Below are positions 1 through 64,000 of a DNA stretch of 64,000 nucleotides, in pieces. Every line of letters begins with the position of its first letter. Within the stretch, counting starts at the first letter, position 1. A program made the position numbers and the translations under genes. The notes below the pieces were generated by a model. That model saw only the letters and a list, made by a program, of their open reading frames with translations, had not been told where the DNA came from and made no database searches. Source of the stretch: a virus; the IMG/VR virus record IMGVR_UViG_3300027816_000087, positions 1 through 64,000 of that record, one strand, 5' to 3'.

Positions 1-24
1 ATTAAATCATTAAAATTAAACATT

Positions 25-270
25 ATGGAAAAAGCAAAACGTATTGTATTAGGAGAAGGTGAAGTGGCAGGTCACAAACACATTCTTGAAAGTAAATCAA
101 ATATTTTTTACAAAGAAAATTTTAACTCAATTGACTTTGAACTCAAAGCATTAGGTGTACTCACACATGATGAGCATGCTAAAATGGTATTTGAACAAGG
201 TAAGTATAGAAGTTATAATCAGGTAGAATTCAACCCCTTTGATCAAACTGTTAATCGTGTATTTGATTAA
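25..270 (+). CDS. hypothetical phage protein (GEGEVAGHKH motif)
   Basis: 81-aa ORF with ATG after an A-rich leader; GE..GHxH and THDEH motifs; function unknown. Confidence 0.7.
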   Translation: MEKAKRIVLGEGEVAGHKHILESKSNIFYKENFNSIDFELKALGVLTHDEHAKMVFEQGKYRSYNQVEFNPFDQTVNRVFD

Positions 271-291
271 TAACTATAAAACCCAACAATT

Positions 292-441
292 ATGACAAAG
301 TACATGTCAGTTTCTGCAAACATTTGCAAAGAAAACAACGTTTATCGTGTTCGTTTCCAAAAGAACGGAAAACGTGTTAGCAAATATTTTGCAACAAAGA
401 AGGCTGCTATGCAGTTTAGAAAAGCAAAACTAGGATTTTAA
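292..441 (+). CDS. small basic protein, AP2/Arm-like DNA-binding domain (not in ORF track)
   Basis: Hand translation MTKYMSVSANICKENNVYRVRFQKNGKRVSKYFATKKAAMQFRKAKLGF (49 aa); YRVR..xNGKRxxKxFxTxxxA pattern; stop overlaps the helicase start (TAATG). Confidence 0.6.
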   Translation: MTKYMSVSANICKENNVYRVRFQKNGKRVSKYFATKKAAMQFRKAKLGF

Positions 442-1541
442 TGAACAAAAGAGAGCAAGTCCAAAAAGAAGCTCTTGATATTGCATTACAACATAAAAAA
501 TGTGGTTTAGCAATTTCAATGGGCGTAGGAAAAACTCTCATTGGTCTTAAATATCTTAAGCACTTTTGGGACAACAAGAGCATGAAAAGTGCTCTTGTTG
601 TAGCCCCAAAGTTGTCAATATTCCAATCTTGGCAAGATGACGCTGTAAAATTTGGTATTGATCCTGATATGATGGAGTGTATTAAATTCACTACATATCT
701 ATCATTACATAAAGAAGAACACAACTATGATATTGTCGTTCTTGACGAATGTCATTCTCTTCTTAGTTCACATTTAAGTTTTCTTGGAACATTTCCTGGT
801 AGAATACTAGGACTAACAGGTACACCTCCACGCTATCAAGACTCTGAAAAGGGTAAGATGGTTAAAGAGTTCTGTCCTATTAGATATAAGTATATTACAG
901 ATGATGCTGTAGAAGATGCAATTCTAAATGATTATCGCATAATTGTACATAGAATGGCTCTTTCTACAGATGCTAATATACCAGTGAAACTTAAAGACAA
1001 ATCATTTTACACATCAGAAGTAAAGAGTTACGAATATTGGAACTATAGAGTGTTAGATGCTCAGACAAAGAAGCAACAACAAATTGCTGCTGTAATGAGA
1101 ATGAGAGCAATTATGGAGTTTCCTACAAAAGAACGTTATGCAAAATCCTTGTTACAAGGAATAGATGATAAATGTATAATATTCTGTAATACACAAGATC
1201 AAGCTGATAGATTATGTAAAGACTCATATCATTCTAATAATCCTGATTCAGAAGAAAACTTAGAAAGATTTAAAAGAGGTGATATATACAAGCTTTCTTG
1301 TGTAATGCAGCTTAACGAGGGTGTAAATGTTCCCAACTTACGAAGTGGAATTATACTACACTCTTATGGAAACGAAAGAAAATCTAATCAACGTATTGGT
1401 AGATTGTTAAGGCTTAATCCTGATGAAACAGCAACAATACATATATTATGTTATGCAGGAACTGTTGATGAAAAATGGGTTACAGAAGCTCTTAAAGATC
1501 TAGACAAAGACAAAATTATGTATTACGATGTAAAGGTGTAA
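441..1541 (+). CDS. superfamily 2 DNA helicase (DExH box)
   Basis: Walker A MGVGKT, DECH, LTGT, LNEGVNVP and QRIGRLLR motifs. Confidence 0.9.
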   Translation: MNKREQVQKEALDIALQHKKCGLAISMGVGKTLIGLKYLKHFWDNKSMKSALVVAPKLSIFQSWQDDAVKFGIDPDMMECIKFTTYLSLHKEEHNYDIVVLDECHSLLSSHLSFLGTFPGRILGLTGTPPRYQDSEKGKMVKEFCPIRYKYITDDAVEDAILNDYRIIVHRMALSTDANIPVKLKDKSFYTSEVKSYEYWNYRVLDAQTKKQQQIAAVMRMRAIMEFPTKERYAKSLLQGIDDKCIIFCNTQDQADRLCKDSYHSNNPDSEENLERFKRGDIYKLSCVMQLNEGVNVPNLRSGIILHSYGNERKSNQRIGRLLRLNPDETATIHILCYAGTVDEKWVTEALKDLDKDKIMYYDVKV

Positions 1542-1543
1542 TT

Positions 1544-1939
1544 ATGGATTTAAATTTTGTAGGTAAATATGTCAAGAAAAGTGGAAGGCTAGAATTTGCT
1601 AGCCTTTCTTCTTCTAAACAATATGAGTTATTTGTTTCACGTCTACCGGAAGGACAAATAGTAGAATGTTTTTATGAAGCTACACATGATGATGGCACAC
1701 TTCCACAACTTGCTAAGCTTCATGCTATGATAAAAGCTTTAGCTACGCATATAGGTGAAACAGCTGAAAATATGAAGCTATTAGTAAAAGATAGAGCAGG
1801 ACTTTGTATAGCTAGAGAAGTGAGTGGTAAAGAATACTTTTTAGCAAAATCATTTGCAGAATGTTCTAAACAAGAACTATCACTTGCAATACAAGCAGCT
1901 ATAGAAATAGGAGAAGAAGTTAACTTTCTAGTTGGCTAG
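1544..1939 (+). CDS. hypothetical protein, possibly NinB/YbcN-like
   Basis: 131-aa ORF; TLPQLAKLHAMIKALA...SFAECSKQEL loosely resembles the NinB family; weak. Confidence 0.55.
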   Translation: MDLNFVGKYVKKSGRLEFASLSSSKQYELFVSRLPEGQIVECFYEATHDDGTLPQLAKLHAMIKALATHIGETAENMKLLVKDRAGLCIAREVSGKEYFLAKSFAECSKQELSLAIQAAIEIGEEVNFLVG

Positions 1940-2201
1940 GATCAGATTCATAACTAAGACCTTGTTCATCTGCTTTATCTTCAATATCTTTTAATAAAGC
2001 AGATAAGGTAACAATATGATCTACAATTTCATCATCTGTTTGTTTTTTTTCAACAATTATTGTTTTATACTCTTCTAATTTTTCTTTTGAAATATCTTTT
2101 AAAATAAAAAACAATAGCTGTTGAAGTCTAGATACAAATGATGTGCTTAATTTTATTTCAACTAAAACATCTGGTTTTAAAAACTTTAACTTTTCACTCA
2201 T
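1920..2201 (-). CDS. hypothetical protein (lone antisense gene)
   Basis: 93-aa ORF filling the gap between + genes; TAGATTTG promoter-like site upstream on the - strand. Confidence 0.65.
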   Translation of the reverse strand: MSEKLKFLKPDVLVEIKLSTSFVSRLQQLLFFILKDISKEKLEEYKTIIVEKKQTDDEIVDHIVTLSALLKDIEDKADEQGLSYESDPSQLES

Positions 2202-2215
2202 ATATTATTTTTTAC

Positions 2216-2223
2216 AAATCTAA
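2216..2223 (-). promoter_or_regulatory. putative Bacteroidota sigma -7 element (TAnnTTTG)
   Basis: - strand reads TAGATTTG, about 14 nt before the ATG at 2201. Confidence 0.4.
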
Positions 2224-2229
2224 GTAAAA

Positions 2230-2949
2230 ATGGAACAAACAACAATTAATTTAGAAGAAATTAAGGACAAACTTATTAAAAAGTTTGAAGGAACAGGATG
2301 GGATGTAAAACTACGCTCTTTTATAAAAAGTGATGATTTTAGTAAGATTATCAACACTTTATATGCTCAAAGAGAAGATGGTAAACGTTTCACTCCTCCC
2401 CTAAAATATGTATTTAACGCGTTTGAAAAGTGTAAACTAGATGATTTAAAAGTGGTAATTATAGGTCAAGATCCCTATCCACATTTAGGAGTGGCTGATG
2501 GATTAGCATTTAGCTGTAGTTTAACAGGTAAACCACAACCTAGTCTTAAGAATATATTTCAAGCTATAGAAGAAACTGTATATCAGGGATTTCCAACACA
2601 TCAAGATCCTGATTTAGAAAGATGGGCTGAACAAGGAGTGTTACTACTTAATACAGCACTCACCTGTCAAATAGATAAAGTGGGTAGTCAATATGATGTA
2701 TGGCAAGACTTTATATCATACATTATTGATATGCTTAGTCTTACAAATAGTGGAATCATATTTGTACTACTAGGAGCTAAAGCTCAAGAGCTGGAATCTC
2801 TTATAGGAAACAATCATTATGTATTAAAAGCATCGCACCCAGCATCTGCTGCTTATAGTGGAGGTAAATGGGATTGTAATGATGTATTTAATAAAGCGAA
2901 TGAGATTATAGAAAAAAATAACGGTAAATCATTTAAAATCAATTGGTAA
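2230..2949 (+). CDS. ung: uracil-DNA glycosylase, family 1
   Basis: GQDPY, GLAFS, PSLKNI, WAEQGVLLLN and SHPAS motifs. Confidence 0.95.
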   Translation: MEQTTINLEEIKDKLIKKFEGTGWDVKLRSFIKSDDFSKIINTLYAQREDGKRFTPPLKYVFNAFEKCKLDDLKVVIIGQDPYPHLGVADGLAFSCSLTGKPQPSLKNIFQAIEETVYQGFPTHQDPDLERWAEQGVLLLNTALTCQIDKVGSQYDVWQDFISYIIDMLSLTNSGIIFVLLGAKAQELESLIGNNHYVLKASHPASAAYSGGKWDCNDVFNKANEIIEKNNGKSFKINW

Positions 2950-3296
2950 TGGCAGTAAACAAAGTAGACTTATATGTAAGTCAAATTAAAGAATTATTAG
3001 ACCAAGGATACACATGGCTTGAAAAAGACAACCTTGGATATGGAAGTATAGAAACTAAATATGGAGCAAATGCTGTACAAATAGCAGCAATTAGAAAACA
3101 TCCTAAGCTTAAAGACTTAGAAACAAATATCACTATTTTTAATGTAATTGATGACTGCGATGAAACCACTGATAAAACCAAAAGATCTGCATCTACCAGG
3201 TCAACAGCTCCTGTGGAACAACCAATGGTATCTGTGGATACCAGAAAAACAAGTGTGGAATCTAATGACGCAGCAAACATCTTTGCAAATCTCTAA
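2949..3296 (+). CDS. hypothetical protein
   Basis: ATG overlaps the ung stop (TAATG); disordered S/T-rich C-terminus. Confidence 0.65.
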   Translation: MAVNKVDLYVSQIKELLDQGYTWLEKDNLGYGSIETKYGANAVQIAAIRKHPKLKDLETNITIFNVIDDCDETTDKTKRSASTRSTAPVEQPMVSVDTRKTSVESNDAANIFANL

Positions 3297-3306
3297 ACCT
3301 AAAACA

Positions 3307-4461
3307 ATGGCTAAAACAAAATCTATTACAAAACGTAAAGCATTAGAAACAAGAACAATTGAGACTTCCTTAATTAATAAGGAAGAAGTATTTAAGATGT
3401 TAGCATTAGCAGAATCTACAGGTTTACCTTTATTATTAGTAGGTCCTCCAGGTGTAGCTAAGACTAAAACTATTATAGAGTATGCAAAAGCGTGGTTAAA
3501 TAAAGATGGAGCTATGACAGCTCATGACTTTGCTAATAAAATGTATATTCTAGAAACTGACGAAGGCACTAAAGCATCAGAGATTAAAGGTATGCCAGAT
3601 CTTGGTAAGCTATTTACTAAGAATGAATATGAAATCAATGCTCCTATTGCAGATGCAGAGATTGTAATTATTAACGAGGTGGATAAGGCTAGTTCAGCAA
3701 TTAGGAATGCAATGCTTGGCGTTATGAACGAGAAGTTTCTATTCAATGGTAAAAGTAAGATTCCTTGTAAATGGAAGATATTCGTAGCCACTTGTAATGA
3801 AATTCCTAAAGAAGAAACCAACTCTCCTTTCTGGGATAGGTTTATTCTTAAAATGCAAGTGGGTAGGGTGTCAGCAGGTGAAATGAGTAAGTATTACCAA
3901 AAAGGTACACGTGAATATCGTGAGAAGTTTGATATTAGCATTCCTAACAAAGATGAAATATCTGCAATAGAGATTGCTACTAACAAACTAGAAAAATATC
4001 TTGAAGTGGGTTATCAATACAGCTCAGATAGAACTCTTACGTTTGTTCCTATGTTGGCTAAGTCTATTAGCTACATCTGGGATATTAGTGTAGATAAAGC
4101 TCTTGTTAAAACTGCACAGATTATGATTAGCTCTACAGCAGGTAGTGAGCTTTCTAATAAGCTTATGAATGCAGAGATGAAAGCAGTTGTAAACAAAGTG
4201 GAGATGCTGCATAGTTACACTACATCAGAACAACTTGAACTTGCAATTGCAGAGATTGAGAGTTTGATTAATGTGTACACTACACGTGGTCAAATTGATG
4301 AGTCTCAAGTGATGGAGATGGAAATGTCTATGTCATATATACTTAACAATCATCCTGCGTATAAAGGAAAAGTTAACAGTAGTGAATTTGATAGTATGTT
4401 AGAAAATGCTGAAGTTGAAGAGCATGCAAACAACGCTATTAATACACAGCACGATTTTTGA
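3307..4461 (+). CDS. MoxR/RavA-type AAA+ ATPase
   Basis: Walker A GPPGVAKT, IIINEVDKA, NAMLGVMNE, ATCNE and WDRF motifs; likely start MAKTKS at 3307; adjacent to a VWA gene. Confidence 0.85.
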   Translation: MAKTKSITKRKALETRTIETSLINKEEVFKMLALAESTGLPLLLVGPPGVAKTKTIIEYAKAWLNKDGAMTAHDFANKMYILETDEGTKASEIKGMPDLGKLFTKNEYEINAPIADAEIVIINEVDKASSAIRNAMLGVMNEKFLFNGKSKIPCKWKIFVATCNEIPKEETNSPFWDRFILKMQVGRVSAGEMSKYYQKGTREYREKFDISIPNKDEISAIEIATNKLEKYLEVGYQYSSDRTLTFVPMLAKSISYIWDISVDKALVKTAQIMISSTAGSELSNKLMNAEMKAVVNKVEMLHSYTTSEQLELAIAEIESLINVYTTRGQIDESQVMEMEMSMSYILNNHPAYKGKVNSSEFDSMLENAEVEEHANNAINTQHDF

Positions 4462-4481
4462 TTTTTGAGTGAAACAAAACG

Positions 4482-4507
4482 AGGGAGTGTTTCTACACTC
4501 CCTTTTT
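4482..4507 (+). terminator. intrinsic terminator-like hairpin
   Basis: AGGGAGTGT-TTCT-ACACTCCCT followed by a T run. Confidence 0.65.
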
Positions 4508-4527
4508 AATTTTTTAAATTAATTATT

Positions 4528-6021
4528 ATGAAATCAGGAGGAAGACAATATAAGAATGTATACACTATTCTTGAGAAAGTAAAGAAAGGAGAAATACAAT
4601 CTTATTATAAAGAAGAAGAAAGTTTATTCTCTAAATTAAAATTCTATAAAAAACCAGATCTTCTTAAACCTTATGTTCACTATATAGATGAAAGTAAGAT
4701 AGAAAGTATTGTTAAAAATTTTATGTGGGATTTTAATGAGGTAAAAAAAGAGTATCAAAAACTCAAAGAATTTATTCATAGATTACCTGTTGCAAAACAA
4801 ATAGGAGATAAAGCCTTTCACAAACTATTTATGGATAATTTTAGTAAAATTCCAGAACATCTATATTATGATATATTCAAGATGTACTATCATAAAATAG
4901 AAAAAATTGATTTTGAAGATAGAACTCCTGAAAATAAAATGAGATATAAGTTCTTAGAGAAAGGTAATAGTCCTGTAGGTAAAATTATGAGTGAAGGATC
5001 TAATTTAAAAAGTGCAATATTTACAAGAAATATTCTTTTCTATTTTGCTTTACAGCTTACTAAACTATCTCTTGAAGATCCAAAGAAAGCAGAAGACCTA
5101 CGTAAAAATCTAGAAAACTCTAATGACCTAAATGATTCTCAGTTTGACAATTTGATGAATAGTATGTTTGAAAGTGATGATGCTCAAAAAGAATTACAAG
5201 AGGCAGTGAATAAAGCTTCTAATTTTTGTAAGCAAATAGATGAAGCAGGAGATCAAGAAACTCAAGATATTCTATTTGACAACTGTACATCTCCAGATGG
5301 TGCAGGTAAACTTTCAACAGAGTTTATGAAAGAAGCTGCAGCAAATATGAAAAACATTAAATTTTCAATGAACTCTTTAAAAGATAAAATTAAGAAGCTT
5401 ATGGATAAAAGCACTTCTTATTTTTCTGCTAAGAAAGAAACAATCATTGAAGATTTATTTAATGCAGATAGTATTGCTGGGCTCGATGACTATTTAGAAT
5501 TTCATCCCAAACTAAGAAAGGTGTTTATAGAAGACATCAATGTAAAAGAAACAAAATCTATTGGAAAGATAGACTTATACGTAGATATTTCAGGATCTAT
5601 GAGTAACTCTTGTACAGAACAGGATGGGTTTAAAATATCTAGAATAGACTTTGCTAAGGCTTTTATTCTAAAAATGAAAGAATTAGATTTACTAAATGAA
5701 GTGTATATATTTAACACAAGAGTGAGAAAATATAAACAAGATGATTTTAGTATTGCTATTTTAGATGCTGATGGAGGCACTGAGATAACTAAAGTGGTAA
5801 ATAATATAAAAGCAAATAGTAACAATGCTATTATTATTACAGATGCTGAAGATAGATGTAATATTTATTCAGAAAAAGCCTTCTTTATAGGTGTTAAAGG
5901 TTGTAGATTTCATCATTTTGAGGCTGCTGCATTAAAACAATATGTAGATGCTGATCAAGTTGTTATATTTGATGGAGTGAAAATAACAAGAATTAATGAA
6001 GATGGTTTTCCAATTAAATAA
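4528..6021 (+). CDS. VWA (MIDAS) domain protein, ViaA-like partner of the MoxR ATPase
   Basis: C-terminal DISGSM, GGT and IIITDAE MIDAS elements; helical N-terminal region. Confidence 0.85.
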   Translation: MKSGGRQYKNVYTILEKVKKGEIQSYYKEEESLFSKLKFYKKPDLLKPYVHYIDESKIESIVKNFMWDFNEVKKEYQKLKEFIHRLPVAKQIGDKAFHKLFMDNFSKIPEHLYYDIFKMYYHKIEKIDFEDRTPENKMRYKFLEKGNSPVGKIMSEGSNLKSAIFTRNILFYFALQLTKLSLEDPKKAEDLRKNLENSNDLNDSQFDNLMNSMFESDDAQKELQEAVNKASNFCKQIDEAGDQETQDILFDNCTSPDGAGKLSTEFMKEAAANMKNIKFSMNSLKDKIKKLMDKSTSYFSAKKETIIEDLFNADSIAGLDDYLEFHPKLRKVFIEDINVKETKSIGKIDLYVDISGSMSNSCTEQDGFKISRIDFAKAFILKMKELDLLNEVYIFNTRVRKYKQDDFSIAILDADGGTEITKVVNNIKANSNNAIIITDAEDRCNIYSEKAFFIGVKGCRFHHFEAAALKQYVDADQVVIFDGVKITRINEDGFPIK

Positions 6022-6027
6022 GAAACA

Positions 6028-6064
6028 CAAAAAGCCCTCTGTAATAAGAGGGCTTGTTTCTTTT
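6028..6064. terminator. bidirectional terminator between convergent blocks
   Basis: AAGCCCTCT-GTAATA-AGAGGGCTT flanked by A and T runs. Confidence 0.7.
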
Positions 6065-6127
6065 CTAGCTGCATTCTAAGAGGGGTACGGAGAAGAGTGC
6101 ATTGTAATAACTAGAAATGGGTAGGAA

Positions 6128-6253
6128 TTAACGACCTTGTCCACGATATTGGGACACTTTCTTGCATTTAGGACCACGTGATTTAGCAGCTTTGCCACCT
6201 TTACGTTTACCAAATGTAATTTTTCTAGAGTCTGTAAGTTTACCTTTTGCCAT
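6128..6253 (-). CDS. small basic peptide ending YRGQGR (not in ORF track)
   Basis: Hand translation MAKGKLTDSRKITFGKRKGGKAAKSRGPKCKKVSQYRGQGR (41 aa); I recognise the YRGQG ending from small phage peptides. Confidence 0.65.
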   Translation of the reverse strand: MAKGKLTDSRKITFGKRKGGKAAKSRGPKCKKVSQYRGQGR

Positions 6254-6273
6254 TAATTTATGTGTTTATTGCT

Positions 6274-6729
6274 TTAGTTATTTGTAATAGATAATGTAGT
6301 TGGAATTTCACATGTACAAAGATTACTTAAACTACTTAAAAGAGTAAGACTTATTTCTTCAGGTCCTGAAACACTAAATGTTCCATAAAATGAAAAATTT
6401 TCATTTAAAACTTGAACTAGATCATTAATGTTATTAACTGTTACACTATTATCACTAATTATATTAAAATAATTAAATTCTCCTATTCCTCCTTCGCAGT
6501 TAGCTCCAGCTAATTGGAAAACTATTCCTGTTGTAGCAGGATAAACAAAACTATCTGTATTTCTTGTTAATGTACAAGTAGAAATGCTTGTAGTTTCACA
6601 ACATAAGTCTGCTGGAACCTCTTTCCATGTAGAAGGTCCATTGGGATGTGATCCTGCTGTGAGAATCAAGCTCCCAGGTACAATTTTTCCTTGTTTGCTG
6701 TACCTTACAAATGCGCGTTTTTTTGACAT
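6274..6729 (-). CDS. putative virion accessory protein, MSKKRAFVRY...CC family (paralog 1)
   Basis: N-terminal ~45 aa shared with the ORFs at 13211-13681 and 13800-14600. Confidence 0.75.
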   Translation of the reverse strand: MSKKRAFVRYSKQGKIVPGSLILTAGSHPNGPSTWKEVPADLCCETTSISTCTLTRNTDSFVYPATTGIVFQLAGANCEGGIGEFNYFNIISDNSVTVNNINDLVQVLNENFSFYGTFSVSGPEEISLTLLSSLSNLCTCEIPTTLSITNN

Positions 6730-6752
6730 TGTTTTTAATTTTTATTTGTTAA

Positions 6753-7253
6753 TTATACACTCTTATTATTTTTTCTTTTTAAAGCAGCCTCTCTCATTTT
6801 TGCTTTTCTTTCTTCACTATGAGGACCAATCTTTTTACCAAGTTTAGCTTTTTTCATCTTTTCTTTAGTTTCTTCTGTGTGACCCTTTCTTTTTTTACCT
6901 CTATTAGGTTGAGGTCTTCCTTTCATAGCTAAACTTCTTTTTATATTAGATTCTTTAGTTATAATTATGTTTTGATTACCTTCCCCTCCATCTGTCATGT
7001 TTACTAAAGGTCCTAATTTTAAATCTTTTCTACCTATTAGTTTTATATAAAATTTTTCTTTCTCTACAGCCTCCTCCCAACTTAAATTCTTTTCAACAAT
7101 TATTATGTTATATCCGTACTTATTAACAATATTGTGCCAATGATTATTTCTATTTTGTTTACTATGTGGTCTCTTTTCATTACCTATACCAACATAAAAT
7201 ATTTCTTGTTTTACTGGATTATAGTGAAAATATATACAATTATTATTGCTCAC
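6753..7253 (-). CDS. free-standing GIY-YIG homing endonuclease with NUMOD3 repeats
   Basis: IYFH...FYVGIG..KR, catalytic-type E and N (EKEKFYI, LVNMTDGGEG); HTEETKEKM and HSEERKAKM repeats. Confidence 0.85.
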   Translation of the reverse strand: MSNNNCIYFHYNPVKQEIFYVGIGNEKRPHSKQNRNNHWHNIVNKYGYNIIIVEKNLSWEEAVEKEKFYIKLIGRKDLKLGPLVNMTDGGEGNQNIIITKESNIKRSLAMKGRPQPNRGKKRKGHTEETKEKMKKAKLGKKIGPHSEERKAKMREAALKRKNNKSV

Positions 7254-7849
7254 GAGTACACTCTTATTTCTATTGGGGTGTTATTAGGTATCCCATCTTG
7301 TAAAGCTCCTTCAGTTTGAATAACTAATGTATTAATTGTTGATTCAGACCCACCAACAAATTGTATAGTTTGGCCTAACGAATCACCAGAATTTTGAACA
7401 GTTGGTGATATGGTTACAAAAGTTTTATTTTCATTAAACAAACCAATAGAATTAATATGATATACTCCAACATCATTATACGTAAACCAAATATTCCCAA
7501 TAGTATTCTCTAACACTGTTACTACTGGAGCTCCTTCTACATATGCTAAAGTACTACCTCCCCAATTATTGGGTGTAGTTCCTGTTGCTACAAATGATGT
7601 TCCTACATTATTATTTGGTGCTCCTACATTTGTAAAATCACCTCCAGAATTTTGTATAGTATATGTTACACCTACAATTAAATCTCCATCATTTCTTTCA
7701 GAACCAGTATCTCCACCACTCTGTGTTAATAAAGCTGTATACACTTTATATGAACCAGCTCCACTATCTAATAGAGCGTTCACCTTACAGCAAATAGATT
7801 TTATTTGCTTGTTAATGTTGTTTATCAATTCGTATAGTCCTAGTGCCAT
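7250..7849 (-). CDS. putative virion structural protein (NINKQ..CC leader; YKVYTALL...LENT...IEIRVY domain)
   Basis: G/T/N-rich beta-type composition; scaffold motifs shared with 11074-12651. Confidence 0.7.
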   Translation of the reverse strand: MALGLYELINNINKQIKSICCKVNALLDSGAGSYKVYTALLTQSGGDTGSERNDGDLIVGVTYTIQNSGGDFTNVGAPNNNVGTSFVATGTTPNNWGGSTLAYVEGAPVVTVLENTIGNIWFTYNDVGVYHINSIGLFNENKTFVTISPTVQNSGDSLGQTIQFVGGSESTINTLVIQTEGALQDGIPNNTPIEIRVYS

Positions 7850-7851
7850 AG

Positions 7852-8079
7852 TTATCTAAGTTTTAAAATTTTATTATCATCTATATATGCTTCTGTAGGT
7901 GTAGAAGATGATGACATTAATAACGGTTGATTAACTGTTAATACACCATCATAATAACTTACACCTAATAACACTGTATTTATTGCAATACTTGATATTA
8001 ATGTTTCTTCTGAAACACTAATTGTTAATGCTCCAAACTCCATTCCTTTAATTAACTGATCTTCTATATTATATTCCAT
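7852..8079 (-). CDS. hypothetical protein
   Basis: 75-aa ORF tightly packed in the operon. Confidence 0.6.
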   Translation of the reverse strand: MEYNIEDQLIKGMEFGALTISVSEETLISSIAINTVLLGVSYYDGVLTVNQPLLMSSSSTPTEAYIDDNKILKLR

Positions 8080-8090
8080 AATTTATTGTT

Positions 8091-8921
8091 TTACCATCCT
8101 GGAGGTATTGTAAAGTTTTCTCTTATAGTTATACCAAATGCTGGTATTGTTGTAACATTATTTACCCAAGATGTACTTGGTGAATATAAACTTATTGGAG
8201 TATTAGAAAGAGTTGCTGTAGCAGGTCCTCCAAAATATGAGTTATAAGGAAAAGGTAATGTAATTGTTCCAGGTAAATTTATTTGATTATACGGTTGATA
8301 TAAATAGTTATATCCTTCAAGTTCATTTCCTGTTGCATCAAAATCAATTCCTATCAAAAATAAACCATCATGAGCTACTCCAGTGCCTAATCCATTAGGA
8401 GAACTCACTCTTTTTACAAATGGTACAGCATTTCTAGTTGATAAAAATGTACTATTAATAATTTTTACAGCATATTGATAATTTTCTTTTATACTTGATA
8501 AAAGACCTGCGTTTGTAATAGTATCAAATGTAGTGTACGTAGGACTTACTGATTGTAATGGTGATAACGATGTTTCTCTGAGAGATCTTGTTAATCTTGT
8601 AGTAGCCCCACCCGTTGCTTCATAGTTTACAATCACCATATTTACAAAATTAGGATTGCTAGCACCGATACTTGCAACTGTATTACCATTATACCAACCA
8701 TTTCTTTGTGCTACAACTCCTTGTCTTAAACATGAATCTAATGAAAGAAACCAACTAGCTCTAAAAAATTCACCTGGTTGTGTTGTTGTGCTAGTTGTTG
8801 TACTAGTAGAAGTTGTAGTGGTACTAGGAGGAGGAGGCGTAGGCTCACAACAAAGCTGTTTGTTAATATTTGTTAACAACTTAAGTGTCTCTTCTAATTT
8901 ATCGTATATTCCTTGTGTCAT
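8091..8921 (-). CDS. putative virion decoration/fibre protein with CC leader and Pro/Thr linker
   Basis: NINKQLCC followed by EPTPPPPSTTTTSTSTTTSTTT and a beta-rich domain. Confidence 0.7.
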   Translation of the reverse strand: MTQGIYDKLEETLKLLTNINKQLCCEPTPPPPSTTTTSTSTTTSTTTQPGEFFRASWFLSLDSCLRQGVVAQRNGWYNGNTVASIGASNPNFVNMVIVNYEATGGATTRLTRSLRETSLSPLQSVSPTYTTFDTITNAGLLSSIKENYQYAVKIINSTFLSTRNAVPFVKRVSSPNGLGTGVAHDGLFLIGIDFDATGNELEGYNYLYQPYNQINLPGTITLPFPYNSYFGGPATATLSNTPISLYSPSTSWVNNVTTIPAFGITIRENFTIPPGW

Positions 8922-8922
8922 A

Positions 8923-10242
8923 TTATCTACTTATTTCTTCCCAATCCATAGAAGCATAAGCTCCTTCACCACCAGATGTTGTGCTAACAGACATTTCTAC
9001 AACTAACTCATAAGGTGTTCCTGTTAAACTATTTCTTTCTAACTGATTGCTAAACAATGCTTCTTTTAGTATGCTTAAATATGGAGATCCTTGATTAGAG
9101 GAGTTTACAAACCCACTAGCTAACACTCTTCCTCCAGTTGCAGATGTAGCTGAAACATTATATTCTACAGAAGAATCGGCTGCTGCTGTTAACCATGATC
9201 CACCAGTAGTTGTAACACCACCATTCACCACTCTCCATTGGTAGTTTTTACCATTACCTAGTCCTAAAAGAGAAACAGCTGTTGGGATAACAATAGCATC
9301 AAGTCTTGTAGATTTAAGTCTTATAGACATAATTGGGTAATATGTACCAGCTACAGCAAAAGTTCTTGGTGCAGTGATGGTTGTACCAGCAGAAAGCTGT
9401 GCACCTCTAAGTTCATAACCTCCCTCAGATATCACTGTAGAACACACTTGTTTTAATGTAGAAGTATCAACTTCATTAGAAGCAAATGATGTATTAAATA
9501 TCTCATAACGCAGTGGTAATGAGGCTGTTGTAATGTATGTAGAAGCTAATACATTAGCATGTTGGAACGTGTGACAAAGAATAAATTGTCCATCAATAAC
9601 AAATCCCATTCTTACAGAACCCACTCCTAACCACTCAAGATCCATCCAAAGAATTTGAGCTTTAGTAAGATCAAGTGTAATTCCTGAAGGACCTGTTCCA
9701 TCTAGTTTATCTCCATTCCAACTCGCTTGAGGAATAGGTGTATTAATTAATGCACCAGTTACAATACTTCGTTTTACAAAAGAAACTGTACTTCCTGCTT
9801 GCTCTAAGTAGAAACCATTATTAGCCCCATAGTATCCCACTCTTTGTGTAAGCCAATTTTTTGCAGGATTCATTACAAAAGTACTAAGAGCTAAGAGTGA
9901 CTTACCTGGTTGATAAGCAAATACTTTGATAGTTTCTCTAATAACAGAAGATCCTAAAGAAGATCCCACTGAAAGGTCTACAAGACCTTGGTTAGCATTA
10001 AATACAGCTGTTCCACCAGTAGCAGTGGCTGTAGCCCACAAATCATTATCATCAAATCTATGACTAGAATCAAACATTGTAAGAGGAGAAGATGTTCTCA
10101 ATCTCCCAAAACTATCTTGTGCTGTAGAAGGAGCAAATGTAATCTCTGTAGGACCTGTTGGAACAACTGGATCATTATTTAAACAGCACACCTTATTGTT
10201 TATACTCTTTAATAAGTATAACATTTGTGAATCTAGATACAT
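8923..10242 (-). CDS. virion structural protein (DSFGRLR...WNGDKLDGTGPSG family) with CC leader
   Basis: DxFGRLRxSxPxTxFD, WNGDKLDG and EWLGVGSVR motifs, recalled from a widespread viral structural family. Confidence 0.7.
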   Translation of the reverse strand: MYLDSQMLYLLKSINNKVCCLNNDPVVPTGPTEITFAPSTAQDSFGRLRTSSPLTMFDSSHRFDDNDLWATATATGGTAVFNANQGLVDLSVGSSLGSSVIRETIKVFAYQPGKSLLALSTFVMNPAKNWLTQRVGYYGANNGFYLEQAGSTVSFVKRSIVTGALINTPIPQASWNGDKLDGTGPSGITLDLTKAQILWMDLEWLGVGSVRMGFVIDGQFILCHTFQHANVLASTYITTASLPLRYEIFNTSFASNEVDTSTLKQVCSTVISEGGYELRGAQLSAGTTITAPRTFAVAGTYYPIMSIRLKSTRLDAIVIPTAVSLLGLGNGKNYQWRVVNGGVTTTGGSWLTAAADSSVEYNVSATSATGGRVLASGFVNSSNQGSPYLSILKEALFSNQLERNSLTGTPYELVVEMSVSTTSGGEGAYASMDWEEISR

Positions 10243-10243
10243 G

Positions 10244-11077
10244 TTAAACAGGTATTAATTCGTTATTCATTATTTTTTCTAACTTTCTCTTCACCTTTTT
10301 TTCTATATCTGGTTCTCTTTTAGAAGCAGCAATAAGATGTGTATATCCTAATGCTTTAGCAGCATCTTCAAGAATCCATCCTTTTCCTCTAGAACTTGGA
10401 TGATGATTTGATAATACATCCACTCGATATTTTCTATGTTTTAATAGATGATATATAGCAAACTGCTCATATATCAAACAAGAAAGGTGATGGTTATAAT
10501 CAAATCCTGAATTATCAAGATATTTTATATATTTAATAGCCTCATCCCACCACTCTTTTATAATACCAAGTTTATTAAATGCTATAAACCCACAGTTGTA
10601 TGCTTTTATCTCTTTACAATTAAACCATTCAGGTTTGTCTTTGTAATGTTTATCAGCGTGATCTATTAAGAGCTTATACCAATATTCTTGTGTTTGATCT
10701 TCTACACATTGAAAGCTTGCGTCAGATGTTAATATACTTTGTGGTGGTTTCTTAAACCATATAACATCTATATCAATATGCATGAAAGGCTTGTCTTGTA
10801 TTTTACATGCATGTATCTTTCCCAAACTCCAATGATTCTTATAAACACCTTTCATAACATGCTCTAAATCAGTGTTTATATTATCAAACTCTAGTGCATG
10901 TTTTTCTACAAGCTCTTTTCCTTTCACATCTGTCACCAAATGCACTTCTTTAAACCACTGTTTAGTGTAATGTAAAGAAAGCTTAAAGCAATCAAACAAC
11001 GCTTCCTCTGTATTAAATCCTACATGTTCTCCTTCCATAGGACTTGTCCATAGTGAATACACTGCTCTTTCTATCAT
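10244..11077 (-). CDS. putative GT-A glycosyltransferase (DUF6734-like)
   Basis: LVTD, WSLGKI, HIDID (DxD), YNCG, EQF and YTHL motifs. Confidence 0.7.
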   Translation of the reverse strand: MIERAVYSLWTSPMEGEHVGFNTEEALFDCFKLSLHYTKQWFKEVHLVTDVKGKELVEKHALEFDNINTDLEHVMKGVYKNHWSLGKIHACKIQDKPFMHIDIDVIWFKKPPQSILTSDASFQCVEDQTQEYWYKLLIDHADKHYKDKPEWFNCKEIKAYNCGFIAFNKLGIIKEWWDEAIKYIKYLDNSGFDYNHHLSCLIYEQFAIYHLLKHRKYRVDVLSNHHPSSRGKGWILEDAAKALGYTHLIAASKREPDIEKKVKRKLEKIMNNELIPV

Positions 11078-12651
11078 ACTTTATATTTATCAAATATTCC
11101 TAATTGATCGTATATTTTAGCAATTTGAATAGAAAGCTTTTTAGCTTCTAAGTCTTCTGTATATGTAACACCATTTATTTCATATGTAAGAGCTACAATT
11201 TCTTCTTCATCTTCAAGATTAGAAGCTCCAAGAGCAACAGATAGACCACTTCCATAATAAGCAGGAGTGTATTCTAATATTTCTACATAAACATAAGAAA
11301 TTTGTGATTGAATATAGTTATTTAAATCTTCTATTGTAATAGCTCCTGTATTATCTCTTTTTGTAGGTCTAAAAGTAATATCTTGAATTCCTTCAATAGC
11401 TGTTCTTATTAAAAGACTTCTTTCATTAATTGTAGGAAAATCACTTACATCATATCCTGGAGTGATTTTAATATGAGTTTTATTCCATTTTAATCCTTGA
11501 CCTTTTGTTAATGTATATACTGGGCTACCTAAAAAATCAAAAGCTAGCCAAATAGGAACTCCTCCATCTAATGTATTTTCTAATACATCATTGTAGAATA
11601 GTCTAACACTGGTTGGGTTGTATTCTACTGGATAAAAAATACCTCCCGAAAAGTATCGATATGCAGTCCAAGCACCTTCTTGGATTGTTCCTTTCGATTG
11701 CCATACACCATTATCTGAATCACCTCCTAAATAAGAGCAATTTGTAATATCACTATTATCATTATATTTTGTCTCTCTAAGATTTTGAGCAAGCCATATT
11801 TGTGTTCCTATTTTAACTGTAACATATGTCTTACCATCATTTCCTGTATAAGGATCTAAAGAGCTTGTATCTGACGTATCACCATCATTAAGAAGAAGTT
11901 CTCCAGCTGTTGCTTCTCTCACTAGTCTCACTGAAAGACCATTTGATTTATCATAAGCTTGTTTAATAAAATCTGGAGAATTGAAATTATATACCCAAGA
12001 ATCTGTAGCACTAAAAGATATTGATGTCCAAAAACCACTATAAACACCTATACTAGCAAATACTCCAATATTATTACGTACTCCACCAGGTAAAGCACTA
12101 AAATTATAATCATCTGTTCCTCCACCATTACTTAACCATCCATAAAAAGGATAACCTGTAGAAGTTAATGTAGATTTAAGTTTATTAAAAGAAGATGAAC
12201 TACCACCAGCAAATGTTTGCAATGTATCATAATCTGTATCACTAGGAACTCTCCATTCATTAGGAGCTGTAAGTCCTGTACCACCACTAGGATTTTCTAA
12301 TTTTCTAACATCTGTAACAGCATACCAATTATACAAATAACCATATCCAGGCCATGCTACTGTTTGCATAGCTATTTTAGCTCTATATACTTTATAGGGT
12401 AATGGTTCACTTATAACTTTTAATGTCATCTCTCCTGTATTACTCCAAGATTGAACACTAGTTCCTTCAATTGTTAAATTATTAACAGGTGAAAATCCAT
12501 TAACAGTGAGAGATCCTCCACCACCTCCTCCACCATTATTAATTGCATCAATAACATAGTTAAGATGGGCTAGACGTGCTAGTTCTGTGTCTCCTTGTAT
12601 TTTTCCTAAATAAGGATCAGGACTTTGTGCTTTAATTCTTCTGATTGGCAT
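11074..12651 (-). CDS. virion fibre/adhesin-like protein with Fib_succ_major-like domain
   Basis: YLYNWYAV, WRVPS, FSALPGG, SVRLVR and TVKIGTQIWLAQNL motifs; poly-Gly linker. Confidence 0.75.
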   Translation of the reverse strand: MPIRRIKAQSPDPYLGKIQGDTELARLAHLNYVIDAINNGGGGGGGSLTVNGFSPVNNLTIEGTSVQSWSNTGEMTLKVISEPLPYKVYRAKIAMQTVAWPGYGYLYNWYAVTDVRKLENPSGGTGLTAPNEWRVPSDTDYDTLQTFAGGSSSSFNKLKSTLTSTGYPFYGWLSNGGGTDDYNFSALPGGVRNNIGVFASIGVYSGFWTSISFSATDSWVYNFNSPDFIKQAYDKSNGLSVRLVREATAGELLLNDGDTSDTSSLDPYTGNDGKTYVTVKIGTQIWLAQNLRETKYNDNSDITNCSYLGGDSDNGVWQSKGTIQEGAWTAYRYFSGGIFYPVEYNPTSVRLFYNDVLENTLDGGVPIWLAFDFLGSPVYTLTKGQGLKWNKTHIKITPGYDVSDFPTINERSLLIRTAIEGIQDITFRPTKRDNTGAITIEDLNNYIQSQISYVYVEILEYTPAYYGSGLSVALGASNLEDEEEIVALTYEINGVTYTEDLEAKKLSIQIAKIYDQLGIFDKYKV

Positions 12652-12669
12652 GACATATTGTTTTAAATT

Positions 12670-13197
12670 TTAAGCTTCATTTGTTGATAGAGCACCATTA
12701 GATGCTAAGAACACTCTACGAATATTAGTGGGTTGTGAATTATAAGCTGGGCGTCTAGCTTGTGATAGGCGTGATTTAGCTATTCTTGCTACACTCACCT
12801 TATTTCCTTGATTTCCTCCAAGAACATGATATGCTGTATCATCTTCTCCTACATAAAAACCTACATGCCCACCTGATTTTCTAGTGAATGTAAGAACATC
12901 TCCAAGCATTGGAGTGGTCACTCTTACACCAAAATTATTCCAATTGAGAGCCCAAAGAGGTTTTTCTACAACAGGACGCTGCGCTCTATGTATAACAACA
13001 GCAGTGTAGAGTCCACACCAAGGAATCTCATCCGATGTATATACATTCTGTAGTCCTAGTTCTCTAGCCCATCCCATAATAACAGGATTGTGTATAGATC
13101 CCACTGTCTCTGTAACACCAAAAAGCTCTACAGCTTTAAGAAGATGTCTAGGAGCAGGTTCTTGAGCTAACCATTGATATGCTTTAGGTAGGTTCAT
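12670..13197 (-). CDS. putative endolysin, TIGR02594/CHAP-NlpC-type cysteine peptidase
   Basis: DEIPWCG, GGHVGFY and LGGNQ motifs (Cys-His catalytic pair). Confidence 0.8.
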   Translation of the reverse strand: MNLPKAYQWLAQEPAPRHLLKAVELFGVTETVGSIHNPVIMGWARELGLQNVYTSDEIPWCGLYTAVVIHRAQRPVVEKPLWALNWNNFGVRVTTPMLGDVLTFTRKSGGHVGFYVGEDDTAYHVLGGNQGNKVSVARIAKSRLSQARRPAYNSQPTNIRRVFLASNGALSTNEA

Positions 13198-13210
13198 TTG
13201 TTTTATTCTT

Positions 13211-13681
13211 TTAAGCTTCTTGTAAAATTAAGTCAATCCTAAATGGAGAAGGACATAGTGTAAATTCAGTAGTTGTATTTAGTATAATATCTGATCCATT
13301 AAATACAAATGTTCCAATGTTATACCCTAAAATTGATGAAAAATCACTATTTAAGTAATTAATTACATCACTAATACTAGTAAACACAATATTAGGAAGA
13401 AATATAGTATAATTGTGACTAATATAAACTTCACTAGTAAATTCTCCACAGTTTATGCGAATACCAATTTCATTAATTGGTACATTTAAACTTAAATCCC
13501 CATAATTTAACTGTTTTATAACAGGTTGAAAACACTCACCACCATCACAACATTGATCCACTGTCACTTCTTTCCATAAAGAAGACTTATCAGGATATCC
13601 ACCATTAGTAGTGATGATAAGTGATCCAGGTACTATCTCTCCTGATTTAGTGTAGCGTACAAACGCGCGTTTTTTTGACAT
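13211..13681 (-). CDS. putative virion accessory protein, MSKKRAFVRY...CC family (paralog 2)
   Basis: N-terminus nearly identical to 13800-14600; C-terminus weakly similar to 6274-6729 (DVINYLNSDFS vs DLVQVLNENFS). Confidence 0.75.
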   Translation of the reverse strand: MSKKRAFVRYTKSGEIVPGSLIITTNGGYPDKSSLWKEVTVDQCCDGGECFQPVIKQLNYGDLSLNVPINEIGIRINCGEFTSEVYISHNYTIFLPNIVFTSISDVINYLNSDFSSILGYNIGTFVFNGSDIILNTTTEFTLCPSPFRIDLILQEA

Positions 13682-13687
13682 GTCTAA

Positions 13688-13786
13688 TTATTTTTTAGGT
13701 CTAGGAAGTGTTGTAGGTCTTGGTCTAGTGGTTCCACCTTTAGGTTTTCCACATCCACATCCGTAAATTGCTGTTTCTTTTATCAT
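13688..13786 (-). CDS. small GCGCG peptide (not in ORF track)
   Basis: Hand translation MIKETAIYGCGCGKPKGGTTRPRPTTLPRPKK (32 aa); fills the intergenic gap. Confidence 0.5.
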   Translation of the reverse strand: MIKETAIYGCGCGKPKGGTTRPRPTTLPRPKK

Positions 13787-13799
13787 GGTTTAAGGTTTT

Positions 13800-14600
13800 T
13801 TATATATCTTTTATTAAACGTACCGATTGTCCATAGAGTTTATCATTACCCTGATACTGTACTCTATGATATTGTGAATCAAAAATTATACAACCAACCC
13901 AACCTGGATTTGTTATATTTTCTTCCTGTGTCCAAAAATTTGCATAATTGTTACCACCTGCTACAATACCTGTAAAATTTGTTGAACTTAAAAATTGTCC
14001 ATCAGTAGATCTATACCCTGAAGGTAAAATTGAAAAACCATATTCATTAGTAGATGAAGAAATTCCAAAACCTATTGTCCACAAACCCGTATTATTATCA
14101 ATAAAACCTGATGTTTTTAATTTACTACCTGGTCCAAATAATAAATCGTTTGGACTACAATCTATGCAATTAAATAAATTTTGCCAGTCTTCTAAAACTG
14201 GAATTCGCCATCCTTCTGGTGCTAAACCTCTAGGGTCCATAATTGCATATCCATTATACAATTTACCATACACTCTTCCAAATGCAGTATCATTATTATA
14301 ATAACACCATGCAGGTGTAGTTAAAGAAGCCCATGCTGCATCATCTGTCACTTCAGGAATAGGATCACCATTTCTAAATGTTGTTCCATCAAAGTTTTCA
14401 AATGCCCAGTTCTCTGTACAAAAAGGTGTTATTGGAGGACAATTCCCACCATTATCACCATCACCACAACACTTATCAGCAATTACCTCTTGCCACAATG
14501 AACTTTTATCTGGGTAGCCTCCATTGGTAGTAATAATTAACGACCCTGGAACTATCTCACCAGATTTTGTATAACGTACAAATGCTCTTTTCTTGCTCAT
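13800..14600 (-). CDS. MSKKRAFVRY...CC family paralog 3 fused to a Fib_succ_major-like domain
   Basis: FRNGDPIP, AWCYYNND, YGKLYN, LAPEGWRIP, YGFSILPSGYR and SVRLIKD in canonical order. Confidence 0.8.
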   Translation of the reverse strand: MSKKRAFVRYTKSGEIVPGSLIITTNGGYPDKSSLWQEVIADKCCGDGDNGGNCPPITPFCTENWAFENFDGTTFRNGDPIPEVTDDAAWASLTTPAWCYYNNDTAFGRVYGKLYNGYAIMDPRGLAPEGWRIPVLEDWQNLFNCIDCSPNDLLFGPGSKLKTSGFIDNNTGLWTIGFGISSSTNEYGFSILPSGYRSTDGQFLSSTNFTGIVAGGNNYANFWTQEENITNPGWVGCIIFDSQYHRVQYQGNDKLYGQSVRLIKDI

Positions 14601-14609
14601 ATTGTTAGT

Positions 14610-14885
14610 TTATTCTGCAGGTGGCGCAAGTGGTTGATTATCAATCTTACTACTTACATAGCTTGAATAAGTTGTTAAAGACAAAAGAGCTGCTATAAGA
14701 GCAGCTTCAAGTCCAAGTAGCATTGCTACATCTGCGTAAGATTTTCCCATCTCCCACTTATGTATAATGTGAGAGGTGTTTCTTACAAGATCTACAGAGA
14801 ACACTAACGCAAGTACTCTTCTAATAGAAAGCTTGTTGTTAGTTCCCAACCAAATTGGTTCTATATATTTAAACAACTTTTTCAC
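14610..14885 (-). CDS. putative holin-like membrane protein
   Basis: 91 aa with two hydrophobic segments; near the endolysin gene. Confidence 0.5.
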   Translation of the reverse strand: MKKLFKYIEPIWLGTNNKLSIRRVLALVFSVDLVRNTSHIIHKWEMGKSYADVAMLLGLEAALIAALLSLTTYSSYVSSKIDNQPLAPPAE

Positions 14886-15196
14886 ACAGACTCTGTTTCA
14901 AATACTTTTTTATTTCTACCATCTATACACAATCCATTACAAACTAACATCATATCAGTATTAGGTATAGTTGGTAGATTTTTTGTTGGTTTAGGTGTTA
15001 CTACCCCTCTTGAAAACACATGTCGCTCCAAGTTGTCAATTCTAGTTTTATCAATGTTTGATTGCTGCATTAATGCTTTAACATCTGATTTAATCTCTCT
15101 TATATCTTGCCAGATATATGTTGCAAAAATTGATAAAAGAATAGGGAAAACCCATGCTTTTATTTGTTCTACAGCAGATAATTTACGAGCAACCAT
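14882..15196 (-). CDS. small single-TM coiled-coil protein (lysis-module candidate)
   Basis: AWVFPILLSIFATYIW TM segment then a heptad coiled coil; ATG at 15196. Confidence 0.55.
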   Translation of the reverse strand: MVARKLSAVEQIKAWVFPILLSIFATYIWQDIREIKSDVKALMQQSNIDKTRIDNLERHVFSRGVVTPKPTKNLPTIPNTDMMLVCNGLCIDGRNKKVFETESV

Positions 15197-15241
15197 TGAT
15201 AAAAAAGTTAGAAGTTTACATAAAAAAAATTTGTTGGTTTC

Positions 15242-15250
15242 TTATCCACA
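15242..15250 (+). promoter_or_regulatory. perfect DnaA box (TTATCCACA)
   Basis: Exact R1-type consensus in the divergent intergenic region, 100 nt upstream of a DnaA domain-IV gene. Confidence 0.55.
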
Positions 15251-15292
15251 CCATACCTTTACAGCATGCTGATGTTGTAAAAACTATGGAGA

Positions 15293-15308
15293 TTACAATA
15301 TAATATAC
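15293..15308 (-). promoter_or_regulatory. putative late promoter motif GTATATTATATTGTAA
   Basis: Upstream of the structural/lysis operon; near-copy at 51679-51695. Confidence 0.4.
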
Positions 15309-15349
15309 GATTTTTTAAAGATTTTTCCTATTATAAACAATTAAATTTA

Positions 15350-15877
15350 ATGCTGATGAGTGAAATCAATTATGAAGAGAAATTAGAGTACAAACTTATT
15401 GGAGAATTCAAAAGATTGTTCTATAGAAAGATGGGCTATGAGCCTGTTGTCATCTCTAGAAATCACAAAGAATTAGATCCAACAAAAGATGGACATTATG
15501 AATTAAAACCTGTAAATCTAAAAAGTTTAAGAGAGTGGTTTAATGAAATCACGCCTTTTAAAAGTGGTGAAAGATTAAAATTAGAAACACGAAAAAGGTA
15601 TAGAGAAGTTGTACATTTTCGTATGATTTATTCTTTTATAGCAAGAATGATGGGTCATTCCTTTGTTGGGATAGGTAGAGCATTAGGTAGAGATCATAGT
15701 ACTATTATGCATAATGTTCAAACTACCAAAGATCTTTTAGAAACAAACCCTCAGTTTAGACAAATCTATTCTGAAATATTTGAATATATAAAAGAAAAAA
15801 TACAAAAAAATGACTCAAAACTTCTGGAATGTAGCAATCAGACACAGGATAACGATGAACCAACTCTACTTTCTTGA
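15350..15877 (+). CDS. DnaA C-terminal (domain IV) helix-turn-helix protein
   Basis: RYREVVHFRMIYSFIAR...IGRALGRDHSTIMH matches the DnaA signature (IG..FGGRDHTTV.H); no AAA+ domain. Confidence 0.8.
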   Translation: MLMSEINYEEKLEYKLIGEFKRLFYRKMGYEPVVISRNHKELDPTKDGHYELKPVNLKSLREWFNEITPFKSGERLKLETRKRYREVVHFRMIYSFIARMMGHSFVGIGRALGRDHSTIMHNVQTTKDLLETNPQFRQIYSEIFEYIKEKIQKNDSKLLECSNQTQDNDEPTLLS

Positions 15878-16400
15878 TTGCTGTAGATATCGCATACAAC
15901 CAGATAGTCTTATAAACAAAAATGCAGAAGCTATGATATGCCAATCTAAAGGATTGATATCTGAAGATGGCATACTTACACCAAAAGCTTTGCAGATACT
16001 AGAAGAGTTAGACATCTATGTTGTAAAAACTAAGAAAAAGGTGGCTGCTGAAGTGTTAGGTGAAGACTTCATGACGAAGATTAAAGAGTATAGGGAGATA
16101 TTCCCTGCTAAACGTCTTCCATCAGGTGAGCTAGCTAGACAAACAGTAAATGAGCTAAAAGACAAATTCGTGTGGTTTTTCAAAACCTACCCCGAATTTA
16201 CATGGGAACTTGTATTAGATGCTACAGATTATTATGTAGCTAGATACGCAAAAACTGATTATTTGTATATGCAAACTAGTAGTTATTTTATAAAGAAAAA
16301 GACAGATTCTAGTGGAGGATATACATCTAAACTAGCAGATACGTGTCAACAGTTATTAGATAACCCAAATATTGTAAACGAAATAAACGAAATGGTATGA
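15810..16400 (+). CDS. hypothetical protein, possible replication initiator/helicase loader
   Basis: 196 aa; wHTH-like N-terminus; lies shortly upstream of the DnaB-like helicase; function inferred from position. Confidence 0.6.
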   Translation: MTQNFWNVAIRHRITMNQLYFLDCCRYRIQPDSLINKNAEAMICQSKGLISEDGILTPKALQILEELDIYVVKTKKKVAAEVLGEDFMTKIKEYREIFPAKRLPSGELARQTVNELKDKFVWFFKTYPEFTWELVLDATDYYVARYAKTDYLYMQTSSYFIKKKTDSSGGYTSKLADTCQQLLDNPNIVNEINEMV

Positions 16401-16597
16401 TAGAATATAATCAAGCTAAAATCGATGAAATGTATCAAGCATGCACCACTCAATTATCAGATGAAATAAGAGTGACTAGACATGACTTATTTGTATTAGC
16501 AGCTAAAAATCTTATGAGCGATGCTTTTATACAAGGCATGAACTATGCTATGAATAGATTAAATGAAAAAATAGTAGAGAATGATCAAAAACACTAA
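16397..16597 (+). CDS. hypothetical protein
   Basis: 66-aa ORF overlapping both neighbours. Confidence 0.55.
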   Translation: MIEYNQAKIDEMYQACTTQLSDEIRVTRHDLFVLAAKNLMSDAFIQGMNYAMNRLNEKIVENDQKH

Positions 16598-17615
16598 TAG
16601 ACCAGGTGGAGCTAAGTTTATTCATGAGATATACGAAGAAGGTCTACAGTATATCAAAGATAGAAGAGATGGTAGAATTAGATCGTTTAAAACTCCATGG
16701 TTAGGATTAAATGATGCTACACTAAACGGACTAGAATGGGGATCACTACTCACTATAGGAGCTAGACCTGGTCAAGGTAAAACTCTTATGGTGGGTCAAA
16801 TACTTAGAGAAAGCTATCAGCACAATCCAGATCAACACTTTAACATTTTAGAGTTTCAGTTTGAGATGGGTCCCAAGCAATCTGCATCTAGAGAATTTGC
16901 TGCACAAGTAGCACTAGACTATAATCAAGTGTTAAGTACAAAGGAACAGATAAGCACCTTTGCATTACAACATATTGAGAGGTTTACAAGACACTCTAGA
17001 CAATTAGCTGACAAAGGTGTGTTTAGAATTCAAATCAATAAGCCCTGTAATTGGAGACAAATAAAAGAATATGTCCACTATTACTATGATGATATGGGAT
17101 CTAAACCACTGATTGTCACCATAGATCATAGCTGGCTTATTAAGCAAGCATCTGATGAGAAAGAAAAGCTTAACACTCTTTATAACACTGTAGAGATGCT
17201 CATGGAACTAAAAAACGAGCTTCCTGTTATTGTTATGATGATTACACAGCTTAACAGAACATTAGATGAGGCAAGTAGAAAAACTCCAGGAAATATTGCT
17301 AATTTTCCTACTAGCTCAGATATATTTGGTGGCGATGCTCTTATGCAGGGTAGTGATGCTGTACTTGCAATGGCTAGACCAGGTATAAATGGTATAAAAC
17401 AATATGGCCCAGATAAGTTGCCGTGTGATCCAAATTTAGTATATTTACATCCATTAAAACTTAGAAATTCCAAAAACGAAAATGAGCTATTGTACATGCA
17501 AGCAGAGTTTAGCTTACAGAAATTAGTAGAAATACCAAAACCTATAAGTACAACCTCTACATCTTATGTACGTAGATCCATTAGACCATCAGCCGATATT
17601 GGCTCAGAAATTTAA
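16581..17615 (+). CDS. DnaB-like (SF4) replicative helicase
   Basis: GARPGQGKT, FQFEM, IDH, TQLNR, SDIFGGDALMQ and LKLRN motifs; lacks the N-terminal domain of bacterial DnaB. Confidence 0.88.
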   Translation: MIKNTNRPGGAKFIHEIYEEGLQYIKDRRDGRIRSFKTPWLGLNDATLNGLEWGSLLTIGARPGQGKTLMVGQILRESYQHNPDQHFNILEFQFEMGPKQSASREFAAQVALDYNQVLSTKEQISTFALQHIERFTRHSRQLADKGVFRIQINKPCNWRQIKEYVHYYYDDMGSKPLIVTIDHSWLIKQASDEKEKLNTLYNTVEMLMELKNELPVIVMMITQLNRTLDEASRKTPGNIANFPTSSDIFGGDALMQGSDAVLAMARPGINGIKQYGPDKLPCDPNLVYLHPLKLRNSKNENELLYMQAEFSLQKLVEIPKPISTTSTSYVRRSIRPSADIGSEI

Positions 17616-17626
17616 AATTTACAAGT

Positions 17627-18175
17627 ATGAGTAAAGAAAGAGAAGAGTTGCTCCAAAGAGCAAGAAACTATCATCGAACTCTCATTAATGATCTTAAGAT
17701 TAATGAGACAGATTTCACTATTAAGAAAATCTTTAGACATGAAGGTGTTATTGTTGTTCCTATTATGGGATATGAATTTCAAAAACCAAAAGGTCTTTAT
17801 TTTGAAATAGCAAAAGGAGACTATAGTGGTTTTGCAGATGAAGAAAGAACAGTGTATAGACTTCCTAATTCTGAGAAAGAAGAAGCTATTCCTGATCCCA
17901 TTTATGAAGATAGATATTTAGTACCATTAGAAGTTCTAAGAAAAGTCGATCCTCATTCAGTGGCTATTAGTAAAGAAGCTGCTGTTATGAGTGGAGATAG
18001 TATTCTTAAGAAAATGAAAGAAGAGTCTTCTTCAACTATGAAGATCTTTAGTACAAAGATAACAGATGATGCACCTTATAGTGATATGACTATAAGAGAT
18101 TATGTAGCAATACATAAGGGTATACCTGTAAGTGGTAAAGAGTGGCTCAATGAACTAATTAAACAATTACCTTAA
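17627..18175 (+). CDS. hypothetical protein
   Basis: 182 aa; C-terminal MTIRDYVAI...PVSGKEWLNELI motif. Confidence 0.65.
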   Translation: MSKEREELLQRARNYHRTLINDLKINETDFTIKKIFRHEGVIVVPIMGYEFQKPKGLYFEIAKGDYSGFADEERTVYRLPNSEKEEAIPDPIYEDRYLVPLEVLRKVDPHSVAISKEAAVMSGDSILKKMKEESSSTMKIFSTKITDDAPYSDMTIRDYVAIHKGIPVSGKEWLNELIKQLP

Positions 18176-18177
18176 AT

Positions 18178-18861
18178 ATGGCAGTAGGAATTCTTATTAT
18201 TGCAGAATCAGGAGCTGGTAAATCTACTAGTATTGAAGCTCTAGATCCAAAAGAAACATTCATTATTAATGTAGCTAACAAACCTCTTCCTTTCAAAGGA
18301 TGGAGAAAAAAGTACACAACATGGAGTAAAGAAAACCCTGGTGGTAATCTTTATGACAAAGCTGCTCCTGAAAATATCGAAGCATGTCTTCGTTATATAA
18401 GCGAGAAGCGACCTGAGATTAAGAACATTGTTATTGATGATTTTCAATACATGTCTTCTTTTGAGTTCTTTGATAAAGTGGATGAGAAAGGTTACGAGAA
18501 GTTTACTAAGATAGGTGCACATTTAGCTAGAATAGCTAGGCTACCAAAAGATCTTAGAGATGATCTTATGATCTTTATTCTCACTCACGCAGAGGAAGCA
18601 ACAGACATTGAAGGTAAACGTAAGTTTAAAGCAAAGACTATTGGTAAAATGGTTGATGAAAAGCTTACATTAGAAGGTTTGTTTTCTATTGTTCTCTTTG
18701 GTAAAGTGAAGAAAAACAAAGAAGGTGTTATACGCTATGTTTTTGAAACACAAACCAATGGAGAAAATACATGCAAATCTCCTAGAGGAATGTTTGACAG
18801 TTTGGAAATTGAAAACAATTTGCAAATGGTGCGTCAAGCTATTTTGGATTACGAAAATTAA
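18178..18861 (+). CDS. AAA_24-family ATPase (Sak4-like recombinase)
   Basis: AESGAGKST, VIDDFQY, KTIGKM and TCKSP motifs; followed by an SSB-like gene. Confidence 0.8.
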   Translation: MAVGILIIAESGAGKSTSIEALDPKETFIINVANKPLPFKGWRKKYTTWSKENPGGNLYDKAAPENIEACLRYISEKRPEIKNIVIDDFQYMSSFEFFDKVDEKGYEKFTKIGAHLARIARLPKDLRDDLMIFILTHAEEATDIEGKRKFKAKTIGKMVDEKLTLEGLFSIVLFGKVKKNKEGVIRYVFETQTNGENTCKSPRGMFDSLEIENNLQMVRQAILDYEN

Positions 18862-18893
18862 TTTCTTATATTTACATTTTAAAAACAACAATT

Positions 18894-19517
18894 ATGTTTA
18901 GTACAAAAGGACAAGAAGTAAAAGGCAGCAGTGGACCTTCAAAATCTCTGCAACCAGGTGTAGTGTTAGCTCACGTGCATAGTGCAACAGTTAAGCATTC
19001 TGAAAAAACAGGTAAGAAAATGTTAGAGTTTGTGTTGGAAGGACCAGCACTTGAGAACTTTGAGGGATGGGCTATTGATAAAGCTAATCCTGAAGGACCT
19101 AAATTTACAGGACCTTCTTCTAGAGTGAGTGCAACTATCTGGACTGATCTTTACAATGAAGATGACATTAACAAAAATCAAATCCTTAATCGCTTTGTTG
19201 TTATTGCACAAAAGCTTGGTCTTAAAGATCAACTAGATAATATTTCTGAAGAGCATCAAATCACTTCTATTGAGCAGTGGGTTGAAAAAGCTACAGAAAT
19301 CATCAAAGGTCATGATCTTTATTGGTTCTTGAAAGGTAATGAAGAAGAGTATAACGGTAAAACTATTGTTAAACTTTCTCTTCCTAAGTTTAAGTTCTGC
19401 GGTAACTTAACATCAGAGATTGATACATTTGATAAAAATAATCAATATCATTATAAGCCATTGGCTCAAAGCACAACAGTGAAGAGCTTTGAAGCTGCTA
19501 GTGATTTTGATCTATAG
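18894..19517 (+). CDS. putative single-stranded DNA-binding protein
   Basis: Position between the AAA_24 ATPase and primase; acidic/aromatic C-terminal tail (ASDFDL). Confidence 0.55.
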   Translation: MFSTKGQEVKGSSGPSKSLQPGVVLAHVHSATVKHSEKTGKKMLEFVLEGPALENFEGWAIDKANPEGPKFTGPSSRVSATIWTDLYNEDDINKNQILNRFVVIAQKLGLKDQLDNISEEHQITSIEQWVEKATEIIKGHDLYWFLKGNEEEYNGKTIVKLSLPKFKFCGNLTSEIDTFDKNNQYHYKPLAQSTTVKSFEAASDFDL

Positions 19518-19542
19518 TTTAGAGTTTAAAACCAACATGTCC

Positions 19543-19572
19543 AGGGGGTGTTTTTACACCCCCTTAATTTTT
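19543..19572 (+). terminator. hairpin/terminator after the SSB-like gene
   Basis: AGGGGGTGT-TTTT-ACACCCCCT followed by TAATTTTT. Confidence 0.55.
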
Positions 19573-19578
19573 AAGCTT

Positions 19579-20565
19579 ATGTTTAGAATTAGAAATTTAG
19601 TACACGATATAAAAGATGTACCTGATACATGGATATTTGAACATTATTGTAAACTTAGTTATAAATTAGAAGGACAGCACATAAAGATTAAATCATTATT
19701 TAATCAAGAGCGCACACCTAGTATGTGTATTTATACTAACAAGTATAATACGTATAGGTATAAAGACTTTTCATCTGGTAAATCTGGTGGAGGTGTAGAT
19801 TTAGTTAAAGAACTCTATGGATTGAACTATTATCAAGCATGCGAGAAAATAATACTTGAATATAATGATTGTATTCTCAAAAACGGATGTGGTTATGAGT
19901 CTAAAGAGTTAAAACAATTTTCTAAATTCAAAGTGAGCTCCTTTACTAAAAGAGATTGGACAACTAAAGATCAATATTATTGGACACAATTTAATATTGG
20001 TTCTAAGCTTTTAGAAGAACATTGCGTCTATCCATTAGACAATTATGTTATGACAAAAGATGAAGATCAAATTGAAATTAAAGGAACTTACATTTATGGT
20101 TATTTTAGAAAAGATGGAACACTCTATAAAATATACCAACCCAAAAACCAAGACAAGAAGTTTGTAAAAGTGAAGAGTTACATCCAGGGTATAGAACAAT
20201 GTAAACCTGGCAACAAACATCTTCTCATCACTTCTAGTCTTAAAGATGTAATGTCTATTAAGTCCTTAAAACTTTCTGGGCTAAATATTATTGCAGCAGA
20301 TTCTGAGAACACTATGCTACCACAATCTGATATAGAGGTGTGGCAAAATGAATATCAGAATATTATTCTTCTATTTGATAATGATAATGCAGGCATAGAA
20401 GCTATGAGAAAATATCAGGAAAAATATCCTTTTATTAAAGTGGCTTTACTACCTTTGAGTAAAGATGTTTCTGATAGTATCAGAGACCATAGTGCTAGAA
20501 AGGTGAGAGAACATCTAGTTCCTATATTAAATAGAAAAATAAATGAAACGCAAGAAGACATATAG
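19579..20565 (+). CDS. DNA primase (DnaG/TOPRIM type)
   Basis: ERTPSM..YKDF N-terminal region, ITSSLKDV, LFDNDNAG and KDVSD motifs; likely start MFRIRN. Confidence 0.85.
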   Translation: MFRIRNLVHDIKDVPDTWIFEHYCKLSYKLEGQHIKIKSLFNQERTPSMCIYTNKYNTYRYKDFSSGKSGGGVDLVKELYGLNYYQACEKIILEYNDCILKNGCGYESKELKQFSKFKVSSFTKRDWTTKDQYYWTQFNIGSKLLEEHCVYPLDNYVMTKDEDQIEIKGTYIYGYFRKDGTLYKIYQPKNQDKKFVKVKSYIQGIEQCKPGNKHLLITSSLKDVMSIKSLKLSGLNIIAADSENTMLPQSDIEVWQNEYQNIILLFDNDNAGIEAMRKYQEKYPFIKVALLPLSKDVSDSIRDHSARKVREHLVPILNRKINETQEDI

Positions 20566-20956
20566 CAAACCCAGAAAACCAAAGAAGCCAACAGTTCCTA
20601 AACCAAGAAACGCAGGAACTATGACTGAGAGTGCATTCTGGTCATTCATTAGAAGTGCACTTAGACAGAAGTCTAGATTTTGGAAACCTATTATGGAATG
20701 CAAGAGAAAATCTCGCAAACCATATCAAGGCCCAAATAAAAGACAAAAGTTTGAGTATCAGTGTAACCAATGTAAAGGTTGGTTTGCTGAGAAAAAAATC
20801 AATGTCGATCACATAGTTCCTGCTGGTTCTTTGAATTGTGCTAATGATCTTCCAGGGTTTGTAGAAAGATTATTCTGTGAAGTGAATAATCTACAAGTGC
20901 TTTGCACCACTTGTCATGATTTAAAAACTAAAAAAGAAAAAAATGGCAATTTATAA
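20543..20956 (+). CDS. HNH endonuclease
   Basis: CNQC, VDHIVP and NLQVLCTTCH motifs. Confidence 0.85.
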   Translation: MKRKKTYSKPRKPKKPTVPKPRNAGTMTESAFWSFIRSALRQKSRFWKPIMECKRKSRKPYQGPNKRQKFEYQCNQCKGWFAEKKINVDHIVPAGSLNCANDLPGFVERLFCEVNNLQVLCTTCHDLKTKKEKNGNL

Positions 20957-21209
20957 TAACGACAGAGATCCCAATGAAGAGATGTGGGAAAAACAGCAAT
21001 TTGACATAGAAGTAGAAAATGAAAGATTAAATAAACACAAAGATATGATGAAACAAGTTGTTGATCTTAATAACGAGCTAATTGATATTCAAGTGGAAAA
21101 GTTTAAAATACTATGTGATTTTCTTGAGTATGAAGAAGCTCTTACAAAAGATAAAGACACTGCGTCTAGAATACAAACACTTTTAAAAGGAATGAATGTA
21201 TGGAAATAG
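20943..21209 (+). CDS. hypothetical protein
   Basis: 88-aa coiled-coil ORF in the operon. Confidence 0.55.
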   Translation: MAIYNNDRDPNEEMWEKQQFDIEVENERLNKHKDMMKQVVDLNNELIDIQVEKFKILCDFLEYEEALTKDKDTASRIQTLLKGMNVWK

Positions 21210-22258
21210 ATGATTTCTTTGAAGATAAAATGCTAACAGAATTAGTAACAGAATCTGTTAAGATGTTAGAAGATGAGTTTTATAGTAAACGATTTGAGTT
21301 TTCTTACAGTAGTCTTAATAAATTATTATGGAACCCTGTAGTGTTTCATCAGCTTTATGTTCTTAAAATGAAAGAAGAAAAAACTGATGCTCACTTAGTG
21401 CAGGGTAAGGTGATACATTGTCTTTTATTAGAAGAGAATAAGTTTAATGATCAATTTATTATTAGCCCTTCTAGTTTACCAACAGGTAATCTTAGAAGTG
21501 TAATAGATAGAGTGTATAGTCATTATAAAGAGTTATCATCTAATGGAGATCAGAGAACTAGACTAGAAGAGTTTTCTGAAGCTATTCTTGATATTCTAAG
21601 AGATATAAACTATCATCAGAGTTTAAAAACAGACGAGCAAAGATTAGATAAGGTGCTCACTGGAGAAGCTATATCATATTGGGATTTTCTTATGACAAGA
21701 AACGGTAAAACTCTTGTAGATCAGGACACTTATAATTTCTGTAAAGGAGCTGTAGATCTTATTAAATCAGATCCTAATGTATGTGAGCTTATAGGAGCTA
21801 ATGTAAATGACTTTAGTAATAAAGATGTTTACAACGAGCTTCCCTTAACAGCAAACATAAGTGGAAAACCTTTTGGTCTTAAAGGAATTGTAGATAATAT
21901 AGTTGTTGATCATAATAAAAAAATTATTTTTATCAACGATTTAAAGACTACAAGTAAAGAGTTAAAAGATTTTTCAGAGTCTGTTGAATATTATAACTAT
22001 TGGATGCAAGCTGTGATATACACAACTCTTGTTTCAACCAAGTTTTTTCATTATATTCATAGTGAAGGGTATTCTGTACAATTTAGATTTCTTGTAATCG
22101 ATAAAATGTTCAATGTCTATCCCTTCTTGGTAAGTGAAAAAACTCTAACTGATTGGTTAACAAGGTTTTTAACATGCTTGGAAAAAGCCGAATGGCATTA
22201 TATAAACAAAAGATACGATCTACCATACGAATTCGCATTAGGAAAGGTCGTTCTGTAA
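21200..22258 (+). CDS. PD-(D/E)XK exonuclease (RecE/DUF3799-like)
   Basis: FSYSSL, GKVIHCLLLE, KGIVD, DLKT and YWMQAVIY motifs. Confidence 0.85.
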   Translation: MEIDDFFEDKMLTELVTESVKMLEDEFYSKRFEFSYSSLNKLLWNPVVFHQLYVLKMKEEKTDAHLVQGKVIHCLLLEENKFNDQFIISPSSLPTGNLRSVIDRVYSHYKELSSNGDQRTRLEEFSEAILDILRDINYHQSLKTDEQRLDKVLTGEAISYWDFLMTRNGKTLVDQDTYNFCKGAVDLIKSDPNVCELIGANVNDFSNKDVYNELPLTANISGKPFGLKGIVDNIVVDHNKKIIFINDLKTTSKELKDFSESVEYYNYWMQAVIYTTLVSTKFFHYIHSEGYSVQFRFLVIDKMFNVYPFLVSEKTLTDWLTRFLTCLEKAEWHYINKRYDLPYEFALGKVVL

Positions 22259-22268
22259 AAAGAAAACA

Positions 22269-22820
22269 ATGAATAGTATCTATTCTAAGTATTTTCAAAA
22301 GTCAAGATCCTTTTTATATCCCATCCTTGGTATAAAAAAAACAAGCTATGCAGCACCTAATGGTACTTATATTGCTATTCAAGGTTTAATAGACGCTGAT
22401 GACGTTAAACTAATATGCACATTTAAAGAAGATAACTCCGAAAGCTTCAAGAAATTTGAAGAACAAATGTTAATAACTAATCCACTTTTTGATAGAATTC
22501 TTGAAGTGGATGGTTATAAACTTTACATATTTGATCTTAAGGTTTATGAATCTGATTGGTTTAACTTTTTATTGGGTAAATATTCTAAGTTGTCATCAAC
22601 TATGAAAAGAGCAATTAAGCTTTATTATGGTGAAAATTCAGCAGAGTATAAATATATGGATAGCTATCTCCACCCTGAAAAATACTTTGACGACTACGCT
22701 AAAATTTTAGATGTAGATGTTAAAGAGCTTAAAAAGATAGGTGAGCTATGTGATCCTTGTGATCTTGATAAAGAAACTTTAGTTGTAGAAAACTTGGAAG
22801 TTTCAAAAAAAGATGATTAA
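22269..22820 (+). CDS. hypothetical protein
   Basis: 183 aa; FLYP..., GKYSK and KETL motifs; no function assigned. Confidence 0.7.
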   Translation: MNSIYSKYFQKSRSFLYPILGIKKTSYAAPNGTYIAIQGLIDADDVKLICTFKEDNSESFKKFEEQMLITNPLFDRILEVDGYKLYIFDLKVYESDWFNFLLGKYSKLSSTMKRAIKLYYGENSAEYKYMDSYLHPEKYFDDYAKILDVDVKELKKIGELCDPCDLDKETLVVENLEVSKKDD

Positions 22821-22839
22821 ATTTACAAAAAAAACAATT

Positions 22840-23241
22840 ATGAAGAATTCAATGATGTTAGTTACCTCTACTTGGGGGCAACAAAAGACATTCAAAATGA
22901 TCCCAATGCTACTTGAATGTCCTTACAATGAAGCTATTTATGACCCACAAGCTAAAGTGCTTGCTCTTATTTCTAAAGAAAGAAAGCAAACAATGCATAT
23001 GATGGCTAAGCTTAATGAGTGGGGAGATGTAGTTCCTATGAAAGTAGGTAAGCGTTCTAATGGTAAAGACTATGCAGAAGAGCGCAAAACTCTTGAGACG
23101 TATTACGAATATTTTATAGAAAATGCTGAAGAGATTGCTACTATTGTAGATCGTTTAGCTATGAATGCAGATAGCTTTGATTTCAAAGCGTTAATGACTA
23201 CAGAACCTGTAGCTGAGAAATCACTTCTTACCACACTGTAA
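22840..23241 (+). CDS. hypothetical protein
   Basis: Likely start MKNSM after A-rich leader AAAAAAACAATT; followed by a terminator. Confidence 0.65.
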   Translation: MKNSMMLVTSTWGQQKTFKMIPMLLECPYNEAIYDPQAKVLALISKERKQTMHMMAKLNEWGDVVPMKVGKRSNGKDYAEERKTLETYYEYFIENAEEIATIVDRLAMNADSFDFKALMTTEPVAEKSLLTTL

Positions 23242-23262
23242 GAAAATTAAAATAAAATATAG

Positions 23263-23293
23263 AAAGGAGAGATTTTATATCTCTCCTTTTTTT
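23263..23293 (+). terminator. intrinsic terminator
   Basis: AAAGGAGAGAT-TTTAT-ATCTCTCCTTT followed by a T run. Confidence 0.75.
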
Positions 23294-23300
23294 ATATTTG
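23293..23300 (+). promoter_or_regulatory. putative Bacteroidota -7 promoter element for the polymerase operon
   Basis: TATATTTG fits TAnnTTTG, directly after the terminator and about 30 nt before the PolB ATG. Confidence 0.45.
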
Positions 23301-23329
23301 TAACTTAAGGGGGAACAGCTTAACTGAAC

Positions 23330-25273
23330 ATGACATGTATGGATAAGAAAAATCATTGGGTGATGGACTACGAAACTATCTGCAATTGTTTTGTAGCAGT
23401 GTTCATCCACTACAAAGATGACTCTATTAAAAGGACATTTGTCATAAATAAATCGACAAATGACTTTCCTAGATTTATATCCTTTCTCAAAGGAAATGTC
23501 AAACATAAGGAATGGCACATCTCTTATAATGGTTTAGCATTCGATGCTCAAATCACACAGCACATTCTTAATAATGAATCTAAATTTGCAAAACTCTCTG
23601 GAGAAGATTTAGCTAAAGAGTTATATAAGTTTGCACAAGAAGTGATTGATCGTACAGACAAAGGAGAGTTTCAAAAGTATTCACCACATAAGTTAAAGAT
23701 TAGACAAATAGATTTATTTAAAATGAATCACTGGGATAATCGTGCTAAGATGAGTTCTCTAAAATGGGTGCAATATTCTATGGATTGGCAGAATGTAGAA
23801 GAGATGCCACATCCTCACTTTGAACCTGTGACAGATGTTCACACTTTGAATTCTGTTGTTAAGTATTGTATTAATGACGTAATGTCTACTAAACAAATCC
23901 TCAAGCATTCTAAAGAACAGATAGCTCTTAGGCAAACTCTTACAGCAGAATATGGTATAGATCTTTATTCAGCTTCAGAACCTAGAATATCTAAGGAGTT
24001 GTTTTTACATTTCTTAGAAGACAAGATTAAAATGGAAAAGTCTGAGATTAAACAACTCAGAACAAAACGTTCTATGATTGATCTTGGTTCCTGTATTCTT
24101 CCTTATGTGCAGTTTGAAACATCTGAGTTTCAAAAGGTGCTAAACTATTTTAAGAATAAGGTGATCACTTCTACGAAAGATGGGTTTAAGTATTCTATTG
24201 AGTATAAAGGAGTTAAGACTGATTATGGTTTAGGTGGTATTCATGGTGCTACATCAGCAGGTGTATATGAAGCTAAACCAGGTTGGACTATTATGACTTC
24301 AGATGTAACTAGTTTCTATCCCAATCTAGCTATTAAGAATGGTTTTCATCCAGCTCACCTTCCTCAAAAAGAGTTTTGTGAGCTGTACGAATGGTTCTTT
24401 GAAGAGAGAAAGAAGCTTCCTAAGACTGATCCTAAAAACTATGTGTATAAGATTATTCTAAATTCTACTTATGGTTTGACAGGTGATGAGAATAGTTTTC
24501 TGTATGATCCTAAAATGACTATGCAGATAACTATTAATGGTCAGCTTCTACTATCTATGCTTTATGAGATGTTATCCTTAGCAATTCCTGATGGTATACC
24601 CTTAATGCAAAATACAGATGGTTTGGAGATGATGATTCCAACAGAATCTGTACCTTTGTACATGAAGGTGTGCGAGAAGTGGGAGAAGCTTACACAGCTT
24701 AACCTTGAGCATGATGAATACAAAAAGATGGTTATTAGAGATGTCAATAACTATATTGCTATTCATAAAAATGGAAAGGTTAAGTGTAAAGGTGCATTTG
24801 AGTGGGAAGATCTAGAAAAGAAAAAGGTGGCAGTGTTTCACAAGAACAAAAGCTTTTTAATCATTCCCAAAGCTATATATGGTTATTTTGTTCATGGTAT
24901 AAAACCTGAAGAATATCTAGAACAAAACCAAAACATATATGACTATTGTGCTGGTGTAAAAGCTAAAGCTGGATGGAAGTTTGAAGAAACATGTGTAGAG
25001 AAAGGAGAGCTCAGTGTCAAAAGGCTTCAAAAGATTGTAAGGTATTATGTTTCTAAGGGAGGATGCAAACTTCTTAAAAAGCATAATGATGGTAGAGAGA
25101 TACAAGTTGAAGCAGGACAATGGATGCAAACAGTTATAAATCAATTGGATGAGTCTATTCCTTTCTCAAGTTATGACATTAATATTAAATATTATTTGGA
25201 AGAAATCTATAAACAGATTGAACAAATAGAAAAAGAAAGTGTCAAAGAATATACACAACTAACATTGTTTTAA
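23330..25273 (+). CDS. family B DNA polymerase with 3'-5' exonuclease domain
   Basis: Exo DYET, YNGLAFD and YCINDV; polymerase motifs SDVTSFYP, KIILNSTYG, QNTDG and KCKG. Confidence 0.93.
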   Translation: MTCMDKKNHWVMDYETICNCFVAVFIHYKDDSIKRTFVINKSTNDFPRFISFLKGNVKHKEWHISYNGLAFDAQITQHILNNESKFAKLSGEDLAKELYKFAQEVIDRTDKGEFQKYSPHKLKIRQIDLFKMNHWDNRAKMSSLKWVQYSMDWQNVEEMPHPHFEPVTDVHTLNSVVKYCINDVMSTKQILKHSKEQIALRQTLTAEYGIDLYSASEPRISKELFLHFLEDKIKMEKSEIKQLRTKRSMIDLGSCILPYVQFETSEFQKVLNYFKNKVITSTKDGFKYSIEYKGVKTDYGLGGIHGATSAGVYEAKPGWTIMTSDVTSFYPNLAIKNGFHPAHLPQKEFCELYEWFFEERKKLPKTDPKNYVYKIILNSTYGLTGDENSFLYDPKMTMQITINGQLLLSMLYEMLSLAIPDGIPLMQNTDGLEMMIPTESVPLYMKVCEKWEKLTQLNLEHDEYKKMVIRDVNNYIAIHKNGKVKCKGAFEWEDLEKKKVAVFHKNKSFLIIPKAIYGYFVHGIKPEEYLEQNQNIYDYCAGVKAKAGWKFEETCVEKGELSVKRLQKIVRYYVSKGGCKLLKKHNDGREIQVEAGQWMQTVINQLDESIPFSSYDINIKYYLEEIYKQIEQIEKESVKEYTQLTLF

Positions 25274-25274
25274 T

Positions 25275-25907
25275 ATGGCATTAATTGGACTTTCAGGTTA
25301 TAGTGGATCAGGTAAAGATACCTTTGGTCGTCTCATACAATACCACATTGCTAAAAATACTAAAGATATTAGCACGATTGATGTAATTAGCAATTACATG
25401 GAAAATCAGTGGTGGTTAGAAGAAAAATCAGAATGGGAAATAAAAAAGTTTGCAGGGAAGCTAAAAGAAATAGCTTCCTTGCTCACTGGTATCCCAGTGT
25501 ATAAGTTTGAAGATCAAGAATATAAAAACACTTATCTAGGTGATGAATGGCGTATCCATGGTCTACCTATGAAGGTGAGAGAGTTTTTACAATATCTTGG
25601 TACAAATGCACTTAGAGAATGTCTTCACCAAAACACATGGGTTAATGCTTTATTTGCAGACTATAAAGAAAGTGACAATTGGATTATTACAGATGTTAGA
25701 TTTCCTAATGAAGCCAAGGCTATTAAAGATAGAGGTGGTTTAATGATTAGAATTGATCGACCTTTTGTTAAACCTATTAATAGTCATCAATCAGAAACAG
25801 CACTTGATAATTGGAATTTTGATTATAAAGTGGCAAATGTTTCTGATCTTATATCATTATCATTTACAGTTGAAACTATTTTACAAGAACAAAAACTAAT
25901 ATTATGA
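25275..25907 (+). CDS. deoxynucleoside monophosphate kinase
   Basis: GYSGSGKDT, FAGKLK, REFLQYLGT, DVRFPNE and HQSE motifs. Confidence 0.88.
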   Translation: MALIGLSGYSGSGKDTFGRLIQYHIAKNTKDISTIDVISNYMENQWWLEEKSEWEIKKFAGKLKEIASLLTGIPVYKFEDQEYKNTYLGDEWRIHGLPMKVREFLQYLGTNALRECLHQNTWVNALFADYKESDNWIITDVRFPNEAKAIKDRGGLMIRIDRPFVKPINSHQSETALDNWNFDYKVANVSDLISLSFTVETILQEQKLIL

Positions 25908-26662
25908 TTTTTAAAATTAATTTTCAAAGCGTTATCATCGCTGCTCTTTTAGTAATTCTTTTTATGATGCTATTAGATAAATGTAGTTCTGAAGAAGAAT
26001 TTAGAACATTAAAAATGAAATACGATGAAGACATTACACGTATCAAAGATAGCTTAGGTAATGTTATCACTGTTAAAGATGCTGAAATTGTTCAGAATCA
26101 AGAAAGTATGAAAGATTTAAGAGCTCGCTTGTTTGAAACAACAGAAAAGTATAACAAGAAAGTAAAAGAGGTACAAGCTCTTATAGGACAAGAAACAGAA
26201 GTTGTTATTAAAGAAGTACCAGTTCCCTATGTAGATAGTGCTAAAATGAAAAAGTGGGCAGATAGTATCGCTATTAAATGCGCTGAAGTAATTAAATATT
26301 ATGAAGACAGCACTATTAGAATTGGTGCAAAAGCTAAAGACTCCACAGCTTATTACAAAATAGATGCCATAGTTGAAAAGAAAGGAATTAAAATGAATGA
26401 AATCAAATTCATTGATTCTCAGTATGTAGCAATTACAAAGATGAAAGGAGGCATCTTAAAAAGAAACACTAAAGGAAAATTTCGATTATATGTCCCTCCA
26501 ACCACTAGAGTGGAGATTAAGCATACGAATCCCCATTTCCAAAATACAGGTGTTAATTCATTTATCTTTGAGAAGAAGACTAATCGTGGATATGGAGCTG
26601 GTATATTACATGGAGCTATAGGAGGACTTGTGTTTGGTTTACTATTAACATTATCCCCATGA
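25904..26662 (+). CDS. membrane protein with N- and C-terminal hydrophobic segments (spanin candidate)
   Basis: N-terminal hydrophobic stretch ending DKCS, coiled coil, C-terminal Gly-rich TM. Confidence 0.6.
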   Translation: MIFKINFQSVIIAALLVILFMMLLDKCSSEEEFRTLKMKYDEDITRIKDSLGNVITVKDAEIVQNQESMKDLRARLFETTEKYNKKVKEVQALIGQETEVVIKEVPVPYVDSAKMKKWADSIAIKCAEVIKYYEDSTIRIGAKAKDSTAYYKIDAIVEKKGIKMNEIKFIDSQYVAITKMKGGILKRNTKGKFRLYVPPTTRVEIKHTNPHFQNTGVNSFIFEKKTNRGYGAGILHGAIGGLVFGLLLTLSP

Positions 26663-27516
26663 AGATAATACATCAAAAAACAAAAACCCTTACAACAAAA
26701 GATAATGGGAGAAGCTCAGATGCAGTTTCTCCCAATTTTATCTATGGTTGTTTAGGAGGCTGCATGAACAGTTATTGTTATGTAGGTAGATACAATCACG
26801 ATAAGGTGTATATAAATGAGAACTATGGTCAAATACTACAATCTATACATAACTGGGTAAAAGATAAACCTTGGCCTAAAACTCCTAATCAAGTAGATGA
26901 TAAGTATTATGTCATAGACATAGGATGTAGTACAGATGTGGCTCTTATGAGTAAGCACTATGACTGGCAGGAAAATGTATTTCAGTTTTTTAATAATACA
27001 GATAGAGTAAAAAGTACATTTGCCACTAAGTATCCTAGTATGTTCCACCCTGAAACATATGACTTAGCCCCAGGTAAGCATAGAATTAGAGTGAGCTTAA
27101 TGCCTCAGAAGTATAGTAATGTACTAGAACCTAACACAGATCTTATATCTGATCGCATACAATCTATCCCTAGACTACAGAAATATATGGAAGTGCATAT
27201 AAATTTCAGTCCTATTATTTATGAAGAAGGGTGGTTAGATGAGTATAGGAAGCTTTTTGAAGAAATAAAAAGTTATGGTATACAAAACATAAAATGTGAA
27301 TGTATATTCTTAACACATAATGTATTTCAACACGAACGTAATGCTCCACAAGTGAGAGATCTACTATGGAAACCTGATATACAAGAAGCTAAAGACTCAC
27401 AATACGCACCAGATAATATACGTTATCGTTATGATCTAAAGAGAGAGATGATAAAAGACTTCACTAAACTGTATAGTGAATACTTTAATCCATCTCAGAT
27501 TAGATATATTTTTTAA
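26659..27516 (+). CDS. spore photoproduct lyase-like radical SAM protein
   Basis: NGRSSD, GCLGGCMNSYCY, DIGCSTD, FATK, RIRVSLMP, EVHINFSPII and FLTH motifs. Confidence 0.8.
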   Translation: MKIIHQKTKTLTTKDNGRSSDAVSPNFIYGCLGGCMNSYCYVGRYNHDKVYINENYGQILQSIHNWVKDKPWPKTPNQVDDKYYVIDIGCSTDVALMSKHYDWQENVFQFFNNTDRVKSTFATKYPSMFHPETYDLAPGKHRIRVSLMPQKYSNVLEPNTDLISDRIQSIPRLQKYMEVHINFSPIIYEEGWLDEYRKLFEEIKSYGIQNIKCECIFLTHNVFQHERNAPQVRDLLWKPDIQEAKDSQYAPDNIRYRYDLKREMIKDFTKLYSEYFNPSQIRYIF

Positions 27517-27534
27517 ACTTTAAAACTAAATATT

Positions 27535-27702
27535 ATGACAAAGAACAAATTTCAAATACATTTTCTTCCTATTAATCATATGCTTATAGGATTTAGCTAT
27601 CAAGAAGGAACATCAGGAGATAATGAATCAGAACAAGTTGAAGAATTTTCAATTGGTTTTGGCTTAATATCATTTTCTTTATATAGAATACACAAAGTAT
27701 AA
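27535..27702 (+). CDS. small hypothetical protein (not in ORF track)
   Basis: Hand translation gives 55 aa, MTKNKFQIHFLPINH...YRIHKV; fills the gap before the terminator. Confidence 0.5.
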   Translation: MTKNKFQIHFLPINHMLIGFSYQEGTSGDNESEQVEEFSIGFGLISFSLYRIHKV

Positions 27703-27733
27703 AAAAAGGGGAATTAACTTTCCCCCTTTTTTT
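27701..27733. terminator. bidirectional terminator between convergent blocks
   Basis: A-run-GGGGAA-TTAACT-TTCCCC-C-T-run. Confidence 0.75.
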
Positions 27734-30700
27734 ATAACTTAAGCCCCATGCTTTTTCGAAAGTCTTCATTAAACAATCCTATTATATCTTGAACAGGTCT
27801 TACAATAGGAATCATTTTATTAAAATATTTCATTGGATGCGACTCATCAACAAGTTTTTCATTTTTAGTTCCAAGTCCCCAAAGTTCTGTAATTATATTT
27901 TCAAAAAAGTTTCCTATATCAGTAAGTAAACCCATAACTGGAATAGGACTTTTAATTAGTTCTCTAAACTCTGTAGGATTATAGAAAAATGCCACCTCAT
28001 TAAACCATTTATCCACTGCTTTAGCAAAACCTTTTCTAATACTTTTTGCATCTTCATCTTCATTATCTGGACCACTTCTCGCCCACATTAATAAACTAAA
28101 GAATGCAAGCAATATTAGTAACTCACGCATCATTGATCTAAGATTACCAATATACATATCAACAAACTCAGCCTCAGACATTCTATCTTTAAAGTTTAAG
28201 TCCCCTTGCTCAGCTTTTCTTATAAGCATCTCTTGATATCTTGCTTTTGCTCTTTCAATTGTATTAGTTCCAAACCCTGTTACAAGCTCACCAACAAGAG
28301 GTAAAAACTTTTCTGATATTAAATGTTTAAAGAATATACGTGCCTTACCATAATTGTATGTTTCTAAATCTGTATCATAAGCTAAATCACCAAATCTTTC
28401 AATTACAAGACCAGGAATCCATGATCTAAATTGCATTATTACTTGACCTAACATTGTAGTTCTAACTAAATTAATATCTTCAGTTGTTGAGTTACCTAAT
28501 ATTAATTTATTTACTTTCTTTATTTTATTTCTAAACTCAATAAATGTATCACTTTTTCTATCAACACCTTCTATTTCAAGCTTATCATTTACCACTTTAC
28601 TTTTAGCATACAAAGAATTATTTTTTGTATATTCTTCTATTTCATCTTGAACTTTTTTCATTAACGCTTTGCGTTCTTGAGAAGGAAGATTGTATATATT
28701 ATTATAGTTATTTTTAGCTTTTACATATTCACGTATAGAAACTATTTCTCCTTTTTCATCAACCATGTGAGACCTATACATAGCTACTGATACAGGGTAT
28801 GTAACAATTTTATCACCTGCTCTTTGAATTAAAAAGAATTTATCTGCTGTCCATTTTTGAAGAACACCACTAACAGAAAGTTGATTACTTTTTAAAAAAG
28901 ATTGATCTTCAAGATCTATACCTGCATAATCTATGAATGCCCATGCTTTTTCATCTTTTGATGTTAAAGCGTATTGTCCAAATCCCCAATCACCATCACC
29001 AAAATAAATATTCTTTTTAGCAATAAATGATGCATTCACTGTACCCCCCACTAAGTTAGCTGTTCCTGATATAGGATTAAAAGCAAGTGTTTTAATTGAA
29101 AAATATCTTAATACAGCTTGTAATGATTTAGTTGCTGATATTTCTTTTCCAGCAATTTTAAATGTAAAGTCAGCTCCTGCATCCATTTTTTGACCATATA
29201 CATAAAAGTTTACAAATTTTTCTAATACTTCATAGTTAATTTTATTATTTTTTACAGGTTCACCACCTTGTTTAACCTTACCCCATTGATTTGTTTGTAA
29301 AACATCTTTATTCTTTTCAATGTATAATATCAAGTTAGCACTATCTTCTATAGAACTCATTGCTTTATAGTTAGATGTATGTGTTCCCCATATACTAAAC
29401 ACTTTAAATAAATCAAAGCTTTTATCTGCACCAAGTTCATATGTATAATAAACAGGTATTTTTTTAATTTGTTGCCCGTTAATATCTAGTTGACCAAATT
29501 CTTGAGCTGAGTCAACTGTAAGTGATTGTAAAAAAGATTGCATATTAAAAGCTTTTCCCATATCACCAAGAACAGCAGATTCCATTTTAGTTCTAATAAT
29601 AGAAGGAATAAAACCAAACTCATAATCAATCATGCCTGCTTTTTCAGAATCTCTTAACATTTGTTGAAACTCATCATATACAGCTTTAAGAGGAGCATTC
29701 TCAGCTTTGTTTAAATCCTTATATTTATCACTCCACCAAATATCTTTTGGCTTTAAAAAATTTCCTTTAGGGAGTAGTGCAGCAACATTAGACTTTTCAC
29801 CATTATGAAGCTCAACCCATTTGATAATAGCAGCATCTTTCTTTTCTCTATCTAGTTTAGGATCAGCACTATATGTTGTTCCTTCTACTAATTCTTTATA
29901 TCTTTTAAATGCTTTTAAATATCCTTCTGAATCAAAAACAGTATTAGCTCTAATCCAAGCAAAGTCTCCTTTTTTAATAGCTTGATTTTTTAATCTAATG
30001 AACTCATCGCTATATATCTTTAAGAAGTCACCCGTTTTTTTACCTTCTGCATCAATATCAAGTATACCATCAAATATATTACTAATTGATATACCTTTTG
30101 CAGATGCCCATTTTTCTAAATTAGTTTTTAATTCAGCAAGTTTTGTGTTTGTTTCTTCTATTTCTAAATCTCTAGTTTGAAATGCTTTGTTACGAATTTT
30201 ATAAAACACTTGAGCTGCTGCTGTTTCTAATTGTGAAAGAGCCCTAAAATTACGTTTTAATAAATCCATCACACGCTCAGGATTTAACAATCCTTTTACA
30301 CCATTCTTTTTGGCTTCAGCATCACCAAGTTCTCTAGCTCTTTCATTAAGTAAAAAAACTAAATCTTTAGCGTTTAAGCTCATTGTTTTAAAATCATCTT
30401 GTATTTTCTCAAGTTTTCTTTTTTCAGAAGCATCTTGTTCATTTGCAATTTCATTTTTTAATTTTTTAAGAAGATCTCTTAAATAAACAGAGCTTTCAGA
30501 ATATACATTAATAATATCTCTTGCTTCTAATATTTCTGATATGCCAATATCGTTATTGTCATACTTGTCAAAGTATTTATTTATTTCAATTAATCCACTA
30601 TCCACAAAGTTTTTTAAATCCTTCTTAACTTGAAGTGTTCTAATTGTCTTTTTTAATTTGTTTAATTCAATACTCTTTTTATCTTTTTCTTTAGATGATT

Positions 30701-32570
30701 TATTTGCTAATGTTTCATAAATAATATAAAGTCTTCTGATAAACTCATCTAATTTTTCATCGCCTGTTGATTCTGCTTTTGCAACAACAGGAAGCAAGTA
30801 TTCTTTATTTTCAGGAATAAGCGCAGGATCTAATGGTCCAATTTCTATATTTTTAAGATTTTGAGGAACCCAACCTCCTGACACTTTACCCATTTTAAAT
30901 TCTGTACGAATTGGAATTGCTCTTATTTTGTTAAACTGTGTTATTCCAAATTGTTGTTCTATAGCTTGTTTATATTCATCAAGCTGTAATCTATATGCAG
31001 GTTCTTTAAACCATTTTAATTCTGTTTCACCATCTCTAATTTCTTGAGATTTCCAATCATATATATCAGCTGAACCATCGTTTAAAAATACAAGTAAGTC
31101 AACAGTTCCAGGTAAGTTCTTCTTTGAATTATATATTCTTGCTTCAAACATAAATCTAGTACCTGGAGGATATGATCTAATTAATGCTTTTATATATCCA
31201 TCTAACTTTCTTTCCACTTCAGCATTAACATCTAACTTATCACCAGGAATTGCTGATGCACGTACTAATCCTGTAGCAGGATCAACATATCTATTTCCTA
31301 TTTTTTCTATGTCTTTGTGTAATCCTATACCATACTCGGCTTTTAAATCATCTATAACTTTTTGAACATCAGATCTTTTATCTGTAGGAAACATTTTCTT
31401 ATACCATGGCTTCACTACATTTTCATTAACACTTCTTGGTGTACCATCTGCATCTACAATTGGTTTACCATCTTCCATGTAAATATGTTTCTTCTTACCT
31501 GTCTTAGGATCAATATCATCATCTAATGTTATTTTATTACGCAATGCCATAGCTTTATTAAAGTTAGCTTCAGCTGCATTACTCATTTGTAGATATTGCT
31601 CTTCACTTCTAAATTCTAAATTTAAATCACTAACATCTGCTTCCATTATTTTTTGAGCAGCTACTTTAAAAGGATTGTCTAATTTTTCGTTTATCTTTTC
31701 TCCTCTATTAAACATCTTTAACAAAGCTACCCACACTTTCTTCCACCAAGATTTTGCTGCTTCTACTCTTTTAGTAGTTTCTTGTTCATCAAATTTTTCT
31801 ATAACATGCTGAGCAATAAGTTTACCTATTGCTTCTTTCTTAAGTTTGTCAAAGTTTATTGTACCATCTGAGTTTCTATATAACTTGCTGTTTTTATATT
31901 TCTCTACTGTTTCTGTATATAAAGCATAAGACGTAATCTTAGAATACATGTCCTTGTACAAAGGATGATTCTCTCCAAGCATCTCTACAAAGAAGTGAGC
32001 AGCTTCTTCAGGAAGTGTGGTGATATCTGCTTCACCATTAACCACTTGAATGATCTTATTAAGCATGTCTGCTTTAGCTATAGCATCAAGCTTATTTCCT
32101 TCTCTGTCTCTTATTTCATCTAATGATTGTACAGATACTCCTATACTTGCAAGAAATTTATTAATCTTAGAATTTAGTTCTTGATTTGAAGGTCTTTCAG
32201 ATGCTTTTTCTTTTTGAAAAAATTCACCCCTATCTTCTTCTGTATACATTCCTCTTTTTCTTTCTTCTTCTTGTAAAGCAGCAGCATCTCTAAGTAATTT
32301 ATTTTGCTCATCTGTTTTATATTGTTCAAAATATACATTAACAAGCTTATCTGAGGGGTTAATGCTAAAAGATCCTTTCTCACCTTCTTTTACTAGTATA
32401 TCTTTAAAAGATTTATTTACTTCAGATATAGCTTTTGATGCTTTTGAAGGATTAGGAAAATACCCTGTATCACCCATAACATCTGCACCTCTTTGTGCAA
32501 GCATGTTTCCAGCTTTATCAATTATATCTTTCTTAATATCTAATGAACACTTTGCCATAATTATCCGCAA
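27732..32570 (-). CDS. large virion/ejected protein with degenerate zincin and PD-(D/E)XK nuclease domains
   Basis: 1612 aa; TLPEEAAHF; GLHKDIE...GTVDL...IYDWKS...LQLDEY; directly downstream of the RNAP gene. Confidence 0.75.
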   Translation of the reverse strand: MRIIMAKCSLDIKKDIIDKAGNMLAQRGADVMGDTGYFPNPSKASKAISEVNKSFKDILVKEGEKGSFSINPSDKLVNVYFEQYKTDEQNKLLRDAAALQEEERKRGMYTEEDRGEFFQKEKASERPSNQELNSKINKFLASIGVSVQSLDEIRDREGNKLDAIAKADMLNKIIQVVNGEADITTLPEEAAHFFVEMLGENHPLYKDMYSKITSYALYTETVEKYKNSKLYRNSDGTINFDKLKKEAIGKLIAQHVIEKFDEQETTKRVEAAKSWWKKVWVALLKMFNRGEKINEKLDNPFKVAAQKIMEADVSDLNLEFRSEEQYLQMSNAAEANFNKAMALRNKITLDDDIDPKTGKKKHIYMEDGKPIVDADGTPRSVNENVVKPWYKKMFPTDKRSDVQKVIDDLKAEYGIGLHKDIEKIGNRYVDPATGLVRASAIPGDKLDVNAEVERKLDGYIKALIRSYPPGTRFMFEARIYNSKKNLPGTVDLLVFLNDGSADIYDWKSQEIRDGETELKWFKEPAYRLQLDEYKQAIEQQFGITQFNKIRAIPIRTEFKMGKVSGGWVPQNLKNIEIGPLDPALIPENKEYLLPVVAKAESTGDEKLDEFIRRLYIIYETLANKSSKEKDKKSIELNKLKKTIRTLQVKKDLKNFVDSGLIEINKYFDKYDNNDIGISEILEARDIINVYSESSVYLRDLLKKLKNEIANEQDASEKRKLEKIQDDFKTMSLNAKDLVFLLNERARELGDAEAKKNGVKGLLNPERVMDLLKRNFRALSQLETAAAQVFYKIRNKAFQTRDLEIEETNTKLAELKTNLEKWASAKGISISNIFDGILDIDAEGKKTGDFLKIYSDEFIRLKNQAIKKGDFAWIRANTVFDSEGYLKAFKRYKELVEGTTYSADPKLDREKKDAAIIKWVELHNGEKSNVAALLPKGNFLKPKDIWWSDKYKDLNKAENAPLKAVYDEFQQMLRDSEKAGMIDYEFGFIPSIIRTKMESAVLGDMGKAFNMQSFLQSLTVDSAQEFGQLDINGQQIKKIPVYYTYELGADKSFDLFKVFSIWGTHTSNYKAMSSIEDSANLILYIEKNKDVLQTNQWGKVKQGGEPVKNNKINYEVLEKFVNFYVYGQKMDAGADFTFKIAGKEISATKSLQAVLRYFSIKTLAFNPISGTANLVGGTVNASFIAKKNIYFGDGDWGFGQYALTSKDEKAWAFIDYAGIDLEDQSFLKSNQLSVSGVLQKWTADKFFLIQRAGDKIVTYPVSVAMYRSHMVDEKGEIVSIREYVKAKNNYNNIYNLPSQERKALMKKVQDEIEEYTKNNSLYAKSKVVNDKLEIEGVDRKSDTFIEFRNKIKKVNKLILGNSTTEDINLVRTTMLGQVIMQFRSWIPGLVIERFGDLAYDTDLETYNYGKARIFFKHLISEKFLPLVGELVTGFGTNTIERAKARYQEMLIRKAEQGDLNFKDRMSEAEFVDMYIGNLRSMMRELLILLAFFSLLMWARSGPDNEDEDAKSIRKGFAKAVDKWFNEVAFFYNPTEFRELIKSPIPVMGLLTDIGNFFENIITELWGLGTKNEKLVDESHPMKYFNKMIPIVRPVQDIIGLFNEDFRKSMGLKL

Positions 32571-35500
32571 TTATTTTGATTATTGTTATCAATTGATGGT
32601 AGTCCTTCAGGTTGGATTTTTGATGGTCCAGTTACAGCTTGTGTAGGTTGAACTAGTGTATTTTCTCCTAAAGTGTTAACAGAATTTGGTTTAATGTACG
32701 TTGTAGAATCTGGATTTAAAAAATCTTGTCTCCTGTTTTCATTAGGATTTACATTTGTAATAAATCTAACTTTTACACCAGCTTTAGTTCCAATTCTAGA
32801 TTCTTTTTCATACTCTTCTTGTGATATAATTTTCCAAACATTATATTTATCATCTTGCACTTGTTCACCAACTTTAAACTCTTTTATGGTTTTTTTACCA
32901 CTTACAGGAGCTTGTGTAATACTAGACAACACTCTATCTAACTCTTGTCTCCAATTAGGATTAGCCATATTAATTGTAGGAATTCCTTTTCTTCTAGCCA
33001 TTTCAACAGCTTGTCCTGTACCACCCTTGGGTCTTAAAGGATTATCTGTTTCTTCTGCATAGAATAAAACAAAGTCTACTGTACTATCAAGATTTTTACC
33101 AAATATTTGATTGGTATTTCTAGCCATTAATTTTAACCCACCAGGTGTTAATCTATCTGGAGCAGGATGAATTTCTTTAACAACAGCTTCAGAAATTTTA
33201 GAAACATTATTATCATAAGTTTCTAAAGATGTATTTCCATTTACTGTTCTTCTAATACCAGAAGGACCAAATAATATTTTATTTTTTGACCCATCTGAGA
33301 ATGCTTTATCAGCACCTTCTTCATCTAATCCAGTTTCTTTATCTTTAAAAGTAAATCCTGTTTGTAAAGTATATCCAATTGAGTCTAAATATTTTGAAGC
33401 TTCAGTCATTAATTTTAGAACATCTGTTGGAGTTTCTCTACTACCAATACCTGCATAAGTCATTGTTCTTGTAGAAGATCTTCCTGGAAGTTTATCAAAC
33501 TCAGGTAGTCCACTCTCTATTGTTTCTAAACTAACTTGTTTTCTCCATGCCATAACTGCTTCATCATGCATTGATTCATTTACATCACCATTAACTGCAA
33601 ATCTTGATGCTTCTGTTAATGGATTAGGAGTTGTCTCTACTAAATACATACCATTTCCTAATTTATTAATAGGACGATATTTAACCACTGACTTATCTAA
33701 TGTAACATCACTTCCAGTTGTATCTGTTATTTTAATTCTTTCATATAAGTTAAGCTTAAATCTTTCATCAAATGGTAATTTATCATTTTTCGTATCAACT
33801 CCATCAACAGGAACATACATTTTAATATACTGATTTCTAGCAATATTTCTATCACCTCTTATAACAAGCAGACCATTTTGAAGGTATTTTGCAGAATACT
33901 TTTGTTTAGGAACTATTTTATTGTTCTTATAGTTATTCTGATGAAAAGTTTTCCACACTTGATCTACATTTACAACATCTGGTGAATTAGCATAATTTTT
34001 AAATATATCTGCTGTTAATCCTGCATACAGATTAAGTGGTAACACTTTTGTAAATGTTACAGGACTAAGCTGCACACCAGATTGCAAGATAGCTAATCTA
34101 GCTAAATTATCAATAAATTCTTTTAATTCAAAATCACCAATCATCTCAGCTTGAGAATATAATATGTCAATAGACTCACTTATAACATTAACATCATAAG
34201 ATGACATTTTATTATTAAACATCTTAATGTTATCTGTACTAAGTCTATTCTGATTAATCACTGGGAATAAGTTCTTAAGAGCTAAGCTATCAGGATACTT
34301 ATCCTTCATCCTTTTAAGACGTTTAGCCAAAGACTCGTTTTTACCATCTGTAAATAAGTTGAAATATTGGTTAAGTCTTTCATTATTTCCAAATGGTGTA
34401 TTCTGTAATATATATGCAATAAAGAAGTTTTGGTATCTATTAAGATATTCAGCTTTATCTTCATTGGTCATAAATATACCATCGTCATCAAGCTTTTCTA
34501 ATATAGGCTCAAATGCAGGTAGAGATTTAGGATTAAGAACAACAAAGAATTTCTCAAACATATTACGCACATCATCTTTAACTTCCTTCACCTTTCCTAA
34601 GAATGTTTTATCAAACACTCTATCTAATGAATCTTGTTTAATAAAATTATCATTAACAGCACGATTATATCTAGATTGTTGTAAATGACTCTCAACTATG
34701 TTTTTAGTTTTAGTTGTATCATAAGATATACCTCTAATAAAGTTTGATAATTTATCAGCTTGTGTTTTATAATCAAGCATATCCATAAGAATAGCCACTT
34801 GCATTAAGTTCTGTTCTTTTGTAAGTGTTTTACTTGATATTGCTTCTGCTAATTGTTGAGGAGTATATTGTTTGAATTGTTGTTGAATACCTCTAAATAA
34901 TGCTAATGTTTTATCTGGATATTGTGTTGTATCAATAACATTCCCAGTTCCTTGTGTGTAATAAAGAGAAGCTGCTTTAATTATCACTTCGTTAAAATAT
35001 AAGGCCTCATCATTCACTTCATTAACAAATGTCTTATTAGCATCTCTATATTTAAAGTAATCATCTATAACAGGTTGATTAAACATCAATGCTATATTCT
35101 CTTGAGACACACCACGTTTTGTTAAATAAAACCACGTAGCAGCAGTTTCTAGATTAAGACGTATATCAAATATAAATGGATCTTTTGCAGCATCCACTGA
35201 TCCTGTAAGAGCTTCATTAAACAAGTCAAATATATACATTCCATCTTCATCTACTGTAAGATCTAGTTTATTTGTATTTGAGTTTGGAAGTTTAATTTTC
35301 ACTTGTCTAGTAGTACCATCATAATCTTTATATGTACCTGTTAACTCCACCTCACCAATTTGACTCATTGTGTGTGATGTAATCTGCAATGCTGCTACAC
35401 CCACCAATTGTTTTGATGTTACAAATGTTTCACGCGTTTCTGACATAGTAACCCATTCAGAAAGCTTAGTCATATTTGTGTCATCTCTTTTTATTCCTTT

Positions 35501-38500
35501 AAGCTCAAGAATATATTCAGATAGTTTTTTAAGTTTTGAAGCACTATTAGGAGTAAGAAGCTGACGTTGATTATCAGGATGTTCAAGAATTGTCTTTATT
35601 ATTTCAATCACCCTATTTTGTAATGCCTTTTTACTATTTTGGTCTTCAATAGATCTTTTTGAAAACTCTTGCAAACTATCTTTTGTAGTAATTTCAGTTT
35701 TAAGAGCATTGTAGTCATCTGCTGCTTTATCTAATGCCACTGATAAAGCTTCAACATTTAACTGATTCATTTTTAATTCTTCATCAGCTAACATTGCTTG
35801 TTGAATATTTTTAATCTTTTTATTAAAAAGATCAGAAACTAATTTTCCTTCAATAGCATTACCTTTATAAATAAGCTCTTCAAAATAATATAATTCTTCT
35901 TCTAATTGTTTTATTTCTTTAACACCTGTTCTTATTTCTTCTTTTAGATTATTAATAATATTTATTACAGGTTTAATTATATCTGCATATTTATCATTAA
36001 TGTATCTATTATAACGATTGTTTAATTCATCTGGTGATGAACTATATTTAATGTATTTAATCTCATTAGTTTTCTTACTAATATAGTAGTTAGCTAAAAA
36101 CATATTGAGTTTATCCACGTCAAAGTCAGATCCTGTTTTACCTACCATTTCAGAAGGAACAACCACCATATCTCCATATGAAGGATCTAAGAATCCTTTA
36201 ATAACAATAGAGTCAATCATATTTAACCCTGATGTAGGAATACGAGAACCTATAGAATTTAATAAGTCAGCAAAATCTTTACCTTCAGGAGCAACCCAAA
36301 TTCCTTCTTCGTTTTGCACAAAGCCAGCTTCTTGTGGTGTAATTCCTTTAAAGTACCAAGGAGTGTACACTTCAATGTATCTACCGTAATCAGTATTATA
36401 GAAGTTAAGATTACTAGAAGATATTGTAACAGATTCTTTTTCTTTCTTTGAAAGTTTAGAGTAATCCTCTACATTTTGATACACTCCGTCTTTTATATAA
36501 AGTAGCTTTCTACCCTGAGCAAACAATGTAGATGACACCTGAACATTAGCCTTACCAAACATTTCTGTTCTGATAATTCTATTGTCAACTAGTGAATTTA
36601 AAACAGATTCAATACGTTCTCTAGCTGGGTTTGCATCTAATGGATATTTTGGTACTTCTTTATTATCATCTATAAATGTATCAAGCATTTCAACCACATT
36701 GTCAGGAAGATTTCTTTTTATAGCTTCTTGACGTAATGTTTCCATTAGTTTTCCAACATTCTCAATATCGTATGAACCATCTTCATTTTGTTTTAATCCA
36801 AGCTCTTGTAAAAGAGCTTCTCTTTCAATATCTAATAAAGCATTTAATACATTTTTGTATTCTTCTGCATAAGGCTTAAGACTTTCAGGAAGATCACTTA
36901 GAATAAGTTTTCTTATCTGGCTACCAAAGATTACAACATTTTTAGCATAGTCAGGGGTAGATACCTGTATACCAAAATATTTACTGAATATATCTTGCAG
37001 GATGGGAACTTCTTTAGATATAGTTCCATCTTCATTATAAAATGGTGTAAGCTTTCCATTAGGTTTAGTCATTGCACCCACTTTATGTCCTGATCCAAAG
37101 TCAATAATATCAACACCTTGATTTTTAGCATCAATATATTTAGACATCATCTCTGGATTGTTCTTCACTCTACTCCAAGTTAAAGGAAACACTGAGTTTT
37201 TAAGGAAATTAATATGGGACATTCCATCAGTGTTTTGAAATCCAAAACCTTGTGGTTTTAACACTTGAAGAATAGCTTCTGGTTTTGGTTTACTAAGAAC
37301 TTCTTTAGCTTTTTGAATTTGTTCTTTAGTGTATTTAGGATTATAATAAGGATGAGATTTATCAGAACGATCAATTATTTCTAAAGCATTTTCATAATCC
37401 AATAATGCTTCTTGTTCTTTTGATAACATTCCAGATAGATATAACATATCTCTAAAATAATCAGGCATAATCATTGCTTGACCATCAGCTTCATCCATAT
37501 TAATATATGAACTAATATATGTTCCTTTACCCCCTACTATAGATTTAAGAGAACCATCTTCATTAAACTTAGCACCAATCAATTGCTCTGCTCTTTTCTT
37601 ATCAACCTTAGTAGAAATATCTTTGAACAATTCTTCAGCAATATATTTTAAATAAGGACTTGTCACCTTTGGATCAGCATAAGATATACTTCTCATTACA
37701 GGATTATCTGCATCACGAACTCTACCATCATAACGAGGTTTGTTTTGTTCCATCCAAGAAATAACATGAGGATTTTCGCTTATAACATTCTTTTGAGAAT
37801 TAGCACCACTAGAACGTTTAGCTAAGTCTTTATATAATGCAGGATGACCATAAAACAACTTATGTTGCTCATATACAGCAAGTTGTCTATTTACAACGAG
37901 GAATCTAGCAAGTTTGTTAAACTCCGCTTCACTCATTTCTTTAGTGTTAATACCAGATATAGCATCTGCATCTTTTGGAATACCAAGAGCTTTAAATCTG
38001 TTTAGCACATTTATAACAGTGACCCCTGCATCAATTTCAACAGTTTTAACTATTTCTTTATTTACCAACCATTGTTTTGTTTCCTTCACTTGAGATTCAA
38101 CATAATCTTTTAATATACCTTCATTCTTTACCGTGCTAACAAAGTTTTCTGTTAATGCTTCAAATATTAATGTAGCATTTTCAATTTTTGTTCTTTTAGT
38201 TATTTTAGTATCCTTAACAAGTTTTTCAAAATAATTACGAAGGTTTGATCCTTTCTCTAGTCCAGGGATATTAGAAAAATGTCCAAGCTCAAGTATTCTA
38301 TCTTGATGATTCTGAATATTATTAGGATAGAAATGAAATCTTAAAGCATGCATCACCTCAGCTTTAAGAGCATTGATATACTTATCTTCAATTAAACCAA
38401 GATTAGATATCTCACTCATTTTTACAAAGTGACCCATTTTAACTGCAAACTCACTAGACTTATCTGAATTGATTACAGTGAAATAAGATCCTCTTAGTAT

Positions 38501-41500
38501 GTGATAGATTTCTTGAATAATCTTATCATTAAAGTTAAGTTTATCAGTGTTCTCACCATCGCTTTCACGTTCTGCAGCCATACCTGATATATACTCATAA
38601 TCTATTTTAACACCTTCTCTTTTTCTTCCCTTAGCATCAAATACAATACCACCAGGAGAAAGTATTTCAGACGTAGAGTTATATGGATTTAACTTTATAA
38701 TATCCCCAACCACTGTACCATATTGTGGGTTGGACATAATAAACTCTTCTAAAGTATTTGCACTATTAAGAGAATGCAATACATAAGATATTTCAGAAGG
38801 AAGTGTAATAGCATACTGAGTTTTACCATCAGCAGTTTGGTGAGAAAGCAATGTATCTTCTGAACGGAAGTTTAGTTCTAATTCAAGAAGAGCATTTAAA
38901 GGACCACCTATTAAATCAGTTCCAAATAAAGAATCATATTTAATAGTTTTATTATTTTTAACAGCATCTTCTAATACATATTTTAAACTATTATATGCAT
39001 TCTTAATTATATTCTTATTAGTCTCAGAAAGATTTTCTGGTTTAGTAGATAGACTAATACCTAATGCATTAAACGCACCTAAATGTCCTTTTACATCAGA
39101 AGCACCTAAAATATATGTAAGTCTTGGACTACTTAAGTTTATTTCAATTGTATTAGCAGGACTAATATAAACTATTCCACCTGTATCAAGTTTTGAAATA
39201 TCTACTTTGTATGCCTTCTCTTTAATACCATTTCTCCACTCTTCACGTATCTTTTCTTTTGTATTAACGCTTACAGCATTAACGTGACGTATTTTACCAT
39301 CAGCACCTACAATAATTTTAAGAGGATTATTTCTGTTTCTTGTAAAAGAAGTTTCAAACGCTACAAGAAGACGAACATCATCATCAGAAACAATACCACC
39401 ATTTTTTAATGTATCATATTTAAGTCTTGATTTTAAGTTCTCAATCCACTGATATCCATCCTTATATCTAAATTTATAAATGGGATCTTTAAACTTCTTA
39501 TCAAGCTTATTAAACATTTCTTCTAATGCACTAGTCTTTTTAAACGTACCATCTTCTTGCTTTCTCATCATTGGTACAACGTCAGAAAGTTCGTTAAGAA
39601 GAATATTCATTTTACGTTTATAAGAAACAAGAGAAGGAAGATTTAACTTATTTCTTACATCACTAACTTTTCCTGATTCATCCGTTTTATTATCTGGAAG
39701 AGAAAGAATAAGAAGTCTTACAGTGGGGTTAGTTAAACTAGTAGGATCTACATATATAACATCTCTAATCCCTAGTGTATTAGCATTTTCTTCTTTTGCT
39801 TCTATTTCAGCAATATCTTCTTCAGATTTCTTAACATCTTCAACTTGTTTAAATTTCAAGCCAAACTGAGAAAGGTAATTTTTAAATTGCTCTTTAACTT
39901 CTGTATTATATATTTCGCTATTTAAAACACGTTCTTTTTGAAAATAAAGATTGCTTGCAATTTTTTGATCTTCAGCTATTCTATATTCTCTATATTGATT
40001 TATAAATTCAGTTTGTACTTCAGGAGATGCATATTTAAATTCATCTCTTTGCATTACATCATTTAACCCTGGCATAAACCTGTTAAATATTGTAGACCAG
40101 CTAGCTTTAAACAAATCTTCAAAAATGTTATTGTCTTCATCAAACATTTTTTCAATAGTATATCCCTTAGCTTTATATGATTCATTATTAAGTTTACTAA
40201 AGAATATAGCTGTCAAGCCTTCCATAAGTTGCTGTGTAAACTCTACAGAGGTTCCACTTACAGAAGCGCGATTGTGTTTAACAGAAGGATCAAAGTTTTG
40301 TAGTGGTGTAGCATCTTTAAATTCACCCTTAGCAATTTGACCAAATAGTTTTGTAGTTTCATCTTCTATCTCAGCCACCTTTTCTTTGGTTAATCCAAGA
40401 ATCTTTTTAAGCCAATTCCAGAGTCTTCTAAAAAATGTGTTTCGTTTAGGAGATTCTGCTTTTACTTCTGTACCTTCTTTAAGCATGTATTCTCTAAACT
40501 CTTCAGCAAGAGCTTCTTTTATAAGTCTTTTTTCATCTTGAGTTTTGTAGTTTGCTACAGCCCACAGATAAGAAGGTTGTGACTTGTAATCTTTTCTTTT
40601 CTTATATTCATCTATAAGAGCTTGTTGTTTTTCAGGAGATAGATATGCATTCCATACAGCTTCAAAAGCTTCGTGGAAACCTGTACCTTCTTCAGCAAAC
40701 TTATACATGCGAATCATTCCATTAACGAATTGACCCATGTATTTACCATCTACTAATTCATCTAATATATCTAATGGAATTTGAGGAAGCACCTTACTAA
40801 GCCACTCTTTAAACTTAGCAATATCTTCTGTTTTAGTAGCAGCTGTTATTTCACCCACCCTTGCATTAGCATCATAATCATCTTTTGGCTTAGCTTGTTT
40901 AGCCATATCCAAAAGATTTTGAGCTGAAGTTTGAGCTGATACTTGTACCTTACTTTTATATTCTAAGTTTAATTGTTTATTATATTTGGTAGTGTATTCT
41001 TCTTTTGACAAAGGTGTAGCACCTTGAGACCTAGCTTCACTAACGTAGTCTTTATATTTCTGATTTACAAAATCATCAAATGTAATACCACTAGCTGCTA
41101 GTGTTTTACCAACAACAGGTGCAGCTGTAGATTTTAAACTAATTGGTTGTTTAGATGCTAACGCTTTATTAATCAAATCTTGATCAAACAAAACAAACTC
41201 GTTTTGTAAAGCCCCATCTATAGAACCTATTTCAGCTTTAATGCCAAGGTTTTGTTTAAACTCATGTAGTGTTTCTAAAGAAGGTCTTGCTTGATTTTTC
41301 TTATTAATAAACTCATCTTCTGAAATTTTTCCATATCCAAACTTTCTATCTAATAGATTTTCAGGAGATATCTCAATCTCAACTGTATATATTTCTTCTC
41401 CAGGATAAGGTTTATCTAGAGATAAGTACAATCCTTTACCTCTTTGAAATTGATTTTTAGAAGTAGGTCCAACTTTTTCAGTCCTATAAGCAACTATTCT

Positions 41501-44500
41501 TAAGTTTCCATTAGGTAAAACAGTTATTCCTGGTTTTCTTTCTATATCAGACGTTTTAGTAACATCATAGACAACACTTCCATCAGGATTTTCTATCTTA
41601 ACAATAGTTGATAAATCTACTGTTACTCCTTTATTTCCTATACCAAGCTCATTACCACTTAAAGATATTCTAACCGCAGACTCTCTAGTACCATCTGATA
41701 GAGTTACAAAGAACTGTCCACCTTCTCCTTGTCCTGCTTTTTGTATAGCAGCTCTCACTTCTTTTCTTTTAGCTTCTACATTAAAGACAGGAGCTGTAGA
41801 AGCTATTTCATCTTTATACTTCTCATCAATTTGCTTTAAAACATCTTCTCTTGTATCTCCAATTAATTCATCAGCAGAAGCTCCACCTGGATCATCAGCA
41901 ATAGCTCTCCATCCATCTGTTACTTTTTCTATAGATGCAATTGCTTTATTTTTTCTAGTTTGTGCATCAGAAACAGAAACTGGTGTTACAGGAGTAGATT
42001 GACTTGTAAGAACTTGAGCCACCTTAACATCATTAACTGTTTCTCCTTGTTTAGCGTATTCTTCTATGCGAATAAATGTTTCTTTAAAACTATCTATCAT
42101 TTCCAACTGAATAGATTTTCCCTGCGCAACAGTTTGAGAAAATTTATTAACAGCTTCAAATCTTTTATCAAATTCACCTTGATAGAAGTCTTTAACTTTT
42201 TGACCATTTAAATCTGCATTAGTTAGATCTTCTCCTTTTTCATCTATAACTTGAAATATTTCATATTTACCATTTTTATATTCAGTGTGTAAATACAATT
42301 CATTTCCATTTCTACGTCTAGTTACAAATGTAACTTTACCTTCTTTTGGAATGTTGTTTTCAATATTATAAAATATAGATCCATCATCTGCTCTTACTTC
42401 TTTTTGATATAAAGAATATTGCTTAATGCTTTTTGGTGTTGTAGTGGGTTGATCACCAGCAGCTTGTACAGGTTCTGCTACAAATCCTGAAGCATCATAT
42501 TTAAAATAAACATTTTTAAGTTGATAGTTTTGAGCCTCAGTTTTATTTTCTGAAGGAGATGTGTATGGTTTAATATTAGTGTATAACACTGATCCACCAG
42601 GTCTTTCAGCTAAAAGATAATGTTGATAGTTAACATATTGTTTTCCTCTAACTATCTTACCATCTATCACTTTAACATCATAAAATGACTCTGTTTTGTT
42701 CTTATCATTTAATAATGTATTATTAACTTTATGATATTGAAGAGCTTCTAATATTTTATCTCTATTTTTTTCTATAGAGTCAGCTGTAAATAAAATATTA
42801 GTAGAGCCAATATTTAATCCACTCTGTACAGATAGTTGAAAAGGACTTGGTTTTTTACCTTCTTGAACAGGAGACCAATATGTAACACCTTGCAAATATC
42901 TTAAAGCTGTTTGAAACTCAGCAAGTTGCTCTTCATTAAGTCCTAATTCAGAATTCTTTTGAATGAATAATTCTGAAAGTCTTTTTAATATATTAATTAC
43001 ATTCTCTTGTTCTTCTGCTGTAAACTTACGATTGTAAACAACAATAGGAGGTTCACCAGGTCTAACAACCATGGCTCTACCTGCTTTCACCCTAGTATCG
43101 TTCTTACTAATTACAATTCTTACAGGTCTACCATCAGGATGTTTAAGATTTGTAAAATCAGGATTGTCTTCTATAAGTCTACCTTCTAAAGAAAGCTCTT
43201 GAGGACGTTGAGGTGTAGGATTACCATCTTCATCATAACCACCTACCAATGGTTCTCTATTATATATACCAGGACTTTTATCAATAATAGGTAATACAAC
43301 TGTTTCACCAGCTTTTACCTTTTCTTTAATAGCATTACGTACTTGTTTAAAATAAGTTGCAAATGCTAACGCTTGTTCTTTTGTTACACGATTCTTTTGT
43401 GTTTTCTTATCGTATATAGCAAAGTTATCTTTTAACCACTCATATGTAGCATCAGCATCATCACCTAACAACTCTTTACTACCATGCATTCCTGTATAAA
43501 CCATGTTCTCTTTAGTGGGATTTTCAAGTATGTTCCCATCCATTCCAACTGGTTTAAAATTACCCATTGCATCTCTTCTAACAACAACTAGTCTAATATC
43601 ATCCTCAAATCCTTCAGATCTTAATTCTTGAAACTCCTTTGAGTCTTTTGTAACAGGCATTAAATAAAACACAGACCCATTCTCATCACTAAGTTTAGCT
43701 GTTTCACTAAATTTAAAAAATCTAGCTTCTTGTGGTGATGTAATTTGTGTATCATTTTTATCAGCAAAATGCCTACCTGCTGTTTTAAATAAAGCATTCT
43801 CATCTAATATAGGAGCAAATGCTTCCATTTGCTTAAATGTTTCTGCTTCTTCTTCACTACCAGGTGCAATATCTATAATAGGTTCTGTACTAAAAAGAGC
43901 ATCTACTCCTTGAATCATTTCATCTTTTACAGGAACTGAATTTGGTTTTGTTATTATTTTATTTCCTTCTTGTTTTATTATTCCTTCTTTTTGTTGAATT
44001 AAATTATAACCAAGAATAATTCCTTCTTGAACAGCTTGAAGCATTCCAATTCTTTTTTCAAGAGCTGAAATTTCACCTCTCTGTTGATAGGCTAAAGTGA
44101 GTCTATCATATCTATCTTGAAGATATCTAGCTTGTTCCAATAACTCTTTAAGTTCCTTTTTAGAATCAACCACTCTATCTACTAATTCAAATATATAAGC
44201 CAACTCCATAGAGTCGCCATCATTTAATGAATTAATAATATTCTGAATTGTTTTTTTATTATCAGCATCTTTCTCTTGTCTTTTCATTAGAACAAGCTGA
44301 TTAAGAAGCTGTTTTTTATCGTTTATACCTGCAAGCGTATCAAATAAATCTGTAACACGATTAATTCTTTCTAATAGTTTATTAGAATAATCAATCATGT
44401 TTTGAAGAATAGATATTCTTTCATTAACTAAATCTAATTCAAGTTCAGTTTCATCAAGCATACCACTAATTTGATCTGTAGTAATACCTCTTGATGGTTT

Positions 44501-47500
44501 AATTATTTCTTGTTGCTGAGCTTCATTTAATCTTTCTTGTTCAGATGTGTAAATTTTACCATCAACCATTGTAAATGGTTGACCAGATTGTTCAATTTCT
44601 TCAATACCTTCAAAATAATATTCTAAAAGTTGATTTAGTACATCTTGTTGTTTTTGTAACTCTTGACTTTGAATTTGTAAATTCTCAATTAATCGCTCAG
44701 CACTTTGAACAAGATTTATCAATACCTCTTTACGTTGTTCAAGTTCAATTCTCACCTTAGACTTTCTACCTCTTACATAAGGTTTATTTTGAAACTCTTC
44801 TTCAATTAATTCTATTTCAGCAATATAATCTTCTAATTCTTTTTTAATTTTATTATATTCTTCTTCATTTTTATTTCTATCTACCAACAATTTATCACTC
44901 TTAGACATAACATCTTCAAGAGCTTCATTTAACATTTTTAATTGCGACTGTCTTCTAGTTTCTGTTCTTCTACTAACAACTTCATCTTCACTTTCTGTTA
45001 TATCTAAAACATCTTTTTTATTACTAGCATATTTTTTTAGATATTCTGCATTATAATAAATAGATTCTTTAACATTTCTTACAGGGTTTATATAAACAAT
45101 TTTTAAAACATATTCTCCATTTTCTTTAATTAATTCTAAACGAGCTTTAACATTTATTCCTGTAGAACTAAAATCTTTGTTAGCATATTTACCTTTTGTA
45201 TAATGTGGTTTACCAGTCTTTTTAAATACATTTAGATCAAATACAACATCTCTATTTTTAAAATATATACGTTCATGATCTGTCATTGAACTTAATGGAT
45301 AAAGTTTTCCTATTTGTGAAAACTCATCCACTGACATTATTATCACTTCTTTTTCATCATTATATGTAAAACTAATACCTCTATCATCAATAGATACAAT
45401 TTTAATTATATCTTGATCATATTGTATTACTGGTACTTTTCCTTTATATATACGTTTTTTAGGACTTGATTCAGTTATATAATTCTCACCTTCTTTTATT
45501 TCAAATGTTACTTCTTTACCTTCTTTGTCTTTTGTAACAATTGTTGTTACTGCTTTAGGTGTATCATCTTCAACTCCAGCATTTTTTTCTATTTCTTTTA
45601 AATGCTCCTCTAATTTCTTTTTCTCAACAGCTATAATTGCATCAGTTATTCTTTCTTGCATTTTAGCAAACTCAATTGGATTGGCCAATTTATTATAAGC
45701 ATCAATATATTCTTTATTATCTTTATTTAATTCAATATAGTCTAATAAATTAGTATATATTTCATCCAACTGATCTTCTTTAATTACAATATCAATTTTA
45801 GATTCTTTATTTTTAGAATTTAAATATGTAACTAAAGCTTTTTTAGCTTTATCAGATTTTAACTTATCTCCGCGTTCCATGTTAGCTAACTGAGAATAGT
45901 TTTCTTTCCATTCTTCTAAACTAGCTAATTGTTCTTTTTTTGCTTCTATTAAATCTTTTGTTGCATTGTCTTTTGTTTCTTGAGACTCTAAATTTTTAAT
46001 CTCCATTTTTAGAAGATCTATTTCTGCCTCTGTATTTTTAGTAGCGCCAATATTTCTAAATGCTATAGCTGCTGTAGATCCTAATACAGGAACACCAGCC
46101 ATTTTAACTTGCAATTCTCCAGCGCGCATTGTAGCTTTTCTAGCTTTGTAATCAACTGTGGCAAGCACTTCAATAGCATCATCCAAAGCTCGTTTAGCTC
46201 TTAATGCTGTTTTTCTCTCAGGTGTACCTTCTTTATAAAGTTCAGGAATAACTAAATCACCAAAACGATTTTTTAAATCTCTCCATGTTTTATGAAAATC
46301 AATAACATTATCAGCAATCTTATTAAAGAATTCTTTAGTTGAAGCTACGTTTTCTTCTGTCTTATCAAATCCAAAAGCTTCTTTAAATTCATTATCATTA
46401 AAAGCATCCCCGTAGGCACGAATTGTTTCAATAACACCATCAATCATATCTGTCTTAATAGCAGCAGATATCATTTTAGCAAATGCTGAATCTTTATTAT
46501 TATGAAAAACATATGCATCTCTATTAGCAATAGCCTCTTGCATATTTTGTGCAGTTTTGTTCTGCACTTTGACATTAGCTATATGCTCAGGTAGATACTT
46601 ATTAGGATTTTCATAAAAAGCATTAAGGGCTTGAATACTTTCTGTAAGTTGTTTTTTTCTTTCTTTTACTTGTAGTGGATCACTGCCTATTTTTTCTTTT
46701 GCTTTACCAACAGCAAAATTAATAGGTGATAACAATCTACCTGTTAAAGCACCCATTAAGAATGTCTTTAAGCCTTGTGTACTATACTGTTCTTTAGCAG
46801 CTTTACTTATGTAGTCAGTTAATTCAGAACCTTTTGCTCCATGATACAAATCATAATAATAATCTTGTAAAGCTTTATTTGATGTTTCTTGAAAAAGTTC
46901 TTGAATACCTTCACTTGCTTCCCATTTAAATACATTTCTACCTACAGACTTAGTTGCTTCCCAAGCTGCTTTTTTAACACCAAAATCTTTAGAAATTTCA
47001 GAAAACAAACCTAAAGTTCCTAATGTACCTTTTTCATACACTTTAGTTAATGATTTACCAACACCTTCTTTTGCAGCTGCTTTACCAGAAACTTTTAAAA
47101 CATCTTCAGCAAACTCAGAAGTTCCTTCACCTAACACTTTTCTACCAAAAGAAAACTTGGTAAATAAGTTATCAAATTGAAGTCTATTAGCAAGCATTAA
47201 AATACCACTATTTACTTGAAAGTTATCAAATGCTGCATCTTTAGCTATTTGTTCTATAGCAGTTAATTTATCAGGTGTAGGAGCTTCACCTGTTTTAAAT
47301 AACTCTTCATCGTATAGTTTAGTATAAAGATCACCATATGTACCAGCTGCTTCCATTCTAGCTTCTGTCATTGCCATATTAGCTTCTGATAAGAAACGTC
47401 TCACCCCACCTAATCCAATAGCACCTAGTTGCAAAGCTCCAGCTCCTGCTTTACCATACTTAGCTAGTGCATATCCTGTATCAACAAATGGTATTATTTT

Positions 47501-48340
47501 ACGAGCTCCTGTTACAAGAAACTCAGGAATACTATTTGACTTCCAAATAGGCGTACCTAATTTTACCATATCTTTGGCAATATCAGCTTTGGTAACTATT
47601 CTACCTGCCCACTTAGGAGCACTTAAACCAAGTTTAGCTACTGAAAATTCTGTAGATAAACCTAAAGTTAAAAGTTCTTCAGAAAGAAATTGACCTATAG
47701 TTCCAAGAGCAAATCCTGATTGCTGAAGCATGTCACCAAAAAACTTCCTATTAAATATGCCTTCTTCATATTCAGGTAAATTATAAATGGCATATTTATT
47801 CATTATTTCTTTAGTAGCTCTATCTTGCTCTAATAAATCTTCAGGTGAACCTATTAAATCTGTTTTAGCTTCATCCCAATTTGTACTCCATATAGCATCA
47901 ATTAGATTACCCCATCCTTTCCATCCTTCAACAAATGTATTCCCAGCAAGTTTAAACATTCCTGTTAATCCATTACCCCATACATCACCCCATGTTTGAC
48001 GTTTAGCATATGCAAATTCATTTTGAGGACCAAGATATGGATTATAACCAAGTTGGGCAAAGTCACGTGTATTACTAGTATATCTCTCTACTTGAGATCT
48101 ATCCCAATCAAAAAATACAGGAGCAGCCATAGCTGTGCCTGAAGGTGCTTTATTTTCAAATGATTGCAAACCTTTTTCTACTGGATCAAGTTGAGCTGGT
48201 GGTTGATATCCAAAACCATCGTTAATACTAGTATTAATAAGATCCAACATATCTGGACCTCTATCTGGAAGTGGAAGTTCAGGCTCACTTAAATATGCAC
48301 CTTGTAGTTGTTCAGGAATTATACCAGTACCAAAATCCAT
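32561..48340 (-). CDS. giant virion DNA-dependent RNA polymerase (crAss-like two-barrel RNAP) with accessory domains
   Basis: 5259 aa; GSDFDVDKL (DFDVD at 36113-36127), upstream GSRIPTSG, EADGQ, LKP and VDAAKDP motifs. Confidence 0.88.
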   Translation of the reverse strand: MDFGTGIIPEQLQGAYLSEPELPLPDRGPDMLDLINTSINDGFGYQPPAQLDPVEKGLQSFENKAPSGTAMAAPVFFDWDRSQVERYTSNTRDFAQLGYNPYLGPQNEFAYAKRQTWGDVWGNGLTGMFKLAGNTFVEGWKGWGNLIDAIWSTNWDEAKTDLIGSPEDLLEQDRATKEIMNKYAIYNLPEYEEGIFNRKFFGDMLQQSGFALGTIGQFLSEELLTLGLSTEFSVAKLGLSAPKWAGRIVTKADIAKDMVKLGTPIWKSNSIPEFLVTGARKIIPFVDTGYALAKYGKAGAGALQLGAIGLGGVRRFLSEANMAMTEARMEAAGTYGDLYTKLYDEELFKTGEAPTPDKLTAIEQIAKDAAFDNFQVNSGILMLANRLQFDNLFTKFSFGRKVLGEGTSEFAEDVLKVSGKAAAKEGVGKSLTKVYEKGTLGTLGLFSEISKDFGVKKAAWEATKSVGRNVFKWEASEGIQELFQETSNKALQDYYYDLYHGAKGSELTDYISKAAKEQYSTQGLKTFLMGALTGRLLSPINFAVGKAKEKIGSDPLQVKERKKQLTESIQALNAFYENPNKYLPEHIANVKVQNKTAQNMQEAIANRDAYVFHNNKDSAFAKMISAAIKTDMIDGVIETIRAYGDAFNDNEFKEAFGFDKTEENVASTKEFFNKIADNVIDFHKTWRDLKNRFGDLVIPELYKEGTPERKTALRAKRALDDAIEVLATVDYKARKATMRAGELQVKMAGVPVLGSTAAIAFRNIGATKNTEAEIDLLKMEIKNLESQETKDNATKDLIEAKKEQLASLEEWKENYSQLANMERGDKLKSDKAKKALVTYLNSKNKESKIDIVIKEDQLDEIYTNLLDYIELNKDNKEYIDAYNKLANPIEFAKMQERITDAIIAVEKKKLEEHLKEIEKNAGVEDDTPKAVTTIVTKDKEGKEVTFEIKEGENYITESSPKKRIYKGKVPVIQYDQDIIKIVSIDDRGISFTYNDEKEVIIMSVDEFSQIGKLYPLSSMTDHERIYFKNRDVVFDLNVFKKTGKPHYTKGKYANKDFSSTGINVKARLELIKENGEYVLKIVYINPVRNVKESIYYNAEYLKKYASNKKDVLDITESEDEVVSRRTETRRQSQLKMLNEALEDVMSKSDKLLVDRNKNEEEYNKIKKELEDYIAEIELIEEEFQNKPYVRGRKSKVRIELEQRKEVLINLVQSAERLIENLQIQSQELQKQQDVLNQLLEYYFEGIEEIEQSGQPFTMVDGKIYTSEQERLNEAQQQEIIKPSRGITTDQISGMLDETELELDLVNERISILQNMIDYSNKLLERINRVTDLFDTLAGINDKKQLLNQLVLMKRQEKDADNKKTIQNIINSLNDGDSMELAYIFELVDRVVDSKKELKELLEQARYLQDRYDRLTLAYQQRGEISALEKRIGMLQAVQEGIILGYNLIQQKEGIIKQEGNKIITKPNSVPVKDEMIQGVDALFSTEPIIDIAPGSEEEAETFKQMEAFAPILDENALFKTAGRHFADKNDTQITSPQEARFFKFSETAKLSDENGSVFYLMPVTKDSKEFQELRSEGFEDDIRLVVVRRDAMGNFKPVGMDGNILENPTKENMVYTGMHGSKELLGDDADATYEWLKDNFAIYDKKTQKNRVTKEQALAFATYFKQVRNAIKEKVKAGETVVLPIIDKSPGIYNREPLVGGYDEDGNPTPQRPQELSLEGRLIEDNPDFTNLKHPDGRPVRIVISKNDTRVKAGRAMVVRPGEPPIVVYNRKFTAEEQENVINILKRLSELFIQKNSELGLNEEQLAEFQTALRYLQGVTYWSPVQEGKKPSPFQLSVQSGLNIGSTNILFTADSIEKNRDKILEALQYHKVNNTLLNDKNKTESFYDVKVIDGKIVRGKQYVNYQHYLLAERPGGSVLYTNIKPYTSPSENKTEAQNYQLKNVYFKYDASGFVAEPVQAAGDQPTTTPKSIKQYSLYQKEVRADDGSIFYNIENNIPKEGKVTFVTRRRNGNELYLHTEYKNGKYEIFQVIDEKGEDLTNADLNGQKVKDFYQGEFDKRFEAVNKFSQTVAQGKSIQLEMIDSFKETFIRIEEYAKQGETVNDVKVAQVLTSQSTPVTPVSVSDAQTRKNKAIASIEKVTDGWRAIADDPGGASADELIGDTREDVLKQIDEKYKDEIASTAPVFNVEAKRKEVRAAIQKAGQGEGGQFFVTLSDGTRESAVRISLSGNELGIGNKGVTVDLSTIVKIENPDGSVVYDVTKTSDIERKPGITVLPNGNLRIVAYRTEKVGPTSKNQFQRGKGLYLSLDKPYPGEEIYTVEIEISPENLLDRKFGYGKISEDEFINKKNQARPSLETLHEFKQNLGIKAEIGSIDGALQNEFVLFDQDLINKALASKQPISLKSTAAPVVGKTLAASGITFDDFVNQKYKDYVSEARSQGATPLSKEEYTTKYNKQLNLEYKSKVQVSAQTSAQNLLDMAKQAKPKDDYDANARVGEITAATKTEDIAKFKEWLSKVLPQIPLDILDELVDGKYMGQFVNGMIRMYKFAEEGTGFHEAFEAVWNAYLSPEKQQALIDEYKKRKDYKSQPSYLWAVANYKTQDEKRLIKEALAEEFREYMLKEGTEVKAESPKRNTFFRRLWNWLKKILGLTKEKVAEIEDETTKLFGQIAKGEFKDATPLQNFDPSVKHNRASVSGTSVEFTQQLMEGLTAIFFSKLNNESYKAKGYTIEKMFDEDNNIFEDLFKASWSTIFNRFMPGLNDVMQRDEFKYASPEVQTEFINQYREYRIAEDQKIASNLYFQKERVLNSEIYNTEVKEQFKNYLSQFGLKFKQVEDVKKSEEDIAEIEAKEENANTLGIRDVIYVDPTSLTNPTVRLLILSLPDNKTDESGKVSDVRNKLNLPSLVSYKRKMNILLNELSDVVPMMRKQEDGTFKKTSALEEMFNKLDKKFKDPIYKFRYKDGYQWIENLKSRLKYDTLKNGGIVSDDDVRLLVAFETSFTRNRNNPLKIIVGADGKIRHVNAVSVNTKEKIREEWRNGIKEKAYKVDISKLDTGGIVYISPANTIEINLSSPRLTYILGASDVKGHLGAFNALGISLSTKPENLSETNKNIIKNAYNSLKYVLEDAVKNNKTIKYDSLFGTDLIGGPLNALLELELNFRSEDTLLSHQTADGKTQYAITLPSEISYVLHSLNSANTLEEFIMSNPQYGTVVGDIIKLNPYNSTSEILSPGGIVFDAKGRKREGVKIDYEYISGMAAERESDGENTDKLNFNDKIIQEIYHILRGSYFTVINSDKSSEFAVKMGHFVKMSEISNLGLIEDKYINALKAEVMHALRFHFYPNNIQNHQDRILELGHFSNIPGLEKGSNLRNYFEKLVKDTKITKRTKIENATLIFEALTENFVSTVKNEGILKDYVESQVKETKQWLVNKEIVKTVEIDAGVTVINVLNRFKALGIPKDADAISGINTKEMSEAEFNKLARFLVVNRQLAVYEQHKLFYGHPALYKDLAKRSSGANSQKNVISENPHVISWMEQNKPRYDGRVRDADNPVMRSISYADPKVTSPYLKYIAEELFKDISTKVDKKRAEQLIGAKFNEDGSLKSIVGGKGTYISSYINMDEADGQAMIMPDYFRDMLYLSGMLSKEQEALLDYENALEIIDRSDKSHPYYNPKYTKEQIQKAKEVLSKPKPEAILQVLKPQGFGFQNTDGMSHINFLKNSVFPLTWSRVKNNPEMMSKYIDAKNQGVDIIDFGSGHKVGAMTKPNGKLTPFYNEDGTISKEVPILQDIFSKYFGIQVSTPDYAKNVVIFGSQIRKLILSDLPESLKPYAEEYKNVLNALLDIEREALLQELGLKQNEDGSYDIENVGKLMETLRQEAIKRNLPDNVVEMLDTFIDDNKEVPKYPLDANPARERIESVLNSLVDNRIIRTEMFGKANVQVSSTLFAQGRKLLYIKDGVYQNVEDYSKLSKKEKESVTISSSNLNFYNTDYGRYIEVYTPWYFKGITPQEAGFVQNEEGIWVAPEGKDFADLLNSIGSRIPTSGLNMIDSIVIKGFLDPSYGDMVVVPSEMVGKTGSDFDVDKLNMFLANYYISKKTNEIKYIKYSSSPDELNNRYNRYINDKYADIIKPVINIINNLKEEIRTGVKEIKQLEEELYYFEELIYKGNAIEGKLVSDLFNKKIKNIQQAMLADEELKMNQLNVEALSVALDKAADDYNALKTEITTKDSLQEFSKRSIEDQNSKKALQNRVIEIIKTILEHPDNQRQLLTPNSASKLKKLSEYILELKGIKRDDTNMTKLSEWVTMSETRETFVTSKQLVGVAALQITSHTMSQIGEVELTGTYKDYDGTTRQVKIKLPNSNTNKLDLTVDEDGMYIFDLFNEALTGSVDAAKDPFIFDIRLNLETAATWFYLTKRGVSQENIALMFNQPVIDDYFKYRDANKTFVNEVNDEALYFNEVIIKAASLYYTQGTGNVIDTTQYPDKTLALFRGIQQQFKQYTPQQLAEAISSKTLTKEQNLMQVAILMDMLDYKTQADKLSNFIRGISYDTTKTKNIVESHLQQSRYNRAVNDNFIKQDSLDRVFDKTFLGKVKEVKDDVRNMFEKFFVVLNPKSLPAFEPILEKLDDDGIFMTNEDKAEYLNRYQNFFIAYILQNTPFGNNERLNQYFNLFTDGKNESLAKRLKRMKDKYPDSLALKNLFPVINQNRLSTDNIKMFNNKMSSYDVNVISESIDILYSQAEMIGDFELKEFIDNLARLAILQSGVQLSPVTFTKVLPLNLYAGLTADIFKNYANSPDVVNVDQVWKTFHQNNYKNNKIVPKQKYSAKYLQNGLLVIRGDRNIARNQYIKMYVPVDGVDTKNDKLPFDERFKLNLYERIKITDTTGSDVTLDKSVVKYRPINKLGNGMYLVETTPNPLTEASRFAVNGDVNESMHDEAVMAWRKQVSLETIESGLPEFDKLPGRSSTRTMTYAGIGSRETPTDVLKLMTEASKYLDSIGYTLQTGFTFKDKETGLDEEGADKAFSDGSKNKILFGPSGIRRTVNGNTSLETYDNNVSKISEAVVKEIHPAPDRLTPGGLKLMARNTNQIFGKNLDSTVDFVLFYAEETDNPLRPKGGTGQAVEMARRKGIPTINMANPNWRQELDRVLSSITQAPVSGKKTIKEFKVGEQVQDDKYNVWKIISQEEYEKESRIGTKAGVKVRFITNVNPNENRRQDFLNPDSTTYIKPNSVNTLGENTLVQPTQAVTGPSKIQPEGLPSIDNNNQNNCG

Positions 48341-48359
48341 ATCTTTATATTAATTTTAT

Positions 48360-51300
48360 TTATTTTAAATTAATTCCATTTTGATTAAAAAACAAATCTC
48401 TACTAATTATTGAAGGCGACCCTCCTCCAGTATTTTGAGTATTTTTTCTATTTTTTAAATACTCTTCATACTTTTGTTGTAGATCAAAATTAGCTTTTAA
48501 ATTATCATAGTAAATCTTTTGTATTTCAAAAACAATTTCATCAGGAGTTTTTTCTTGAAGACTAAATATTCTATCAGTAATTTGTCTTTCTTCAAGTCTT
48601 GTTCTCATTTCATTTGTTTTAGGATCTATTTCGTTTATACGAACATTATATTTTAAATTAAGCCTCACTGTACTAGGCATAGATTGAGGTGTAGATCCAT
48701 CTCTATCAGGAGTTAATGTAAAATTAAAACCTGTTGCATTCATCATATCATCAGATTTAAATTGCTTTCCTCTTAATAATGTTTGATAAATATAATATCC
48801 AGAATTCTTAGGCATATCACGTAAGTTCGGACCTAAACTAGGACTTCCTTCATTAATTGCAAATACAAATTTTTTGCCAGCCAAATCTGTTAATTTTTCA
48901 GTTCCTAAAACAATTTTTGAACCATCAGTAATAGCTCCAAAATCTACAGATATATTTGCTCTTCCTGCTATTAATCCACCACCTGCTGTATTGTATTTAA
49001 AACCTCCAAAATACTGTTCTGTTTGTTTTTCATTTTGTTGCAGTTTTCTTATTGCAGCCATTTCAGGAATAGTAGCTTCTCTTATTGTTCCATTACTTTC
49101 TTCTATATAAACTTCGGCATTTGCAGGTTCTAACACTTCTTGAAAAAGAGCAAATGCTTTATCACCATCTCTTGTACTTTTTTCTGGATCAAATAAATAA
49201 CTAAAGTTAGTCCCCACTTTACCTGTTTGACTTGAAAAAAATTGTAAACTGGGAACTACTGAATTATATACTTTGTTATAGTTTTTTCTAAAATCCCAAG
49301 GTTCTCCAAATTTATCAGTAAAGTTATCTATTGTCTGTTTAAGTTTTAAAAGATCTTTTTCCTGTGCATAAAGAGTTTCTCCATTCATTTCAATTTGAAT
49401 AGACTTTAAAGCTGTTGGATCTGTAGATACAGGTGTTTTATAACCACCAATAATTTTATAACTAAATTTATTATTAAAAATAGCTTGAGCTATTGCTTCA
49501 GGTTTAAGTTTAATATTAAACATATTTGGTACCTGAATTGGTAAATTTGCACCTATAATTGGAACACCAGCATAAGTAGTAAACGTAAAATCTTTAAATG
49601 CTTTAACTTCAGATATTTGTGCAAGTTTTTCAGAAGTTAGTAACTCATATGTACCATCATTTTTTTTAGTAAAATATTTATTTGCTTCTGCTGGATTTGT
49701 TTTTGCATATTTATCTAATATTTGTTTTCTATTTTCTTCATTAGCCAAATAAACTTCTAGGTTTGTTTTAGCAACGTTATAATTAATTAATGCTTTTTGT
49801 TCTTGAGCTGTTAACATAAAATCTAATGGTTGAGGTTTTCCATCTGCACCAATATGATTTTTAGCCTCATCCATTCTATCTTTTAAATAACCCTGCGTAT
49901 ATGCAATTAAAGCATTACGCATTGTTCCTGGTCCTGTAAGTTTTGTTATACCAGCTTCTTTAACATATTTATTTTCAATAAGTAACTTTTCTAATTTTTT
50001 TGAAGCAGCAGCTTGCTCAGGTGTAAATTTATAATCAGGAGCTCCTGGATTAAACAGACCACCTCTTAATTCATTATCAAAAGCTGATGAAATACTTGCT
50101 ACTTCAGCATCAGTTAATCCTAAACCATTCTTTGCAAAATATAATAAACCATCAGGACTAAATGCAAGATTATATGAACTATAAAAAAGTTCTTTTTGAC
50201 GTCTATCAAATATTTCAGCAGCAGTTCCTTGTTCAATAACATTAGTTGTACCTAGTCCAAGATATCTACCACCAGTTACTGTTTCAATTCCTTTTATAGG
50301 TTCAGTTAAAACATTTCCTTTTTTGTCTACTAACTGACCTAATGCATTTGTAGTTACACCTGAAGATCCACCAGATCCACCAGATCCATCAGTTTTTTTA
50401 TTAGGATTAGCTCTTTCCCACAAATCCTGGTCACGTTTCCACTCTGCTTCTTGTTTATTTAACTCATAATTTAAAACATCTAAATCAAATTTTCTTTGAT
50501 TAAGTTGGGCTTCTTGTGCTTTAAAATATGTTTCATTAGGCTTAATCTTTCTAGATTCTAATGAAGACACACCTGTAGACCAATTATCTACAAGACGTTG
50601 TTTAGCAAGTTTACCAAAGAAACCTTCAGGATTTAAAATAATATTGTTTTTAAGTTGGGCTTGATAATTTTTAGGAAAATTAATTTCGTATTCTTTATCT
50701 ATAGCATTTGATTTTCCTAATAACTCAGCTTTTTGTTTTTGATATTGTAACGCAGCTTGTTGATATTCAGGAGTGAGATTTTTTGGAAGAGCGTTTAATA
50801 ACCCATTAATTCTAGCAATTTCTACAGCTACATTATTTTTTCTTTTTTGATATCCTTTATCAAACTCACCTACTACATCATCAGCCATTTTTTCGTAAAT
50901 CTGAGCATCTGTTAGATTAGGAAATTGATTTTTGTATTGTTTGTATCTTTCTTCTTTTTCCACTCTACCTGTTACACTAAATTGCTCATAGAAATTATTA
51001 CCTATCATTGACTCAGCCCATGTAGCAAAATGTTTTTTAGATCTCTCTCCATTTTCTGTACTAATTAAATATGCACCATCAGCACTTGTCTCATCCCAAA
51101 CTATTTTTAAACCATCTTTACCAGCAACTTCATTTAAATATTTTTCAATATTAGTAAAAGGAATAGCTTTACGCTTTTGTACTTTTGAAAAATCATCATC
51201 TGTTCTATTAGCATTAATCAAAACATCTAAACCGTTCTGAAGATCTTTAGCTACAACACCACTATATTGTTCTCTTATCTTAGGGTCATCACTATTTTTC

Positions 51301-51674
51301 CAACTTTCAAGAGTTTGAAATTCATTTTGATAAGCTTTGGTAAGTTGTGCATCTTTTACAATAAAATTATCTTCCCAAAAAGGAGCAAATATTCCACGAG
51401 CAGCAGCTACATTTTGAGGTTGAGCAAAATCAAACCCAGCCATTTTTTGAAGATTTGCTCTAGCTTGTTTAATATACTCATCTCTTATTTGTATATTGTA
51501 CTTATTAGAAAGAGGAGCATTAAGTACTGATTCCCAAGCACTTCTAGCTTTAGAAATACCTTCCTCATACAATGCAGTTTTCCTTTGAAGCATTTTATCA
51601 TAAAATGCTAAATCAGGTTTGTATATATAAGGTTCAGGAAAAACGTCTGTAATATTGGGAATATAAGTTGCCAT
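48360..51674 (-). CDS. large virion/ejected protein
   Basis: 1104 aa, helical/coiled-coil; directly upstream of the RNAP gene; function from context only. Confidence 0.7.
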   Translation of the reverse strand: MATYIPNITDVFPEPYIYKPDLAFYDKMLQRKTALYEEGISKARSAWESVLNAPLSNKYNIQIRDEYIKQARANLQKMAGFDFAQPQNVAAARGIFAPFWEDNFIVKDAQLTKAYQNEFQTLESWKNSDDPKIREQYSGVVAKDLQNGLDVLINANRTDDDFSKVQKRKAIPFTNIEKYLNEVAGKDGLKIVWDETSADGAYLISTENGERSKKHFATWAESMIGNNFYEQFSVTGRVEKEERYKQYKNQFPNLTDAQIYEKMADDVVGEFDKGYQKRKNNVAVEIARINGLLNALPKNLTPEYQQAALQYQKQKAELLGKSNAIDKEYEINFPKNYQAQLKNNIILNPEGFFGKLAKQRLVDNWSTGVSSLESRKIKPNETYFKAQEAQLNQRKFDLDVLNYELNKQEAEWKRDQDLWERANPNKKTDGSGGSGGSSGVTTNALGQLVDKKGNVLTEPIKGIETVTGGRYLGLGTTNVIEQGTAAEIFDRRQKELFYSSYNLAFSPDGLLYFAKNGLGLTDAEVASISSAFDNELRGGLFNPGAPDYKFTPEQAAASKKLEKLLIENKYVKEAGITKLTGPGTMRNALIAYTQGYLKDRMDEAKNHIGADGKPQPLDFMLTAQEQKALINYNVAKTNLEVYLANEENRKQILDKYAKTNPAEANKYFTKKNDGTYELLTSEKLAQISEVKAFKDFTFTTYAGVPIIGANLPIQVPNMFNIKLKPEAIAQAIFNNKFSYKIIGGYKTPVSTDPTALKSIQIEMNGETLYAQEKDLLKLKQTIDNFTDKFGEPWDFRKNYNKVYNSVVPSLQFFSSQTGKVGTNFSYLFDPEKSTRDGDKAFALFQEVLEPANAEVYIEESNGTIREATIPEMAAIRKLQQNEKQTEQYFGGFKYNTAGGGLIAGRANISVDFGAITDGSKIVLGTEKLTDLAGKKFVFAINEGSPSLGPNLRDMPKNSGYYIYQTLLRGKQFKSDDMMNATGFNFTLTPDRDGSTPQSMPSTVRLNLKYNVRINEIDPKTNEMRTRLEERQITDRIFSLQEKTPDEIVFEIQKIYYDNLKANFDLQQKYEEYLKNRKNTQNTGGGSPSIISRDLFFNQNGINLK

Positions 51675-51678
51675 ACTG

Positions 51679-51695
51679 TTACATTATAAATATAC
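51679..51695 (-). promoter_or_regulatory. putative late promoter motif GTATATTTATAATGTAA
   Basis: Just upstream of the ATG at 51674; near-copy of 15293-15308. Confidence 0.4.
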
Positions 51696-51733
51696 TATAA
51701 AATTTTCTAAGTTTAAAACTAAACTTCTAAGGT

Positions 51734-54289
51734 TTATGACATAAATGGATATGCGCTAGCTCCAAAGTTAAATGCTACATCATCATCTGAAGAAGATCCA
51801 CGTCTTGAAGATGGTCCATATTTTATTTTAAGATATTGATTAAGAGCATCTTTATCCATTGTGCCTTTGTATTTATCGTAGTCTTTTAAAAATTCAGAAG
51901 ACATGTTTGAACCAGAGGCTGTTGAACCCATAATAGCATCAGCTGCATTAACACCTGGTTTAAGTCTAAGTCTACCAAAAGGATCTGATGTATAATATTT
52001 AGATGTATCATAAAGTTGTCCTTTTTTAATACCTGCTTCAATACCTTCACCAAGCGTTTCTGCAAAATCAGTACCATATTTACGCATAGCATTTTGATAT
52101 TGTTGTGCAGCAACAGTTTCACCCGTATATCTTTTATTTCTTGTTTCACGTTTTTGAGCAGCAAGAGAATTATATACTTGAGCTTGCAATGGAGAATACT
52201 GATTAGCCACACCAACATTAAGATTTTGATATCTTCCTATAGTGTCAGCTGATGTTTTAGCAGCATTTGCTTGTATATAGTTAGCCATAGCTCCAGCAGC
52301 TTGAGGATTGATCATACCAGCCATTTGTTCTAATCCTCTAGCAGTTTCTTGTGCTGAAGCAAGTTCTCTTTCAGGATCATAAAATGTAGGTCTAGGTATA
52401 ACTCCTTGAGGCTCATCGTAAAAAGGACGAAGATAGAGAGGAGGATAAGCAGCAGCTGCCATTATTCCTAATGTGTTTTGAAAAGGAATTCCATAATAAC
52501 CACCACCAAAATTACCACCAGTTACATCACCTGCTTTAGGTCCTTCTTCACCTTCTTCATATGTTATATATTCTTGAATTTCTTTTTTTCTTTCACACTT
52601 TCCTGTTTTTTCATTATACTCTAATGTAGGATCAGGATTACCTTTTTCATCAAGACACGTACCTTTTGTTTCAGGAACTACTTCATCTGGTGTTGCTTGT
52701 TGTATAGGTTTATAATATGATTTATATTTTTGTAAACCACTAACAGTACCATGACCCTTTTTAGCAAGTTCTTCTATTGTAACACCTTTTGCTAATTGTG
52801 CTTTAATCCAATCTTCCCAAGCTTTACCAGGTTTACCACCAGAAACAGCTCCTCTAACTTCAACTGATTTACCAGGTGATCCTTTTTTAGTATATCCTGG
52901 TGTACCTGGTTTGTATGTACCAGCTACCTCAATAACTGTATTTCCTTTTCTTGCTTTATTAGTTCCTTGTATACGTTGATATTCTCCACTAGCAACTTTA
53001 GCTTCAAAATCTTTTTTTGACACTTTATTTGGAGATTGTAATCCACCTTGAGCTTTTGGTAGCATGTAGTTATCATAGTCATATATCTCACCACCAAACT
53101 GATCATTATAAGAACTATCTCCATATGTAGGAACAAATGATCCTCCATTAGCAAAATATGTTCCTTGATAATATGTACCACTATAAGAACCTCCTCTTCT
53201 CATTTGTTGAGTTTCTTCTTCTTCTGTAGGTTGTTCTTCTTGAGCTTGTTGCATAGCATAATCTGGTTCTCCACCTGGAGCACTATAGTATCCCGATGTA
53301 TCTTGTTGCTGCATCATTTGCTGATCTCCACCACCACCACCTTGTTGTTGAGAAATAACGTCTTCAACAGTTTGCATAATGTTTTGCAATGCTTCTTGTT
53401 GTTGTGCACGACCAAGCGATTGAAGTGCTTGATATATTTCTTCCTCAGACTTTTTTGTTAGTTGAGCATAAACAGAAATGTATTGAGCTATCTTCTTATC
53501 TTGACTACGAGATGATCCACCAGCTTGATATCTATACATATCACCTATACTACTATAGTCAGGAACAAATCCTCCATAGTTCATAGTGTTATATCCATAC
53601 ATAGCCATAGGTTGTTGACCCATCATAGGTGGTTGTTGCATCATTTGATCTTGAGGTTGCTGCTCCATTTGTTGTTGTTGAGATTGTTGCATATATTGTT
53701 GCATTTTAGCAAATTTTTCTTTAGCAATTTCTGGAATCCCCTGTGGAAAACCTTTTTTAGATTCTTGTAATATAGCTAGACTAGCAAGCTTATCATCATA
53801 TTTTTGTATCATTGCTGCTGCTGTTGCTTTTTGTAAAGGATCTGCTTTATCATTTTGAAGAATATCATAATATTTATTTGGTCTATATTGACCAGCTAAT
53901 TCTGCAAAAGAATAAGTTTTTTTATCTTTTTCTGATTTACCAAATTGAGATAGAACACTACCTTTCACTCCCATTTTTCCTTTTCTTTTAGAATAAACAA
54001 ATGAGTTATCAGGTAGATTCATAGGAACACCACCTTCTTTATTAGGATCGGGATTATGATTAGGACCCACTGCTTTTTGTAATGGACCAGTTGTATATTT
54101 AATTTCTTCACCTCCTTCAACTTCTACATTTGAATCCTCTCTAGGATCAGCACTACGAGTGTTTTTTCTTTCAACATCATTGTAATCAGGATCATAATCA
54201 TCAATCGTTGTTCTCACTATATCAAGTGAGTGTTTCTTTTGTCCACCATAAACCATCTTTTGAGGAGCTCTTGTAATTCTAACTTTCAT
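51734..54289 (-). CDS. virion cargo-like protein with EVEGGE domain, Q/M-rich tracts and xxxGG motifs
   Basis: 851 aa; NVEVEGGE...GGVPMNLP..SFVYS; motifs MVYGG, MNYGG, YQAGG, MRRGG, FANGG, QFGG, KAQGG. Confidence 0.72.
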   Translation of the reverse strand: MKVRITRAPQKMVYGGQKKHSLDIVRTTIDDYDPDYNDVERKNTRSADPREDSNVEVEGGEEIKYTTGPLQKAVGPNHNPDPNKEGGVPMNLPDNSFVYSKRKGKMGVKGSVLSQFGKSEKDKKTYSFAELAGQYRPNKYYDILQNDKADPLQKATAAAMIQKYDDKLASLAILQESKKGFPQGIPEIAKEKFAKMQQYMQQSQQQQMEQQPQDQMMQQPPMMGQQPMAMYGYNTMNYGGFVPDYSSIGDMYRYQAGGSSRSQDKKIAQYISVYAQLTKKSEEEIYQALQSLGRAQQQEALQNIMQTVEDVISQQQGGGGGDQQMMQQQDTSGYYSAPGGEPDYAMQQAQEEQPTEEEETQQMRRGGSYSGTYYQGTYFANGGSFVPTYGDSSYNDQFGGEIYDYDNYMLPKAQGGLQSPNKVSKKDFEAKVASGEYQRIQGTNKARKGNTVIEVAGTYKPGTPGYTKKGSPGKSVEVRGAVSGGKPGKAWEDWIKAQLAKGVTIEELAKKGHGTVSGLQKYKSYYKPIQQATPDEVVPETKGTCLDEKGNPDPTLEYNEKTGKCERKKEIQEYITYEEGEEGPKAGDVTGGNFGGGYYGIPFQNTLGIMAAAAYPPLYLRPFYDEPQGVIPRPTFYDPERELASAQETARGLEQMAGMINPQAAGAMANYIQANAAKTSADTIGRYQNLNVGVANQYSPLQAQVYNSLAAQKRETRNKRYTGETVAAQQYQNAMRKYGTDFAETLGEGIEAGIKKGQLYDTSKYYTSDPFGRLRLKPGVNAADAIMGSTASGSNMSSEFLKDYDKYKGTMDKDALNQYLKIKYGPSSRRGSSSDDDVAFNFGASAYPFMS

Positions 54290-54309
54290 ATTGTTTGTTT
54301 TAATATATT

Positions 54310-57300
54310 TTAAATATACTCTATGTCACCACCGTTTTCAAGAATTTGTCTTATTTGATCTTCTGTTAAATCATATTCTTCACCTTCATTATAACTCACT
54401 TCTCCTCCTAATTCAAAATATTTTTTAAGATCTTTCATTTTTTTATATAAGATATTATCTTCATATTTTACAAATAAAGAAGCAAGTTTATTAAATTGAT
54501 CTTGAGTTAAATCTCTAATCTTTAAATTAGCACCAACTCCTAATTCTTTTAAAATAAATTTAGAAGAATCAGTAATTTTATTAGGATCACCAGTAACCCA
54601 TTTATTCCTAGCCTGTTCTATAGTAAAATCACTATAATCTGGTCCCGACAAAAGTTTTTTGTGTGCATCCCATCCTTCATCTAAAGATTTAAATTTAGCT
54701 ACATGTCCTTTGTTATCATACGCTCCTTTTTCAGCTCCCCATTGACTTGTAAACTTACCAAAGTGAATGTTACCAGGATTGTTATGTGTTAAAGCTATAC
54801 TTTCTCCAGTTTTTTTATCATTCTTTTTTCCTTCATAGGGAAAGAAACTTATATGAACATGAGTGGTATGTGGATTATTGCCATTAGCTTTAGTGGGTAT
54901 ATATTTATGCCAACCTTCTTGTGGATTCCATACTCTTCTATTAAATATAACATATTTTACTCTTTTTTCTTTTGCTTGACTAATAATCTGTTCAGCAATC
55001 TTATTACCTTGATCAATGTTAACTATACCAATATCAAGAGCATTACCTGTATTATGATCACTTTCTCTTTGTCTATGTTTTTTATCACCCCATATACCAG
55101 ACATTCTTACACCTGCATATTGTTTAAGAATTTCATCCCATGTTTGTTCTATCACAGGATTTACACCAGCAAAATTATATTTTTTTGGTTTAGACGAAGA
55201 TGATGATGGTGGAGTTGTTGTTGTATTTGTAGTTTGTGGTTGAACAGAAGAAGCAGGTGTTTCAACAACAACTTCAGGAGTAACTATAGGAGAAAATTCA
55301 GTTTCTGGAACTACTAGTTGCTCACCAATAATACCTCCACCAAATTGAGCAAACTGTTGTGTACCTACTATTGCACCTGGCATATTAGATGTGTACATTC
55401 CTTTATTTACTGTATACTCATTAGGTCTAAATGCTCCAGTTTGTGTATAGTCTCCTCTAGATCCTGATACAGAAGGCATTACAGGTTGTGTAAATATTTT
55501 ATTTCTTAAATTCTTTTCATAACTTTTTTGAAAATCTCTATGTTGTTTTTCAGCAGCAAGTCTATTACCAAGAGCAAATCCTGTATTTAAACCTTTAGCT
55601 ACTTGAGTAAAAGCAGCTGCGCCTTTTTTATCCATCCATTCTCCAAACTTACCAAAAAGATATCTAGGAGCTTTTGTAGTGGTACTAGTTATTACATTAC
55701 CATACATATCTGTTTCCTTAGAAGGATCGTATGTAGGATCACCCTCCCATTTCATATCCATAATACTTTTTCCACTTGGAGGATCAATAACAGAGTTTGC
55801 TAAATTTTGATTATACCACTGAACCCATGTAGTTGTAGTTGAAGTTGTAGAAAATGGATCACCAAATGTCTCATCATCCATAGATGGTGGTTTAAACATA
55901 GCAAAAATATTAGGATCTTGAATACACTTTGTAGGATCATTTGGATCAGGCATATAACCAGGATCACAATTAGGTGGTGTTCCTCCTCCTTGCATTTTAG
56001 AAAGAACAGATCCTCCATGTCTTTTTTGTTTTAAATAAAAAGCAGCTCCACCTGTATGATTAAAATTATCATATCTATTTTGATCTTTATTTGTTATAAC
56101 GCCATCTTTTGTAAACAAACCTCTAGCAAATGTACCATTATCAAGTGGAATTAATTTAATTACTGATAGACCTGTTGCTTTTTTAAACTGTTCAACATAG
56201 TCATCAATATTTTTTAAAGAACCTGCAACTAGTACTTTTTTCTTTAAATCAGGTGTAGCTAAAATATACCTACCACCTCCAACAGCTCCAAATGATTCAT
56301 GACCTTTATCAATTTGTTTTTTAGGAATTAAAATATTTAAATTAACTGTTGGATTACCGTTTTCATCAAAAGCCATTGCTGTTCTTGCTACCTCATAATT
56401 AGATGTAGCATCACTATACATGTATTTTCCATTCTTTTCTTTTGCAATTCCAGTAATTTCCGCAGATCTAAAATCAGCCATTTCTAAATTCTTTCCTTTC
56501 AAATTTTTACCATAATCTAAATAGAATTTACCTTCAGCATCAATTCCCCCGTATATTTTATCATCTGCTATTTCATTATCGCTGTATCTTCTAATTGTAT
56601 TTGTACCATTATTATCAGTATACCCCTCACCCATTCCATATTCTTTTGCAAATGGTGTTATAACAAAACCTTCCGTTTTAATATCACCTAATCTACTACC
56701 TCTATTTCTTGCTCCTAATCTTAAACTAGAACTGCTTAGATCAAGCCATAATGGTTTTGTAATATATCTTTTATTCTTTTTATCATACGCTTCATTTTTA
56801 TCATACATTTCTATTGCACTACCTTCTGCATATGGTGTACTTTCAAGTACTAATGGTGATTGACTAACAACTGGTTTTTCTACTTTTGGAATTGAAATTG
56901 TTGACTTTGATTTATTAAGATCATCACCTTCTTTAAGTGCATTTTTTCTTGCAAAATAATTTTGACCGAGTTGAAATATATCATTAACACCGCTGCTTAT
57001 TCTTTCTATGTTTTTAGTAGGATCTAAAAATTCACCCAAAAAAAGTCCAGCAGCTTTAGTACCAAGATTTAAATAATCAAAAAAACCTAAGTTGTTTTTT
57101 TGATTTTGTTTATTAGGTAAACCTTCTTCAGGTAATACATCAAACTCAGTATATTCTTCTTTTCTTTGTGAAATAGGTTGTTGACCAGGTCTAAATGGAA
57201 TTTGAAGCAAACTTCTAGAATAATCTAAATATTTATTAAACTGATCCATTGCTCCTTTTTTAGCTTTAATTTCTTGAATTTGTTTTTTAGTTACAGGTGA

Positions 57301-59820
57301 TGTAACTACCACTTCAGGAAGAACAAAAGCTTCTTCACCTTCTTGTATGGTTTTATAATAACCACCAGGATCTGCAGTGTAATCTTCAGTAGTAGGATCA
57401 GATGAGTATTCTTCAGTAGAGACACTTGGTTTTTTATTCATTGCTGCATATTGAGAAGCATTATTAAAACCAAACTGAGGCATTGTCCCCATTCCTTTAT
57501 TAATGTCCATAGTAGCAATATCTAAAAGAGCATTTAGTTTATCAGCATTATAATTACTTCTAGCTTCTTCTTTTCCAGGAAGAGATGAATGTCTATCTAA
57601 TCCTGCTTTATTTTTTGCATGCAATTGCTCAATTGTTTCAACACTAACTGGAGTAAATGATTGTTGATGAGCTAAAAGAATATCTTGATTTTGTCTAAGT
57701 TTTTCAAGAAGCTCTAAGTTTTTTGCTGCCGAATAATCATACCCTTCAACACCATATTCTTTAGCAAGTTGTCCTCTAAATGGTTTAGATCCTTGATACC
57801 CTTTTGTTGCTAAATAGTCTACAATACTTGAACCTGTATATTCTGCACCATCTTGTGCTTTTACTAAACCACCATCTTGTTTTTTATTTCTTTGACTTCC
57901 TAAATATGCTCCTGAAGCTACTGATCCTGTACCAAGTCCTAATTGAAGTGCTGTTTCTCCAACTTTACCCCAATCAATAACTCTAGATGGTGTTTCACCA
58001 AAAGTAAAAAATCTTCCTGTTTCACCAAAAGGATCTATTTCACCTCTATTCATTCTAGAAATTTCATCAAAGTTTACTTCAAATTTTTGAGGTCCTCCAG
58101 GTTTAGTAAAATATTGTTTTGGGTTACGAATCATTTGTCCAAGATCCCTTGTATTTAATAATCCAGATTGTAAAGGTTGACCTTGAATCCCACTTTTACC
58201 TACAAAATTAAAACTACCCGATGTCAGATTAGGTTTAGGACTTTCAGAAATTAAAGTTCCAAAATTTCTACTATATTGACCTTGATAAGGTTTAATAAGC
58301 TCTAAAGGATCTGGAGTATGTCCATATAGTCTATTTAACCAATATCTTGTATTTTTATCCCATATCTTACCTGTTGGATCTATAACTAATCCTTGGTCAT
58401 TATTCGTAGGAATTGATTTACCAATTCCTTTAAAATTTTTTCTAAACCAATGTTCTACAGGACCAATTTTTAAATCCTTTAATAAACTTGGTATTTTATG
58501 TTGCACATCTTCAAACGATCTTCCTGGTATAATCTGTTCTGGTATATCAACAAGTCTAGTTTCATACATTTTAGTTTTAGGATTAAATGATTGTATTGTA
58601 GCTTGTCTTGTTGATGTAGAAGTTGGTGCTACAAGTCTACTAGCAGTTCTACCTGCCATTGGTATTGCTCTAGCTCCTAAAGAAAGTGCACCTTCTAACA
58701 AAGGTGCTGCTGTTAAACCAACATTTAATATTCTACCTAATCTTTCTTTATACTTATTTGCTTCATCTAAATCTCTTTGTGTAGTTCCTTCAGGAATACC
58801 TAGTACTTCTGTTCTATATTTATTAACATCATCTACTTTTTGCTGCGCAACCTTTCTTTCATAATCTGTTCTATTATCTTGACCAACTGTTACATTTGAT
58901 TTTTTCTGTGTTTGTTGTTGACGTATTTGTTGAGCAACAGGCCTACTTGCTCCTGTTTTTTTCATTATTTGTTTAACAACTTGTTCCTCTTTAATTTGTG
59001 GTTGAATTGCAGCTTTTGTTCCAACACTCATTCCTCTGTTTACTATATCCCCTTGACTACCATATTGTTTATCTCTAACTTGAAGATAACCAGGAAGCGA
59101 AGCGTTACTACCACCTGGTTGAAATTGAGTTAATGCACCACCTGCTCTAAAATATGAAGGTGCAATTTGATTTTTAGGAGTATATCTTTCATTAACTAAA
59201 TTTTCTATATCATTTTTATTTAGTTTGTAGTCTTGAAAATATCTCATTATAGTTTCACGACTTGGAGTGGGATTATTAAACGTAGATCTCACCCAAGGAA
59301 TATAAGGTTGTGAAGAATATGCACGAGGATCTTTCCCTTCTATTGGATTACCTTGTTCATCAAAATAGTTATTGTATTGAGATTGATTTAATCTATTATT
59401 TCTTTCTAGTTGATTAGCAGCAAAAAATTCATCATATGTTAAACCAGGATAATTTTTACTTGTTTGCTCCCATTCTTTTTTTAACATCTCATTCTCATTC
59501 TCAAGTCCTACTTTTGATGTTATATTTTGCCAAGGAGTTGTAGGTTTTGCTTCTTTTTGTTTGTTAATAATATTCATCATCCTATTATCAACAAAATTAT
59601 CTGGATTGTTACAACCTCCTTTGCCACATGTTGCAGCTGGTCTTGTACTTTCACTTGTAACATTAAACCCACCAACTGCTTTTACTAAACCACCATACCT
59701 TTTTTGTACTAGTTTTTTAGCTTCAGGAAACATGCCAAAGAATGCTTGTTCTGTTGGAAACAATTTGTAGAAATCTTTTTCATTTTCTACACCAGCCATT
59801 TTTAAAAATTCTTTCTTCAT
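54310..59820 (-). CDS. modular virion protein with DUF3597-like, M15/LAS-like peptidase and NNPGN lysozyme-like modules
   Basis: Likely start MKKEFLKMAG at 59820; SIVDYL..., DHNTGNALD...HTTHVH and NNPGNI motifs; paired GG motifs. Confidence 0.72.
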   Translation of the reverse strand: MKKEFLKMAGVENEKDFYKLFPTEQAFFGMFPEAKKLVQKRYGGLVKAVGGFNVTSESTRPAATCGKGGCNNPDNFVDNRMMNIINKQKEAKPTTPWQNITSKVGLENENEMLKKEWEQTSKNYPGLTYDEFFAANQLERNNRLNQSQYNNYFDEQGNPIEGKDPRAYSSQPYIPWVRSTFNNPTPSRETIMRYFQDYKLNKNDIENLVNERYTPKNQIAPSYFRAGGALTQFQPGGSNASLPGYLQVRDKQYGSQGDIVNRGMSVGTKAAIQPQIKEEQVVKQIMKKTGASRPVAQQIRQQQTQKKSNVTVGQDNRTDYERKVAQQKVDDVNKYRTEVLGIPEGTTQRDLDEANKYKERLGRILNVGLTAAPLLEGALSLGARAIPMAGRTASRLVAPTSTSTRQATIQSFNPKTKMYETRLVDIPEQIIPGRSFEDVQHKIPSLLKDLKIGPVEHWFRKNFKGIGKSIPTNNDQGLVIDPTGKIWDKNTRYWLNRLYGHTPDPLELIKPYQGQYSRNFGTLISESPKPNLTSGSFNFVGKSGIQGQPLQSGLLNTRDLGQMIRNPKQYFTKPGGPQKFEVNFDEISRMNRGEIDPFGETGRFFTFGETPSRVIDWGKVGETALQLGLGTGSVASGAYLGSQRNKKQDGGLVKAQDGAEYTGSSIVDYLATKGYQGSKPFRGQLAKEYGVEGYDYSAAKNLELLEKLRQNQDILLAHQQSFTPVSVETIEQLHAKNKAGLDRHSSLPGKEEARSNYNADKLNALLDIATMDINKGMGTMPQFGFNNASQYAAMNKKPSVSTEEYSSDPTTEDYTADPGGYYKTIQEGEEAFVLPEVVVTSPVTKKQIQEIKAKKGAMDQFNKYLDYSRSLLQIPFRPGQQPISQRKEEYTEFDVLPEEGLPNKQNQKNNLGFFDYLNLGTKAAGLFLGEFLDPTKNIERISSGVNDIFQLGQNYFARKNALKEGDDLNKSKSTISIPKVEKPVVSQSPLVLESTPYAEGSAIEMYDKNEAYDKKNKRYITKPLWLDLSSSSLRLGARNRGSRLGDIKTEGFVITPFAKEYGMGEGYTDNNGTNTIRRYSDNEIADDKIYGGIDAEGKFYLDYGKNLKGKNLEMADFRSAEITGIAKEKNGKYMYSDATSNYEVARTAMAFDENGNPTVNLNILIPKKQIDKGHESFGAVGGGRYILATPDLKKKVLVAGSLKNIDDYVEQFKKATGLSVIKLIPLDNGTFARGLFTKDGVITNKDQNRYDNFNHTGGAAFYLKQKRHGGSVLSKMQGGGTPPNCDPGYMPDPNDPTKCIQDPNIFAMFKPPSMDDETFGDPFSTTSTTTTWVQWYNQNLANSVIDPPSGKSIMDMKWEGDPTYDPSKETDMYGNVITSTTTKAPRYLFGKFGEWMDKKGAAAFTQVAKGLNTGFALGNRLAAEKQHRDFQKSYEKNLRNKIFTQPVMPSVSGSRGDYTQTGAFRPNEYTVNKGMYTSNMPGAIVGTQQFAQFGGGIIGEQLVVPETEFSPIVTPEVVVETPASSVQPQTTNTTTTPPSSSSSKPKKYNFAGVNPVIEQTWDEILKQYAGVRMSGIWGDKKHRQRESDHNTGNALDIGIVNIDQGNKIAEQIISQAKEKRVKYVIFNRRVWNPQEGWHKYIPTKANGNNPHTTHVHISFFPYEGKKNDKKTGESIALTHNNPGNIHFGKFTSQWGAEKGAYDNKGHVAKFKSLDEGWDAHKKLLSGPDYSDFTIEQARNKWVTGDPNKITDSSKFILKELGVGANLKIRDLTQDQFNKLASLFVKYEDNILYKKMKDLKKYFELGGEVSYNEGEEYDLTEDQIRQILENGGDIEYI

Positions 59821-59825
59821 ATTAG

Positions 59826-62800
59826 TTAGTTGTAGTTTTCTAGCCAATTAGTTTGTCCAGTATTTTTAACATTAAACCCTTTATTTGCAATAGGTAAAGA
59901 AGAACCCTCCACTCCTACTAATAAATTATTTAAATTGTTTAATTTCTCAAAATCATTTCCATGAATATTAAATAAATCAAGAAAATGTTCATATCTTAAT
60001 CTCTTCTCTGAATCTTTATTTTGAATAGCTTCCTCATAAGATTTTTTAGCTTTTTCGTAAATATTTTTAAAATCTTCGGATGTAGTGTTTGCTGCAGGAT
60101 CAATTCCGTATTCTGTTCTAAGTTCCATCAAGGCTCTGTAAAGTTCTGAATTTTTCATATTTTTTACATTTCCTTTTTTATTCACTCTAAAATTAGGAAA
60201 TCCTGTTCCAGTCATCCAATCATAAGCATAACCAGCATCTCTATCAAAATTAGCTTGAGCCCATTTACCAGCAGCTTCTTTTGATAAATCTGGTTTACCA
60301 ATTCTTTCATAAAGATGTTGTGCATAAACTTCAGGTCCAGCAAATCCAGAATATATTTGATCACTATATTGATCTAGAATTGGTTCAACAGTTTTATGAA
60401 GATCTCTATGTTTGCCCTCATGTTTTATAGGTTCTTCTGTTCTTGAAAGCTGATGAGCTTTTATATAACGATCTCTTAATTCTGGATTTTTATTTATATA
60501 GCCAAATCCTGGTTTTTTTAATTGTTCTTCTATTGAAAGATATGGGTTAGCTATTTCTATTGTTTCATCATAAGGCATGTATTGTCCTAAAAGACCTTGT
60601 GGAATTAAATAATGAACTCCTTTATACTCAATACCTTTAGAAACATCAGATGGAAGTTTACTAAAATTTTCTAATACTTGTTTAGCTTCATTGCTAATTC
60701 TTGGATCAGAATGGTTTACACGTGCTGTATACCAATCTAAAAGTTCTTTTCTTGCTTTATTTAAAATATCTACATCAGATTGAAGAGGAGGATATTTTGT
60801 TGTTTCATCTGTAGTTAAAAATCCACCTGGTGCAAATTGTTGTAATTGTCCACCTGCTTTAAATTCTTTTCTATCTTCTTCATTTAATATACCTGTATTT
60901 GAAATACTCGTTCCTGTGTATAATTTATTTTCAGATAGATATTTCATAAAATCATCTGCCTCATTTCCTCTTAATAATCTTCTATGGGGAAGATTATCTA
61001 AACCACGCCACTCTACCATTCTATCAGCTTTAGACAATATCCTTTGATTTGCTCTTGGTGTTTTATATAATTGTTCAAAATTTGGTCCATAATTAAGATC
61101 CTCAGATTCTCTAGATGCTCTAATAATATCATCAGTAAGAACTACATCATCTACCGATTTTCCAAGAGGTTTGCTAGGTCCTACTTTTACTGTAACACTA
61201 CCTTTTAGTTCATTTTCCCAATCTCTAAGTTGTCTTCTAGTATCTCTTCTAGATAAACCTTTATAATCTCTTAAATAATCTTTTGCTATACCTTTCATTC
61301 TATCCATTGTCCATTCACTAGGATTATAATTACGATGATATGCAAATGCTAGTTCAGGATTATCAACAAACATTTGATTAAAATCTTGCAATCTTTTAAA
61401 AGGATTTTCATTTCCAAAACCAGTAAGGGTACCTGTATTAGGAGCTGTTTTATTTATTATTACATCTCTAAAATATTCATTATTTATTCTTGGATCAATT
61501 TCTTTTCTAACAAATCTTTTAGCTTCTCTCCATGCTTTATCTTTATTATCAGGATATTGTAACATGTAATATTTGTACATATCAGCTAAAACATTATTTC
61601 TATTTTGTTCAACTGTTGTTCCACTTTGATTTAAATTTGGATAATTCTTTCCAAATTCAACATCTATAATCCCTCTATCAATATTCCAATGTTTATCACC
61701 TTTAAATGGAACAGACATAGCATCTTTTTTGTTAGATGCATTTCTATACCAATAAAGAAAATCTACATCTTCACCTGACGTTGGCATTTCTGTAAACTTT
61801 CTTATTTCATCCTCTGTTTTATATGGAGTTACTGTTCTACGTATAGCATAATCTGTTTTACCACCAACAGATGGATTATGTACATATCTAGTTTCTTTTG
61901 GTAAAGTTGTAGTGTCTGTTGTTACAAATCCACCAGGTTGAAATTGTTTAAACTGACCACCACGTTTGTAATTACCTTGTGTTGTTAAATTACCATAATA
62001 TGTTCCTGTTTCATAACGTCTTTGATTTTCTTTTTGTAGAAAATCCATCATATCATCTGCCTCTTTTCTAGTCTTAAAAAAAACTTCTCTTGGTTGATTT
62101 TGTCCTTCAGAATTTAATTCACTAAATCTTAAAACATAATCTCCTGATTGATTAGGTTGTATACTAGGTTGTCTATTTATTGATGGAGTTCCAACACTCA
62201 AAGGTTCTATACCAATTGTATTACGAACCATTTTTAATTGTGGTGGTAAAGAAGAAACGCTAGGAGGAATAACTTTGTTTTCTGGTTTATCGCCATATAA
62301 TTTTTCCCATTCAAGATTTTCTTTTTTACTTCTTAAATGAGGTGGTTTTATATATAAAGGATCATAATCAAAAACTTCAACATTTCCACCTGGATAACCT
62401 GATAAATTTCCTGATACAGGTTCATATCGAATTACTCTTTGTGGCTTTACTCTTTTATCAACAAGTGCAAATGGTGAAACTAAATTTTGAGCTGGCGTAA
62501 CAATATCTCTATAATAAAGTTGATTATTACTATTTGATTTTTGTATTTGTTCAAGAGATTTACGCTCTAAATCTCTAATTTGTGAAGGTGATAAATTATA
62601 TATTTTTTTATAAAGAGCATCGTAAAATGCACCTGGGGGATGTTTATAAAAACTTAAATTTCCTTCTTTTAGTTTATTATACTCACGATTTGAAATAGAT
62701 GGTTGATTAAAAGTTTTAGTACTAGTGCGTTTTAATCTTCCTTGTCTTACTTCATTTTCATAAAAATTGTTAAGTGCAATTTGTGAATTGTATAAAGCTT

Positions 62801-63998
62801 CATGTTCTTCTCGTGTAAGTATAGGAAATGTAGTTTCATCTGTAGTTAATCCACCTTCATCATATCTATCTAACCAATTACCTTCTTCTAGATTTGGTAT
62901 AGATATATCTCCACCATTTTGAGCTTTTTGTAAATAACTTTCTCCACCATATTGTTTTTTATCAACACCTTCATCCATAGTTTTTACATCACTTCCAAAT
63001 TTTAAACCACCAATAGTAGCATTATATAATTTTTGTAAAAGTGTGTAATACTCATCTCCTTTCATTCCTTTCAATGCTTTAGAATAAGGGATAAGTCCTA
63101 AAAGACCTTGTGTATAATCTTCACCAGCCTTACTCCAATTTTTATCAAGAGCATATCTAGTTCCAGTGTAAAAATCTCCTGTTGCACCTGCTAATTGAAT
63201 AAGATATTGAATTTCAGGAGCTGCCATTGTAGAAAGCGCAGCTGCAGAAAGTGCTCCTTTATTATACTTTACAGCATTAGATGGTTCATATCTTTCTACA
63301 GGTTTAGAAGGTCTGTCTAATATCTTTTCATAAAATCTTTTTCCTTGATCATCTAAATGTGGAGCTATAACTATATTTGGAAGAATCCCCACCTCACCTA
63401 TTCCTTCTCTATTTTCATATCGTATTGGATCAACATCAACGATAGGCTCAGTGGAACCAAGAGGTGTTGTTGTTTGAACGGTAGTTGCAAACCCACCATT
63501 CTTAAGTCCTAAAATATTAGAAGAATTAGATGGTTTATAATTAGCAAATGCCTTTATCATTTTATATGGTCCTGCAGTTTGACTAGGATATTTATCATTT
63601 GGATCATAACCTATTAACTCATTATCCATTTTTCTGTCTACAAAACCAACTTTTGGTTTAGGTTGTCTATCATAATGTTGCACGTAACCATCAGCTATAT
63701 TTTTTCTTTCCCAACCAGAAGAATAAATAGGCATTCCTGGAAGATTTTTTATTTTTTTATGATAATATTTATCAAACCCATCATCTTTTCTTAAATAAGG
63801 AGGTTTATTAAAATCTTCATAAAATTTGTTATAATCTTGGTATTCTTTATCTGTATATTCTTTACTATAAGGAACTACTATTGGTCCACCATTTTCAAAT
63901 CTATGTGTAAATCTTAATTCTGGAAAAAATTGCGGTTTACCAAATAATTCTACACCACCTGGATAACCAACAGATACACTATTAACATTTCCTGTTAG
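59826..63998 (-). CDS. modular virion protein (5'-truncated) with zincin HExxH module and repeated GG-TTDETT junctions
   Basis: Frame stays open from 63734 to the window edge (LTGNVNSV...RFENGG...LPGMP); HEGKH at 60408-60422. Confidence 0.72.
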   Translation of the reverse strand, partial: LTGNVNSVSVGYPGGVELFGKPQFFPELRFTHRFENGGPIVVPYSKEYTDKEYQDYNKFYEDFNKPPYLRKDDGFDKYYHKKIKNLPGMPIYSSGWERKNIADGYVQHYDRQPKPKVGFVDRKMDNELIGYDPNDKYPSQTAGPYKMIKAFANYKPSNSSNILGLKNGGFATTVQTTTPLGSTEPIVDVDPIRYENREGIGEVGILPNIVIAPHLDDQGKRFYEKILDRPSKPVERYEPSNAVKYNKGALSAAALSTMAAPEIQYLIQLAGATGDFYTGTRYALDKNWSKAGEDYTQGLLGLIPYSKALKGMKGDEYYTLLQKLYNATIGGLKFGSDVKTMDEGVDKKQYGGESYLQKAQNGGDISIPNLEEGNWLDRYDEGGLTTDETTFPILTREEHEALYNSQIALNNFYENEVRQGRLKRTSTKTFNQPSISNREYNKLKEGNLSFYKHPPGAFYDALYKKIYNLSPSQIRDLERKSLEQIQKSNSNNQLYYRDIVTPAQNLVSPFALVDKRVKPQRVIRYEPVSGNLSGYPGGNVEVFDYDPLYIKPPHLRSKKENLEWEKLYGDKPENKVIPPSVSSLPPQLKMVRNTIGIEPLSVGTPSINRQPSIQPNQSGDYVLRFSELNSEGQNQPREVFFKTRKEADDMMDFLQKENQRRYETGTYYGNLTTQGNYKRGGQFKQFQPGGFVTTDTTTLPKETRYVHNPSVGGKTDYAIRRTVTPYKTEDEIRKFTEMPTSGEDVDFLYWYRNASNKKDAMSVPFKGDKHWNIDRGIIDVEFGKNYPNLNQSGTTVEQNRNNVLADMYKYYMLQYPDNKDKAWREAKRFVRKEIDPRINNEYFRDVIINKTAPNTGTLTGFGNENPFKRLQDFNQMFVDNPELAFAYHRNYNPSEWTMDRMKGIAKDYLRDYKGLSRRDTRRQLRDWENELKGSVTVKVGPSKPLGKSVDDVVLTDDIIRASRESEDLNYGPNFEQLYKTPRANQRILSKADRMVEWRGLDNLPHRRLLRGNEADDFMKYLSENKLYTGTSISNTGILNEEDRKEFKAGGQLQQFAPGGFLTTDETTKYPPLQSDVDILNKARKELLDWYTARVNHSDPRISNEAKQVLENFSKLPSDVSKGIEYKGVHYLIPQGLLGQYMPYDETIEIANPYLSIEEQLKKPGFGYINKNPELRDRYIKAHQLSRTEEPIKHEGKHRDLHKTVEPILDQYSDQIYSGFAGPEVYAQHLYERIGKPDLSKEAAGKWAQANFDRDAGYAYDWMTGTGFPNFRVNKKGNVKNMKNSELYRALMELRTEYGIDPAANTTSEDFKNIYEKAKKSYEEAIQNKDSEKRLRYEHFLDLFNIHGNDFEKLNNLNNLLVGVEGSSLPIANKGFNVKNTGQTNWLENYN

Positions 63999-64000
63999 TC

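Follow-up and report, generated by a model that had tools for sequence, protein, structure and literature searches.

Recurrent Gly-Gly seam peptides in three modular, probably virion-internal proteins of a crAss-like phage

The window, a stretch of 64,000 nucleotides of viral DNA, ends in three large consecutive open reading frames on the minus strand.

51734–54289, minus strand: p851, C1-like cargo protein, based on synteny, with 1489 representative homologues
54310–59847, minus strand: p1845, second variable cargo protein, probably starting at 59820
59826–64000 in the window, minus strand: p1546, first variable cargo protein, residues 157–1546 covered

The p1546 ORF overruns the window (59826–64466 in the 89,072-bp record, 1546 aa). 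Since MKKEFLK or MAGVENE opens its homologues, p1845 probably starts at Met10 (ATG at 59820). The three genes were located between a muzzle-like gene and C2-like and RNAP-like genes, and the muzzle-like gene was preceded by crAss tail-ring genes; the cargo genes of crAss001 occupy this position. CrAss_Ring_2 (E 6e-23) and CrAss_Ring_1 (E 1e-13) were found directly upstream of p1515, which matched "virion structural protein" families and structural proteins of Cellulophaga and Flavobacterium phages. The gene order muzzle-like, variable cargo ORFs, C1-like, C2-like, RNAP-like was seen in 80 IMG/VR loci, and one, two and three ORFs lay between the anchors in 3, 33 and 9 of the 45 loci with both anchors. 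The three ORFs probably encode cargo (ejection) proteins that this crAss-like Bacteroidota phage would carry inside the virion and inject; p1546 and p1845 form part of a hypervariable cassette that is bounded by the muzzle gene and C1.

A sequence-only reading had listed motifs ending in GG in these proteins, and all 26 strings were present in the translations where it had placed them. Plain GG was only weakly above composition-preserving shuffles, which reached the observed count in 31 (p851), 538 (p1845) and 119 (p1546) of 2000 cases, whereas the context of the GG was not due to chance. The paired pattern GG.{0,5}[KQ][AFYM]x(1-2)G, which like the two patterns below was written post hoc, after inspection of the data, occurred 8 times in the three proteins and was absent from the remaining 58 proteins that the record encodes (23,936 aa), and none of 1000 shuffles reached this count. 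Similarly, [KQ][AFYM]Q.G was found 7 times in the three proteins versus twice elsewhere in the record, and GG[FL]x(0-1)TT 4 times versus none. Relatives independently showed the half-motif, in 88 internal copies versus 23 in one shuffle. Both the GG listing and the pattern count agreed with the sequence-only reading that the 5259- and 1612-aa neighbors lack the paired motif.

Across the 80 related loci, the motif was restricted to ORFs of the variable cargo and C1-like types, with 0.59 and 0.50 paired motifs per 1000 aa versus 0.02–0.04 in muzzle, C2 and RNAP-like ORFs; the corresponding GG densities were 10.8 and 13.3 versus 2.6–5.3. The Gly-Gly seam pattern is real and widespread, and its peptides are of three related kinds. 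The N-terminal leader has the form MK[IV]RI..P..[KAQxG or AYGG], with the family-wide version MKIRITKKGLPKAQxG. The internal seam, [KR]x-aromatic-GG followed after 0–5 residues by [LV][PK]KAQxG, looks like an internalized leader, while the C-terminal cap reads ..LTEDEIxxILxxGGxVEFL-end. A KVRI-type start was present in 59 of 67 C1-like and 37 of 114 variable cargo ORFs but absent from all muzzle, C2 and RNAP-like ORFs. At the other end, 72 of 125 variable cargo ORFs had a GG no more than 12 aa from the C-terminus (18.5 expected). The cap pattern closed 76 of 355 distinct ORFs from these loci, 73 of which had a second GG 14–62 aa ahead of the end.

The features of p851 were as follows.

54242–54289, minus strand: N-terminal leader MKVRITRAPQKMVYGG, residues 1–16, pLDDT about 50
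53660–54169, minus strand: CARG1-like compact domain, residues 41–210, pLDDT 88–96, Atlas lead PF25725 with a score of 0.92
53507–53647, minus strand: linker with MNYGG and YQAGG, residues 215–261, pLDDT <50
53039–53197, minus strand: linker with RRGG, FANGG, QFGG and LPKAQGG, residues 365–417, pLDDT <50

The start M-x(0-4)-[KR][IVLF][KRT][IV] was shared by 123 of 180 family proteins. In the AlphaFold models, which covered p851 and one p1546 junction (residues 1202–1222), the GG sites lay mostly in low-confidence linkers: 12 of the 14 GG sites of p851, including all seven motifs listed for it by the sequence-only reading, fell in segments with pLDDT <50 (235 of 851 residues), although low pLDDT is no proof of disorder. 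The linker motif was conserved amid otherwise unalignable sequence in proteins less than 50% identical, with G232 identical in all of 50 sequences and G239 conserved in at least 90% of them.

Nine features were delimited in p1845.

59668–59703, minus strand: paired junction KRYGGLVKAVGG, residues 49–60, six breakpoints at 52–60
59110–59154, minus strand: paired junction YFRAGGALTQFQPGG, residues 232–246; the alignment of homologue P0010 begins at 233
57847–57885, minus strand: paired junction KKQDGGLVKAQDG, residues 655–667, eight breakpoints at 650–667
57610–57855, minus strand: peptidoglycan-binding-like module, residues 665–746, phrog_2307 at E 4.3e-10 (match residues 665–734)
55981–56025, minus strand: paired junction KRHGGSVLSKMQGGG, residues 1275–1289, from orthologue comparison
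55333–55356, minus strand: QFAQFGGG seam, residues 1498–1505, closing a widespread ..SRGDY..NKGMY.. module
54847–55101, minus strand: DHxxGxAxD...HxxHVHxS module, residues 1583–1667, phrog_32486 at E 7e-8
54403–54420, minus strand: YFELGG seam, residues 1810–1815, preceding the C-terminal cap
54313–54384, minus strand: C-terminal cap GEEYDLTEDQIRQILENGGDIEYI, residues 1822–1845, from the cap pattern across related loci

A conserved N-terminal leader module is closed by KRYGGLVKAVGG. At the KKQDGGLVKAQDG seam, homologues P0005–P0007 and P0009 have the leader fused straight to the next module, and the peptidoglycan-binding-like stretch begins right behind it, a case of the earlier observation that domains start just after a motif. 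The tblastn matches of this module were cell-wall-binding domains of Bacillus phage proteins. The orthologues at KRHGGSVLSKMQGGG retain K+xGGx[VI]Lx[KR][AM][QD]xG and diverge totally just downstream, and stand-alone relatives of the C-terminal part begin with MKIRITGKGLPKAQxG where p1845 has this internal seam. The DHxxGxAxD...HxxHVHxS module, whose motif we take to be probably a metal site of the cell-wall hydrolase type, matched PDB 9flh ("LysM domain-containing protein", E 5e-4). In this region P0004, with a recorded Pfam M23 peptidase (PF01551), differs in sequence from p1845.

The following features were assigned to p1546.

63885–63902, minus strand: RFENGG seam, residues 189–194, five homologue breakpoints at 191–199
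63465–63506, minus strand: LKNGG seam followed by FATTVQTTT, residues 321–334, breakpoints at 325–341
62832–62960, minus strand: composite junction KKQYGG..QKAQNGG..NWLDRYDEGGLTTDET, residues 503–545, 17 breakpoints from 499 to 555
61908–61967, minus strand: paired junction KRGGQFKQFQPGGFVTTDTT, residues 834–853, breakpoints at 832–861
60801–60863, minus strand: paired junction FKAGGQLQQFAPGGFLTTDET, residues 1202–1222, pLDDT 26–32 (AlphaFold, residues 1190–1546)
59829–60800, minus strand: C-terminal module with HEGKH (60408–60422), candidate zincin-like metallopeptidase

The p1546 homologues P0017–P0034 are mosaic, and most share the N-terminal ~100 aa. The NWLxxY at the 503–545 junction resembles a type of C-terminal tail of relatives, while the FKAGGQLQQFAPGGFLTTDET seam in P0008 links the p1546 C-terminal module to p1845-type modules. 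The H, E and H of HEGKH were invariant in all six aligned sequences, at identities down to 29%. The AlphaFold model of residues 1190–1546 (pTM 0.58) placed HEGKH in a helix following a small sheet, and its sole domain-wide structural match was a weak one to the zinc peptidase 1g12_A (Z 5.5, rmsd 4.2, 128 residues aligned). The module is a possible zincin-like metallopeptidase.

Comparison with relatives bore out the proposal that the three ORFs are modular with motifs at the module seams. The homologues were mosaics whose breakpoints clustered at motifs: 18 of 39 in p1845 and 35 of 70 in p1546 lay within 15 aa of a GG, against a uniform expectation of 20%, and none of 5000 simulations reached the observed fraction, although these counts are non-independent because the homologues are related and short motif HSPs contribute both ends. 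At orthologous junctions the motif was kept while the flanks switched completely, and the same modules were found fused or as separate genes. Payload domains differed between relatives, including M23 peptidase, ART-PolyVal, Amidase_2 with LysM, SET and lysozyme domains.

Several known systems share parts of this arrangement. The short terminal capsid-targeting sequences of T4 internal proteins and the cargo-loading peptides of encapsulins address unrelated cargo inside a shell, as the peptide here may do, but here it also recurs inside chains; the prohead protease cleaves off the T4 peptides, whereas S78 and ClpP families were unmatched here in five records. In T-even tail-fiber adhesins, conserved Gly-rich and His-box motifs mark recombination points and likewise border swapped segments. 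However, they act inside one receptor-binding protein, whereas whole enzyme modules are exchanged here among putative internal virion proteins.

Among the closest known systems is C1 of crAss001 (gp45; PDB 7qog chain M; Bayfield et al. 2023, PMC10172136), whose gene likewise follows the muzzle gene and precedes the C2 and RNAP genes. Gp45 and p851 both have a compact domain following a leader and long unmodeled linkers, and p851 gave structural matches in BFVD by Foldseek to "Cargo protein 1 compact domain-containing protein" (E 2.5e-5 and 7.7e-4). No sequence match was detected by the Pfam PF25725 model or by profile (hhalign of p851 versus gp45, E 0.3), and 7qog was not returned for p851 by the PDB profile search or three PDB fold searches. 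We tentatively take p851 to correspond to cargo protein 1 of crAss001, with weak kinship. The aromatic-GG motifs of gp45 (at 209, 263, 332, 427, 434 and 562) flank both segments described as resolved in the virion (PMC10172136). Its residues 425–552 were modeled there as one portal-bound domain, which runs through AFGG (427–428) and QGG (434–435), both uncut, and in the authors' model one extended chain bridges this capsid-bound part and the tail-bound part (214–245). Gp45 has neither the LPKAQxG half nor the KVRI leader nor the C-terminal cap, and the cargo load here is three genes totaling 4242 aa compared with its 842 aa.

The polyvalent proteins of phages and conjugative elements (Iyer, Burroughs, Anand, de Souza, Aravind 2017, PMC5512222) are likewise giant, multidomain and extensively mosaic, and are thought to be delivered with DNA. 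Cell-wall enzymes occur in both groups, and ART-PolyVal occurs in relatives here (P0010 and an ORF of locus L021). The main text of that article describes no junction peptide, and p851, p1845 and p1546 matched no Pfam polyvalent-protein domain.

Four explanations of the seam peptides were weighed. The earlier idea of a cleavable polyprotein, in which a protease cuts after the seam GG and after the N-terminal leader and releases the modules in the capsid or host, seems to us rather unlikely. Di-Gly sites are processed by adenain, ASFV pS273R, ULP and C39 peptidases, and in those sites, as here, GG follows a few conserved residues, but the motif here is paired and continues past GG. The search for a C48/C5-like or prohead protease that had been proposed yielded no match to S78, ClpP, C48, C39 or C5 families in the record and four complete relatives. 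Candidate enzymes would be the cargo-borne HExxH modules, a host enzyme or the papain-fold protease that the phage encodes at 83601–84479, which bears Q, C, H and N motifs; this protease was full length in only one of five relatives searched (four complete) and absent from both reference phages, crAss001 and Fpv1. HExxH was strongly enriched in variable cargo ORFs (22 occurrences in 21 of 128, versus 0.6 in shuffles) and was carried by 15 of the 30 p1845 and p1546 homologues, and therefore the chains could process themselves, as was proposed for the HExxH modules (MPTases) of polyvalent proteins (PMC5512222). The fused or separate state of modules would be compatible with a cleaved polyprotein, the gp45 parts occupy two compartments, and the HExxH of p1546 is invariant, but its zincin fold was weakly matched. 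Against cutting also stand the continuous gp45 joint and the paired sites merely 2–5 residues apart, an odd cleavage signal. The cap is found only once in a chain and is missing from the fused form P0011, which suggests that the chain is handled as one unit. Cleavage thus found no support in the protease families, the patchy papain-like protease or the gp45 joint, and the repeated packaging tag, offered originally as the alternative, fits the data at least as well. The L-P-K-A-Q and the basic and aromatic residues before GG fit an enzyme site and a docking site equally.

Gly-rich hinges for packing or extruding bulky chains, recognized by nothing specific, are quite unlikely in our estimation. 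The low pLDDT of the motifs, the Thr/Pro-rich stretches after several seams and the about 179 residues required to cross about 420 Å in the crAss001 model would suit them, but a hinge needs neither L-P-K-A-Q, a basic-aromatic pair before GG nor a fixed helix-GG-strand cap, and composition-preserving shuffles did not produce the pattern. We also consider it quite unlikely that the motifs are only recombination scars, i.e., leaders and tails left over from gene fusion or exchange-favoring microhomology lacking a protein function. The clustered breakpoints accord with scars, as do the 27 of 46 internal CARG1-type modules that keep the whole leader strand (Met retained in 23 of the 27, GG within 16 aa upstream in 24) and the about 14–17 nt shared by motif copies within the genome. 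However, these copies carry synonymous differences yet preserve the peptide, unalignable linkers nevertheless retain the motif, and leader and cap stand at the true termini of hundreds of proteins, which argues for selection on the peptide.

We favor, at roughly an even chance, modular cargo chains in which the Gly-Gly peptides stay uncut, an assumption drawn by analogy from one joint of the distant phage crAss001, whose motif lacks LPKAQ. Each chain would be a string of independently folding modules, namely a portal-binding-type compact domain, cell-wall-binding, cell-wall-hydrolase and HExxH modules, and in relatives ART, SET, amidase and lysozyme modules. The peptides would serve as flexible seams and short recognized handles that let any payload module load into the particle, where the loaded chain would be held extended across portal and tail before threading out in the N-to-C direction. 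They would also be the points of gene fusion, splitting and module swapping. Since the ORFs are modular, with motifs at the seams, a cargo position and payload domains that differ between relatives, the earlier description of a plug-in cassette for payload domains fits this locus.

The 64,000 bases analyzed are the first part of an 89,072-bp viral record with an estimated completeness of 69%, in which seven very large ORFs occupy one 41-kb run on the minus strand. Three of them, named by length in amino acids, carry the GG motifs: the variable cargo proteins p1546 and p1845, and the C1-like p851.

Very large ORFs of the run, in record coordinates
64463-69010, minus strand: p1515, muzzle-like ORF
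59826-64466, minus strand: p1546, variable cargo ORF, cut by the window end
54310-59847, minus strand: p1845, variable cargo ORF
51734-54289, minus strand: p851, C1-like ORF
48360-51674, minus strand: p1104, C2-like ORF
32561-48340, minus strand: p5259, ORF with homologues at the RNAP-like position
27732-32570, minus strand: p1612, ORF

Two small proteins directly upstream of p1515 matched the Pfam families CrAss_Ring_2 (E 6e-23) and CrAss_Ring_1 (E 1e-13). The p1515 protein itself matched a PHROG of virion structural proteins (E 3.5e-66) and was ~27% identical to structural proteins of the Cellulophaga phages phi4:1 and phi17:2 and the Flavobacterium Fpv and FPSV phages. According to PMC10172136, the order in crAss001 is muzzle gp44, cargo C1 gp45, cargo C2 gp46, and RNAP-associated gp47, gp49, and gp50. 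For p851, 1489 representative homologues were found at E <= 0.001, and a scan with an alignment of 50 p851 homologues returned 80 IMG/VR loci. Their order was muzzle-like (p1515 homologue), variable ORFs, C1-like (p851), C2-like (p1104), and RNAP-like (p5259). Among the 45 loci with both anchors, the muzzle and C1 genes were separated by one ORF in 3, two in 33, and three in 9, summing to 1173-3136 aa. Based on this gene order, we assign p1546 and p1845 to a hypervariable cassette and regard p851 as the likely counterpart of C1, with the muzzle on one side and the C2 and RNAP genes on the other, as in crAss001. The p1845 protein probably starts at Met10, matching the starts of its homologues.

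The C2-like cargo protein p1104 (48360-51674) is almost devoid of GG motifs; in most of the 80 loci, the gene after the C1-like one encodes a p1104 homologue that also begins MATY[IL]..VTD..P. The p5259 protein, called RNAP-like here by locus position, has no HExxH. Elsewhere in the record, a family A-type DNA polymerase (23330-25273; phrog_1252, E 1e-144) lies within a plus-strand replication block, and a further stretch of the record encodes a ferritin-like protein (L002:16862-17455, E 6e-22), an endonuclease VII (L002:18152-18589, E 1.5e-17), and a GT34-like glycosyltransferase (L002:5096-5722, E 6e-8), the last amid small Thr-rich, Cys-rich proteins.

The kinship of p851 to C1 is only moderately supported. 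The Atlas gave the Pfam family crAss_CARG1 (PF25725) as a lead for p851 (score 0.92; TM 0.74 by the target row). A Foldseek search of BFVD matched p851 to C1-domain proteins at E values of 2.5e-5, 7.7e-4, and 1.6e-3 (TM 0.09-0.11 on the whole floppy model), the first two being named 'Cargo protein 1 compact domain-containing'; a phi4:1 protein with the UniProt name 'Structural protein' and an Fpv3 protein were matched as well. The hhalign comparison with gp45, the crAss001 C1 protein, aligned the right region at E 0.3. PF25725 itself had no match at E <= 10 anywhere in the record, and none of 50 p851 family members had a Pfam match. Searches against the PDB gave chance-level rows only with the A1 profile and no row at E <= 0.001 with Foldseek of the p851 model; entry 7qog was not listed in the PDB searches with p851, and the VIA wide and second-look rows were taken up by the long helix at residues 628-711. 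The tblastn search of p851 against named phages returned nothing. The gp31 protein of phage Fpv1 (L003:22014-23900) has the compact-domain signature VEVEGQE..HEQGGVDMNVPEGTKIYS and a single seam-like RKYGGGTGPGG. Since it lacks dense paired motifs, the motif load varies by lineage.

All 26 GG strings listed in the sequence-only reading were found in the translations. Plain GG was barely above shuffles, the observed count being reached by 31 (p851), 538 (p1845), and 119 (p1546) of 2000 composition-preserving shuffles, whereas the paired pattern was specific to the three proteins. Three search patterns were used, all defined post hoc from data already inspected. The paired pattern (GG, 0-5 residues, [KQ][AFYM]x(1-2)G) occurred eight times in p1546, p1845, and p851 (4242 aa), a count attained by 0 of 1000 shuffles, and was absent from the remaining 58 proteins encoded by the record (23,936 aa), including p5259 and p1612, the neighbors in which it had not been noticed earlier. 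The pattern [KQ][AFYM]Q.G occurred seven times versus two elsewhere in the record, and GG[FL]x(0-1)TT four times versus none. In independent relatives, the half-motif had 88 internal copies versus 23 in one shuffle, with the sharper consensus [KR]-[YF]-GG, 0-3 residues, L-P-K-A-Q-x-G. The variable cargo and C1-like classes are the ones to which the motif is confined in the 80 loci.

Motif density per 1000 aa by protein class in the 80 loci
Variable cargo: paired motif 0.59, GG 10.8
C1-like: paired motif 0.50, GG 13.3
Muzzle-like: paired motif 0.02, GG 5.3
C2-like: paired motif 0.02, GG 2.6
RNAP-like: paired motif 0.04, GG 3.4

The muzzle-like starts of p1515 (L001:5463-10010; MAKQEQGGSNPLTSTNS) and Fpv1 gp30 (L003; MRDNNTVIQPGGLSTDTS) resemble the QxGG and subsequent Thr-rich segment found after p1546 seams, i.e., internal GG junctions.

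The homologues of p1845 and p1546 are mosaic, with identities of up to 93% over at most one third of the query. Counting HSP ends internal in both partners as breakpoints, which are not independent events, 18 of 39 in p1845 and 35 of 70 in p1546 lay 15 aa or less from a GG, compared with 20% under uniform placement; 0 of 5000 simulations gave the observed fraction. Only one breakpoint was found in p851, away from any GG. The comparison of module boundaries in homologues bore out their clustering at the GG motifs of p1845 and p1546. In four mosaic homologues (P0005, P0006, P0007, and P0009), the N-terminal leader of p1845 abuts the peptidoglycan-binding module at ..YGGLIKAQ[DN]G.., while in p1845 ~600 residues are inserted between the two and the module comes after KKQDGGLVKAQDG. 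Orthologues share GGAAFYLxQK+xGGx[VI]Lx[KR][AM][QD]xG and then run on in three unrelated sequences, and in the mosaic homologue P0008, KKIGGELEEFAPGGFLTTDETT connects p1845 modules with the p1546 C-terminal module.

The AlphaFold model of p851, built from a 50-sequence alignment, had a mean pLDDT of 73, with confident domains at residues 41-210, 262-316, 420-470, 486-580, and 600-826. Twelve of the 14 GG sites, including all seven p851 motifs named earlier, fell in segments with pLDDT < 50 (235 of 851 residues), and the p1546 seam FKAGGQLQQFAPGGFLTTDETT had a pLDDT of 26-32 in a model of residues 1190-1546. Low model confidence at these sites fits the expected placement in disordered linkers; the remaining two in p851 are (nearly) invariant glycines within the compact domain. 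Together, the mosaic homologues, the seams at the motifs, and the cargo gene position support the modular-cargo interpretation that the sequence-only reading had offered.

The same peptides recur at the chain ends. Among 180 family proteins, 123 start with M-x(0-4)-[KR][IVLF][KRT][IV], and 74 of these leader-type proteins have GG or [KQ][AFYM]Q.G within the first 30 residues, with MKIRITKKGLPKAQxG and MKYKVRITKAP..MAYGGQ as typical examples of the start. By class, leader-type starts were found in 59 of 67 C1-like and 37 of 114 variable cargo proteins of the loci, and in no muzzle, C2, or RNAP-like protein. Within the chains, the paired motif (KKxxGG-L[VP]KAQxG) resembles the latter half of the leader. 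At the position of the internal p1845 seam KRHGGSVLSKMQGGG, stand-alone relatives of the final third of this protein open with the leader instead. Of 146 representatives, 46 have the CARG1-type module, a compact domain like p851 residues 41-210, embedded in a longer protein; the KIRI strand is kept in 27 of these 46, of which 23 retain the Met and 24 have a GG <=16 aa upstream.

At the other end, 72 of 125 complete C-termini of variable cargo ORFs have a GG <=12 aa from the end versus 18.5 expected by their own GG density. A C-terminal cap peptide, ..EGDxYELTEDEIKSILSSGGDVEFL, ends 76 of 355 distinct ORFs of the 80 loci (L005-L084), and 73 of the 76 have a further GG 14-62 aa before the end. 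The layout of the cap is a strand, the helix TEDEIxxIL, GG, the strand xVEFL, and the stop; in p1845 it reads GEEYDLTEDQIRQILENGGDIEYI (residues 1822-1845; 54313-54384, minus strand). The mosaic homologue P0011, a fusion of p1845-type and p851-type parts, lacks the cap, and its seam passes directly into MKIRIV. Therefore, the cap appears to be a property of chain ends, not of modules. The p1546 protein ends in ..TNWLENYN (59829-59870, minus strand); a second tail type, GG..NWLxxY[KN]-end, is present in the related loci L005, L014, L016, and L064, and NWLDRY (62871-62889) is an internal copy of it in the composite junction of p1546 (residues 526-538). The GG observation is confirmed in a sharper form, as leader, seam, and cap peptides that occur family-wide in the crAss-like cargo cassette.

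Pfam, PHROGs, and NCBIfam searches of p1546, p1845, and p851 gave only two PHROG matches, both in p1845 and one of them to its peptidoglycan-binding-like stretch, and no Pfam match. A second p1845 module, DHxxGxAxD...HxxHVHxS, which we take to be a metal site, is similar to PDB entry 9flh (E 5e-4). The tblastn search of p1845 against named phages found small cell-wall domains only, and the related-locus search with p1845 alone found no relative. The payloads of the relatives comprise M23 peptidase, ART-PolyVal, chitin-binding domain, Amidase_2 with LysM, SET, phage lysozyme, and Amidase_6. Variable cargo ORFs contain 22 HExxH copies in 21 of 128 ORFs (shuffle mean 0.6). HExxH also occurred in 8 of 50 RNAP-like ORFs and in none of the muzzle, C1, or C2 classes. 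The p1546 copy, HEGKH, is fully conserved in its alignment (6 of 6 sequences) and is modeled in a helix after a small sheet. For this module, Foldseek against the PDB returned nothing at E <= 0.001, VIA wide placed a zinc peptidase highest among its domain-wide rows with a Z of 5.5, which is under the stated noise level of the tool, and the Atlas leads were limited to unnamed viral clusters and LPD23 at 0.80; we regard the module as a possible zincin-like metallopeptidase.

The seams may be cleaved, as the sequence-only reading proposed, or serve uncut as handles. Cleavage is in line with the enrichment of HExxH in variable cargo ORFs, the equivalence of fused and split module forms, and the residue-specific conservation of the motif. 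However, the protease families sought did not turn up in the five records searched (our own, 69% complete, and four complete relatives). C48 (PF02902) and C39 (PF03412), whose controls rang above the cut-off, had no match; nor did C5 (PF00770), although this negative says less because its control rang only below the cut-off. Peptidase_S78 and ClpP were likewise absent with positive controls, and the S77 search (0 of 5) was uninformative because its control rang nowhere. The record does encode P0035 (83601-84479), a papain-fold cysteine protease without signal peptide (QGQTSEC, GGHA, NSWG) with relatives in actinophages and jumbo phages. We rejected it as a general GG protease: full length, it was found in one of the five relatives searched (four of them complete), and it is absent from Fpv1 and crAss001. 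One complete 121-kb relative has it at 85% identity. A predicted lipoprotein (82186-83589; L002:12186-13589), which combines five thrombospondin type 3 repeats with a metzincin-like HEIGHTLGLYH domain, was set aside as a secreted protein because of its lipoprotein signal. The adenain-type consensus has M/L/I at P4; MVYGG, MNYGG, and MRRGG carry Met at P5 and do not fit. A DNA-level repeat was also rejected as the cause of the motif, its copies sharing just ~14-17 nt.

The virion structure of crAss001 also counts against cleavage. Aromatic-GG peptides of gp45 lie at 209, 263, 332, 427, 434, and 562, and PMC10172136 describes two resolved segments, one bound to the tail rings (214-245) and one to the portal (425-552); both start at or shortly after such a peptide. 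The portal segment was modeled continuously across two GGs, and the authors joined the tail and portal parts via one extended 179-residue chain. A word search of PMC10172136 found no mention of cleavage, proteolysis, or protease, and a broader literature search on cleavage of crAss cargo yielded nothing relevant. On balance, we consider cleavage of the GG seams unsupported and unlikely and give uncut seams serving as handles an even chance. More tentatively, leader, internal seams, and cap might jointly form a peptide address code read by the portal and tail rings, a possible but doubtful proposal. Under such a code, any module bearing the handles would be loaded, take its turn in a row along the axis of portal and tail, and be injected in the N-to-C direction; in a sub-variant, cargo-borne HExxH modules would cut the seams after injection and free the payloads.

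Among known systems, crassvirus C1 of the gp45 type shares the gene position of p851, but p851 has no PF25725 match. Like polyvalent proteins, which carry 2-15 unrelated domains per polypeptide, p1845, p1546, and p851 are multi-domain, judging by mosaic HSP maps, the separate confident domains of p851, and the peptidoglycan-binding-like and hydrolase-type modules of p1845. Of the polyvalent signature domains (MPTase, ART-PolyVal, LPD families, and others), ART-PolyVal occurs in the relatives; the three proteins themselves had no Pfam match, and their HExxH module is unassigned. Viral polyproteins cut at di-Gly have a C5, C48, or C39 protease encoded with the substrate, and none of these families matched in the five records (C5 control below cut-off). 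For T4 IP-type internal proteins, processed by a prohead protease of the S77, S78, or ClpP type, S78 and ClpP were likewise found in no record, and the S77 search was uninformative. Literature searches by title or abstract found no phage paper on the LPKAQ motif, and none was found on a glycine motif in Crassvirales cargo proteins; passages and word searches of PMC10172136 and PMC5512222 did not mention the motif.

Crassviruses rank among the most abundant known phages, and the loading and injection of their ~5 MDa of protein are described as unresolved in PMC10172136. The family-wide leader, seam, and cap peptides provide concrete handles on both processes, open to deletion, exchange, or reporter fusion. 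The hypervariable payload cassette exchanges cell-wall enzymes and host-modifying effectors (ART, SET) and bears on host range and counter-defence in Bacteroidota. If the address code is true, the muzzle-to-C1 cassette would be a natural plug-and-play system for the delivery of arbitrary enzymes into Bacteroidota cells.
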